Shown piece after piece: positions 1 to 39,624 of a stretch of DNA of 39,624 nt. This stretch comes from Ardenticatenia bacterium (lineage in GTDB: Bacteria; Chloroflexota; Anaerolineae; Aggregatilineales; JALXEW01), in contig JALXEW010000261.1 of NCBI GenBank assembly GCA_027069285.1, positions 1 through 39,624 of the forward strand, written 5' to 3'. A model generated the notes under the pieces. It made no database searches and was not told the origin of the DNA. It worked only from the letters and a program-made list of their open reading frames with translations. How positions within the stretch are numbered: position 1 is the stretch's first letter; the number at the start of each line of letters is the position of its first letter. The translations under genes and the position numbers were made by a program.

Positions 1-1
1 G

Positions 2-994
2 GACGAGGCACGGATCGCCGTCGAAAGCGGCGAGATAGCGGCCTACTACGTGATCCCGGAGGACTACCTGGAGGCCGGCGAGATCATCAGATACTCCAAA
101 AACTTCAACATCATAGAAAGCCTGACAGACATGTTCAGCGGATTCGTCATCTCCTCGCTGGCCAGGGGTTCCAACATCAGTCGGGCGCAGATGGAACGGT
201 TACAAGAGCCGCTGAACGACGTGAACGTCCACCGGCTTGACCTGATCGTCGAAGAAGAGCAAGAGCAGGTAGAACGCGACGAGGACACCATGTTCGCCAT
301 CTCCTACGCCTTCGCCCTGGTACTCATGATCGGCATGTTCTTCACATCGAACTATCTCCTGAGGGCAGTAGCCGAGGAAAAGGAAAGCCGCATCGTCGAA
401 CTCCTGCTCTCATCCGTCAAGCCACTACCGTTGCTTTTCGGCAAAGTGATAGCAATGGGCGCCCTGGGCCTGTTGCAGATACTGGTATGGTTGGGCACCG
501 CCTGGTTGCTATTCAAATTCGAGGCCGACCGCATCCCGAACTTCGTGCCGGCCCTGGTCGGATTCCAGATACCACCCGAAACCATCCTGATAGCATTGGC
601 ACTCTTCCTATTCGGCTACCTGTTCTACAGCGGCCTCTACGCCGTAGTCGGCACCCTGGCCGGCTCCTACCGGGAAGGCTCCCAGATGATGGGATTGATC
701 GTGCTCCCATCGCTGGTGCCGCTATACCTGCTGCCCGCCATAGTGAGCGAACCCCATGGCGGACTGGCGATCGTCCTGAGCATCTTCCCGATCACGGCGC
801 CGATGGGAATGATAGAAAGAGTCGCGCTGACCCAGGTGCCCCCGGAGCAAATAGCGGCCTGCCTGGCGCTACTGGCGCTCACCGCTGCGGGAAGCATCTG
901 GCTGGCGGCCAGGGTATTCCGGGTCAACGTGCTGCTGGCCGGCCAGCCGCCAAAGATACGCGACCTACTGCGCGTCGTGCGCGAGCGGTCATGA
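2..994 (+). CDS. ABC-2 type (NatB-like) transporter permease, 5' end outside window
   Basis: The track ORF 50..994 starts at an in-frame GTG, and the frame stays open back to base 2 (DEARIAVESGEIAAYYVIPEDYLEAGEI...). The gene therefore begins upstream of the window. A soluble N-terminal loop is followed by several hydrophobic helices (FAISYAFALVLMIGMFF, LGLLQILVWLG, ALALFLFGYLFYSGLYAVVG, LIVLPSLVPLYLL), which is the ABC-2 permease layout. Confidence 0.7.
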   Translation, partial: DEARIAVESGEIAAYYVIPEDYLEAGEIIRYSKNFNIIESLTDMFSGFVISSLARGSNISRAQMERLQEPLNDVNVHRLDLIVEEEQEQVERDEDTMFAISYAFALVLMIGMFFTSNYLLRAVAEEKESRIVELLLSSVKPLPLLFGKVIAMGALGLLQILVWLGTAWLLFKFEADRIPNFVPALVGFQIPPETILIALALFLFGYLFYSGLYAVVGTLAGSYREGSQMMGLIVLPSLVPLYLLPAIVSEPHGGLAIVLSIFPITAPMGMIERVALTQVPPEQIAACLALLALTAAGSIWLAARVFRVNVLLAGQPPKIRDLLRVVRERS

Positions 995-1019
995 TCTGCC
1001 GATCAAGGACGTAGAGAGA

Positions 1020-1439
1020 ATGCGGGTCTTCATCGCCGGCGTAATGCAAGGCTCCCTCACCGAGCCGGAAGTCACATCCCAGGACTATCGCCGCACCATT
1101 GCCGGACTGCTCCGCTCCACACATCCGGACGCCGAGATCATAGACCCCTGGGAGATACACCCATACGCCGTTGACTACTCGATGGACAAAGCCAGGCAGA
1201 CCCTGCTGGAAGAACTGGAACTGGCATCATCATGCGACGTACTGGTGGCATACCTGCCGCAGGCCAGCATGGGCACCGCCCTGGAAATGTGGCACGCCTG
1301 GCGGGCCGGGGCAAAAATCTATACGATAACCCCTATGAGGCACAACTGGGTGATCAACCTGGTCTCCACCAAAATATTCCCAAACCTGGAGTCATTTGCC
1401 GAATTCATCCGATCCGGCGGCCTGGAAGACCACGGCTGA
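1020..1439 (+). CDS. small nucleoside 2-deoxyribosyltransferase-like (Rossmann-like) protein, function unknown
   Basis: 139-aa ORF beginning MRVFIAGVMQG, with a later ...DVLVAYLPQASMGTALEMWHAWRAG segment. This resembles the N-deoxyribosyltransferase-like fold signature (FxAG ... S.GT..E.G.A). Assigned by eye only. Confidence 0.5.
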   Translation: MRVFIAGVMQGSLTEPEVTSQDYRRTIAGLLRSTHPDAEIIDPWEIHPYAVDYSMDKARQTLLEELELASSCDVLVAYLPQASMGTALEMWHAWRAGAKIYTITPMRHNWVINLVSTKIFPNLESFAEFIRSGGLEDHG

Positions 1440-1484
1440 GCCACCCATCGCCGAAAGATCACACTGCCGACCGAGAGGTGAAAA

Positions 1485-3641
1485 ATGCCATCCCGCATAT
1501 ATCTCTCACTGGTTTTCCATAACCACCAGCCCGTAGGGAACTTCGATCACGTCTTCGAAGAAGCTTACCGGAAATCGTACCTGCCGCTGGTGGAGCTACT
1601 GGAGCGGCATCCCAAAATCCATGCCGGGATGCACTTCACCGGCTGCCTGCGCGACTGGATCGTGGAACACCACCCGGATCTCATCAAACGGGTGCGCGCG
1701 CTGGTCGAACGCGGCCAACTGGAAATGCTCACCGGCGCCTACTACGAACCGATCCTGGTAGCGCTGACCGATGAGGACAAAATCGGCCAGATACACAAAC
1801 TGACCCAGGCGATTCGCGACGACTTTGGATACGAGCCAAAAGGCATGTGGGTCGCCGAAAGAGTCTGGGAGCCACACCTGCCCAAACCGATAGCCGAAGC
1901 AGGCGTGAAATACGTGATCGTAGACGACACCCACTTCAAAAACGTCGGCTTCCAGGACGAACAACTCCTCGGCTACTACATCACCGAGGAGCAAGGCCAC
2001 ACCCTGGCCGTCTTCCCGACACTCTTCAAACTCCGCTACACCATCCCCTGGGCACCGGTAGAAGAAGTGATCGCCTGGCTGCGAGAAGAGGCCGAAAAAC
2101 CACTGCCGGGCTTCCGGCCAAAACTGGCCTTCATGGGCGACGACGGCGAAAAATTCGGACTCTGGCCCACCACATACGAACACTGCTGGCAGAACGGCTA
2201 CATGGATCGGCTATTCGAGGCCCTGGAAGCCGAATCCGACTGGCTGATCACCGTCACCCCCACGGAATACATGGAGCAATACCCGCCGCTGGGACGTGCT
2301 TACCTGCCGACGGCATCATACGTGGAAATGACCGAATGGGCATTGCCGCCGGAACAATCCTGGGCCTTGACCCATCTACGTCACCAACTTGAGGCCGAAG
2401 GCCGCCAGGACATACTACGCTTCCTGCGGGGCGGCATATGGCGCCACTTTATGGTCAAATACCCCGAAGTCAACCACATGCACAAACGATCCATGAGCAT
2501 CAGCGCCAAAGTCCACGCCATGCCCCCCGGCCCCAAAGCAGAGGTTGCCAAATCACACCTCTGGGCCTCCCAATGCAACTGCGGCTACTGGCACGGAGTA
2601 TTCGGCGGCGTATACCTGTTCCACATCCGCGCGGCCAACTACGCCAACATGATCACCGCCGAAGAGATCGCCGAAGGCGACCGGGCATCCGACCTCAAAA
2701 TACGCGCCCATGACCTTGACCTGGACGGCAACGATGAGATCGAACTCACCGGCTCACCGTTCGCCTTCATCTGGACGCCCGCAGTTGGCGGCGCAATGAT
2801 CGAATGGGACTATCGTCCGGCCCGCTACAACATCCTAAACGTGATGACCCGTCACAAAGAAGGCTACCACCGCGACCTGATCGAGGCAGCGGAGCGAGGC
2901 GAAGTAATCACACCCGACATGGCCGGCGCCAAAGTCGAAAGCATACACACAAGCACCGTCCGCGCCAAAGAGCCGGGCCTGGAAAAACTACTATTCGTTG
3001 ACTGGTATCGGCGGGGCGCGTTCATTGACCACTTCCTGGGCGAGGACGCAACCCCGGAGAACTTCTACCGCTCGGAATACCCGGAACAGGGCGACTTCGT
3101 AAACCTGCCATACCGTGCCTCATGGGAAGGTGACGAGCGCAACCTGACGGTGATCCTGAGCCGCGATGGAAACGTCTGGGTGGGCGAGGAACTGGTACCG
3201 GTACGCCTCGAAAAACGATTCCGATTCCGGCGCGGCGCAAGCGACCTGCACGTCGAATACACCGTCACCAACATGCACCCGGCCCCGATCTCGGTCAGAT
3301 TCGGAGTGGAAAACGCAATCGGCTACGACGGCGGCGACGGCGAGCTATGCTACCTGGACGTAGGCGGCGGGCGGTTCGGACTGGGCGAAGTGGCCGCACA
3401 CGAGGGAGTGACGGCCTATGAAGCCGGCACCCACATCCGTGGATTCGCGCTGCTGGCAGAATTCGATCGCCCGGCGAACCTATGGCGCTTCCCCATCGAG
3501 CCGGTGACCATATCCGAAGCCGGATTCGAGCGGGTGCACCAGGGAACAGTCCTGATGGCCTGGTGGCCGTTAGAGCTGGCCCCCGGCGAGGCCATTCAGA
3601 TCGGAATGCGTTTCGAAGTGCGCCCCCTAAGCTCGCAATAG
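1485..3641 (+). CDS. glycoside hydrolase family 57 alpha-glucan enzyme (alpha-amylase / 4-alpha-glucanotransferase type, with C-terminal DUF1925/1926-like region)
   Basis: GH57 conserved regions are visible: LVFHNHQPVGNF (HQP motif), MWVAERVWEP (nucleophile Glu region) and FMGDDGEKFG (acid/base Asp region). GAGAGGTG Shine-Dalgarno precedes the ATG. Confidence 0.88.
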   Translation: MPSRIYLSLVFHNHQPVGNFDHVFEEAYRKSYLPLVELLERHPKIHAGMHFTGCLRDWIVEHHPDLIKRVRALVERGQLEMLTGAYYEPILVALTDEDKIGQIHKLTQAIRDDFGYEPKGMWVAERVWEPHLPKPIAEAGVKYVIVDDTHFKNVGFQDEQLLGYYITEEQGHTLAVFPTLFKLRYTIPWAPVEEVIAWLREEAEKPLPGFRPKLAFMGDDGEKFGLWPTTYEHCWQNGYMDRLFEALEAESDWLITVTPTEYMEQYPPLGRAYLPTASYVEMTEWALPPEQSWALTHLRHQLEAEGRQDILRFLRGGIWRHFMVKYPEVNHMHKRSMSISAKVHAMPPGPKAEVAKSHLWASQCNCGYWHGVFGGVYLFHIRAANYANMITAEEIAEGDRASDLKIRAHDLDLDGNDEIELTGSPFAFIWTPAVGGAMIEWDYRPARYNILNVMTRHKEGYHRDLIEAAERGEVITPDMAGAKVESIHTSTVRAKEPGLEKLLFVDWYRRGAFIDHFLGEDATPENFYRSEYPEQGDFVNLPYRASWEGDERNLTVILSRDGNVWVGEELVPVRLEKRFRFRRGASDLHVEYTVTNMHPAPISVRFGVENAIGYDGGDGELCYLDVGGGRFGLGEVAAHEGVTAYEAGTHIRGFALLAEFDRPANLWRFPIEPVTISEAGFERVHQGTVLMAWWPLELAPGEAIQIGMRFEVRPLSSQ

Positions 3642-3693
3642 AGAGAACCCAGGCACACAGGCCGAGACTTCACAACCGCACACCACCACCGCG

Positions 3694-4488
3694 CTACCCG
3701 GCAGCCGTTATCACGGTACCCGGCAGGTCATCGCCCAGCAACGCCCGCTCCAGGTTACCCGGCTCCGCGCCGGAAAATATCCCGATCCGCAGCCCCGGCA
3801 CCTCAGACGCCAGCCTGAGCATCGCATCAACCTTACCCCACATCCCGCCGGTAACATCCACACCGCGCGAGCCGCCGATAGAATCGCGGAAATCCCCCAA
3901 ATTGTCAGGCATTATACACGGTATAACCTCGCCCGTATCTCCCCTCAGCACGCCCGGCACATCGCCCACCAGATAGATACAGTCCGGCCTCAAATAGCGG
4001 GTCAAAAAGGAAAATATCGCCTCGGTCGAAATAATCGTCCCGCCACGGGCCGAATCCAAAGCCACATCACCGTAAACCAGCGGCACCAAACCATGCTCCA
4101 AAGCCGCCCTCACCGGCCCGACCGACATGGCAACCAACCTGCCATCATCGCACCTGGCCGAAGCGGAAGGCTGCAACCCCAAAACGGGAACCCCCGCCTC
4201 CCAAAGCACATCGGAAACCAGGCGATTCAACCTGGCAGCCGCACGGCTCACCTCGGCAAACCCACGCCACTGCTCAGGCGAACGGACACCGCTCACCGTG
4301 CCGTAGCGCCTTGCCGCAAAGTGGCCGAACGACCCGCTCCCGTGCCCGATCAGTAGCCTCAAGCTCCCATCGGCATCCAATGCCGACGCGATCTCGCCCG
4401 CGAGCCTGGCCGTCACATCCGGCAGGAAAACCTCCCGCCTGGTCTTATCCGTTATCAGCGACCCGCCTAACTTGACGAATATCAGCAT
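3694..4488 (-). CDS. isopentenyl phosphate kinase (amino-acid-kinase fold)
   Basis: N-terminus MLIFVKLGGSLITDK and the HGSGSFGH motif are typical of IPK. The ATG at 4486-4488 overlaps the upstream mevalonate kinase stop at 4482-4484 (ATGCTGA). Confidence 0.8.
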   Translation of the reverse strand: MLIFVKLGGSLITDKTRREVFLPDVTARLAGEIASALDADGSLRLLIGHGSGSFGHFAARRYGTVSGVRSPEQWRGFAEVSRAAARLNRLVSDVLWEAGVPVLGLQPSASARCDDGRLVAMSVGPVRAALEHGLVPLVYGDVALDSARGGTIISTEAIFSFLTRYLRPDCIYLVGDVPGVLRGDTGEVIPCIMPDNLGDFRDSIGGSRGVDVTGGMWGKVDAMLRLASEVPGLRIGIFSGAEPGNLERALLGDDLPGTVITAAG

Positions 4489-5429
4489 CCCGAAACCACC
4501 GTATGCAGCACACGGACGGCGCCCGCATCCCTCAGCGCGGATTCCACACGCCCGATCGCATCATCCCTCACCAGCGCGATCATATTCCCGCCCCGGCCAC
4601 CGCCGGAGAGCTTGGCGCCCTCGGCGCCGGCATCCATAGCCGCCCTGACCAACCTATCCAACTCATCGCACGACACCGTGAGCCGTTGCAACAACCCATG
4701 ATTCCGCCACATCAGCGGACCCAGCGCCGGGACATCCCCGTCCTCTATCGCCTTACGGGCCGCCTCGGCCACATCCCCAATCTCGTCCAAGATCGGCTCG
4801 ACCTTGTCCGGCGCCGAACGGTAAAGCTCGCGCACAGCCGCAACCGCCTCCCGTGTCGGGCTGGAAATACCAGTATCGGCGATCAACAACGAAAAAGGCT
4901 TACCGATGCCAAACACCTCCGGCGGGCGGCCCCTGACAAAATAGACCGGCTTCCCGTACACCACCACCGTGTTATCTATACCCGAAGGAGTGCCGTGATA
5001 AAGCTTCTCCACCTCATAGACCAGCTCGTTAAGCCGCGACAACTCAAACCCCATCCCCAGGGCGGCACCCAAAGCCCGTATCAAAGCCGCCGATACCGCC
5101 GCCCCGCTGCCCAGCCCCCCGGCAATCGGGATGGACGAAGTAACGGTTATCGTCACATCCGGCTCCGGGGCGCCCAGCGCCCCCAAAGCCAGCCTGGCGG
5201 CCAGCGCGAGGGGATCATCCTGAGGCGCGTCACGCACCCTCACCCTGCGGCCCAGATCGGCGGCGACCACGGTCAGACCGGAGCCGGGGGGCGCCTCGGT
5301 GACCACCGCCCTCGCCCGCACCCCGAACACCGGCACGGCGATAGCCGGTCGCCCATATACCACCGCATGTTCCCCGAAAAGTATCACCTTTCCGGGCGCC
5401 TCTGCTTCCAACGCCCTCGCTCCTTTCAC
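4482..5429 (-). CDS. mvk: mevalonate kinase (GHMP kinase)
   Basis: Three GHMP motifs are present: GKVILFGEHAVVYG, GLGSGAAVSAA and KLSGGGRGGNMIAL. The longest ORF reaches a TTG at 5585, but that would run over the spoVS ribosome-binding site. I prefer the GTG at 5427-5429, 14 codons before the GKVILFGEH motif. The start remains uncertain. Confidence 0.82.
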   Translation of the reverse strand: MKGARALEAEAPGKVILFGEHAVVYGRPAIAVPVFGVRARAVVTEAPPGSGLTVVAADLGRRVRVRDAPQDDPLALAARLALGALGAPEPDVTITVTSSIPIAGGLGSGAAVSAALIRALGAALGMGFELSRLNELVYEVEKLYHGTPSGIDNTVVVYGKPVYFVRGRPPEVFGIGKPFSLLIADTGISSPTREAVAAVRELYRSAPDKVEPILDEIGDVAEAARKAIEDGDVPALGPLMWRNHGLLQRLTVSCDELDRLVRAAMDAGAEGAKLSGGGRGGNMIALVRDDAIGRVESALRDAGAVRVLHTVVSGC

Positions 5430-5496
5430 CTGGATTCTCGCGGGAATGTACCACGATCCGGCGGGCAGACCAAGCCACGTGTCAACAAAAATGTGA

Positions 5497-5525
5497 TTGT
5501 CGGGAGCCGGGAGTACGTGTACAAT
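5497..5525 (+). promoter_or_regulatory. candidate sigma70-type promoter for spoVS (TTGTCG-17 nt-TACAAT)
   Basis: TTGTCG at 5497-5502, a 17-nt spacer, and TACAAT at 5520-5525, about 75 nt upstream of the spoVS GTG. A GGGGGaaatCCCCC hairpin lies in the predicted leader. Confidence 0.4.
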
Positions 5526-5599
5526 GTCAGCGCATGGCACGGACGCGGGGGAAATCCCCCTGACATATGAAGCTATCTGCGGCAAGGAGGGGCAACAAG

Positions 5600-5860
5600 G
5601 TGGACGTAATCAAGGTATCTGCCAAGTCGCGCTCTACGGCGGTTGCCGGGGCCATCGCCGGGGTAGTGAGAGAACACAACCGGGCAGAGGTCCAGGCCAT
5701 CGGTGCAGGGGCCGTCAATCAAGCCATCAAAGCGGCGGCCATCGCCAGAGGGTACCTGAAAGAAGACGGCATAGACGCGATAGTCATCCCTTGCTTCACA
5801 GAGGTCATGATCGACGGCCAGGAACGCACCGCGCTCCGTCTCGTAGTGGAGCCGAGATGA
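5600..5860 (+). CDS. spoVS: stage V sporulation protein S family protein
   Basis: VDVIKVSAKSRSTAVAGAIAGVVREHNRAEVQAIGAGAVNQAIKAAAIARGYL...TALRLVVEPR matches the SpoVS family almost end to end. The AAGGAGG Shine-Dalgarno at 5584-5590 sits 9 nt before the GTG at 5600, giving the canonical 86-aa size. Confidence 0.9.
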   Translation: MDVIKVSAKSRSTAVAGAIAGVVREHNRAEVQAIGAGAVNQAIKAAAIARGYLKEDGIDAIVIPCFTEVMIDGQERTALRLVVEPR

Positions 5861-6696
5861 CCCAATCGCGTCGGATAGACCTGCACGTACACAGCACCGC
5901 CTCGGACGGGACATTTAGTCCCTCCGAGGTTGTTGGTCTCGCATTAGAATTGGGACTGGACGTGATCGCACTGACCGATCACGACACCCTCGACGGCATC
6001 GACGAGGCTAAAAAAGCCGCCGAAAACACCCCCCTGGAAGTGGTCAGCGGCATAGAACTAAGCTGCGAGGGAGATGTAACCGAGGTTCACATCCTGGGAT
6101 ACTTCGTGGAAAACGGTCGCGAAGTGCTCGAAAGCACACTCCAAAAGATCCGGGATGTCCGCTTTGAACGTGCCAGGAAGATCGTGGAAAAACTGGCCGC
6201 GCTTGGCGTCCCGGTACCATTCGAGCGGGTGCAAGAAATCGCGGGCGGAGAAGTAATAGGGCGCCCGCACATAGCCCAGGCCCTGGTAGAAGCCGGCCAC
6301 GTAACATCCACCCAGGAAGCATTCGATAAATACATAGCCAACGACGGCCCCGCTTACGTCCCCCGCTATCGCCTGACCCCCTCACAGGCGGTGGACCTGA
6401 TACATCGCGCAGGTGGGGTCGCAGTCCTGGCACATCCGGTGCGCATAAACTATCGCAAATGGCTGCCGGAACTGATCGAGATCGGGATTGACGGAGTGGA
6501 AGCATACTACCCCGAACACCCGCCATCCCTTGTCCAATGGCTGGAAAAATTCGCCGCCGAACACCGGCTGATAGTAACCGGCGGATCGGACTTTCACCAT
6601 CTGGATCGGGACGGATTTGCCATCCTGGGCAGAGTCTCCCCGCCGGCGGACTGTGTGGATAAACTGCGCGAGCGTGCAAACGGCGCACGCCCCTGA
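5857..6696 (+). CDS. PHP-domain metal-dependent phosphoesterase (TrpH/YciV-like)
   Basis: MTQSRRIDLHVHSTASDGTFSPSEVV...IALTDHDTLDGI is the PHP N-terminal signature. The ATG at 5857 overlaps the spoVS TGA (ATGA). The longer track ORF from 5497 is an out-of-frame read across spoVS. Confidence 0.85.
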   Translation: MTQSRRIDLHVHSTASDGTFSPSEVVGLALELGLDVIALTDHDTLDGIDEAKKAAENTPLEVVSGIELSCEGDVTEVHILGYFVENGREVLESTLQKIRDVRFERARKIVEKLAALGVPVPFERVQEIAGGEVIGRPHIAQALVEAGHVTSTQEAFDKYIANDGPAYVPRYRLTPSQAVDLIHRAGGVAVLAHPVRINYRKWLPELIEIGIDGVEAYYPEHPPSLVQWLEKFAAEHRLIVTGGSDFHHLDRDGFAILGRVSPPADCVDKLRERANGARP

Positions 6697-6704
6697 AACC
6701 CGGC

Positions 6705-9230
6705 TCACGAAGCCGAAGCGGACTCACCCCCGTAGATCGGCAGCGTGAAATAGAAAGTAGTGCCCTCCCCCGGCACGCTATCGAACCACACACAGCCGCC
6801 GTGCGCCTCGATCAGCGAGCGAACCACGGCCAATCCCAGTCCGCTACCCTCCTCACGGGCAGCCAGGGCATCATCGCCCCGGAAGAAATAACCGAATATA
6901 TACTGCCTTTCCTCCTCCCGGATGCCGATCCCGGTATCGCTGACCCAAACGAGCACACAAGGGGGAACAACCTCCCGTGGCGCATCCGGCGGCAAACAAC
7001 CCGCATCGGCACAGAACCTGGCCCCGACCTCTATCCGCCCACCCGGCGGCGTGTACTTACACGCATTACTCAGCAAATTAGTCACGACCTGCAACAACCG
7101 CCTGGCATCCGCCGATACGAGCGGCAACTCGCCGAGGGCGACCCTCACCTCCTGGCCCTTCCCATTCACCAGCGGCCTGAACGAGTCGACCGCCCGCCTT
7201 ATCACCCCGCCGACATCAACAGCCCCTACCTCAAGCTCCAGCTTACCGGCTTCCCTCTTGGCCAAAGTCAGCATATCATCAACCATACTCGCCAGATGGT
7301 CGGTGCCGACCATTATCATCTCCAGCGATTCCCTCATCTCATCGTTGATCGGGCCGCAGCCGCCGTGGAGAATCAGCTCCGCAAACCCCCTGATGGTTGC
7401 GATCGGAGTGCGCAACTCGTGGGAAACCAGCGATATAAAGCGTGACTTCGCCCGTTCGGCCTGGCGCTCCTTCGTCACATCGCCGAGCGCATATATCCGC
7501 CCAAGCCTCTCCCCATCCCTGCTCACAACCGGGATACTATACCACCGGATCTCCATCTGAGTCCCCATGGACTCATGTTGGAGCCTCATCTCACCCTCAT
7601 CGGAAAGCTCCGGGTGATCAGAAAGATACCGAAAAGGCCTCAACATCTCATCCGATATGAGAAAGCCATTGGAGCGAACCCTCTCGGCCACATAATCCAG
7701 CGACTTCCCGATCACATCCTCGCGCCTGACCCCAAACATCTCCTCGAACCGCCGATTGACCACCAACACCTTACGCTCCAGATCGTGCATTATGACGCCA
7801 TCGTAAACGGTATCCAATATCGCCGACAAGCGATCGGTTTGTCGCCGCAACTTCTCCCGCAGCCGCACCTGCTCGGTGATGTCGGTGCTTATGCCCGTCA
7901 TCCCAAGATACCGGCCATCTCTATCAACCACAGGCGATATTGTCAGGCGAACGTAGAACTCGGAACCGTCCTTACGCTGTCGCGTAGTTTCCACAGTAAA
8001 CGGCTCCAGCGTGCGCCTGACCCGGCGGGCGGCATCCACGGCGAGCCTTCGTTGAGATTCCGGGCGGATGAAATCCACGACCGGCCTGCTCAACGTCTCC
8101 TCGGCAGCATAGCCGTACATCCGTTCCGCAGCCGGGTTCCAGATCACCACCCTATCCTCACGGTCGGTGACTATGATCGCATCTCCCGCGCCGTCCAGAA
8201 TACTTTGCAGGAACCTGCCGGTACTTTCGAGCTTATCCTGGATCAAATGGCCGTGTAGCGTCACGGCGATCTGGCTCACTATATATCGGTGAACCAACGC
8301 CCGATACTCATCCGGGCCGCCCTCCGGGTTCCCTTCCCACGCCAGCGCCAGGAACCCCAAAGGCGTTGGCCCGGAGATCAAAGGCCAGATGGAAAGCGCA
8401 GGCCACCTATCCTGTGGGAGAACCCGCCTGAACAAAGCCCCAACGTCAGAATCGGGGCCAAATGGCCGGGTGCGATCGGCCTCACGCAACGCATCCGCCA
8501 CCGTGGCGTCCAACGTTAGAGTTCCCGCCAATTCGGATACATTCCCCCTGCCACACGTGCCCTTCAGAACCAGCGAAGAGCCGTCCTCCGGCTCCGAAAG
8601 CGGCGGTTCCAGCAGCCAGAGCGACACATGATCAACGCCATTCCTCCAATAATCCCATATCCTCTCGTACACCTCGTCCAGACTCGGCGCGTTGACCAGA
8701 TCGCTAAGCATACCGTACATAGTGGCAAAGGCCTGGAGCAGACTCTCATGATCGGGCACGCGCTCCGCCGTGACCGCGTTACCGATGGCCAATCGCAGCA
8801 AAGACTCGACCTCACCTATCCTGGCAACCGCCTCCTCCAGCGGATAGGGCTTATCCCAGATGAGATAAAGCACACCCACCGAGCGCTCATCCAGCCGCAA
8901 CGGATACGCCAACGCGCGATGTGGGCCGAGCGAATCCCCAAACGGGTCCCATTCCCAGTGGTCGCCCTCCAGCAACCCTTCCGGGCGCATGGACTCTATA
9001 GCCCTGCCCACAAGGCCCAGATTCTCCGGCACCTCATCCCCGACAAATTCCTGGGGGAGCCTGAAAACCGCCCTGATCTCAACCGCCTTTGAAAAAAGGT
9101 CTCGCCAGAAAAACGCGGCGTGATCCGCAGCGACCATAGAGGCGATTTCCTCGGCGAGGCGGCCCAGCAAAGCATCAAGAGAGCGGGCCGAAAACAAAGC
9201 CAGCACCAACCCCAGATCGACCTCGGTCAC
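6705..9230 (-). CDS. cytoplasmic multi-domain sensor histidine kinase (GAF-GAF-PAS-PAS-HisKA-HATPase_c)
   Basis: Canonical H-box FISLVSHELRTPIATIRGF, N-box LLSNACKYTPPGG, G1 VSDTGIGI and G2 GSGLGLAVV are present. PAS-like segments include IIVTDREDRVVIWNPAAERMYGY and VIMHDLERKVLVVNRRFEEMFG. No obvious transmembrane segment. The GTG start at 9228-9230 overlaps the upstream gene's stop. Confidence 0.85.
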   Translation of the reverse strand: MTEVDLGLVLALFSARSLDALLGRLAEEIASMVAADHAAFFWRDLFSKAVEIRAVFRLPQEFVGDEVPENLGLVGRAIESMRPEGLLEGDHWEWDPFGDSLGPHRALAYPLRLDERSVGVLYLIWDKPYPLEEAVARIGEVESLLRLAIGNAVTAERVPDHESLLQAFATMYGMLSDLVNAPSLDEVYERIWDYWRNGVDHVSLWLLEPPLSEPEDGSSLVLKGTCGRGNVSELAGTLTLDATVADALREADRTRPFGPDSDVGALFRRVLPQDRWPALSIWPLISGPTPLGFLALAWEGNPEGGPDEYRALVHRYIVSQIAVTLHGHLIQDKLESTGRFLQSILDGAGDAIIVTDREDRVVIWNPAAERMYGYAAEETLSRPVVDFIRPESQRRLAVDAARRVRRTLEPFTVETTRQRKDGSEFYVRLTISPVVDRDGRYLGMTGISTDITEQVRLREKLRRQTDRLSAILDTVYDGVIMHDLERKVLVVNRRFEEMFGVRREDVIGKSLDYVAERVRSNGFLISDEMLRPFRYLSDHPELSDEGEMRLQHESMGTQMEIRWYSIPVVSRDGERLGRIYALGDVTKERQAERAKSRFISLVSHELRTPIATIRGFAELILHGGCGPINDEMRESLEMIMVGTDHLASMVDDMLTLAKREAGKLELEVGAVDVGGVIRRAVDSFRPLVNGKGQEVRVALGELPLVSADARRLLQVVTNLLSNACKYTPPGGRIEVGARFCADAGCLPPDAPREVVPPCVLVWVSDTGIGIREEERQYIFGYFFRGDDALAAREEGSGLGLAVVRSLIEAHGGCVWFDSVPGEGTTFYFTLPIYGGESASAS

Positions 9231-11434
9231 CTCACAGGCTCCTGCCCGGCGGCAAACGTCAACATATCGTCACCGGCATCCACCGTGATAAGCGTTCCAG
9301 GCGGGGGATTCTCGCGCAGCAAGAAATCCGCCAGAGGCTCCCGCACATACCTGCGGATTATTCGCCTCAGCGGCCTGGCGCCCCATTCCGGGTGAGTATT
9401 CCTGGATAGCATCCACTCCCTGGCCGCATCGGTAAAGCGCAACGACAAACCCCGTCCGGTGGCCATAGCGGCCTCCTTCTTGAGCATCAGATCCAGGATA
9501 GCCCGCAAATGCTCCGGCGCCAGCGGGTGGAATATCACAATATCGTCCAAACGGTTCAAAAATTCGGGGCGGAAGTGGGCACGCACCTCGGCCATGACCT
9601 TAGCGCGGGTCTCATCGCTCAAGACCGGCTCGGTAAGATAGCGGGCGCCTAAATTACTGGTGAGTATGATCACCGTCTCGCCAAACGGCACGGTATTACC
9701 CTGGCCATCGGTCAGGCGGCCCTCCTCGATCACCTGGAGCAATATATCCAGCACACGAGGATGAGCCTTCTCCACCTCATCGAAGAGCACCACACTATAC
9801 GGCCTGCGCCTCACCCGTTCGGTTAACTGACCGCCGCCCTCATAGCCCACATATCCCGGCGGGGCACCGATCAACCTGCTGACGGTACTCTCATCCTGAT
9901 ACTCCGACATATCGAGCGCGATGATCGCCTCCTCGGAACCGAACATAAACTCGGCCAGAGCCTTTGCCAGCTCGGTCTTACCGACCCCGGTTGGCCCCAG
10001 GAAGAGAAACGCCCCAATGGGACGTTTGGGGTCCTTCAGGCCCACCCGCGCCGCCTTGACCGCCCTGCTCACGGCCATCACCGCCTCATCCTGACCGATC
10101 AGGCGCTCGTGCAAATGCTCCACCATACTGGCATACCGGGTTCGCTCATCCTCGCCGAGCTTGTTAACCGGTATACCTGTCATCTGACTGGCGGCAAGCG
10201 TCACATCCTCGGCATCCACCCGTGTATCCGTCTTAGTGATCGGGCGGAACGGCAATTGCGGCTGAGCACTCATACTCACCAACGCACATGCCCTATGCAG
10301 CAACTGCTCCGCCGAGCGCGGCAATGCAGTCTCCGATAGATAGCGGGACGCGAGCCTGGCGGCCACCTGTAGCGCCTCGTCCTCTATCTGCAGGCCGTAA
10401 TCCACCTCGAGATGCGGCTTCTTAACCCTCAGTATCTCGACCGTCTCATCAACATCGGGCGGCTCCACCTGCAGGCGATGCGTCCGTTCGGCCACAACAG
10501 CCGAAGACTCCAGGCGCGCCTTATAATCCTGATACGTCGTAGTCCCCATGATCACCGGATCATCGCCCAAAAGCGCCTTCTGGAGCTTAACCCCGGCCTT
10601 TGGGAACTCGGCCTTAAACGTCCCGCCGAAAAAGCGATGGATATGCGGCACGAACAAGATACCGCCTTTAGCACGCTTCAGGCCGGATTGGATCGCCATG
10701 ACCGGGTTATCCAGCAAAGCGGCCTCCTCAACGGTCACCAGACGGTCAAGGTCTGTCGGGCCTTTACCTTCCGCCATCAACAGCCCCAGGCTATAGCCCA
10801 AAGTGCGCTTACCGGCGCCTGGCGGCCCGATGAGGATCACATGACGCGGCCACTTCTGCGTCAGGATATTGATCAGCTCGGAAAGCAACCGCTCCCGGAA
10901 GTATACGGCGTGGAATTGCCCCTCCCTGGCGCTGGCGACCACATCCTGAGTAGTAGTTTTACGGCGCAACACCCGCCCGGTCATAATATCCCGCAGCACC
11001 GAAGTAGTAATGCCGTACCTGCGCAAGATCGGGGCGGTTGGGATGCCCGGATCGCACATAGTGCCCAGCGCGTGATCGCTGCCGATCCAGACCTCATCCA
11101 GCGAATGGGCAACACTCAACGCCTCGTCGAGCACCTCGATCAACTTGCGCGAAAGCGGCACACGGCGGTCGCCATCCGCCAGGAAAAACATGCCGCCGTC
11201 AAGGCCGCGATTGGCCTTAGCCGCCCTTTCCACCTCATGTTCCAAATGCTTGAGCTTAAAGCCACGCTCCTCCGAAAGCCGAGCCAGCAAATCAAAAGCG
11301 GCGCATTCCGGGGTGCGGATGAAAGCCAGCAGCAAATACTCCGGCGTCAGCAGGCGAGACCCTGCCAGCTCCGAGGCCACACTCATAGTTTTCGAAAGCT
11401 CTTCGGAAAGCAAGTCCGGGTTAAGGACTGTCAT
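9227..11434 (-). CDS. Clp/Hsp100-family AAA+ protein with Clp_N domain, degenerate first nucleotide-binding domain and intact second
   Basis: Clp_N-like repeats are visible (LTPEYLLLAFIRTPECAAFDLLARL). D2 motifs are intact: FLFLGPTGVGKTELAKALA, VVLFDEVEKAHP and LIGAPPGYVGYEGGGQLTE. The D1 motifs deviate (see findings). I chose the ATG at 11432-11434 (MTVLNPDLLSEEL...). The 79-codon upstream extension in the track is Cys/Arg/Gly-rich and looks non-coding. Confidence 0.85.
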   Translation of the reverse strand: MTVLNPDLLSEELSKTMSVASELAGSRLLTPEYLLLAFIRTPECAAFDLLARLSEERGFKLKHLEHEVERAAKANRGLDGGMFFLADGDRRVPLSRKLIEVLDEALSVAHSLDEVWIGSDHALGTMCDPGIPTAPILRRYGITTSVLRDIMTGRVLRRKTTTQDVVASAREGQFHAVYFRERLLSELINILTQKWPRHVILIGPPGAGKRTLGYSLGLLMAEGKGPTDLDRLVTVEEAALLDNPVMAIQSGLKRAKGGILFVPHIHRFFGGTFKAEFPKAGVKLQKALLGDDPVIMGTTTYQDYKARLESSAVVAERTHRLQVEPPDVDETVEILRVKKPHLEVDYGLQIEDEALQVAARLASRYLSETALPRSAEQLLHRACALVSMSAQPQLPFRPITKTDTRVDAEDVTLAASQMTGIPVNKLGEDERTRYASMVEHLHERLIGQDEAVMAVSRAVKAARVGLKDPKRPIGAFLFLGPTGVGKTELAKALAEFMFGSEEAIIALDMSEYQDESTVSRLIGAPPGYVGYEGGGQLTERVRRRPYSVVLFDEVEKAHPRVLDILLQVIEEGRLTDGQGNTVPFGETVIILTSNLGARYLTEPVLSDETRAKVMAEVRAHFRPEFLNRLDDIVIFHPLAPEHLRAILDLMLKKEAAMATGRGLSLRFTDAAREWMLSRNTHPEWGARPLRRIIRRYVREPLADFLLRENPPPGTLITVDAGDDMLTFAAGQEPVR

Positions 11435-11529
11435 GGCCCAAGTCGCAGCAAAAAACCCCTCGGCGCAACAAGGGTATCCCGAAAACCGGCCACGCACAAG
11501 TAAACAAAACACAAAACCGCCCAAAAACC

Positions 11530-11549
11530 TTGACACATATGGTATTATA
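11530..11549. promoter_or_regulatory. AT-rich promoter island in the clp-like / liv divergent region
   Basis: This is the only AT-rich patch in the 365-bp gap. TTGACA lies on the plus strand at 11530-11535, and a perfect TATAAT lies on the minus strand (attata, 11544-11549). The partner hexamers are weak for both orientations. Confidence 0.35.
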
Positions 11550-11606
11550 TTAATGTGCTCTCTATCGCATCCATGCGGACAACATCTGAGTGCCCGGCCC
11601 ATATCG

Positions 11607-11647
11607 GGACATCCCCGTCCTCGAGTTGGGCGGGGTCCGGTGTTTTT
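11607..11647 (+). terminator. terminator-like hairpin plus T5 run in the leader upstream of the liv binding-protein gene
   Basis: GGAC(AT)CCC(C)GTCC-TCGAGTT-GGGC GGG GTCC can form about 11 bp, and it is followed by GGTGTTTTT (11643-11647). It lies between the TTGACA box and the ATG at 11800. Confidence 0.3.
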
Positions 11648-11799
11648 CCATATCGGTTGCCTCCAAACCACACCATCAGTGGCCTAAAACCGTGCGGCTT
11701 TGGGAAAGGAGGGTAAAAGCAGAGAGGCAAGCCGAAGTTCTCCACCAATCGCCGAAGTCTATTCTCTAATTCTCACCAGCCTATGGGAAGGAGTGAAAG

Positions 11800-13065
11800 A
11801 TGAACAGGCGAGTTCTGGCAATCACCGTTCTGGTCGTGATGCTCGTGAGCATGAGCGTCCCGATGTCGGTTGGAGCACAGGAAGGCGAGCCGATACTCAT
11901 CGGCCTACAAGGCCCGATGACCGGCGACTACGCCTACGAGGGCCAGGGCTTCCAAAAAGCAGTCCAACTGATGGTTGACCTCACCAATGAGCAAGGCGGC
12001 ATCCTCGGTCGCCCGGTGGAGCTAATAGTCGAGGACGACGCAGGCGACCCCACCCAGGCGGCACTGGTGGCCGAGCGCCTGGTCGACGCCGGCGTGGTGG
12101 CCGTGATCGGCGCCTACAACTCCACCGCAACCGAGCCGGCATCCGAAGTCTACCACGAAGCCGGCATCCTACACATCACCCCCTCGTCCACCGCAACCCG
12201 CCTGACCGAGAAGGGCTTCGAGCAATTCTTCCGGGTCTGCTTCCTGGACGACCGCCAGGGTCTGTTCGCAGTCCGCTTCATGGACGAGGTACTGGGAGCA
12301 GAACGGATCGGCATCCTGCACGATAACTCCACCTACGCCGCAGGCCTGGCGGAGTGGACCCGCTACTACGCCGAGGAGGCGGGGCTGGAAGTGGTCTTCT
12401 ACGACGCCATCAACCCCGAAGACCAGGACTTCACCCCGATCCTGACCAACATCGGCGAAGTCAACCCCGATGCGGTCTACTTCACCGGCTACCACGCTCA
12501 GGGCGGACTGCTGCTGCGCCAGACCGCAGACCTGGGCCTGGACATCCAGTGGATCATGGGCAACGCCTGCAACAACCCGGAGCTGATCGAGATCGCTGGC
12601 GTCGACGCGGCAGCCGGCACCTTCATCACCACCGAGCCGCTGCCCCAAGACCTGGACTATCCGGAAGCCCGTGAATTCGTCGAGCTATTCGAGGAAACCT
12701 ACGGCGAGCCACTGACCAGCATCTGGTGGCTGATGGCAGCCGAAGCCTTCAACGTCATCCGCTACGCCATCGAGGAAACCGGCAGCACCGATACCGAGGT
12801 ACTGGCCGACTTCCTCCACAACGAATTCCACGACTTCCCAGGCCTGACCGGCCCGATCATCGGCTTTGACGAGAAGGGCGACCGCCTGGGCACCATCCAC
12901 GTAGCCTACATCATCGACGAAGACGGCAACTTCGTCCTCTACCCGGAGCAACCCGCCGCAGGTGAAGAAGAAGAGGCCGCTCCCGCCGAGGAAGAAGAAG
13001 CCGGCGAGGCCGAGGAAGCCGCAACCGAGGAGGAAAGCACCGCCGAGGAAGAAGAAGGCGGATGA
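11800..13065 (+). CDS. branched-chain amino acid (LIV-type) ABC transporter substrate-binding protein with signal peptide and poly-Glu C-terminal tail
   Basis: GGAAGGAG Shine-Dalgarno precedes the ATG. The signal peptide is MNRRVLAITVLVVMLVSMSVPMSVGA/QE. The type-I periplasmic-binding-fold pattern is present (ILIGLQGPMTGDYAYEG..., VVAVIGAYNSTAT, DAVYFTGYHAQGG). It lies directly upstream of livHMGF homologues. Confidence 0.88.
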   Translation: MNRRVLAITVLVVMLVSMSVPMSVGAQEGEPILIGLQGPMTGDYAYEGQGFQKAVQLMVDLTNEQGGILGRPVELIVEDDAGDPTQAALVAERLVDAGVVAVIGAYNSTATEPASEVYHEAGILHITPSSTATRLTEKGFEQFFRVCFLDDRQGLFAVRFMDEVLGAERIGILHDNSTYAAGLAEWTRYYAEEAGLEVVFYDAINPEDQDFTPILTNIGEVNPDAVYFTGYHAQGGLLLRQTADLGLDIQWIMGNACNNPELIEIAGVDAAAGTFITTEPLPQDLDYPEAREFVELFEETYGEPLTSIWWLMAAEAFNVIRYAIEETGSTDTEVLADFLHNEFHDFPGLTGPIIGFDEKGDRLGTIHVAYIIDEDGNFVLYPEQPAAGEEEEAAPAEEEEAGEAEEAATEEESTAEEEEGG

Positions 13066-13098
13066 GGCCATACCGCCCATAACAGGCCAGATCATCGG

Positions 13099-13126
13099 TC
13101 GGGAGGGGGTCGCAACCCCCTCCCGA
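13099..13126 (+). terminator. perfect 12-bp GC-rich stem-loop after the binding-protein gene (intercistronic attenuator / mRNA stabiliser candidate)
   Basis: TCGGGAGGGGGT-cgca-ACCCCCTCCCGA. No T-run follows. Confidence 0.5.
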
Positions 13127-13144
13127 TAGATGTGTGCCTCGGTT

Positions 13145-13181
13145 GGGAGCCGGAACCCATATACACCCGGTTCCCGCTCCC
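13145..13181 (+). terminator. second intercistronic stem-loop (13 bp, one mismatch)
   Basis: GGGAGCCGGAACC ... GGTTCCCGCTCCC with an 11-nt loop, 43 nt before the livH-like ATG. Confidence 0.4.
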
Positions 13182-13223
13182 TCAGCCATTTGCAACCTAT
13201 CCTCACCGTAGCGGGAAGAAAAC

Positions 13224-14144
13224 ATGGAAAAATTCCTCCAGCAACTGATCAACGGACTGACCATCGGCGGCTTCTACGCCCTGGTAGCCCTCGGCTACAC
13301 GATGGTCTACGGCGTCCTCAAGCTGATCAACTTCGCCCACGGCGATATGTTCATGTGGGGCACACTGGTCGGCTGGGCGCTACTGGCCGCCCTGGTGGCT
13401 CCCCTCGCCGGCATGGACCTGGTAGCCATACTCATAACCTCGGTAGTCGTAATGGGAGTGATCGGCGCAGTCGGCGTCACCATAGAGCGTGTGGCCTACC
13501 GCCCGCTCCGCAAGGCCGGCAGACTCTCACCGGTGATCTCCGCCCTGGGTGCCGCCTTCGTACTGGAAGCACTCGCCCGTAACGCCACCGAGGCCCGCGT
13601 CAAAGTGTACCCCCAAAACCTGCTGGAGAACCTCCCCAGCATCCCACTCATAGGCGGAGTATCCCTTTCGGGACTCCAACTACTGATGCTGATCACATGC
13701 GTGCTGCTGATGGTGGGGCTTTACGCCTTCGTACAGCGCACCAGGATCGGCACCGCCATGCGGGCCGTCTCCCTCGATCACGACGTATCCCGGCTGATGG
13801 GCATAAACGTCGATCAGATCATCACCCTGGTATTCTTCATAGGCCCGGCGCTGGGCGGCATCGGCGGGGTACTGGTTGGGCTTTACTACCGCTCATTCGA
13901 CTTCACCCTCGGCTGGATATTCGGCCTCAAAGCATTCATCGCCGCGATCCTGGGCGGGATCGGCAACATACCCGGCGCCGTGCTCGGCGGATTCGTCCTG
14001 GGCATAGTCGAAACTATGGCAACCGCCTACGGTGGCGCCGGCGCATCGGCATGGAAGGACGCCATCGCCTACATCCTGCTGATCATCATCCTGATCGCAC
14101 GCCCGACCGGCATCCTGGGCGAGACCGTCGCGGAAAAGGTGTAG
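13224..14144 (+). CDS. livH: branched-chain amino acid ABC transporter permease, LivH type
   Basis: N-terminus MEKFLQQLINGLTIGGFYALVALGYTMVYGVLKLINFAHGD and C-terminus ...ILLIIILIARPTGILGE are the LivH family signatures. 306 aa, similar to E. coli LivH. Confidence 0.9.
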   Translation: MEKFLQQLINGLTIGGFYALVALGYTMVYGVLKLINFAHGDMFMWGTLVGWALLAALVAPLAGMDLVAILITSVVVMGVIGAVGVTIERVAYRPLRKAGRLSPVISALGAAFVLEALARNATEARVKVYPQNLLENLPSIPLIGGVSLSGLQLLMLITCVLLMVGLYAFVQRTRIGTAMRAVSLDHDVSRLMGINVDQIITLVFFIGPALGGIGGVLVGLYYRSFDFTLGWIFGLKAFIAAILGGIGNIPGAVLGGFVLGIVETMATAYGGAGASAWKDAIAYILLIIILIARPTGILGETVAEKV

Positions 14145-14150
14145 TACGCC

Positions 14151-15902
14151 ATGAACGTAAACTCCATCGCCACAGACAAACGTCAGCTATCCAGGCTGGG
14201 GTACGCATTGCTCCTGATCCTGGCACTGGCATTGCCGTTCCTGGGCTTCATGGATCGTTCCAAAATGTCGGTCGCAGTGCTGGCCGGCATCTACGTCATA
14301 CTCGGCCTCAGCCTGAACATCATCGTGGGATATGCCGGGCTGTTCCAGCTGGGACACGCGGCGTTTTACGGACTCGGCGCCTATACGACCGCGATCCTGA
14401 GCATCAACTACGGAGTACCGGTACTGCTCAGCATCCCGATCGCAGCACTGATAGCCGGAATCGCCGCCATAATCATCTCCAAGCCCATATTGCACCTGCG
14501 GGGTGACTACCTGTGTATCGTCACCATCGCCTTCGGCGAGATATTCCGCATAGCAGCCGTCAACAACATCTTCGGCATAACCGGCGGCTCCAACGGCCTG
14601 TTCGGCACCGCCCGCCCGGAGTTCCTGCTCCCGTGGATCGAGCCGATACCGTTGATCACCCTGATCGCGATCCTGATAGTCTACGCGATAACCGTGCGCA
14701 AAAGCCCTCTCAACGTCCAACTGCTAGGCGGAGCCGCCATAGCGCTGGCATACTACCTGCCGCCGCTGATCACCGGCCAGGAGCCACTTTTCGTACTCTC
14801 CATCGTCATGGGGCTGCTGGGACTGCTGGTCGCGAGCATGACCCACAACTTCTCATATAGGGAAGCAGGTGCACTCTGGGGCATCGCAGTCGTCTTTGCC
14901 CTGATCATGCTCATCGGCGGCGGGAACCTGGCCGGAGCCATAGACCAGGGCGTCCGCGACACCTTCAAAGTCGGCGACCCGATCGAAGGGCCTATGGGGA
15001 TGACATTCGTCCCGGTAGCCTTCAAGCGCGACCCGATCCCCTACTACTACCTGGTGCTGATATTCATCATCATCACCCTGGTCGGGATGCTCAGACTACA
15101 AGATTCCCGCCTGGGCAGGGCATGGCTCTACGTCCGCGAAGACGAACTGGCCGCCGAGGCGACGGGCATCGACACCACCCGGGTGAAACTGGCGGCATTC
15201 GCCATAGGCTCGGCATGGGCCGGCGTGGCCGGGACGCTTTACGCCAGCCGGTTCACCGTGGTATCACCCGACAGCTTCGACTTCCTGCAATCGGTGATCA
15301 TATTCTGTATCGTGGTACTGGGCGGCAGCGGCTCGATCCCCGGCATACTGGTCGGCACACTCGGAATGGTCGTCCTGCCGGAGCTTTTGCGGGATGTGGC
15401 GCCAACCTTCCTGATCGAAGGCATCGGCCCGTTCGCGATCCTGGCACTCATCCTGGCATTCTACATCCACAGCCGCAGGCAGCACCTGACCAAAGCCGCC
15501 CTGGAAGCCGGAGCCATTGCACTGGCCTTCATAGCGCCCACCCTGCTCACCGCCCAACCCTCGCTATACCTGGCAGGGATAGTCGCCGCACTGGTCGGAG
15601 TGTGGATCGCATCGGAGCTGAACCGACGCGACATCAACCCCATCCCGTGGCTATGGGGCGGGGCGGTCATCTACATCGCCCTGCTCACCCTGGCCGGGCA
15701 AGGGCTGGCCCAATCGCTTTCCGACGGCATACACAACTTCAGGATCACCGATTGGCGCGACGGCCTGATGGGTGCGGCAATGGTCCTTATGATGATCCTG
15801 CGCCCGGCAGGCCTGATACCGGAACGCCGCAGGGGCATCGTCTTCTCTGCGGTCGCCGAGGTCGGCGAGGGAGAATCCGTCTCCACCCCACAGCTTGCGT
15901 GA
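14151..15902 (+). CDS. livM: branched-chain amino acid ABC transporter permease, LivM type, unusually long
   Basis: LivM core motifs are present: LSLNIIVGYAGLFQLGHAAFYGLGAYT, RLGRAWLYVREDELAAEATGIDTTRVKLAAFAIGSAWAGVAGTLYA and VVLGGSGSIPGILVGT. The typical terminal ...MILRPAGL box is displaced about 170 aa downstream by extra hydrophobic helices. Confidence 0.85.
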   Translation: MNVNSIATDKRQLSRLGYALLLILALALPFLGFMDRSKMSVAVLAGIYVILGLSLNIIVGYAGLFQLGHAAFYGLGAYTTAILSINYGVPVLLSIPIAALIAGIAAIIISKPILHLRGDYLCIVTIAFGEIFRIAAVNNIFGITGGSNGLFGTARPEFLLPWIEPIPLITLIAILIVYAITVRKSPLNVQLLGGAAIALAYYLPPLITGQEPLFVLSIVMGLLGLLVASMTHNFSYREAGALWGIAVVFALIMLIGGGNLAGAIDQGVRDTFKVGDPIEGPMGMTFVPVAFKRDPIPYYYLVLIFIIITLVGMLRLQDSRLGRAWLYVREDELAAEATGIDTTRVKLAAFAIGSAWAGVAGTLYASRFTVVSPDSFDFLQSVIIFCIVVLGGSGSIPGILVGTLGMVVLPELLRDVAPTFLIEGIGPFAILALILAFYIHSRRQHLTKAALEAGAIALAFIAPTLLTAQPSLYLAGIVAALVGVWIASELNRRDINPIPWLWGGAVIYIALLTLAGQGLAQSLSDGIHNFRITDWRDGLMGAAMVLMMILRPAGLIPERRRGIVFSAVAEVGEGESVSTPQLA

Positions 15903-15911
15903 GGCTATGAA

Positions 15912-16844
15912 ATGGCCCAGATTGAAGCCACACTAACCGGAGAAAAACAAAAAGACAACGAGGCCGTCCCATTGCTGGAAGTCACATCGCTCAGCAAAGA
16001 CTTCGGCGGCCTGCGGGCCGTGGATAACCTGAGTTTCACCCTGAGACGCGGCGAAATCCTCAGCATCATCGGCCCAAACGGCGCCGGGAAAACCACCGTC
16101 TTCAACATGGTCACCTGCATATACCCGGCGACCACCGGCACGGTGATCTTCGACGGCGAAATGATCGTACAATCGCCCGAAAGCGCGTTCGACCGATGGC
16201 TACGCGCGGTGATGACGGTGTTGGCCGGGTGGATACCGTGGCTACCCCACCAGATACTGAAGTCACGCGGCCTCATACCCATACTCCGCCCACACGATAT
16301 AGTCGAACGGGGCATCGCCCGCACCTTCCAGACCATCCGCCTCTTCCCGCGACTGACGGTGCTGGAAAACGTGATGGCCGGACAACATCACAAAGGCCAC
16401 GCCGGAGCAGTTGGCGCACTACTCCGCCTCCCGGCAGAGAGGGCAGAAGAGAAACAATTCGTGGAAAACTCCATGAAATACCTGCAAATGGTCGGCCTGG
16501 ACGATAGGGCCGACGAACTGGCCCGAAACCTGCCATATGGCGACCAACGCCGCCTGGAGATCGCGCGTGCACTGGCGACCGAACCGAAGCTACTGGTGCT
16601 GGACGAACCGGCGGCAGGCCTCAACGAGGCCGAGAGCCTGGAGCTGATGGACACGATCCGGAACCTGCGGGATAGCGGCATCACCATCCTGCTCATCGAA
16701 CACGATATGAAAGTCGTGATGAACATCTCCGATCGGGTGATCGTGCTCGATAACGGGGTCAAAATAGCCGAAGGCACACCCGCCGAGGTGCAAAACGACC
16801 CCAAAGTGATCGCCGCCTACCTGGGCGAGGAGGAGGCGGAATAA
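15912..16844 (+). CDS. livG: branched-chain amino acid ABC transporter ATP-binding protein, LivG type, with internal insertion
   Basis: Walker A GPNGAGKTT, Q-loop RTFQTIRLF, signature LPYGDQRRLEIARAL, Walker B LLVLDEPAAGL and H-loop LLIEHDM are all present. Confidence 0.9.
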   Translation: MAQIEATLTGEKQKDNEAVPLLEVTSLSKDFGGLRAVDNLSFTLRRGEILSIIGPNGAGKTTVFNMVTCIYPATTGTVIFDGEMIVQSPESAFDRWLRAVMTVLAGWIPWLPHQILKSRGLIPILRPHDIVERGIARTFQTIRLFPRLTVLENVMAGQHHKGHAGAVGALLRLPAERAEEKQFVENSMKYLQMVGLDDRADELARNLPYGDQRRLEIARALATEPKLLVLDEPAAGLNEAESLELMDTIRNLRDSGITILLIEHDMKVVMNISDRVIVLDNGVKIAEGTPAEVQNDPKVIAAYLGEEEAE

Positions 16845-16845
16845 C

Positions 16846-17562
16846 ATGGCGCTCCTGGAGCTACAAGATATACACACATACTACGGCCACGTCCACGCCC
16901 TCAAGGGCATCTCGCTACAAGTGGAAGAAGGGCAAATAGTCGCCCTGATCGGCGCAAATGGCGCCGGCAAAACCACCACACTCCGCACGATCTCCGGGCT
17001 GCTGCGCCCCCGCTCCGGCTCGATCATCTTCGACGGCAACCCGATCCACAGAATGCCCGCGCACAGGATCGTACACCTGGGACTGACCCACGCCCCCGAA
17101 GGCCGCCAGGTATTCCCGACCCTGACCGTCCAGGAAAACCTGAACATGGGCGCCTACACACTCGGCAACGACAAAGAAGCCATCGAGGAAAACCGCCGCC
17201 GCGTCTTCAAACTCTTCCCACGGCTGGAGGAACGTAAAAATCAGCTCGGCGGCACACTTTCGGGCGGCGAGCAGCAAATGCTCTCCATCGGCAGAGCACT
17301 CATGTCCAGGCCCAAACTGCTGATGCTGGACGAGCCATCACTGGGCCTAGCGCCGATGCTGGTCAAGGCCATCTTCGAAACCATCCGCGAGATCAACCGA
17401 CAGGGCGTGACCGTATTGCTGGTCGAGCAAAACGCCCGCGCCGCGCTCAAACTGGCCGACTACGCATACGTGCTCGAAACCGGCACGATAGCGCTCGAAG
17501 GCCCGGCGGGCGAGCTACTGCGCGACGAGCGCGTGCGCAAAGCGTACCTGGGCGAAACATGA
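16846..17562 (+). CDS. livF: branched-chain amino acid ABC transporter ATP-binding protein, LivF type
   Basis: LLELQDIHTYYGHVHALKGISL, Walker A GANGAGKTTT, signature LSGGEQQMLSIGRAL and Walker B LLMLDEPSLGL. 238 aa. Confidence 0.92.
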   Translation: MALLELQDIHTYYGHVHALKGISLQVEEGQIVALIGANGAGKTTTLRTISGLLRPRSGSIIFDGNPIHRMPAHRIVHLGLTHAPEGRQVFPTLTVQENLNMGAYTLGNDKEAIEENRRRVFKLFPRLEERKNQLGGTLSGGEQQMLSIGRALMSRPKLLMLDEPSLGLAPMLVKAIFETIREINRQGVTVLLVEQNARAALKLADYAYVLETGTIALEGPAGELLRDERVRKAYLGET

Positions 17563-18479
17563 ACCGCACATTACGTGGCTACGCCCTGGTATTACTGGCG
17601 GCCACGCTGTGGGGTTCACTAGGCCTCTTCTACAACCGGCTGACGGATATATACGGCCTGAGGCCGTTGACGGTGGCCTTCCTGCGTGCCCTATTTACGG
17701 CCTCGATCCTGGTCGCCGTGCGCGTACCGGGGCCGATCCTGACCGCGCACCGCCGGGACATCCCCACGGTGAGCCGCCGGGACATGGTTGGATTTGCCCT
17801 ATTCGGGCTTTTCGGGGTGGCGGCCTTCTACTACGTATACGCGCACGCCATCGATCGGATCGGCATGGGGATTGCCGCAGTCCTGATGTACACCGCCCCG
17901 GCCTGGGTAACGATCATCTCCGCGCTCTTCATGGACGAGCCGCTGACCCCACGCAAAGTGATCGCCCTACTACTTGCCATCGGCGGCGTAGCACTGGTCT
18001 CCCGCGTATACCATCTCGGCTCACTCCGGCTCGACGTGATAGGCACACTAATGGCACTCGCCTCCGGGCTGACTTACGGGCTTTACACCATCTTCAGCAA
18101 GCTGGCGCTGAAACGCTACCAGGTCTGGACGGTAATGACGTACTCGATAGGATTCGGGATGCTCTTCCTGCTCCCGATCCAATCGCCGGATGAGCTTAAG
18201 CGTGCCTTTTCGGATGCCGGGATAATGGCATGGTCGGTAGGCGCCTCGCTGGTGCCGACCTTGATGTCCGGCCTCTGCTTCAACCTGGGGCTGCGTGACA
18301 TCCCGGCGGCCAACGCCAGCATAATCGCCACATTCGAAACCGTGGTAGCCTCGGCCCTGGGCGTGCTATTCCTGGGCGAGACGTGGGAGCAGCCCCAGGT
18401 ACTGGGCGGCGCACTGATCCTCTCAGCCGTCGTAATACTCAGCAGCGCCAGAACTGACGATCAGCACCCGCCGTCCTGA
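17559..18479 (+). CDS. EamA/DMT-family transporter
   Basis: About ten hydrophobic helices arranged as two EamA-like halves (LLAATLWGSLGLFY..., ...GGALILSAVVILS). The ATG overlaps the livF stop (ATGA at 17559-17562). Confidence 0.78.
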   Translation: MNRTLRGYALVLLAATLWGSLGLFYNRLTDIYGLRPLTVAFLRALFTASILVAVRVPGPILTAHRRDIPTVSRRDMVGFALFGLFGVAAFYYVYAHAIDRIGMGIAAVLMYTAPAWVTIISALFMDEPLTPRKVIALLLAIGGVALVSRVYHLGSLRLDVIGTLMALASGLTYGLYTIFSKLALKRYQVWTVMTYSIGFGMLFLLPIQSPDELKRAFSDAGIMAWSVGASLVPTLMSGLCFNLGLRDIPAANASIIATFETVVASALGVLFLGETWEQPQVLGGALILSAVVILSSARTDDQHPPS

Positions 18480-19153
18480 TCCGATCCGAGGGCCGGGTCA
18501 AACGTCGGAGTCGGCCCCGGCGTGGGCGTGGGATTCTCGGCCAGATATTCGGTATAGGCCACATACCCATCGCGCAAGTTGAACACGCGCATATAACCCA
18601 GAAGGCGCAATATAACCAGCGCGTGGGCGGCACGCCTCCCGGAATGGCAATAAACCAGGATCGGGGAGCTGGGATTGGACGGCAACTCGTCCAGGCGGCG
18701 CGTCAACTGGCGCAACGGGATATTGACGGCACCCTCGATATGTCCCTCGGCGAACTCATCCGGCTCCCGCACGTCCACGATGGCATAGTGCACCCCGTTG
18801 ACCTGATCGGCCAGGAACTGCTCGACCGTGATACGATAGCGGCCCTCCGGCAGCGAGCGCAGATAATCATCCGCCGCCATCGCCACCGCCGAGCGTCGCA
18901 CCCACTCCCACGAAGTAGGGTCATCCGGCGCAGCCCTGACCGCATCCTGGGCGGCATCAAAAGCCGCCTCGAAATCACCATCGGCATATGCAGCCTCGGC
19001 CATCTCGACGTATTGGCGGTGATTGGCGGCATTGCCAGGCGCGGCAGTTGGAGTCGGCGTCCCGCTCCGGCACCCGATCATCACAACGGCCCCCAGCATC
19101 AAGATGGCCGCCAGGAACACCCGTGGCCGGCAAATCGTGAGCGACAAAGACAT
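18461..19153 (-). CDS. exported single-domain rhodanese (sulfurtransferase) lipoprotein with helical N-terminal region
   Basis: Signal peptide with lipobox (AVVMIGC). Rhodanese active-site loop ILVYCHSGRRAAHA (C-x4-R). AAGGAG Shine-Dalgarno precedes the ATG. The 3' end overlaps the convergent EamA gene by 19 nt. Confidence 0.8.
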   Translation of the reverse strand: MSLSLTICRPRVFLAAILMLGAVVMIGCRSGTPTPTAAPGNAANHRQYVEMAEAAYADGDFEAAFDAAQDAVRAAPDDPTSWEWVRRSAVAMAADDYLRSLPEGRYRITVEQFLADQVNGVHYAIVDVREPDEFAEGHIEGAVNIPLRQLTRRLDELPSNPSSPILVYCHSGRRAAHALVILRLLGYMRVFNLRDGYVAYTEYLAENPTPTPGPTPTFDPALGSDQDGGC

Positions 19154-19188
19154 CGGCTTAGCTCCTTTGCGATCCCATATCCCACGCC

Positions 19189-19230
19189 AAAAGGTGCTCC
19201 CCCGCCTCCGGGCGGCTGGAGACGGGGGAG
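19189..19230 (-). terminator. rho-independent terminator downstream of the molybdoenzyme catalytic subunit gene
   Basis: On the minus strand: CTCCCCCG-tctccagccgcccggagg-CGGGGGAG, followed by CACCTTTTGG. The 8-bp GC stem is at 19197-19204 / 19223-19230 and the U-run is at 19189-19192. It starts 43 nt after the stop at 19273. Confidence 0.6.
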
Positions 19231-19272
19231 GAAGGGCGGCTGGCCGTCACTTACATACGACCCAACGGCCTC

Positions 19273-22200
19273 TCACACCTTCTCGACTCTCACCATCGTA
19301 TCGTAGAAGCTGGCGCTGCCGCCGATAGGGTCGGTGAGGCACGAGGCAAATACCGCCGGATCCTCGCGCATCACCACATTCGCACAAACCCCGGTAGCCC
19401 GTCTGGCGTCACCCGGCAGCACCTCACCGTTGATAGTCATATCCCTGGCGCCATAAGCCCAGTGGCCATAGTGCCAGCTGAACGCTATCGTGCCCGGACG
19501 GATACCCTCGATGATCTTGACCTTGCCGATCACATCCATATCGTCCTCGCCCAGGCGCCAAACACCATTCTGGTTAGTAGCCGAGGTGATCCGCACCAGG
19601 TCCCCGTCGCTCAGGCCGCGAGACTCGGCATCCTGGCGGTTCATATAGACGTAGTTTTCGGGCATCACCGAGTGCTGTATCCAGTAGCAGCCGGGCGTGC
19701 GGCTCTGGCCGCCGGTGATTTCCTTATAAGTGATCAGCGCCAGATCATAGTCCGAGTCCTCTATCGGGTTACCGGCTGCATCGCGCACCACATCATACAT
19801 CGGCAACCCGGAGAAGTGCTCACCGGTGAAACTATGGCGGCCCTTATAGACATTTTCCACGTAGATCGAGAACATCTTGCCCCACGGGTGGCCGACATAC
19901 CGACCGTTATGGCGCTTATCGAAATTCTCGAACCGACCGCCACGGTTCAGGACGGTGACCATGCGGCGGAACAACTCATCATCGTTGCCGATCGAACGGC
20001 GCCACCGTTCCTCATCGAAGACAGCGCTTGACAGATGGCTGCGGGCGGCGCGGAATATCTCCATCTCGCGCTCATCGGCGGGCGGCACCGCATCGGAGCC
20101 ATCCTCCTTATCGCCAAAAGCTATATTAGCCACGGCCTTCAGGTACCAATCCTCGGCGGCATTGAAATCGAAGCCCTCACCCAGCCCATCGGGGCCATAT
20201 CCGGGCAGGCCGAGCCTTTCGGCGATCGCCAGCATGATGGCCTCCATGCCCAGCGGCTGCTCCTGGCCGAAGACGGTCACCGTACCCGGCAGCGGGTCGA
20301 CTATCGGCTGGCGCACCTTACTCACCTTCGTCATAACGGCGGGGGTGATATGTGGGGTGCCCCAGCGCTCCCAGATCGCGGTATCGGGGAACAGGAAATC
20401 GGCGTACATCGAAGTCTCGCCGATCACGATGTCGCAGGCGAAGAAGAGCGGGATCTTATCCATATCGCGCAAGATGTCGATGGACGGATTACCCGCAGGC
20501 CCGGCGTAGACCGGAGTACCTTTGTGGAGGAATAGTGCCTTGATCGGATACGGATACTGGTCGCCGGCGCTGGGGATGATCTCCTGGTAGACGTTGTTGG
20601 TATAGGGGTAGAAAGGTCGCCTGGCCGGATAACCATCCCGCTGGAAGAGCAAAGTCTTCTCATAAGCGACCTTCTCACGGGTCAGTATGATGCCATAGGA
20701 GCCGAGCTTACCTGGGTGCGTGCTGCTGGACTTCAACTCGAACGGCCCGTGGGCCTTATCGCCAAATTCGTGCCAGTGGCCGCCACCGACCGTCAGGCCG
20801 CCGGTCCAATCGCAGTTGCCGATCAGGATGTTGAGGCAGATGATGGCCTGGGCGTTATAGTAGCCGTTAGTATGCTGAACCGGGCCGCGATATAACTCGG
20901 CGGCGGCGCGTTTACCGTGGCCGGTGAACTCGCGGGCCACCTCCACGATCCGCCGCACCGGGATGCCGCATATCTCCGACCATTCCTCAAGCGTGCGCTC
21001 CTGGGCAACCTCCTTGAGCAGCTGCAAGGCGCTCTTATAGCGCACACGTCCCTCGCGGCCCTCGACTAGCAGGTCGCCCTCGACCGGGTTCTCCTCATCG
21101 TACGGATCGAAGGCCACCAGCTCACCATCCCGCGAGACCACGAACCAGTGATCCGGATCGGCGTCCTCCGGCACCTCCAGGTCGACGTCGGAGGCGCGGA
21201 GCAAGGTAGTCGGGTTACCGTCCTCGTCCAACTTGACCAGATGGGTGGCATTCGACCAGGTTTTCTCGCCATCGGCCAGCGCTGCGGCCTTATTGGCATT
21301 GGCCAGGTACCCGGCGTCGTAGCGCTCATTCTCGATGATCCAGCTTATCATCGCCAGGGCCAGCGCCGCATCGGTACCGGGCTTCACCGGCAGCCACCAC
21401 TTAGCCTTTGCTGCGGTCTTACTCAAGCGCGGGTCTACCACGGCGATCTCCAGATCTGCCTGAGTTATGCCGTAGGTGACCAACTCCGACATCGGGGTGG
21501 GGCCGAAGTTAGCCTCAAACGCGCCGGTGCCGAAGAAGATGACGAACTCAGCGTTGGCAATATCCGGCTTCATATGGGTCTTGCCGCCGCTCCACTTGCC
21601 ATCGCTATACTGATTCGTCATCTGCTGGTAGGCGATATGGTGGGATTGCTCGCAGATAGTAGTATGCTCCCACCAGTTGACCGAGCCGAACGCATCCTTG
21701 AGCCAGCGCTTGGCGAACTCCTTACGTCCGTGCTCGATTCTCCCGGCCATGAAGGCGAACTGATTGTTACGCGGCCCCAGGTCCGGGAGATCGGGGTCTA
21801 TCAGCAGATCGAGATGATCGGCATGTGCCCGCTGGAACTCCTCCAGGGTCATCTCGCCGCTGACCACCTTAGCCGAGTCCTCCTTGAGCGACGCCATCAA
21901 ATCAGGATCGCGCACCGCCCAGATCTCGGCCAGGCCTGGTGTTGAAGTCCCATCGGCGAAGGTAGCCCCGTTGACGATCTCGTCAATCGCCTGATCGAAG
22001 TCTATAACCTCCCACTGCCCGCTGCCGCGCGGACCTGCCCGCTTGAGCACGGCAGTGATGCGATAGGGGTCGTACTCACTTTGCACGCCCGACTGCCCCT
22101 TGGGGCACAGCTTGGCATCAACCGGCGCGGCCTCATCCGGCGGGGTCTCATAATTTAGATGCGGCAACATATTCATCGGGCTATAGGGGTTGCCGTCAAT

Positions 22201-22437
22201 TTTCACCATCACCCCGTCGTAGACTTTGGCCTTGATAGTGCAGGAAGTGTGACACTGGAGGCAGGCGCTATAGATGATATGCTCAGGCTTATTAAGCGGA
22301 TACTCCCCATCCTGGCCGTTGGCACGCTGAGCAGAATCGGCCAGGACACTGAACACGCGATTCAACTTGGAAGCGAGCGCCGCACATCCCCCTGCTACCG
22401 CCGAAATCTTCAAGAAGTCACGTCGTGTGATCTCCAT
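19273..22437 (-). CDS. Tat-exported molybdopterin (Mo-bisPGD) oxidoreductase catalytic subunit, TtrA/SrdA/PsrA-like
   Basis: Twin-arginine signal MEITRRDFLKISAVAGG. N-terminal [4Fe-4S] motif CLQCHTSC...(x48)...C (KLCPKGQ). Candidate Mo-ligand segment HTTICEQSHH. Blocks I recall as TtrA-like: GNPYSPM, KTWSNATHLV, AEDWYLKAVANIAFG, LNRGGRFENFD. 1054 aa, close to the roughly 1000-aa TtrA class. Confidence 0.8.
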   Translation of the reverse strand: MEITRRDFLKISAVAGGCAALASKLNRVFSVLADSAQRANGQDGEYPLNKPEHIIYSACLQCHTSCTIKAKVYDGVMVKIDGNPYSPMNMLPHLNYETPPDEAAPVDAKLCPKGQSGVQSEYDPYRITAVLKRAGPRGSGQWEVIDFDQAIDEIVNGATFADGTSTPGLAEIWAVRDPDLMASLKEDSAKVVSGEMTLEEFQRAHADHLDLLIDPDLPDLGPRNNQFAFMAGRIEHGRKEFAKRWLKDAFGSVNWWEHTTICEQSHHIAYQQMTNQYSDGKWSGGKTHMKPDIANAEFVIFFGTGAFEANFGPTPMSELVTYGITQADLEIAVVDPRLSKTAAKAKWWLPVKPGTDAALALAMISWIIENERYDAGYLANANKAAALADGEKTWSNATHLVKLDEDGNPTTLLRASDVDLEVPEDADPDHWFVVSRDGELVAFDPYDEENPVEGDLLVEGREGRVRYKSALQLLKEVAQERTLEEWSEICGIPVRRIVEVAREFTGHGKRAAAELYRGPVQHTNGYYNAQAIICLNILIGNCDWTGGLTVGGGHWHEFGDKAHGPFELKSSSTHPGKLGSYGIILTREKVAYEKTLLFQRDGYPARRPFYPYTNNVYQEIIPSAGDQYPYPIKALFLHKGTPVYAGPAGNPSIDILRDMDKIPLFFACDIVIGETSMYADFLFPDTAIWERWGTPHITPAVMTKVSKVRQPIVDPLPGTVTVFGQEQPLGMEAIMLAIAERLGLPGYGPDGLGEGFDFNAAEDWYLKAVANIAFGDKEDGSDAVPPADEREMEIFRAARSHLSSAVFDEERWRRSIGNDDELFRRMVTVLNRGGRFENFDKRHNGRYVGHPWGKMFSIYVENVYKGRHSFTGEHFSGLPMYDVVRDAAGNPIEDSDYDLALITYKEITGGQSRTPGCYWIQHSVMPENYVYMNRQDAESRGLSDGDLVRITSATNQNGVWRLGEDDMDVIGKVKIIEGIRPGTIAFSWHYGHWAYGARDMTINGEVLPGDARRATGVCANVVMREDPAVFASCLTDPIGGSASFYDTMVRVEKV

Positions 22438-22440
22438 CGC

Positions 22441-23568
22441 TTACGCTCCTTCAGGCTGATTCAGGGCCAGCCGATCCCACAGGAACGAATAAACCGCCAG
22501 TCCCAGGGCGATCACACCCACCGCCACCAGCCACTCCGTCAGGCTTGGGACGTACACAGTGCTCAGGCGCGGCGAGTAATACGCCTCGGTGATCCCCTCC
22601 AGCTCCGGCACCGAGAGGACCGGGATGAGCAGATTCGAGCGTGCCGCCACGAACCCGATCATCAGCGCCACGCTCCCCAGACCCACGATCACCCGGTTGC
22701 CACGGAAGAAGACCAGTGCCACCAGCGGGATCACCATCCCCACCAGCACCTGCAGCCCCCAGAAGAGCCATGAATCGGGGCCGTACATCGCCAGGTTGAG
22801 CGCATCCTTGACCGCCGGGGCGCCGCCGTAGAGCATAGTCTCGATGGCAGCGAACTCCATCAGGGCCTCGAAGATCAACAGGCCCAGGGTGATCCCGGTC
22901 ACCCAGCGGAGCATCTCATCTCGCCCCTCGGCCTTCCACAAAAAGGCCAGGATGAAAGTCAGGGCAGCGCCCGCAGTCACCAATCCGGCCACCAGAAAGC
23001 GGATGGGGAACAGGCCGGTATTCCAGGCCGGGCGGGAGCCAAGCACGCCCATCAGCGCCCCCTCGGTACCGGCAAACGCCACTGCCAGCACCAAAGCCAC
23101 AGCTCCCAGCCACTTAGCTGCCGTCGCATTGCCGCCGTAGTCGAGCACGAGCTGTACCACGACGATCACGAAAAACCCGGCGTACACCCATGACATACGG
23201 CCCATCAGCGAAGTCGAGCTTGGGCGGAAGAACAACTCCGGGAACCGCTCCATATGGCCCAGATCGAACCACACCAGCAGCAAGCCCGCTGCCAGGGCGA
23301 TCAGGGAGCCGACCGCCGTCACCCGGCGCAGCGGCTTAAACACCTCGATCTCGAAGACGGATCCCAGTGCCGAGAAGACATACAATCCGGCGGCAAGCCC
23401 GCCCAGATAAGTATAGAGCACGATCCACAAGCCCCATGGGATCAGGCTACCGTGATTTATCACCTCGTGTCCCATAGTCAGGCGCTGGACGAGGCCTACC
23501 AGGCCGGCCACAATGAGCACCGCCAGCACGACCCAGTACACGATTCGCATTGGCGTCGCGTTAGCCAT
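22441..23568 (-). CDS. NrfD/PsrC-family integral membrane quinol-interacting subunit
   Basis: A polytopic hydrophobic protein located between the Fe-S and catalytic subunit genes. The ATG at 23566-23568 is preceded by GGGAGG, which overlaps the upstream TAA (TAAGGGAGGTTGGTCATG). The track's TTG start at 23574 is two codons longer. Confidence 0.8.
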   Translation of the reverse strand: MANATPMRIVYWVVLAVLIVAGLVGLVQRLTMGHEVINHGSLIPWGLWIVLYTYLGGLAAGLYVFSALGSVFEIEVFKPLRRVTAVGSLIALAAGLLLVWFDLGHMERFPELFFRPSSTSLMGRMSWVYAGFFVIVVVQLVLDYGGNATAAKWLGAVALVLAVAFAGTEGALMGVLGSRPAWNTGLFPIRFLVAGLVTAGAALTFILAFLWKAEGRDEMLRWVTGITLGLLIFEALMEFAAIETMLYGGAPAVKDALNLAMYGPDSWLFWGLQVLVGMVIPLVALVFFRGNRVIVGLGSVALMIGFVAARSNLLIPVLSVPELEGITEAYYSPRLSTVYVPSLTEWLVAVGVIALGLAVYSFLWDRLALNQPEGA

Positions 23569-23580
23569 GACCAACCTCCC

Positions 23581-24306
23581 TTACGTGAGGTAATAAACCG
23601 ACGGGTTGGTGCCCAGTTCTTCCTTGAGCCGGAAGGCCTGGCGCCGTCCCAGCAGTTCGGATACGAGACTATCGGGGTCATTGAGGTCGCCGAAGTACCG
23701 TGCCCGTCCGATGCAATCGGTGATACAGGCCGGCAACAACCCCTCGTTGAGCCTGTGCAGGCAGAAGTGGCATTTGCGCACATTACCTATCGGCGAGCCA
23801 CCTGCAGAGCGGTTATGCTCATGGCCGTACTCGAACTCGATATTCTCGTACTCCTGGGGGTTAGGGGTATTGCCGGTATACGTCTCGCCGAAGTCGAACA
23901 TGCGGGCGCCGTACGGACAGGCCGCGATGCAATAGCGGCAGCCGATGCACACCTCATAGTCCACCACCACTATGCCGTCCTCCCGCTTATACGTGGCGCC
24001 CACCGGGCAGACATCCACGCACGGCGGATTCTGGCAGTGCATACACGGCCTGGGCACGAACACCCTACGCACATTAGGGTACTTGCCGACCTCATCCTGC
24101 AAGACGATGTTATAAGCGACCTCCGGTGGAGTCTTATTCTCAGATTTGCACGCCACGGTACAGGCATCGCACCCGACGCACTTGGTCAGGTCTATGACCA
24201 TGACCCAATGTCGCTCCTCCACCGGCTTTTGGAGAGCGCGTTGGATGTCGTCCATCATCCTCAAGATCGCGTTCTCCATCTCCAGCACACGTGGAATATC
24301 TGGCAT
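23581..24306 (-). CDS. four-cluster 4Fe-4S ferredoxin-type electron-transfer subunit (TtrB/PsrB/NrfC-like)
   Basis: Four Cys groups are present: [37 protein letters not shown] and CHFCLHRL...PACITDC. GAGAGGTG Shine-Dalgarno precedes the ATG at 24304-24306. Confidence 0.9.
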
Positions 24307-24445
24307 GGCTCACCTCTCTTGGAGATATGCGAAAGCCGGCTGTCACAGTGATCCGAACGCCAACCCGGCACGGCAGTCCCATTCCAGGCCGCGCCGTTGA
24401 GCGCCCACTACATGTTCAAGTTATCACAAACACGCGGGGATTTTT

Positions 24446-24475
24446 ATCGGGCAAAACCTGATAGTTTTCGCCGAT
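24446..24475. promoter_or_regulatory. 12-6-12 imperfect inverted repeat between the response-regulator gene and the molybdoenzyme operon (operator candidate)
   Basis: ATCGGGCAAAAC-ctgata-GTTTTCGCCGAT, with 10 of 12 arm positions complementary. It lies 28-57 nt past the regulator stop and about 140-170 nt upstream of the Fe-S subunit ATG. Confidence 0.35.
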
Positions 24476-24502
24476 ATGTAGTGATTTTCTTGACAAATGA
24501 GG

Positions 24503-25153
24503 TCATTCCGAAAGGAGTCCCCGTGCGACCGCATACCGCACCAGCTGAACCCGGCTGGTGAGGCCCAACTTATGCATCGCGCGGCTACGGTAAGTATCCA
24601 CGGTATTGGCGCTCAGGTGGAGCTTCTCCGCGATCTCCTGGCTGGTATACCCCCAGGCGACAAGAGTGATCACCTCCTGTTCTCGCTCGCTCAACCTCTC
24701 CCAGGGGTCAGCTCCGGTGCTATGCGGGATTATATCCCCCAGCAGCGAGGGCACCATCTCCCGATCCACATATATCTGCCCGCGATACACCTGGCGTATT
24801 GCCGCGACCACCTCCTCGCCATCGGCCTGCTTCAGCACATAACCGGCCCCGCCGCCTGCCAGCACCTGTTTAGCGTACTCCTCATCGCAGTGCATAGTCA
24901 AGACCAGGACACGGGTTTTATCGGAAAACTCCCTCATCCTGGCCAAGACGGCCAGTCCGCCGAGATTCGGCATAGAAATATCGAGCAGCAACACATCTGG
25001 CCGGAGTTCCCTCACCTTTTGCAAGGCCTCACGTCCGTCGGACGCCTCGCCGATCACGGTTATATCGGAATATCGCTCCAAAAGCAGCCTCAGACCGGCG
25101 CGGAAGACCGCGTGATCGTCCGCGATCAGGACGCGGATTGTCTCCCGTTCCAT
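24503..25153 (-). CDS. NarL/FixJ-family response regulator (REC + LuxR-type HTH)
   Basis: IRVLIADDHAVFRAGL...DVLLLDISMPNLGG (receiver Asp) and LSEREQEVITLVAWGYTSQEIAEKLHLSANTVDTYRSRAMHKLGL (LuxR HTH). GGGAGGTGG Shine-Dalgarno lies inside the 3' end of the upstream kinase gene. Confidence 0.92.
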   Translation of the reverse strand: MERETIRVLIADDHAVFRAGLRLLLERYSDITVIGEASDGREALQKVRELRPDVLLLDISMPNLGGLAVLARMREFSDKTRVLVLTMHCDEEYAKQVLAGGGAGYVLKQADGEEVVAAIRQVYRGQIYVDREMVPSLLGDIIPHSTGADPWERLSEREQEVITLVAWGYTSQEIAEKLHLSANTVDTYRSRAMHKLGLTSRVQLVRYAVARGLLSE

Positions 25154-26592
25154 CCCTCACCACCTCCCTGGGCACGGATCGGCACGCGCACGAACACCGT
25201 AGTGCCCCTTCCCGGAGCGGATTCCACCACCACCTGTCCGCCGACGAGATTTGCCCGTTCCATCATACCCTGCAGACCGAGATTCCGGGCCTTATCGACC
25301 GCATTGGGATCGAAGCCGCGCCCGCCATCCTCGACAATGGCGACACACTCATCCCCTCGTCGCTCAAGCACCACATCGACGCGACCCGCCCCAGAGTGCC
25401 TGGCGGCGTTGGTCAGCGCCTCCTGGACTATCCTATAGACGGCAGTTTCCACGGTGGGGGCCAGCCTCACCCCGTCCATCCCAAAAGTCTCGAACGAGAC
25501 CTGCACCTCGAACGTGCGGCCCCAATCGTAAAGGTACCTGCGCACGGCGGCCACCAGTCCCAGATCATCAAGTACCGGAGGGCGCAACTCATGGGCCAGC
25601 ATCCTCACCCCTTCCAGCGTCTGGCCGACCAGATCGCGCAACTCATCCAGCCTGGCGATATTAGCACAATCATTGCAAATCGCCATCGCGTTGGAAAGCC
25701 CCATCTTGATGGCCGTGAGCGCCTGACCGGTATCATCGTGCAACTCGCGGGAGATACGTCTACGTTCCTCCTCCTGCGCAGTGATGATCTTATCTATCAA
25801 CAAAGCCCGCAGCCTCTCGCGCTCCTCACGCTCATGGGCCGCCCTTTCCAGCTCGACCGTCATACGGTTGAAAGTGCGCGTCAGAGCGCCGATCTCATCA
25901 TCGGCAAACGGCACTATCCTCGCCCCAAAATCGCCGGCGGCCACCGACTTTGCAGCACCGGCCAGCCTGCGGATGGGATCGGTTATCATCCAGGTCAGCC
26001 CGGCGGCGATCAAAATGCCCAGCAGGGCCACCAGGGCCGTAGTAAGCGCAAACTGCCTGGTCGTATCCTCAACAGTCGCCTTCATAGCCGCCTCACCCAG
26101 CCCCAACCTCACCGTATAGCCATCCCCGACCGGAACCGGCACCGCCACATCCCAGATCACACCCTCGTTAGTCCGCAGCCTACGCATACGGTACTGTTCC
26201 GACCTATCCACGGAGTTGGCATCCACCAGCCCGCGAGGGAAACCATCACCGAAAGTGTGGGCCAGGGGAGAGCCATCAGAGCCTAATACAAAGGCATACC
26301 TGACGGTATCGCCGTTATTCATGGTGGTATCGCGCAGCAGATTATGCAGCCCGTAGAGGTCGTCCAGCAGTATATAATCGGTTGCGCGTGCCGCCAGGTC
26401 GCGTGCCAGCGCGACCCCACGCCTTTGCAGCTCGATCCGCAGGGAACTTTCCTGGATCGCGCGCATCTGGAGGGTCAGGCTGATCCCAAGCAACAATATC
26501 AGCCCCAACGCCATACCCAGTATCTTTATCCTGACGCTTACCGAGATCAGTTGACGCCACAGCGATGCCACCAGATGCCGCAGCCCCATCAT
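25126..26592 (-). CDS. membrane sensor histidine kinase (2 TM, ~150-aa external domain, HAMP, HisKA_3, HATPase_c)
   Basis: HAMP DPIRRLAGAAKSVAAGDFGARI...DEIGALTRTFNRM. HisKA_3 H-box ISRELHDDTGQALTAI. N-box EALTNAARHSGA. G-boxes VEDGGRGFD and GLQGMMERA. Confidence 0.85.
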   Translation of the reverse strand: MMGLRHLVASLWRQLISVSVRIKILGMALGLILLLGISLTLQMRAIQESSLRIELQRRGVALARDLAARATDYILLDDLYGLHNLLRDTTMNNGDTVRYAFVLGSDGSPLAHTFGDGFPRGLVDANSVDRSEQYRMRRLRTNEGVIWDVAVPVPVGDGYTVRLGLGEAAMKATVEDTTRQFALTTALVALLGILIAAGLTWMITDPIRRLAGAAKSVAAGDFGARIVPFADDEIGALTRTFNRMTVELERAAHEREERERLRALLIDKIITAQEEERRRISRELHDDTGQALTAIKMGLSNAMAICNDCANIARLDELRDLVGQTLEGVRMLAHELRPPVLDDLGLVAAVRRYLYDWGRTFEVQVSFETFGMDGVRLAPTVETAVYRIVQEALTNAARHSGAGRVDVVLERRGDECVAIVEDGGRGFDPNAVDKARNLGLQGMMERANLVGGQVVVESAPGRGTTVFVRVPIRAQGGGEGWNGRQSAS

Positions 26593-27506
26593 GGCGATAC
26601 CAGTGCCTCACGGTGTATCAGCCTGACCCCATCGTATGCCGAATCGTCCACCATCACAAACCTATCCACGCCTATAGCCGCCAGCGCCTCCTGGCCCTCC
26701 GGCGTCTCGTGCATCGTCAGGAATATCCGGCGCAGCTCCTCGATCCAGCTCTCGGTCGCGTTCGGCCCCACGACAACCGGCGGAATGCCAAACGGCGGCG
26801 ATTCGTGTATGACCCGCACTCTATCCCCCAACTCCGGATCGCGTTCCAGCGCGAACCGGTACACCAGACTATCAACAGCCGCCCCATCCGCGATCCTATC
26901 GGCGACCGCACGGATCGCGTTATCGTGCGAATACGTATAGAAAACGTGGCCGAAGAAAGATTGCGGGTCATATCCCAGCTGCGTCAGCAAATATATCGGA
27001 TAGGCGCGGCCTGTAGTCGAGATGGGGTCGGTAAAGACGAAAGTAGCGCCCTGCAGGTCCTCGATCGATCGGGCATCGCTATCCGATGGCACGATCAAAA
27101 GCGAGCGGTACACCGTCTCGCCGTTGACCTCCGGCGCCACCAGCAATCGCATCCCGAACGCATCGTGGCCGTACACATACCCGCTGGTGCACACAAACGC
27201 CAAATCCACCTGGCCAGCCTCCAGCAGGTTATTGATCTCCATATAAGTGCGCCGCTGAACCAGCTCCACCGGGCGACCGAGGCGCTCGCCCAAATACCCC
27301 AACAGCAACCGGTAACTTTCGGCGGTGCCCTCAGGGGAGATCACGGCGGCGACCGCCACCCTCAGCGGCAGATCATCCATCTCCACCCGCTCTATAACAG
27401 TGGGGTCTACATCGTTGAAGTCTATATAAGGCGCATCACCTACGGCAGGGACGCAACCAACCACAAGGGGCAACGTCAAAAGGATTGCGATGACGAAATA
27501 CCTCAT
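26589..27506 (-). CDS. PhnD-like (Phosphonate-bd family) extracytoplasmic solute-binding lipoprotein, no cognate ABC permease or ATPase nearby
   Basis: Lipobox LPLVVGC. Pattern typical of the PhnD/Phosphonate-bd family: YRLLLGYLGERLGRPVELVQRRTYMEINNLLEAGQVDLAF...YRSLLIVPSDS..SIEDLQG..FVFTDPISTTG...SHDNAIRAVADRIADGAAVDS. 4-nt overlaps with both flanking kinase genes. Confidence 0.78.
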   Translation of the reverse strand: MRYFVIAILLTLPLVVGCVPAVGDAPYIDFNDVDPTVIERVEMDDLPLRVAVAAVISPEGTAESYRLLLGYLGERLGRPVELVQRRTYMEINNLLEAGQVDLAFVCTSGYVYGHDAFGMRLLVAPEVNGETVYRSLLIVPSDSDARSIEDLQGATFVFTDPISTTGRAYPIYLLTQLGYDPQSFFGHVFYTYSHDNAIRAVADRIADGAAVDSLVYRFALERDPELGDRVRVIHESPPFGIPPVVVGPNATESWIEELRRIFLTMHETPEGQEALAAIGVDRFVMVDDSAYDGVRLIHREALVSP

Positions 27507-29902
27507 CTTGCGAACCTGGCTTCCAGCTTCTGCAGCTCCTCGACGGCGTAACGACCGGTATCGATCTCAGGCTCGCCCACCTCGCCCACAGGCGGGGCGG
27601 TCAAAGGCAAAGTGAAATACACCGTAGTGCCGTAGCCGGCACGGCTCTCCAGCCGGATCGAGCCGCCATGTGCCTCGATCACCTTACGGGCGATATAAAG
27701 CCCCTGGCCGGTGCCGGGAACGTCCAAGACCTTACCATCAGGCGTCCTGGGCACCCCACGGAAGAAACGTCGCCACACCAGCGGCAAATCCTCCGTGGAT
27801 ATGCCCACCCCGGTATCCGAGACCATAAACGAGGCGGAATTTCGCTTACTGCGTTCGAGCCTCAACATGATCTCGCCGCCCGGCAGCGAATATTTGACCG
27901 AATTATCGATCAGATTCCCAATGGCCCACCGCAGCCTGCGTTCATCCCCCAGCACATACATATCGCGATCCAGTATCTGTACCTGGATGCTCAATCCCGC
28001 CTGCTCTGCGGCCTCCTTCCAATCCCGCACCAGGTCCCACATCAGATTCTCGGTCGAGATCGGGCGCCTGCCGATGCGGAGCGAATCGGCATCCAGGCTC
28101 GCCAGGTCGCGGAACTCCAGGATCAGGCGGGCCAGCTCGATGGCATTGCGATGCACCCCCTCCACAAACGCCCTCAAAGCCGACGATTGACCGTTGGCGG
28201 CCCTCACAAGCTCCATACCCTGCTCATGCAACTCGGTCAATGGCGCCTGCAACTCACGGGCCATCCGGGCCAGCAACTGTTCCCGTGCCTGCTCATCCAT
28301 AGCCTGTCGGGTCACATCGCGCAACACGATCACCGTGCCGATTCGCTCTCGCGGCCTGCCAGATTCTTCCACCATCACGGCGGCGGCCTGAGCGCTCAGC
28401 ACCCGCTCATCGACGACCACCCGCGTCTCATCGCCGGTCAGATATATCCCCGGCGCCATCGCCGGTCCGAGCGCATCCGTCACCTGGGCGGTCAGCCGAT
28501 TGAGGTCGCTATGGCGCACCACCCGCCTGGAGCCGAGCAACTCGCGTGCCGCATCATTTATCAGCACCACCCGCCCATCCATATCCAACAGCACCAGCCC
28601 ATCGGGGATCGAGCGGAGCACCGCGCTGAGCCTGGCCACCTCGCTCCGTTGGGCATAAAGGCTCAGCCGCATCAAGTGAGCACGCATCTCCCACTGATCG
28701 GCCATACGGTCGATCGCGTGGCCCAACGCCCCCACCTCATCGATCGGCTGCATACCGGTTCGGCGGCCCAAATCCCCGGCACCCAGGGCCTCGGCAGTCT
28801 CGCGAATACGTTCGAGCCTGCGGGTGAAAACCGCCGTGATCGCGACGAACCCGGCGACCATCAAAGCGGCCACCCCGGCGGCAAAAGTCAGACTGATCAC
28901 ACGGCGGCTGGTCTCGGTGGCGAAGAAAATGTTATTCGGCACAAAAGTCGCCAATACCCCAAGCGTCTCGCCCCGGACGACGAACGGCATATAAGCCACC
29001 TGGTAAGGGACGCCGCCGAGCGTGAAGGCACGTATCGGGACAGAATCGGTGGCGCTCAACGCACCCTCAAAAGTCTGCTCATCCACCTCCAGTGCCGAGA
29101 ACCCCTCCTCCGGCTCCGGCAACGTGGTGGCCAGGAGCCGTCCATCCGGCCCGTACAGCGCCAGCTCGGTGAGGGCGCCACTTCGCAACTCCCACAGCAG
29201 CTGGCTAAGGCGCGACCCGACCATGATCACGCCGAGCATCTCACCTTCCCAAACCACCGGGGCGGCGGTATAGAGCGCATAACCGCGCGTGGTGCGCACC
29301 AGGCCTGCGGGCCTGACGTCCAGATCGGGATCATCGCCTATGAAAGCCGCCACCGGCAGCAAAGTGCTCAGATCGGTACCGGTGCTGATGGCGAAATCAA
29401 CGCCCCCCTCCTGATCCGTTCTTTGCAGCCCCAGTATCTCGATCCCGTCAGAATCCGTCACTATCACGCTATCCACGCCCTCATTGGCCGCTATCGGCTC
29501 GATAAGGCGCTGAAGGGAGTCTATCCCCCGGCTGCGGACGGCCTGTGGGATACCATTCGTAAAGGCGATCAGGCGCAATACGGCCAGATGCTCGGCCTCG
29601 AAATCCCCCAAACGCATGACGGCCCCGTGGCAAGCCTCGAGCAGCTGTTGGGTCTGTGCCTCTTTGACCCCTTCTGCCACGGCACCCGTGACCCAATACG
29701 TGCCGACGGTGGCGAAAGCGATCAAAACCGCCGCCAGCGGCATCAGCACCCATACCCGTGCCGACACATACCTCGTTCCGGCCCCACCTCCCCGGCGCCC
29801 TTTACCGCGCGACGGTGGATGCTCGGCCCTCTGTATCGCCGGATACTCCCCATACGATCCCGGCTGGCCACGATGCTCTGGTGCGGATTCACGTCCGCTC
29901 AC
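27503..29902 (-). CDS. membrane sensor kinase-like protein (large external domain, HAMP, PAS, HisKA-like helix lacking the conserved His, intact HATPase_c)
   Basis: TM helices at about aa 50-75 and 335-360 flank a ~265-aa external domain. HAMP RRLERIRETAEALGAGDLGRR...DEVGALGHAIDRM. PAS IPDGLVLLDMDGRVVLINDAARELLG. N-box IGNLIDNSVKYS, G1 VSDTGVGI, G2 GTGQGLYIARKV. The GTG start shares one nt with the upstream TAG, and the start is uncertain. Confidence 0.8.
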   Translation of the reverse strand: MSGRESAPEHRGQPGSYGEYPAIQRAEHPPSRGKGRRGGGAGTRYVSARVWVLMPLAAVLIAFATVGTYWVTGAVAEGVKEAQTQQLLEACHGAVMRLGDFEAEHLAVLRLIAFTNGIPQAVRSRGIDSLQRLIEPIAANEGVDSVIVTDSDGIEILGLQRTDQEGGVDFAISTGTDLSTLLPVAAFIGDDPDLDVRPAGLVRTTRGYALYTAAPVVWEGEMLGVIMVGSRLSQLLWELRSGALTELALYGPDGRLLATTLPEPEEGFSALEVDEQTFEGALSATDSVPIRAFTLGGVPYQVAYMPFVVRGETLGVLATFVPNNIFFATETSRRVISLTFAAGVAALMVAGFVAITAVFTRRLERIRETAEALGAGDLGRRTGMQPIDEVGALGHAIDRMADQWEMRAHLMRLSLYAQRSEVARLSAVLRSIPDGLVLLDMDGRVVLINDAARELLGSRRVVRHSDLNRLTAQVTDALGPAMAPGIYLTGDETRVVVDERVLSAQAAAVMVEESGRPRERIGTVIVLRDVTRQAMDEQAREQLLARMARELQAPLTELHEQGMELVRAANGQSSALRAFVEGVHRNAIELARLILEFRDLASLDADSLRIGRRPISTENLMWDLVRDWKEAAEQAGLSIQVQILDRDMYVLGDERRLRWAIGNLIDNSVKYSLPGGEIMLRLERSKRNSASFMVSDTGVGISTEDLPLVWRRFFRGVPRTPDGKVLDVPGTGQGLYIARKVIEAHGGSIRLESRAGYGTTVYFTLPLTAPPVGEVGEPEIDTGRYAVEELQKLEARFAR

Positions 29903-31758
29903 TACCCCTCACTCCCTCCGGCGCCCCCCGCGCCGGATACCCCTCTCCCGTCGCGGCTACCGCTCTCCTCAGGGCCTTCGTCCTCCTCGGAGATCGGCAG
30001 CAGCACAGTGATCTTAGTGCCCTTGCCCGGCTCACTTTCGATATACGTGGTACCTTCCACCAACTCGGCCCGCTCGCGCATATTAATCATGCCCAGGCTG
30101 CCGCGATGCTCATACCCAGAATCCACCTCCTTGACGTCAAAGCCAACCCCATCATCCTCCACCTCCAGGACGACGAACTCATCCTGGCGGTACAGCCGCA
30201 CCCAGATATGATCGGCCTGTGCGTGCTTGCGCGCGTTATTGACCGCCTCCTCGACGATATAGAACACCACGCCCTGTGCAGTAGGGCTGAGCAACCTTTC
30301 CACGCCCGGCCTGACATGTACGACAACGTTCTGACCATGAGTCTCGCGCATCTTCTGGGCCAACTGCTCCAATGCCGCCGTAAGGCCCTGGGTTTCCAGC
30401 ACAAGCGGCCTGAGTGTGAACAGCATATGGCGTATTTCCTTAGTGGTGCGCCGTGCCAGCTCCTCGACCTTCCAAAGCTCCTCCGGCACCTGCTCCGGAT
30501 GCCGTTCCAAGAGGCGTCTGATGAAATTGATACGCATCGCCACGGCGGAGATGCCCTGAGTGGGTCCATCGTGCAAATCGCGGGCGAGCTTCTTCCTGGC
30601 ATCCTCCTCCACCTCGACGATACGCTCCTTCTCCTCCTTCAGGTTCTGATATAGCACCGCGTTTTGGAGCGCGATGGTGGCCTGACTGCCGATAGCGGTC
30701 AGCAACTCCACATGCTCGCCCGAAAACGCATTTGGCTTCTCGCTGCCGAACACCAAAAGCCCGTAGTTATCATACCCGGCCCGCAACGGGATACAGAGCA
30801 CCGACTTAACGCCCTGAAAGGCCATAAAATAGCGCAACTCCGGGTCCTTACGCGGGTCGCTGCCGATGACAGGTTCCGCCTGGCGGAGGGCCATGCCCAT
30901 TATACCCCTCTTGCCCGGCACCTTGATGGCCATATCACGCCGGGTCAGCCGCCTGGCGGTTGCAACGTACAACTCATTATCCCTGAACAGCAACACCATA
31001 CCAACCAGTCGCGCGTCACGCCTGAGCTCGCGCAGCCCCAGCACGCCCACATCCAAAGCGGCATCCAGCACCTTCTTGTAGTCGAGCGTGGCGCTCAGCG
31101 TGCTGGCCATCTCATAGATAGCACGGGTGCGCTCACGGGCGGCGCGGAGCCTTCTGGCTTCCACCTCGCGGCTTCGCTCCACCATCCTCTTAAGCACGCC
31201 CTGAGTATAAGTAGTGAGCAGTCCAGATAGCGAGGCGGCGAAAAGCAAGAAGAGTATCCCGGCGACCACAGACGCCATATCATCGGCGCCATTGGGAACG
31301 GTGAGGAAGTAAATGAACACATCGGCCAGGCTGACGGCGAAACTCACGCCCACGCCCACCGGCCATCCGAATCGAACCGAGGCAGTGACCACCGGCAACA
31401 GCCCCGCGCCGACCATGACCATAGGGTCTGCCCCGGCGGCCCAGAACGTGGCAGCCGATAGCACCCCATCCAGCATCAACGTGATGCCCCCGAACCATGC
31501 CTGCGGCGCCCCAAGCCACAAGACCATCGCCACCAGCAAGTTATACACAGCGCCGAGGAATATCACGATGAGCAACCCGGATGGCAGAGGAGTTCCCAGG
31601 GCTTCGGATGAGGAATCCGGGGCCATCAGCGCAAGCACCAACGCGCCCAGCAGGAAAAGCCAGCGCAGGGCAAAGATAATCCGATCTATTTGAGACGAGG
31701 CTGCCTGGCGATTGCCCACGCTAAACGCCATCCACCCTAAACAAAACGCCGTGGTCAC
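29902..31758 (-). CDS. polytopic-membrane sensor histidine kinase (about 6 TM, GAF, HisKA_3, HATPase_c)
   Basis: The N-terminal ~190 aa are hydrophobic helices. GAF-like region (VGMVLLFRDNELYVATARRL...LCIPLRAGYDNYGLLVFGS). HisKA_3 H-box LARDLHDGPTQGISAV. N-box VEEAVNNARKHAQA. G-boxes VEDDGVGFD and GSLGMINMRERA. The start is either the GTG at 31758 or the ATG at 31731. Confidence 0.82.
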   Translation of the reverse strand: MTTAFCLGWMAFSVGNRQAASSQIDRIIFALRWLFLLGALVLALMAPDSSSEALGTPLPSGLLIVIFLGAVYNLLVAMVLWLGAPQAWFGGITLMLDGVLSAATFWAAGADPMVMVGAGLLPVVTASVRFGWPVGVGVSFAVSLADVFIYFLTVPNGADDMASVVAGILFLLFAASLSGLLTTYTQGVLKRMVERSREVEARRLRAARERTRAIYEMASTLSATLDYKKVLDAALDVGVLGLRELRRDARLVGMVLLFRDNELYVATARRLTRRDMAIKVPGKRGIMGMALRQAEPVIGSDPRKDPELRYFMAFQGVKSVLCIPLRAGYDNYGLLVFGSEKPNAFSGEHVELLTAIGSQATIALQNAVLYQNLKEEKERIVEVEEDARKKLARDLHDGPTQGISAVAMRINFIRRLLERHPEQVPEELWKVEELARRTTKEIRHMLFTLRPLVLETQGLTAALEQLAQKMRETHGQNVVVHVRPGVERLLSPTAQGVVFYIVEEAVNNARKHAQADHIWVRLYRQDEFVVLEVEDDGVGFDVKEVDSGYEHRGSLGMINMRERAELVEGTTYIESEPGKGTKITVLLPISEEDEGPEESGSRDGRGVSGAGGAGGSEG

Positions 31759-31789
31759 CGGTTCGCCGGCGCCACGGCATTTACTATAG

Positions 31790-31863
<74 letters not shown>

Positions 31864-31880
31864 GGACATTACCAACGGTG

Positions 31881-31909
31881 ATTATAGCATCGATGCCCGT
31901 GGGCGCCAA
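31881..31909 (-). promoter_or_regulatory. sigma70-type promoter for tRNA-Val (TTGGCG-17 nt-TATAAT)
   Basis: On the minus strand, TTGGCG (31904-31909) and TATAAT (31881-31886) are separated by a 17-nt spacer. The -10 ends 17 nt before the mature tRNA 5' end. Confidence 0.55.
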
Positions 31910-31994
31910 AAAGCGATTCCGCATTTACTTAAGTGTAATCCCTATCGCACTTCTCCACAAGCCCGTGGCGGGCACAAAGCCCCGGAACGCAGTC

Positions 31995-32026
31995 GGCCCC
32001 CTGCAGTTGAGGCGCTGCGGGGGGCC
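31995..32026 (-). terminator. GC-rich stem-loop downstream of the malic enzyme gene (terminator / 3' stabiliser candidate)
   Basis: GGCCCCCTGCAG-ttgaggcg-CTGCGGGGGGCC, 11 of 12 positions paired, 38-69 nt past the stop at 32064. No clear U-run follows. Confidence 0.45.
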
Positions 32027-32063
32027 AACCCACATAGCGGCAGGAGGGGGACTTCCTCTGGGC

Positions 32064-33422
32064 CTAAGCTTCGGGTGCAGGGGGTATGAATCCCTCTTTC
32101 ATCATCATATGAGTCAGATCACGCGCGGACTTAATGATCTCGGACGCGCGCTTCAACTCCTCCTCATACGTCGTCTTGATGCGGGCGATGCCCTGTTCCT
32201 GGGCCTTCATCGCCACGGCAGCTGCCTCCCTGGGGAAGACCTCCCAAATATCCATCGTCGGGATGATATACTCCGGCGACAACTTATCCTCCGGCACCAT
32301 CGAGGCCAGGGACTCGGCAGCGGCTATAGCCATCTCATCGGTGATCGTCTTAGCCCGTACGTCCAGCGTGCCCCGGAAGATGCCGGGGAAGCCCAGCGAG
32401 TTATTGATCTGATTCTCAAAGTCCGAACGCCCGGTCGCGACCACCACAGCGCCCGCCTGCTTGGCCTCCCACGGCCATATCTCCGGCACCGGGTTAGCGC
32501 AGGCGAACACCACCGGATCCTTGGCCATCTCCTTCACCCACTCCGGCTTGATCACGCCGGGGCCGGGCTTGGAAAGCGCGATCACCACATCAGCGCCGCG
32601 CATCGCCGTGGGAATATCGCCCTGGATGCCTTCCCGGTTAGTGATCTGACAGAGGTTCCACTTCTCGGCGAACAGATCGCGTTTCTCTTCTATATCCTTA
32701 CGGTGCTTACCCAGGATGCCCCTGCTATCCACCACGACGCAATTAGCCGGGTCCACACCGTAGGCGAAGATCAGCCGGGTGATGGCGACATTCGACGCAC
32801 CGGCGCCTATAAAAGCGATCCGGACGTCCTTCAACTTCTTGCCGACAACCTTGACCGCATTGATCAAGCCGGCCAGAGTGACCGAAGCAGTCCCCTGCTG
32901 GTCATCGTGCCATACCGGGATCTCGGCCTTCTCACGCAGCTCATAAAGGATGCGGAAGCACTTAGGCTGCGCAATATCCTCCAGATTGATGCCGCCGAAC
33001 GCCGGTTGGAGCAACAGCGCCGTCCTGATGAACTCATCGGGGTCTTTGGTATCCAGCAGGATCGGCACCGCATCCACGCCGCCCAAATACTTAAACAGCA
33101 GCGCCTTCCCCTCCATGACCGGCATCCCGGCCTTCGGGCCGATGTCGCCCAGGCCCAGCACGCGCGTGCCATCGGATAGGACTATGATAGTATTCCACTT
33201 GCTGGTATGCTCGTAGACCAGCTCCGGGTTTTCCTGGATAGCCCGGCAAGGCGCCGCCACACCGGGCGTATACCAGATCGCGAAATCGTCGAAATTGCGC
33301 ACCGGCGCCCTGAGAGCGGTTTGCGTCTTCCCGCGATAGAAGGGGTGGAGCTTCATCGCATCCTGGGCCGGCTTCTTCGCCTTTGCCAGCAGCTCCTCGA
33401 CGTTTACTGGTTCCTCTGCCAT
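32064..33422 (-). CDS. NAD(P)-dependent malic enzyme (oxaloacetate-decarboxylating malate dehydrogenase), short prokaryotic type
   Basis: LHPFYRGKTQT, VLGLGDIGPKAGMPVMEGKALLFKYLGG, FGGINLEDIAQPKCF, WHDDQQGTA and FIGAGASNVA. The ATG at 33420-33422 is preceded by AAGGAG. The 24-codon extension in the track is discounted. Confidence 0.9.
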   Translation of the reverse strand: MAEEPVNVEELLAKAKKPAQDAMKLHPFYRGKTQTALRAPVRNFDDFAIWYTPGVAAPCRAIQENPELVYEHTSKWNTIIVLSDGTRVLGLGDIGPKAGMPVMEGKALLFKYLGGVDAVPILLDTKDPDEFIRTALLLQPAFGGINLEDIAQPKCFRILYELREKAEIPVWHDDQQGTASVTLAGLINAVKVVGKKLKDVRIAFIGAGASNVAITRLIFAYGVDPANCVVVDSRGILGKHRKDIEEKRDLFAEKWNLCQITNREGIQGDIPTAMRGADVVIALSKPGPGVIKPEWVKEMAKDPVVFACANPVPEIWPWEAKQAGAVVVATGRSDFENQINNSLGFPGIFRGTLDVRAKTITDEMAIAAAESLASMVPEDKLSPEYIIPTMDIWEVFPREAAAVAMKAQEQGIARIKTTYEEELKRASEIIKSARDLTHMMMKEGFIPPAPEA

Positions 33423-33531
33423 TGGCGTTCTCCTTAGCAAGATAGCCTCAGCCGGTGGAATCACCGGCGAATGTGACCGGCAACCCATGATCACCGTGGC
33501 CTAAAATCGCCACACAAACAGATTACACCCT

Positions 33532-33547
33532 TGTGAACAGGTGCACA
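33532..33547. promoter_or_regulatory. CRP/FNR-like palindrome TGTGA-N6-GCACA upstream of the malic enzyme gene
   Basis: TGTGAacaggtGCACA matches 9 of 10 positions of TGTGA-N6-TCACA. It lies 110-125 nt upstream of the ATG at 33422. Single occurrence, so it may be chance. Confidence 0.25.
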
Positions 33548-33613
33548 TGTGGCGAGTCACACCAAATAGGGTGACAACCTTCCCAGTTGCGCGGCGCCCA
33601 AACGATCTCACCC

Positions 33614-33641
33614 TTGACACCAACCTGGCCGCTGATATAAT
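33614..33641 (+). promoter_or_regulatory. consensus sigma70-type promoter for tRNA-Lys (TTGACA-16 nt-TATAAT)
   Basis: Perfect TTGACA (33614-33619) and perfect TATAAT (33636-33641). The -10 ends 13 nt before the tRNA 5' end. Confidence 0.65.
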
Positions 33642-33654
33642 CCATACCGGTAGT

Positions 33655-33728
33655 GGCCCCGTAGCTCAATATGGCAGAGCAGGTGACTCTTAATCACTTG
33701 GTTGGAGGTTCGAGTCCTCCCGGGGTCA
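33655..33728 (+). tRNA. tRNA-Lys (anticodon CTT), CCA not encoded
   Basis: Acceptor GGCCCCG/CGGGGTC, D-arm GCTC-AATATGGCA-GAGC, anticodon arm GGTGA-CTCTTAA-TCACT, variable loop TGGTT, T-arm GGAGG-TTCGAGT-CCTCC, discriminator A. 74 nt. Confidence 0.92.
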
Positions 33729-33797
33729 CCTTTCCCATGCATATCCCCGCCCCGCCACTATGCGATTCCATACTTTCCCGATATAATATCGCCTGTG

Positions 33798-34784
33798 ATG
33801 TTAAGGAAAACACCCGGCCATAGCGGCCCGATCAAAATGGCGACGAAACCGCCAGTGGATACAGTGCGCCCCTGCAACCTGGGCGACCTGCCCAGATTGC
33901 GTGCACTGGAATCGCGCAGCGTCCATCTGGATACCGCCTATGGCCTGGTGTACCGGATGGGCCTGGCCGACCGGGCGCTACTTACCAGACTCCCACTGGC
34001 GCGGATCAGAACGCCGACCTACATACTGAGGCGCAACGGGCGCCACGTGATCGGACAACTCGCCTGCAGACGCGGTGATGGCCGCGCAAGCCTGATCGCC
34101 ATCACACCGGCGCCAGGGCTGATCGGGATCCCGCCATGGGTAGAGCTGCTGGAGGGCATGATAGCCGCAGCCGGTGGGCGTGGTATACGCTCGCTCAGGG
34201 CAGAGGTGGATAACGACGAGATCGAAGCCCTCGACGCCCTCCGCCAGGCCGGGTTCATAGTATACGCCAGGCAAGAGATATGGCGGCGTGAGCCAGAAAA
34301 ACCGCCCCGGCCTGCCACATCCATCCTATCGAGGCCCGCGACCGGAGCGGATGCCTTCGGGATAGGGGCGCTATTCGTGAGCGCGGTGCCCAAACTGGTA
34401 CTACAGGCCGAGAGCCTGCCGGAAGGCCCCAAAGGCGGCTGGATATGTCGTGCCGGAGATAGAGTGATCGCCCACCTGAGCGTACAGCGCGGCAGGCGCG
34501 GGATACTCATCCGCCCGGTAGTACATCCAGACCTGGCCGACATGGCCGAACCGGCACTGGCATCCGCGCTGGCAGAGATACGAGCGGCAGACCGGCTGCC
34601 GACCTACTGCTGCGTGCGTAACTACCAGGGGTGGCTGCGCGACGCACTGGAGAACATCGGATTCGTACCCTGGCTGAGGCAAACCGTCATGATCAGATAC
34701 ACCACCGCCCGCGTGGTGAGAACGGCCATATCGACGCCGGAACCCGTCGGGAGAGCCTTAGCAGTACCGCCAATCGCGGAGTGA
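33798..34784 (+). CDS. GNAT-like acetyltransferase-fold protein (possibly two tandem GNAT-like halves)
   Basis: VRPCNLGDLPRLRALE... and ...GIRSLRAEVDNDEIEALDALRQAGFIVYARQEIW resemble GNAT N- and C-terminal elements. A second half ends ...NYQGWLRDALENIGFVPWLRQTVM. The track start at 33702 lies inside tRNA-Lys and is rejected. The real start is ATG 33798 (TATAAT at 33782-33787 is 10 nt upstream, so a near-leaderless mRNA is possible) or ATG 33837. Confidence 0.55.
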   Translation: MLRKTPGHSGPIKMATKPPVDTVRPCNLGDLPRLRALESRSVHLDTAYGLVYRMGLADRALLTRLPLARIRTPTYILRRNGRHVIGQLACRRGDGRASLIAITPAPGLIGIPPWVELLEGMIAAAGGRGIRSLRAEVDNDEIEALDALRQAGFIVYARQEIWRREPEKPPRPATSILSRPATGADAFGIGALFVSAVPKLVLQAESLPEGPKGGWICRAGDRVIAHLSVQRGRRGILIRPVVHPDLADMAEPALASALAEIRAADRLPTYCCVRNYQGWLRDALENIGFVPWLRQTVMIRYTTARVVRTAISTPEPVGRALAVPPIAE

Positions 34785-34825
34785 GATACCATCTTGGGAA
34801 AGGAAGACAGAAGACAAAGAACACT

Positions 34826-36409
34826 ATGGGTTATCGGATAACGGACGACCTGGATAAAATGATAGCCATCCTCCCGCCGCGCGTCGCCCGCGCGCTGGAA
34901 AAGCACGGGCGGAGCGATGAGCTGTTGGAGGTAATACTTGACCTGGGGCGCGTGCCGACCGCCCGCTACACCGACGGCGAAATAGTCCTCGACGAGCAAG
35001 AAGTCACCAGAGAGGACATAGACTACGTAGTCGAGCGCGTGGGCGAATTCGATGCCGACAACCGGGCCGGCATCGAGCGTACCCTGCATCGCATCTCCGC
35101 CATCAGGAACCGGCGCGGAGCCATAGTCGGGCTGACCTGTCGGGTTGGGCGGGCCGTTTACGGCACAATAGACATCGTGCAAGACATAATCGAAAGCGGC
35201 AAAAGCATACTGATCCTGGGCCCTCCGGGCGTGGGCAAGACCACCCTGCTACGTGAAGCAGCTCGCGTCCTGGCCGAAAAACGCCGCGTAGTCATAGTAG
35301 ACACATCCAACGAGATCGGCGGGGACGGTGACGTGCCGCACCCGGCCATCGGCAAAGCCCGCCGAATGCAAGTGGCCGAGCCTCACCTCCAGCACGAAGT
35401 AATGATCGAAGCCGTCGAGAACCACAACCCAGAAGTCATCGTCATAGACGAGATCGGTCGGGAACTGGAGGCCATTGCCGCCCGCACAATAGCCGAACGC
35501 GGCGTACAGCTCATCGGCACCGCGCACGGCAACACACTGGAAAACCTCCTGCTAAACCCGACCCTCTCAGACCTGGTGGGTGGGATCGAAGCGGTGACAC
35601 TTTCGGACGAGGAAGCCAGGCGCCGTGGCACCCAGAAAACCGTGCTCGAACGCCGGGCGCCACCGACATTCGACGTCCTCATCGAAATGCAGACGCGCCA
35701 TCGCCTGGTAGTCCATCCGGACGTGGCCGCCGCAGTAGACGCCTCACTCCGTGGCCGCTCCCCAGAAGTGGAGATCAGGTCACGCGACGAAAAGGGCGAG
35801 ATCAAAATAGAAAAAGCCCGACTGGCCCCGGTGGGCGAAAACGGGAACCGGCGACTGCCGGCACTTGCCGTCAGCGGTAACGGGGAAATCAGGCAAAGAG
35901 TCGACGAATTCGTCCCCAGGAAGGGACCCGGCAAGCAACTGGAAACCCTACGGCTTTACGCATACGGCGTGGCCCGTAACCGCCTGGGACACGCCGCGCG
36001 CAGACTGAACCTGCCGGTTGACATAGTGGAGGACATAGGCAAAGCCCAGGCGCTGGTGACACTCAAAAACTACTACCGGCGACGGCCAAAACTGATCGTG
36101 GACGCAGAGCGGCGAGGAACACCCATCTACGTGCTACGTGCCAACACAGTCAGCCAGATAGAAGCATTCCTGGCGGACGTCTTCCAGCTGGAAGAAGAAA
36201 GCGATGACGAAGCAATAGAAGCCGCCCTGCGCGAAGTGGACATGGCCATAGCCCAGATAAGGGCCGGAGCTGCCAGCGTGGACCTTTCGCCCCAGTCCTC
36301 ATACGTCAGGCGGCTCCAACACGAAAGAGTGCGTCAGGCCAACCTGCTATCCCAGAGCTACGGCAAAGAACCATACAGACACGTGAGGGTATTCCGGGCG
36401 AACAACTGA
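34826..36409 (+). CDS. R3H-domain AAA ATPase (Ycf45 / SpoIIIAA-like)
   Basis: LEVILDLGRVPTARY, Walker A ILILGPPGVGKTTLLRE, Walker B VIVIDEIGRELE and GTAHGNTLENLLLNP. The C-terminal R3H-like segment is YVRRLQHERVRQANLLSQSYGKEPYRHVRVF. I chose the ATG at 34826, because the upstream 65 codons are Arg/His-rich and overlap the GNAT gene. Confidence 0.8.
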   Translation: MGYRITDDLDKMIAILPPRVARALEKHGRSDELLEVILDLGRVPTARYTDGEIVLDEQEVTREDIDYVVERVGEFDADNRAGIERTLHRISAIRNRRGAIVGLTCRVGRAVYGTIDIVQDIIESGKSILILGPPGVGKTTLLREAARVLAEKRRVVIVDTSNEIGGDGDVPHPAIGKARRMQVAEPHLQHEVMIEAVENHNPEVIVIDEIGRELEAIAARTIAERGVQLIGTAHGNTLENLLLNPTLSDLVGGIEAVTLSDEEARRRGTQKTVLERRAPPTFDVLIEMQTRHRLVVHPDVAAAVDASLRGRSPEVEIRSRDEKGEIKIEKARLAPVGENGNRRLPALAVSGNGEIRQRVDEFVPRKGPGKQLETLRLYAYGVARNRLGHAARRLNLPVDIVEDIGKAQALVTLKNYYRRRPKLIVDAERRGTPIYVLRANTVSQIEAFLADVFQLEEESDDEAIEAALREVDMAIAQIRAGAASVDLSPQSSYVRRLQHERVRQANLLSQSYGKEPYRHVRVFRANN

Positions 36410-36467
36410 ACATCCCCGTCCACCGCCGACCGGCCATGCCCCGGACCCACCGATATTCCCGCTATTG

Positions 36468-36476
36468 TGATACAAT
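36468..36476 (+). promoter_or_regulatory. extended -10 element (TGaTACAAT) upstream of ahcY
   Basis: TG at 36468-36469 and TACAAT at 36471-36476, 60 nt before the ATG. There is no good -35. A CCCCGtgCGGGG hairpin follows. Confidence 0.3.
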
Positions 36477-36520
36477 AACCCCGTGCGGGGAGACCCGCCG
36501 GTGGATTCTGAGACTACTAA

Positions 36521-37801
<1,281 letters not shown>

Positions 37802-37805
37802 ACCG

Positions 37806-39362
37806 ATGGGGAAATGGTTTCGTCGGGTGGCCCCGGCGTTGATAGCCGTCGCCATATCGGCGGCAGCCATCACATACGCACACCCGTCCGTCCAAAACGA
37901 GGGCATCGCCTGGGTGCGATGGGTCAACGGGACATCACACAGAGCAACACTGGCGATTGACAGCCGCGCCGATTCGCTGCCGGAGCTGGACTTCGGCCAA
38001 AGCTCAGGCTACATCGCGCTCCCCCCCGGCGATCACCGGCTGGAACTGTTGGCCGGAGCCGAAACCCTGGCGGAAAGCGAAATATCGCCGGAGGCCGGGA
38101 GTGCCATCACCATCGTAGCAGTAGAATCCAACGAGGGATTCGCATTGCCGACCTTTGCCGACAACCTGTCGCCACTGATGCCCGGTAGCGCCCGGCTGAA
38201 CCTGCTGCACGTATCCCCCGATGCGCCGACATTGGCGTTGGCCCTGCCCGACGAAACCCTGATCATGACCGACGTGGGCTACGGGGATTTCGGATCGGTC
38301 GAACTGGCCACCGGAACCTATCCGCTGACCATCGTAGACGCGACCAAACCCGACATCCCCGTCCTGGAGCCGGAGGAACTGAGCCTGAGGACCGGCATGT
38401 CCTACGACCTGATCGTGATCGGCTCAGTCCTGGGCGAGCCGCAGGTGACAAGCCTGGTGGCAAGCGCCCCCGTGGTGCCAGACGAGGACGAGCGGCTGGT
38501 CAGATTCATCCACGCCCTGCCCGGAACCCCGGCGTTGGACGTCTACCTGGACGGGACACTGATGCTACCCGGCCTGGAACCGGGTGAAGTCACGCCATAC
38601 TTCCCGCTCCCGGCCAGGGAAGCCACCGTGCTATGTCGCGAGATCGGTCGTCTGGCCGGCGAGCCGGTGCTCACCGGAGCCATAGAGCCGGCAGTTGCCC
38701 AGGGGACAACCTTCGTGATCGGCGCCAACGGGATCGCAACCCTGGCCGACGACCTGAGCTCCCCCCCGCCGGGCAAAACCCGCCTGACCGTGATCAACGC
38801 CATGGCCGAAGGGCAAATCACACTGGTATTGCCCGACGGCGGCGCGCTGATAGGTGACATACCCCCCTCGGATGCCGGGTCGATCGACCTCTTCATCGCC
38901 ACCTACCGGGTCTGGATAGCGTGGAACGGAGCTGAATTACTCGAACCTTTTGACATATCATTGGGTGGCAATCGGCTCTACACCCTGGTGGTGGGCATGG
39001 CACCGGATATAAGCGCCACACTCTCGGAGGCAACCCCGTGGGAGCAGCGCGTATCCCTTGCGACCGGGGCCGGCGTCCCCGCCCCGGAGACCGGTTTCCC
39101 GATCGCCACGGTCAACGTGCCGGAGGGCGCGAACCTGCTCCTGCGGCAAGGCCCCGGCCAGGAATACGACTTCTCGGCCAGGATCCCGCGCGGAGAGGAA
39201 CTGATCGTACTGGGACGTGACACCACCGGCGCATGGCTCCTCGTCCGATATGCGGCACCGGATTCCGAAGAGCCGCTGGAAGGGTGGGTCGCAACCGAAT
39301 GGGTCACCCTGACGCTCAACGACGAACCTTTACCGGTGCGGGAGATACCGGTCGCGGAGTAG
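37806..39362 (+). CDS. secreted or anchored protein with four DUF4397-like repeats and a C-terminal bacterial SH3 domain
   Basis: N-terminal hydrophobic signal or anchor (VAPALIAVAISAAAITYA). Repeats: VRWVNGTSHRATLAIDS, RLNLLHVSPDAPTLALALPD, VRFIHALPGTPALDVYLDG and RLTVINAMAEGQITLVLPDG. SH3b-like end: VNVPEGANLLLRQGPGQEYDFSARIPRGEELIVLGRDTTGAWLLVRY...EGWVATEWV. Confidence 0.72.
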   Translation: MGKWFRRVAPALIAVAISAAAITYAHPSVQNEGIAWVRWVNGTSHRATLAIDSRADSLPELDFGQSSGYIALPPGDHRLELLAGAETLAESEISPEAGSAITIVAVESNEGFALPTFADNLSPLMPGSARLNLLHVSPDAPTLALALPDETLIMTDVGYGDFGSVELATGTYPLTIVDATKPDIPVLEPEELSLRTGMSYDLIVIGSVLGEPQVTSLVASAPVVPDEDERLVRFIHALPGTPALDVYLDGTLMLPGLEPGEVTPYFPLPAREATVLCREIGRLAGEPVLTGAIEPAVAQGTTFVIGANGIATLADDLSSPPPGKTRLTVINAMAEGQITLVLPDGGALIGDIPPSDAGSIDLFIATYRVWIAWNGAELLEPFDISLGGNRLYTLVVGMAPDISATLSEATPWEQRVSLATGAGVPAPETGFPIATVNVPEGANLLLRQGPGQEYDFSARIPRGEELIVLGRDTTGAWLLVRYAAPDSEEPLEGWVATEWVTLTLNDEPLPVREIPVAE

Positions 39363-39375
39363 CGGGGAAAGCGGC

Positions 39376-39624
39376 ATGAAGCTCAAATGGCTCTTGATCC
39401 TACTCGCGGCGGGTTTGCTCCTGGTACTGATAACCGGGGCACTCATCGTATGGCTATACACAGAAGGCGTGATCGACCTGCCATACGAAATCTCCGACGT
39501 GATAGACGCACTATTCCTGGAACGTGATGGCGGCATCCCGATAGTAGTGATAAGCCCGCCCCCCGCCCTGACCGCCACCGCAGAATCCGTTCGCGCCACA
39601 ATGGTGAACCTGCCCACCCCGATC
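39376..39624 (+). CDS. N-terminally anchored membrane protein, 3' end outside window
   Basis: The ATG at 39376 opens a frame with no stop to the window end (83 codons): MKLKWLLILLAAGLLLVLITGALIVWLYTEG... It is absent from the ORF track because it has no stop. Function unknown. Confidence 0.5.
   Translation, partial: MKLKWLLILLAAGLLLVLITGALIVWLYTEGVIDLPYEISDVIDALFLERDGGIPIVVISPPPALTATAESVRATMVNLPTPI

Follow-up and report, generated by a model that had tools for sequence, protein, structure and literature searches.

Arsenate reductases also exist within the tetrathionate reductase (TtrA) lineage (PMC7331816, PMC5492636, PMC11462812), and the literature proposes or reports such Ttr-like enzymes in Pyrobaculum, Anaeromyxobacter PSR-1, Geobacter OR-1 and Limisphaera. 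The known locus nearest to the one described here is TtrBCA of Melioribacter roseus, which is accompanied by ArrTSR and arsRPCB (MROS_1063-1076; Gavrilov et al. 2017, PMC5492636). Without arsenate, transcription of M. roseus ttrA was negligible; with arsenate it increased, but not to a statistically significant extent, and the authors considered a Psr/Phs-type enzyme the more likely main arsenate reductase (PMC5492636). In Chrysiogenes arsenatis, ArrX-ArrS-ArrR controls canonical ArrAB (PDB 6X6B; Badilla et al. 2018, PMC5908839). ArrX binds arsenate (Kd 1 μM) and phosphate (150 μM) but not thiosulfate, tetrathionate or selenate, and ArrR is a CitB/FixJ-like regulator without an AAA+ domain (PMC5908839). 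Chloroflexota 'ttrA' transcripts have been detected in arsenic-releasing paddy soil, and our literature search turned up no publication on a purified and assayed enzyme from the clade described below.

We analysed a window of 39,624 nucleotides from an Ardenticatenia bacterium (Chloroflexota), in which all features discussed lie on the minus strand. Genes for an Fe-S subunit (B, 23581-24306, 241 aa), an NrfD anchor (C, 22441-23574, 377 aa from a TTG start) and a catalytic subunit (A, 19273-22437, 1054 aa) follow one another. The open reading frames confirmed the BCA order and short spacers given in the first-pass annotation, with 6 nt between B and C (12 nt if C begins at an alternative ATG 6 nt downstream of the TTG) and 3 nt between C and A. 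Pfam searches likewise confirmed its description of the context. Upstream lie a PF12974 binding lipoprotein (X, 26589-27506), a HisKA_3 histidine kinase (S, 25126-26592) and a LuxR-type regulator (R, 24503-25153; PF00072 and PF00196), and downstream lies an exported rhodanese lipoprotein (18461-19153). As the identical order was found in distant phyla, the arrangement is not a chance juxtaposition. This is a genuine three-gene operon for a membrane-anchored Mo reductase, kin to tetrathionate reductase.

Within the control region between R and B (24307-24502), a 13-6-13 inverted repeat occupies 24445-24476 and is a candidate site for a regulator. A simple motif search did not find this repeat in related loci, and promoter-like matches in the region were not above chance. 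In the 119-nt spacer between A and the rhodanese gene, a GC-rich hairpin (19187-19230) with an 11-13 bp stem is followed by a U4 run. It may act as a weak terminator or attenuator, although its fold was no more stable than those of shuffled sequences (z -0.6) and it was not among the calls of a consensus terminator scan.

All Pfam families proposed for the three subunits were matched above cut-off: PF04879, PF00384 and PF01568 in A, which also matched PF10518 (Tat signal), PF13247 in B, and PF03916 in C. The N-terminus of A reads MEITRRDFLK, and each of its FS0 cysteines (C59, C62, C66, C111) is at least 90% conserved among 17 relatives. Its HTTIC262EQS segment aligns with HSSVC of ArrA from Shewanella ANA-3 (PDB 6CZ7), placing Cys262 opposite the Mo ligand, chain residue 153 or native Cys193 (numbering checked via the RGRY 163-166 motif quoted in PMC13685797). 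The earlier picture of A as a Tat-exported protein of about 1050 aa, with an FS0 cluster and a cysteine at the Mo-ligand position, was thus borne out. A is predicted to be a Tat-exported Mo/W-bisPGD catalytic subunit with an FS0 cluster and Cys262 as ligand.

Although ArrAB(C) belongs to the same superfamily and is under XSR-type regulation in some hosts, ArrA has about 850 aa and its gene order is AB or CAB. Arg233 and His258 of A correspond in the alignment to ArrA Arg165 and His189. The arsenate-binding residues of ArrA are only partly kept: RGRY is replaced by AGRI and Lys198 by His, and Tyr210 is unmatched. Segments EHTTICEQSHHIA and AGRIEHGRKEF of A resemble EHTNICELSHHIA and SGRIVKTRKDF of the ars-embedded Citrobacter arsenatis plasmid enzyme, and are unlike those of genuine TtrA (AHGAYCGLAYRAG, without GR). 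Several clades of the TtrA/SrdA lineage share the motif EHT-x-ICE-x-SHH, which is therefore not substrate-specific. For the catalytic subunit alone, the earlier caution that the substrate cannot be read from the sequence holds.

The best NCBIfam model for A was TtrA (522 bits, against a cut-off of 1750 bits for NF011567), followed by PhsA (202) and ArrA (121, against a cut-off of 1600 bits for NF041714). In FastTree and IQ-TREE phylogenies, built without SrdA, A fell in a core clade with support of 98-99, and genuine TtrA lay in the sister clade. The core clade is present in hundreds of species genomes. Like Salmonella/Klebsiella TtrBCA-TtrSR, the locus has BCA order, a Tat-exported A (about 1020-1050 aa in the Ttr systems), a four-cluster B, an NrfD-type C, the Cys ligand position, PF12974-type sensing and a LuxR-type regulator. 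We nevertheless rejected A as a TtrA equivalog on account of its model score, its identity of 29.6% to PGAP-named TtrA, its different clade and active-site motif, and the lack of a Tat signal in B. By its sequence, A is a complex iron-sulfur molybdoenzyme of the TtrA/SrdA lineage, so that the proposed tetrathionate/selenate-reductase class stands at the level of lineage and gene order only. The phylogenetic check that the first-pass annotation suggested placed A in the TtrA lineage, but the refuting case it named, placement in the ArrA clade, overlooks the arsenate reductases within the TtrA lineage.

B contains 16 cysteines in four cluster motifs (43/46/49/53, 88/91/96/100, 120/123/126/130 and 179/182/194/198) and is predicted to be a four-[4Fe-4S] electron-transfer subunit. 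No RR motif was found at its N-terminus, whereas Klebsiella TtrB carries the Tat motif SKRQFLQ. B shares 59% identity with the Melioribacter-like B and 43% with TtrB. C scored 108 bits with the NrfD family and has about 9-10 hydrophobic segments by a crude hydropathy count; it shares 32% identity with the Melioribacter-like C and only 23%, in a partial alignment, with TtrC. It is probably an NrfD/PsrC-type, quinol-oxidising membrane anchor.

X has 305 aa, a VVGC lipobox and a PF12974 match of 221 bits. Compared with C. arsenatis ArrX (6X6B) it gave E 1e-65, 225 bits and about 45% identity, against 125 bits with AioX and at most 57 bits with PhnD or PtxB. BLAST against TtrS, in which the PF12974 domain is fused to a HisKA kinase, gave E 3.3; X does not detectably resemble that sensor domain. 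X, described at first as a PhnD-like sensor component, is thus not TtrS-like; it is a free, ArrX-type periplasmic lipoprotein, predicted to bind an oxyanion. Identity to likely ArxX/AioX proteins on plasmids was only 32-37%, and C. arsenatis ArrX resembles X about as much as the X proteins of clade-mates do (34-68%). Six of the seven AioX pocket residues (Y88, C106, Y131, S161, S163, H192, D210) are identical in X, S163 being Thr. The retained cysteine has been reported in AioX, ArxX and ArrX but not in PhnD (PMC5908839). As pocket residues do not determine ligand specificity in this family (PMC5908839), 45% identity to ArrX is no proof of arsenate binding.

S is conserved beside X in related loci and has the Pfam order TM - sCache_3_2 - TM - HAMP - HisKA_3 - HATPase_c. 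R, a NarL/FixJ/LuxR-type response regulator of 216 aa, has no AAA+ domain and is 28% identical to TtrR. The locus therefore shares with ArrXSR a free PF12974 protein, a membrane kinase and a FixJ/LuxR regulator without AAA+, but here these accompany a TtrA-lineage BCA enzyme, and the ligand of X is a prediction. Because X is ArrX-like, the regulatory context points to an arsenic oxyanion. The context had earlier been taken to indicate an oxidised sulfur compound or a chalcogen oxyanion, with arsenate just one substrate to assay; sulfur survives as a minority reading, through the rhodanese.

Gene context was surveyed in 134 non-redundant loci of the clade. Of the 83 with more than 6 kb upstream, 48 have X. 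Within 9 kb, bona fide ars genes (Acr3, ArsA/B/C/D) occurred at 15/134 loci, spread over 10 named phyla and in many cases immediately adjacent, and Acr3 at 12/134, compared with a rough chance estimate of about 1%. Adjacent ars genes were found at none of the 37 Chloroflexota loci and at 15/97 elsewhere (Fisher p 0.011). Deferribacter desulfuricans, which reduces arsenate, has a 'Ttr' B-A pair, and in D. abyssi a B-A pair belonging to this clade lies next to acr3-arsC-arsR.

The core clade includes locus L179, with the order arsR-arsP-arsC-acr3 | X-S-R-porin-B-C-A. We took it to be the M. roseus ttr locus because its gene order matches the published one. Its catalytic subunit is 45% identical to A, and it shares the X-S-R-...-B-C-A order and the sCache_3_2 sensor domain. 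In the M. roseus locus the regulator is of the sigma-54 type and the kinase of the HisKA type, an OmpL-like porin gene precedes B, and an ars operon is adjacent; here there are a LuxR-type regulator, a HisKA_3 kinase and the rhodanese lipoprotein, with neither porin nor adjacent ars genes. The locus is thus a new member of an already described kind. The remaining described relatives (Anaeromyxobacter PSR-1, Geobacter OR-1, Pyrobaculum aerophilum PAE1265 and SrdBCA of Bacillus selenatarsenatis) belong to the same lineage and have BCA-type clusters, judging by their published descriptions.

Our preferred explanation, to which we assign a probability of about 0.5, is a Ttr-like (non-Arr), quinol-linked, ArrXSR-controlled arsenate reductase. 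From the sensor and the closest relatives, arsenate is most likely the substrate, ahead of a sulfur compound; a sulfur or thio-arsenic substrate is possible. The active-site segments shared with the ars-embedded Citrobacter enzyme and an ArsR-Acr3 locus elsewhere in the genome also favour arsenate, and the partial loss of the ArrA arsenate-binding residues counts against it; the hydrothermal-vent origin fits both arsenate and sulfur. The main doubt arises because the usual partner in Chloroflexota is an exported rhodanese (20/37 loci, p 3e-6) and ars genes are never adjacent.

That partner is one reason to consider, as an unlikely alternative, a reductase acting on an inorganic sulfur compound such as tetrathionate, thiosulfate or polysulfide. 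In this reading the rhodanese would bring sulfane sulfur to the outer side of the membrane or take it away from there, in the manner of Sud in the Wolinella polysulfide reductase system, and X, having split from ArrX, would now sense a sulfur oxyanion. The protein (230 aa, lipobox MIGC, a TPR-like stretch, PF00581 at 75 bits) has a CHSGRR active-site loop of the six-residue sulfurtransferase type, which suggests sulfane sulfur and not arsenate. Homologues lie directly before B or after A at 33/134 related loci and are the most typical partner among the closest ones, at 13 of the 17 with at least 60% identity; in some loci one lies between R and B (an X-S-R-Rhd-B-C-A unit). Small rhodaneses also occur, however, inside ars operons beside clade members (L124, L131). 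PF12974 domains of TtrS and ThsS sense tetrathionate and thiosulfate (PMC5408782), but X belongs to the arsenic-sensing AioX/ArxX/ArrX subfamily, its pocket residues are the same in rhodanese-context and ars-context loci, and neither sulfur compound is bound by ArrX. Two sulfur disproportionators, Thermosulfurimonas dismutans and Dissulfurirhabdus thermomarina, have close homologues (58-60%). The DNA itself is of hydrothermal-vent origin, the only holders found being vent metagenomes of one study. In Desulfolithobacter dissulfuricans, TtrBCA (A of 1024 aa) was seen only during thiosulfate disproportionation, together with a sigma-54 regulator encoded two genes upstream and a downstream protein of 215 aa, but membership of this enzyme in the clade could not be established. 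The active site unlike that of genuine TtrA also argues against a sulfur substrate, as does a Psr/Phs-type enzyme for sulfur compounds already present in the genome.

Less probable still is another arsenate- or phosphate-like oxyanion (selenate, as for SrdBCA, antimonate, tellurate or thioarsenate), with X tuned accordingly. The TtrA/SrdA/alternative-Arr lineage is catalytically versatile (PMC7331816, PMC10100899), its shared active-site motif would accommodate such a reading, the gene order is that of srdBCA, and thioarsenate would reconcile an arsenic-type sensor with a sulfane-sulfur transferase. Against this, the 134 contexts showed ars genes repeatedly but none related to selenium or antimony; ArrX does not bind selenate; and arsenate, but not selenate, supported growth of Limisphaera, which has a Ttr-like complex.

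Chloroflexota use low-potential menaquinone, which counts against an anaerobic Arx-like arsenite oxidase running in reverse and supplying the quinone pool with electrons. Arr and Arx, which are closely related, share XSR regulators and are bidirectional in vitro (PMC13685797), and some clade hosts, such as Litorilinea aerophila, are aerobes, but we consider this highly improbable, as X is nearer to arsenate-binding ArrX than to arsenite-binding AioX or likely ArxX, R is of the ArrR type whereas AioR and ArxR are sigma-54 activators, and Arx reportedly correlates with ubiquinone (PMC13685797).

As an arsenate reductase, the system would work as follows. X would bind the oxyanion outside the membrane and signal through the sCache domain of S, which would phosphorylate R, and R would activate the B-C-A promoter. 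A, folded in the cytoplasm with Mo/W-bisPGD and FS0, would be exported by Tat carrying the signal-less B, and both would dock on C. Menaquinol would be oxidised by C, with electrons passing through the four B clusters and FS0 to the Cys262-ligated metal, where As(V) would be reduced to As(III). Arsenite entering the cell would be handled by the ArsR-Acr3 locus found elsewhere in the genome, and the rhodanese lipoprotein would be a lineage-typical accessory. The enzyme would thus serve as an inducible terminal reductase outside the cytoplasmic membrane.

The operon is read from the minus strand in the order B-C-A. Gene B (23581-24306, minus strand) encodes a 241-aa four-cluster ferredoxin subunit (PF13247), C (22441-23574, minus strand) a 377-aa NrfD-type membrane anchor (PF03916), and A (19273-22437, minus strand) the 1054-aa Tat-exported catalytic subunit. 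B and C are separated by 6 nt (or 12 nt) and C and A by 3 nt, which bears out the close-packed three-gene BCA operon of the first-pass annotation. In A, the Pfam models for the FS0, molybdopterin and dinucleotide-binding domains and the Tat signal (PF04879, PF00384, PF01568 and PF10518) scored over cut-off, and every family that annotation had named was matched. The Tat motif of A is RRDFLK, its FS0 cysteines are C59, C62, C66 and C111, and the 16 cysteines of B fall into four cluster motifs. A HMMER alignment placed HTTIC262 of A on HSSVC of the solved Shewanella ArrA, whose cysteine (Cys193 in native numbering) binds the metal; the expected Mo-ligand cysteine is thus present as Cys262. In the same alignment Arg165 and His189 of ArrA were matched by Arg233 and His258 of A, and RGRY was replaced by AGRI. 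Domains, Tat signal and partner subunits all place the complex among the complex iron-sulfur molybdoenzymes (DMSO reductase/MopB superfamily, periplasmic three-subunit type). By analogy with DmsAB/PsrAB-type enzymes, B would be exported by hitch-hiking on A, and established knowledge suggests menaquinol as the electron donor.

Two antisense ORFs of 365 and 328 aa (23254-24351 and 26565-27551, both plus strand) shadow B and X, the gene for an upstream PF12974 binding lipoprotein, and a longest-ORF gene caller would choose them over the real genes. In two cluster representatives, P0126 (1470 aa) and P0127 (1489 aa), one ORF joins an NrfD domain at the N-terminus to a full catalytic subunit, through either a C-A fusion or read-through across the 3-nt gap. 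A scan for promoter and terminator consensus sequences gave match counts at chance level, a hairpin 3' of A was not more stable than shuffled sequences, and a 13-6-13 inverted repeat 5' of B was absent from the related intergenic regions searched.

Against curated NCBIfam models, A scored best with TtrA (522 bits), followed by PhsA (202) and ArrA (121); the respective cut-offs are 1750 (NF011567), 694 and 1600 bits (NF041714). Trees were built with references from annotated plasmids (a PGAP-named ttrSR/ttrBCA locus of Klebsiella, an ars-embedded BCA cluster of a Citrobacter arsenatis plasmid, and haloarchaeal, Azospirillum and Pseudomonas clusters, with E. coli phsA as outgroup) and with representatives of 50%-identity clusters that a search of the whole library had returned; SrdA, Anaeromyxobacter PSR-1, Geobacter OR-1 and PAE1265 were left out. 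FastTree and IQ-TREE agreed in placing A in a Ttr-like core clade apart from genuine TtrA, with Klebsiella TtrA in a sister clade and support of 98-99 for both, and A grouped with TtrA-lineage proteins against the PhsA outgroup. A is 45-80% identical to proteins of its own clade, compared with 29.6% to the PGAP-named TtrA. Two conserved peptide patterns led to 575 confirmed relatives in species-representative genomes from more than 20 phyla. Isolates with a close homologue include Litorilinea aerophila, Deferribacter abyssi and Desulfuromusa kysingii. By its sequence, A is thus assigned to the lineage of TtrA, SrdA and alternative arsenate reductase. The tetrathionate/selenate-reductase class of the first-pass annotation holds at the level of the TtrA/SrdA lineage, on best model and trees, but not for TtrA proper, on score and clade.

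TtrA proper (NF011567) was ruled out by five features: the curated score, the clade, the lack of a Tat signal in B, the kind of sensor and the motif at the active site. BCA gene order is common to genuine Ttr and the query operon. Klebsiella TtrB carries the Tat motif SKRQFLQ, and an own Tat signal of TtrB is a marker of the Ttr clade (Duval et al. 2008), whereas query B lacks an RR motif and permits no earlier start. The ligand segment reads EHTTICEQSHHIA in A and AHGAYCGLAYRAG in TtrA, and a GR motif upstream of it in A is missing from TtrA. Canonical ArrA (NF041714) was rejected on score (121 against 1600 bits), on AGRI in place of RGRY and on BCA rather than AB or CAB order. PsrA/PhsA was likewise rejected, with 202 against 694 bits for PhsA, a different clade and BCA rather than ABC order, in agreement with the earlier view that the gene order is not that of psr/phs operons; identity of PhsA to A is 27%, across the N-terminal third.

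The upstream genes encode the lipoprotein X, a membrane histidine kinase (S) and a LuxR-type regulator (R). X matched ArrX of Chrysiogenes arsenatis, for which structures are solved, co-linearly at about 45% identity (225 bits, E 1e-65), a similarity that is based on PDB match scores rather than on a tree. Matches to AioX (125 bits, E 5e-35) and to phosphonate or phosphite binders (at most 57 bits; PhnD, E 4e-6) were weaker. Six of the seven published AioX pocket residues (Y88, C106, Y131, S161, S163, H192 and D210) are identical in X, where the series is Y, C, Y, S, T, H and D, with threonine for serine as the single change; the cysteine that separates the arsenic-sensing subfamily from PhnD is kept. 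ArrX binds arsenate, and phosphate weakly, but not thiosulfate, tetrathionate or selenate, and ArrR has been described as FixJ-like and as lacking an AAA+ domain (PMC5908839), as is likewise the case for R. Genuine TtrS unites a PF12974 domain and a HisKA kinase in one protein, and pairwise BLAST of X and of S against TtrS found no similarity. The membrane kinase and response regulator lie beside the molybdoenzyme operon, with synteny in related loci. X-S-R is therefore assigned to the AioX/ArxX/ArrX type of three-component oxyanion sensor, with a predicted ligand, and X would contact S as in the TorT-TorS and AioX-AioS systems.

Gene context was counted in 134 non-redundant core-clade loci. 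B precedes A in nearly all of them, with C between the two in about two-thirds. Of the 83 loci whose upstream sequence was long enough, 48 have an X homologue; these proteins are 34-68% identical to query X, a range that takes in C. arsenatis ArrX at about 45%. Bona fide arsenic-resistance genes lay within 9 kb, often directly adjacent, in 15 loci from 10 named phyla, including Deferribacter abyssi, Tectomicrobia, Rokubacteria, Trueperaceae and one Clostridia MAG. Acr3 was found near 12 of the 134, where a rough estimate of chance expectation is about 1%. Deferribacter desulfuricans, which reduces arsenate, has a 'Ttr' B-A pair, and further Ttr-like enzymes have been published as reported or proposed arsenate reductases.

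A scan of Melioribacteraceae led to a single-contig genome of 3,300,414 bp carrying locus L179, which we infer to be the published Melioribacter roseus ttr locus. Its genes run arsR-arsP-arsC-acr3, then X-S-R-porin-B-C-A, which agrees with the published description; the encoded A shares 45% identity with query A and falls in the same core clade (98-99). It differs from the query in its adjacent ars genes, none of which occur in the 39.6-kb window. Transcripts of M. roseus ttrA were negligible without arsenate and increased with it, although the rise was not statistically significant (PMC5492636). The X gene of L179 (5999-6870) matched in two overlapping pieces, which suggests a frameshift or sequencing error and fits the report that X in M. 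roseus emerged only upon reannotation (PMC5492636). In diderm hosts the gene immediately 5' of B encodes an OmpL-like beta-barrel porin (PF07642; L179:10560-11654; 16 of the 134 loci, cluster 'c6'), which is absent from Chloroflexota loci.

Two further arrangements were seen on plasmids. IncF-type plasmids of Citrobacter, Enterobacter, Salmonella and E. coli carry, in the midst of arsRDABC and arsC genes, BCA clusters that are nearly identical to one another and belong to the TtrA sister clade. They are exemplified by the Citrobacter arsenatis plasmid NZ_CP037863.1 (L018, 28794-33598) and may constitute a plasmid-borne respiratory arsenate reductase of Enterobacteriaceae. A Halomicrococcus plasmid (locus L023, 226667-231683) encodes a 590-aa Fe-S and a 1080-aa catalytic subunit with no anchor gene and with rhodanese and TauE genes upstream; the pair resembles the subgroup termed 'large-B' by Duval et al. 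2008.

The reading we favour, at a probability of about 0.5, is that the locus would encode an ArrXSR-controlled, menaquinol-dependent Ttr-like arsenate reductase. A sulfur-compound reductase, the doubtful but best-surviving alternative, has its support in the Chloroflexota branch. Adjacent ars genes were found in none of 37 Chloroflexota loci (p 0.011), and an exported rhodanese, which in the query is a lipoprotein whose sulfurtransferase loop has six residues (18461-19153, minus strand, downstream of A), was found in 20 of the 37 (p 3e-6) and in 13 of the 17 loci that share 60% identity or more. The rhodanese gene at times lies between R and B, and in those cases within the regulated unit. 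In addition, a BCA enzyme of Desulfolithobacter named 'Ttr-type' was seen by proteomics only during thiosulfate disproportionation; TtrA of Desulfolithobacter dissulfuricans was absent from three alignment-seeded scans and from a protein search that started from one of the Desulfobulbaceae. The first-pass annotation had drawn a sulfur or chalcogen-oxyanion substrate from both rhodanese and sensor, and only the rhodanese half of that argument stands, X being ArrX-like and not TtrS-like. The pocket residues are the same in X proteins of rhodanese-context and ars-context loci, and ars operons adjoining clade members can likewise contain small rhodaneses; both observations argue against a functional split between the two kinds of loci.

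Reduction of another oxyanion, including thioarsenate, is improbable. A narrower form for the Chloroflexota branch, which we consider quite improbable, would combine the arsenic-type sensor with an exported sulfane-sulfur transferase on a thio-arsenic substrate such as monothioarsenate: sulfur would be stripped off or passed on by the rhodanese, and reduction of the arsenic centre would fall to the molybdoenzyme. Monothioarsenate is abundant in sulfidic vent fluids, and we know of no respiratory pathway described for thioarsenates. Reverse working as an arsenite oxidase is very improbable. The pairing with a rhodanese in Chloroflexota is the single feature for which current models have no explanation, and it is new here.

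Elsewhere in the query genome, contig C288 carries an ArsR-Acr3 locus. A catalytic subunit of the Psr/Phs type, with 36% identity to PhsA, is divided between two contig ends (C91, 21484-23022; C271, 3-1263) and followed by a B-type subunit. Contig C222 (L177:3394-10166) carries a multihaem cytochrome c, four-cluster Fe-S and NrfD module adjoining a LysR regulator and a protein with tandem rhodanese domains, which are 44-47% identical to the query rhodanese. The sequencing runs found to contain the stretch were all hydrothermal-vent metagenomes from one study, with no RNA run among them.

Genes of the clade are automatically annotated as tetrathionate reductase (JGI names) or DsrO. With 206 bits, query B exceeds the 200-bit cut-off of the NCBIfam equivalog model for DsrO, and PGAP applied the DsrO label to B of three unrelated Ttr-like clusters (L018:5199-5969, L021:3927-4676 and L022:3903-4673). 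This labelling of B subunits is a systematic misannotation and could make sulfate-reduction genes seem more numerous than they are.

Published work already covers arsenate reductases of the Ttr-like kind and their association with ArrTSR and ars genes (PMC5492636, PMC7331816, PMC11462812); added here are the exclusion from TtrA proper, the context statistics and the Chloroflexota rhodanese pairing. If the arsenate reading is true, the X-S-R module would be a compact candidate arsenate biosensor, and inferences on the sulfur cycle from 'ttrA' counts would be inflated. If the clade reduces arsenate, arsenic-mobilising capacity would be far wider than arrA surveys suggest, reaching Chloroflexota, Desulfobacterota, Nitrospirota, Bacteroidota, Planctomycetota and others, with communities of vents and the subsurface among them.

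Follow-up and report, generated by a model that had tools for sequence, protein, structure and literature searches.

The three-component systems AioXSR, ArxXSR and ArrXSR (also ArrTSR; Chrysiogenes arsenatis, Firmicutes) sense oxyanions (Badilla et al. 2018, PMC5908839). In these systems, a free PhnD-fold protein serves for sensing, not transport, and X, S and R are encoded together beside an operon for a molybdoenzyme of the DMSO reductase family. Tetrathionate and thiosulfate are sensed by the two-component systems TtrS/TtrR (Salmonella) and ThsS/ThsR, in which a PhnD-fold module fused to the kinase signals through a LuxR-type regulator to a ttrBCA-type operon; Shewanella TtrS/TtrR and ThsS/ThsR systems were reportedly described by Daeffler and colleagues in 2017. 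TorT/TorS and LuxP/LuxQ are binding-protein-dependent kinases as well, TorS and LuxQ being hybrid kinases that use phosphorelays.

We analyzed a 39,624-nt stretch of DNA, hereafter the window, from an Ardenticatenia bacterium (assembly GCA_027069285.1, contig JALXEW010000261.1, positions 1-39,624, forward strand). Five minus-strand open reading frames at 29902-31758, 27503-29902, 26589-27506, 25126-26592 and 24503-25153 overlap, in that order, by 1, 4, 4 and 28 nt. These coordinates, taken from a sequence-only reading of the locus, were confirmed, and the domain calls of that reading were borne out by Pfam and transmembrane (TM) topology. The 1-nt overlap hinges on a GTG start at 29902, and an in-frame GTG at codon 46 could equally well be the start; the remaining three overlaps are robust. 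The sequence-only reading had joined the five genes into a single module in which three kinases converge on one regulator. We consider it likely instead that the region combines three separate units: an X-S-R sensor, an orphan kinase (HK1) and a pseudokinase. This interpretation draws on the domain content, the homology to ArrX, a conserved cassette, and two upstream genes that are not co-conserved with it.

The sensor component X (26589-27506, minus strand) is a lipoprotein whose signal ends in the lipobox VVGC. The earlier description of X as a PhnD-type lipoprotein holds for its fold, as the HMM search placed it in the Pfam Phosphonate-bd family (1.4e-65), but not for PhnD proper. Its best match among solved structures is ArrX (6x6b; E 1e-65), with 45% identity to the C. 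arsenatis protein in a sequence comparison that, within ArrXSR, covered ArrX; AioX matches at 1e-35, whereas PhnD, PtxB and HtxB reach only 1e-6 to 1e-14 (PhnD, 1e-6). X has the conserved pocket of the Aio, Arx and Arr systems (Y, C, Y, S, S/T, H, D): six of the seven AioX residues are identical and one Ser is replaced by Thr, a change also found in an X beside an ArrA-like enzyme. In a neighbor-joining tree, Ttr-associated X proteins form a clade next to ArrX. One difference is that X is a lipoprotein, while C. arsenatis ArrX is, we assume, soluble and periplasmic, as would be expected in a diderm bacterium. As judged from sequence, X is a putative oxyanion-binding lipoprotein of the ArrX/AioX subfamily with a PhnD fold, and these data support a role for it as a sensory partner and not as a transport protein.

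The kinase S (25126-26592, minus strand) is encoded directly after X and consists of an external sCache_3_2 domain between two TM segments, followed by HAMP, HisKA_3 and HATPase_c (Pfam, TM scan). It is unlike TtrS and ThsS in that the binding protein is separate and the kinase carries an sCache domain of its own. TorT/TorS and LuxP/LuxQ share the logic of a separate periplasmic binding protein that signals to a membrane kinase, through the kinase's external domain, whether ligand is bound, but their binding-protein folds and (hybrid) kinase classes are unrelated to X and S. R (24503-25153, minus strand) is a NarL/FixJ-type response regulator with REC and LuxR/GerE domains (Pfam Response_reg/GerE); its best NCBIfam matches are MctR, UvrY and NarL, and it scores 67.7 bits against a TtrR cutoff of 290. 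Like ArrR of Firmicutes and Chrysiogenetes, which is of the FixJ type (PMC5908839), R is a non-AAA+ protein with a FixJ/LuxR-type helix-turn-helix.

The order X-S-R-FeS-NrfD-TtrA-like is kept in Chloroflexota (L001, L150-L154) and Bacillota (L002, L004, L010), usually with a rhodanese and/or FmdE; S orthologs lie directly after X in each of these, and in every cassette locus S is followed by R. Across most of the loci surveyed, X is followed by a gene for an sCache-like/HAMP membrane protein, whose output is a HisKA_3 kinase, a HisKA kinase or a sigma54 activator; archaea and Desulfobacterota likewise have the sCache/HAMP module after X, joined to other output modules. Neither HK1 nor the pseudokinase is present upstream of the cassette in the closest relatives. 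The proposed kinase-kinase-PhnD-kinase-regulator order is therefore not co-conserved; X-S-R and the molybdoenzyme genes are, and the two upstream genes join them only here. By these sequence comparisons, X-S-R is a three-component system of the ArrXSR/AioXSR type.

The adjoining operon, all on the minus strand, encodes a TtrB-like 4Fe-4S subunit (23581-24306; Pfam Fer4_11; NCBIfam DsrO, TtrB, ArrB-like), a TtrC-like NrfD-type membrane anchor (22441-23574; Pfam NrfD, 9.8e-31), a Tat-exported, TtrA-like molybdopterin catalytic subunit of 1054 aa (19273-22437; Pfam TAT_signal, Molybdop_Fe4S4, Molybdopterin, Molydop_binding) and, as the last cassette gene, an exported single-domain rhodanese lipoprotein (18461-19153; Pfam Rhodanese, 5.8e-21; lipobox MIGC; active-site loop CHSGRR), which L150 and L152 also have downstream of the TtrA-like gene. 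Assignment of the catalytic subunit as a TtrA equivalog was ruled out by its score (522 bits against a cutoff of 1750); it scores 121 bits against 1600 for ArrA. The operon thus has the B-C-A gene order of ttrBCA-type operons, in contrast to ArrXSR, where the adjacent enzyme is ArrAB. The suggestion that the sensor governs the neighboring molybdoenzyme operon gained from the conservation of the cassette in relatives, and such control is very probable.

R and the FeS-subunit gene are separated by a 196-nt spacer (24307-24502, minus strand), which we aligned with L150, L152 and L153 and searched for inverted repeats. A box of about 20 nt (TGTCAAGAAAATCACTACA, 24477-24495) is nearly invariant in the four loci, and it is followed by an inverted repeat at 24445-24476 containing TCAGGTTTTGCCCGA (24447-24461), a -10-like GATAACTTGA (24416-24425) and a Shine-Dalgarno sequence (24311-24318). 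The inverted repeat is similar to a sequence proposed as the ArrR site, tcaggtttttccctga (PMC5908839). A TCAGG-N5-CCCGA palindrome of the window was not kept in the closest relatives. We infer that R binds at the boxes of this control region.

The sequence-only reading had favored tetrathionate or thiosulfate as ligand by analogy with TtrS/ThsS. Since the sensor protein is ArrX-like instead, arsenate is at least as likely; it is the possible ligand that we favor, with a sulfur oxyanion (tetrathionate or thiosulfate, for example) as the main alternative. Pocket residues do not set ligand specificity (PMC5908839). Two features point away from arsenate, namely that the enzyme is Ttr-like rather than ArrA-like and that an exported rhodanese fits sulfur chemistry. 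As(V) reductase activity has been reported for TtrA homologs, and Chloroflexota ttrA transcripts occur in arsenic-rich paddy soil (PMC11462812). In Melioribacter roseus, ttrA transcription rises with arsenate, and an "ArrTSR" lies upstream of the ttr locus (PMC5492636). As described there, M. roseus likewise combines PhnD-like protein, kinase and regulator with a molybdoenzyme of the Ttr-like kind, but it belongs to the phylum Ignavibacteriae and has an adjacent ars resistance locus; no ars locus was found in the window. With this example and AioXSR, ArxXSR and ArrXSR on record (PMC5492636, PMC5908839), the architecture is not uncharacterised, as had been supposed.

The 799-aa product of 27503-29902 (minus strand) has two TM segments flanking an external dCache_3 domain, followed by HAMP, PAS, a degenerate DHp and an intact HATPase_c. 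It has no Pfam HisKA match, and its H-box reads ARELQAPL in alignment with SHELRTPL of canonical kinases; the codon in place of the phospho-acceptor His (Arg549) is at 28256-28258. The His is missing in all six pseudokinase orthologs, the column holding R, D, E or Q (D and E in L070 and L071), while the ATP-binding boxes are kept (N box DNSVKY, G1 DTGVGI, G2 GTGQGL). The protein is a conserved pseudokinase and, without the phospho-acceptor His, cannot serve as a canonical phosphodonor. His-less pseudo-histidine kinases include Caulobacter DivL, and RetS is a modulator of other kinases. The 799-aa protein likewise has a kinase-like DHp-CA and, like DivL, lacks the His, although DivL has Tyr at this position; the likeness to DivL and RetS is one of architecture.

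In this organism alone, the pseudokinase may have been recruited as an accessory co-sensor of X-S-R that binds X via dCache, modulates S, or sets expression through a shared transcript. We regard this as unlikely, although its stop codon robustly overlaps the X start (ATGA) and it retains intact ATP-binding boxes and a large external domain. Relatives carry a 123-173-nt spacer upstream of X, and here this promoter region is missing, so a lineage-specific functional link between X and the pseudokinase may exist; as the overlap is seen only here, a shared transcript with X-S-R is probable. However, the arrangement is known from one contig, and each of the other five orthologs with known context stands alone among varied neighbors, never beside X, S or R. 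Moreover, X already has an sCache/HAMP partner encoded after it in most loci surveyed across phyla, and pseudokinase-S heterodimers are unlikely because the DHp is HisKA-like in one and HisKA_3 in the other.

The first gene, HK1, encodes a polytopic membrane kinase with GAF, HisKA_3 and HATPase_c domains (Pfam, TM scan). Upstream, on the same strand, is tRNA-Val(CAC) (31789-31863; ARAGORN, Rfam), with a promoter-like site at 31881-31909 (TTGGCG-17-TATAAT, TG upstream) and an intrinsic-terminator-like structure at 31739-31778, comprising a hairpin (31748-31778; -36.4 kcal/mol, z = -5.5, none of 200 shuffles folding as well) and a T-run (31739-31747). The nominal GTG start at 31758 falls inside this hairpin, and ATG at 31731 is the more likely start (HK1, 29902-31731). 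The 23 orthologs (49-69% identity) are spread across Anaerolineae, and tRNA-Val lies upstream in 16 of 17 loci. HK1 is thus an Anaerolineae-wide orphan kinase tied to tRNA-Val, outside the conserved sensor cassette, and its probable target would be a conserved regulator encoded elsewhere.

We consider it quite improbable that all three membrane kinases, one or more of them served by the lipoprotein, pass phosphate to the single LuxR-type regulator as a multi-input, split version of TtrS/ThsS. The five genes run in one direction and overlap, or nearly do, at their junctions, a scan of the region found no terminator-like site clearly dividing them, and HK1 and S are both of the HisKA_3 class, which pairs with NarL/LuxR regulators. 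The count of three transmitters and one receiver is right as to the receiver, R being the only one among the window ORFs scanned, but because the 799-aa protein lacks a HisKA match and a canonical H-box, there are two competent transmitters and one pseudokinase. The tally is itself weak evidence for convergence, because the window encodes a fourth kinase (6705-9230) that likewise has no response regulator beside it. Further, no PhnD, pseudokinase or X-S-R cassette adjoins HK1 at the 23 ortholog loci, where its DHp is nonetheless 79-88% identical and unlike that of S; a REC domain occurs in the flanks of only one of them, beside a different kinase. With the closest cassette relatives lacking both upstream genes, comparative genomics splits the five genes into three units, and three-kinase convergence is therefore unsupported.

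It is hardly credible that X is simply a binding protein for phosphonate or phosphite transport, of the PhnD/PtxB type, with ABC partners outside the window and a coincidental kinase neighborhood: the Phosphonate-bd match is strong, TIGR01098 scores just over its cutoff (118.8 against 112.05) and most database homologs are so annotated, but X falls far short of the PhnD equivalog model (122.8, cutoff 261), resembles ArrX far more than the solved transport proteins, and is strictly syntenic with S and R; PhnC/PhnE genes are absent from the whole window and from nine related cassette loci. The statement that the window holds no ABC permease or ATPase is correct for a PhnC/PhnE-type partner but not literally, as positions 11800-17562 encode an ABC system of the branched-chain-amino-acid type, including a binding protein of its own.

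Under the composite interpretation, X, tethered to the membrane on its outer face, would bind an oxyanion, most likely arsenate, and liganded X would dock on the sCache domain of S. HAMP would relay the signal, S would autophosphorylate on its HisKA_3 histidine, and the phosphate would pass to the REC domain of R. Phosphorylated R would then bind the conserved boxes in the 196-nt spacer and activate the FeS/NrfD/TtrA-like/rhodanese operon, whose product may be a respiratory reductase, Tat-exported and quinol-linked, that acts on the oxyanion being sensed. Control of a molybdoenzyme by a free PhnD-like sensor protein has been characterised before.

The five genes lie on the minus strand and overlap their neighbors by 1, 4, 4, and 28 nt, with the coordinates and junctions given in the sequence-only reading. 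The first (29902-31758) encodes the GAF kinase HK1, which is polytopic by hydropathy scan and carries GAF, HisKA_3, and HATPase_c domains in Pfam. It is followed by a gene for a 799-aa protein (27503-29902) with dCache_3, HAMP, PAS, and HATPase_c domains and no match to HisKA, by the gene for the lipoprotein X (26589-27506; Phosphonate-bd, E 1.4e-65), by the gene for the kinase S (25126-26592; sCache_3_2, HAMP, HisKA_3, HATPase_c), and by the gene for the regulator R (24503-25153; Response_reg, GerE). In the hydropathy scan, the 799-aa protein and S each showed two transmembrane segments flanking an external domain, and X, 305 aa long, showed a lipoprotein signal ending in VVGC. Pfam agreed with the domains proposed earlier, including the placement of X in the Phosphonate-bd family; the second product, counted earlier as a transmitter, also lacks the phospho-acceptor His. 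The 1-nt overlap between the first two genes rests on the GTG at 29902 as the start of the second; codon 46, also GTG, is the sole in-frame alternative, and the orthologs favor neither.

We compared X with proteins of solved structure. Its best match was ArrX of Chrysiogenes arsenatis (6x6b; E 1e-65, 225 bits, 45% identity over 250 residues), against E 1e-35 for AioX and E 1e-6 to 1e-14 for the transport proteins PhnD, PtxB, and HtxB. AioX, ArxX, and ArrX form a subfamily of binding proteins used for sensing rather than transport, and the gene for each lies with those for a kinase S and a regulator R next to a molybdoenzyme operon (PMC5908839). Six of the seven AioX pocket residues listed in that study (Tyr88, Cys106, Tyr131, Ser161, Ser163, His192, and Asp210) are identical in X, which reads Y, C, Y, S, T, H, and D; the same Ser163-to-Thr change occurs in the X of L019, a Desulfobacterota locus where X neighbors an ArrA-like enzyme. 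A simple neighbor-joining tree, which carried no support values, grouped the Ttr-associated X proteins from both Chloroflexota and Bacillota in one clade beside ArrX and distant from AioX. R has no Sigma54_activat domain, and its Response_reg-GerE layout is that of an ArrR with a FixJ/LuxR-type helix-turn-helix; the ArrR of Firmicutes and Chrysiogenetes is described as a non-AAA+ regulator with a FixJ-like helix-turn-helix (PMC5908839).

A role for X as a PhnD transport protein was rejected, as it scored 122.8 against the TIGR03431 cutoff of 261.1 and showed no phnCE linkage; it passed only the broad subfamily model TIGR01098 (118.8 against 112.05). Neither the window nor the related cassette loci contained PhnC or PhnE genes. 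The earlier statement that the window has no ABC permease or ATPase thus held for PhnC/PhnE-type partners and failed in its general form, as a LIV-type ABC importer, the only complete one in the window, lies at 11800-17562 with its own Peripla_BP_6 binding protein. With X in the AioX/ArrX sensory subfamily and no dedicated ABC genes, the proposal that a free PhnD-like protein serves as a sensor partner is supported. In all, 3,334 proteins matched X at E < 1e-40. Among the best 120 of these 3,334 (P0044-P0162), the entries that carry a source name bear the label "phosphonate ABC transporter substrate-binding protein" or a close variant, and the organisms named are Chloroflexota, largely Anaerolineae. 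At the loci examined, the homologs were sensor partners of the ArrX type, and no ABC genes lay near them.

Downstream of R, after a 196-nt gap, four further minus-strand genes encode a 4Fe-4S protein, an NrfD-type membrane anchor, a 1,054-aa molybdopterin subunit with a Tat signal, and, at the end of the reductase operon, an exported rhodanese lipoprotein. The best NCBIfam model for the molybdopterin subunit was TtrA, at 522 bits against an equivalog cutoff of 1750, so that it is TtrA-like and not an equivalog; under the ArrA model it scored 121 bits, where the cutoff is 1600. The cluster adjoins a molybdoenzyme operon, as XSR clusters do, and its catalytic subunit is TtrA-like rather than that of Arr, Arx, or Aio. 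Nine related loci (L001, L002, L004, L010, and L150 to L154) share the X-S-R order with the window. In a Chloroflexaceae metagenome-assembled genome (MAG; L001) and three Bacillota MAGs (L002, L004, and L010), X is followed by orthologs of S and R and adjoins TtrB/C/A-like genes. The homologs closest to the window X (66-68% identity) sit in an identical cassette of X, S, R, FeS protein, NrfD, and a 1,054- to 1,055-aa molybdoenzyme, then rhodanese and/or FmdE; in these loci, X is preceded by a spacer of 123-173 nt and, beyond it, by unrelated genes. The conserved unit is X-S-R plus the reductase operon. FmdE-domain genes follow the cassette in L150 (19361-19993), L152 (13315-13953), and L153 (15360-16025), the last with a MoaA-like radical-SAM gene beyond it. 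The window has no FmdE gene, and its rhodanese gene is followed by an opposite-strand EamA transporter gene.

Comparison with characterized systems separated the window from TtrSR and ThsSR, in which the PhnD-like domain is fused to the kinase; here, it is a separate lipoprotein and the external domain of S is sCache_3_2. R scored 67.7 bits against the TtrR cutoff of 290 and is not a TtrR equivalog, and the B-C-A gene order was the only point of agreement. The SrdBCA selenate reductase was also considered for this gene order, and X scored 74 bits against TIGR04553 (cutoff 250). With ArrXSR, the window shares the sensory X, the pocket, the X-S-R order, and a non-AAA+ R; it differs in having a TtrA-like enzyme. 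From these comparisons, made on sequences for X and on the published description for ArrR, X-S-R is clearly predicted to be an ArrXSR-type three-component system. As an Anaerolineae case in which the reductase is Ttr-like, it belongs to the characterized XSR family, and the view that this architecture had not been characterized does not hold: a free PhnD-like protein with a kinase and a regulator is what that family consists of.

Among more distant homologs of X, the next gene encodes a membrane protein with sCache-like and HAMP domains and varying outputs: in Methanoperedens, a PAS-GAF-HisKA kinase accompanied by a REC-only protein, and in Desulfobacterota, a sigma54-AAA+/HTH_8 activator. This recurrence of an sCache-like/HAMP protein next to X points to the product encoded right after X, in the window S, as its predicted signaling partner. 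In L018 (10770-13022), L019 (10764-13043), and L020 (10908-13187), the protein after the ArrX-like gene fuses the sCache-like/HAMP sensor to the sigma54 AAA+ activator and HTH_8, with no kinase step, and in L019, it adjoins an ArrA-like (1308 bits, under the equivalog cutoff of 1600) and ArrB-like pair. The Methanoperedens loci (L005, 7590-14606; also L003, L006 to L009, and L012 to L016), whose kinase reads sCache-HAMP-PAS-GAF-HisKA in full, adjoin genes for a KaiC-like ATPase, a Roadblock/LC7 protein, and DUF2150, and no molybdoenzyme gene lies beside them. In a Coriobacteriia MAG (L021, 6883-10918), a CHASE4-HAMP-PAS-GGDEF-EAL gene ends within the ArrX-like gene, which suggests that the family also feeds c-di-GMP signaling.

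We then asked how the two upstream genes relate to this unit. HK1 has 23 orthologs (49-69% identity) in Chloroflexota MAGs (L024 to L046), and in 16 of the 17 loci with enough flank, as in the window, tRNA-Val(CAC) lies directly upstream. The genes downstream of these orthologs are mostly on the opposite strand, and no PhnD-like gene, pseudokinase, or NarL-type regulator was found nearby; a sensitive search for receiver domains was positive in one of the 23 loci, where the domain adjoins a different kinase. The DHp region of HK1 is 79-88% identical across all orthologs and unlike that of S at most positions after the His. HK1 is an independent orphan found across Anaerolineae, and the DHp conservation suggests a conserved partner encoded elsewhere. 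In the window (31729-31909), tRNA-Val(CAC) is followed by a strong hairpin and T-run and, ∼8 nt on, by the kinase ATG, and 16 of the 17 Chloroflexota loci keep this tRNA-hairpin-kinase arrangement. The nominal GTG start of HK1 (31758) falls within the terminator-like hairpin (−36 kcal/mol, z = −5.5), and the ATG at 31731, directly past the T-run, is the likelier start. Promoter and terminator scans gave nothing above shuffled expectation except the tRNA promoter; as the only strong promoter-like site lies upstream of the tRNA, HK1 may be expressed through terminator read-through. A fourth kinase in the window (6705-9230; GAF-PAS-PAS-HisKA-HATPase_c) also has no adjacent response regulator, so that a surplus of kinases over regulators seems normal for this genome; its gene overlaps the 3′ end of a ClpB-like AAA+ ATPase gene (9227-11671) by 4 nt.

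A search of 5.8 billion proteins returned just three full-length orthologs of the 799-aa protein (40-47% identity) and no closer relatives; a genome collection added two more, L070 and L071. The three full-length orthologs have no Pfam HisKA call, which every more distant match has. Where canonical kinases have an H-box of SHE(L/F)(R/K)TPL or GHELRTPL, the His column (codon 28256-28258 in the window) holds R in the window protein, D, E, or Q in the three orthologs, and D and E in L070 and L071. Because the phospho-acceptor His is missing in all six, the 799-aa protein is not a canonical HisKA kinase or a competent transmitter, and we refer to it as a pseudokinase; its N, G1, and G2 ATP-binding boxes are kept. 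The window protein and those of L022, L023, L047, L070, and L071 make up a small Chloroflexota family with a dCache_3-HAMP-PAS-DHp-CA layout, and no neighbor gene is shared among the loci compared. Neighbors include Peptidase_M23 (two loci), Mut7-C with a TctA-like gene (one), and TetR with YceI (another); Peptidase_M23 was set aside as a conserved neighbor, being absent at L047 and L070. X, S, and R were not found beside pseudokinase orthologs in other genomes, and the external domain had no meaningful match among solved structures (best E 0.3).

Taken together, these data do not support the convergence of three kinases on R. The proposed kinase-kinase-PhnD-kinase-regulator order is not conserved, as HK1 and the pseudokinase are missing from all nine related cassette loci; only two of the three proteins have the His of a transmitter; and HK1 and S do not share partner-specifying DHp features, the HK1 region differing from that of S and staying conserved in the absence of the cassette. 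The original observation was largely correct and its interpretation only partly so. Only in the window contig does the start codon of X overlap the pseudokinase stop (ATGA), with no X promoter spacer, so that X-S-R probably shares a transcript with the pseudokinase, and this transcript may also include the GAF kinase. Judging from this one contig, we favor a neutral juxtaposition. The same overlap could mark a lineage-specific capture of the pseudokinase into an arrXSR-like operon as a second, non-phosphorylating input that tunes X-S-R, possibly by competing for X or modulating S, which we regard as distinctly improbable. Under such a capture, read-through transcription might bring in the GAF kinase as a third layer, and the tuned Ttr-like reductase would possibly respire arsenate.

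The R-FeS spacer was aligned with those of three relatives (L150, L152, and L153). The alignment showed a nearly invariant box, TGTCAAGAAAATCACTACA, at 24477-24495, a conserved −10-like GATAACTTGA at 24416-24425, a conserved central block, and a Shine-Dalgarno sequence. In the window, the central block forms an inverted repeat (24445-24476) that holds TCAGGTTTTGCCCGA, similar to the putative ArrR site tcaggtttttccctga published in PMC5908839, and its palindrome, TCAGG-N5-CCCGA, also resembles repeats in the Bacillota loci. As the closest relatives do not keep it as a palindrome, it was downgraded to a weak candidate, and we infer that the invariant TGTCAAGAAAATCAC box is the better putative R site. 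The window leader also carries ∼55 extra G+C-rich nt (∼24327-24400) absent from the three relatives. In the three Bacillota loci, a ∼100-nt leader (TTTCTCCGAGCTGC...GCCTGCCCGTATTTGGCGAAGGAGAAATGAGCA) is near-identical just 5′ of the TtrB-like gene (L002, ∼4760-4870; L004, ∼360-470; L010, ∼2960-3055), and in two of the three, a GTCCG-N8-CGGAC inverted repeat precedes it. At Rfam gathering thresholds, the only matches were two tRNAs across the window, L001, L002, L004, and L010, and thus no known riboswitch in the Bacillota leader at that threshold.

From gene content and order, X-S-R very probably controls the adjoining molybdoenzyme operon. In the pathway that we propose, the lipoprotein X would bind an oxyanion on the external side of the membrane, and liganded X would dock on the sCache domain of S. 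S would then autophosphorylate and pass the phosphate to R, and phosphorylated R would switch on the FeS/NrfD/TtrA-like/rhodanese operon, whose Tat-exported, quinol-linked reductase would act on the sensed compound.

For the ligand itself, we give arsenate an even chance. X is ArrX-like, and ArrX bound arsenate (Kd, 1 μM) and phosphate (150 μM) and did not bind tetrathionate, thiosulfate, or selenate (PMC5908839). Also counted for arsenate are a ttrA of Pyrobaculum that is induced by As(V), and the TtrA homologs of Anaeromyxobacter and Geobacter, which are reported to have As(V) reductase activity (PMC11462812) and to be arsenate induced. Arsenic-rich paddy soil yielded ttrA transcripts of Chloroflexota (PMC11462812), and in Melioribacter, an "ArrTSR" set lies directly upstream of the ttr locus (PMC5492636). 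A sulfur oxyanion is a weaker candidate but still a serious one: the enzyme is Ttr-like with a B-C-A gene order, the cassette includes an exported rhodanese, ars genes are absent from the window, and pocket residues do not predict specificity (PMC5908839). Some other ligand is unlikely.

What had appeared to be a novel three-kinase sensor is thus replaced by an ArrXSR-type three-component system, and the case illustrates that overlapping, co-directional kinase genes need not form one signaling module. Most homologs are annotated as phosphonate ABC transporter substrate-binding proteins, yet at least the cassette-linked ones studied here more likely serve as sensors that signal through a kinase. 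In Chloroflexota and Bacillota alike, it is a Ttr-like reductase and not ArrA that consistently accompanies the ArrX-like sensor, and this pairing lends independent genomic support to the emerging idea that TtrA homologs act as respiratory arsenate reductases (PMC11462812, PMC5492636).
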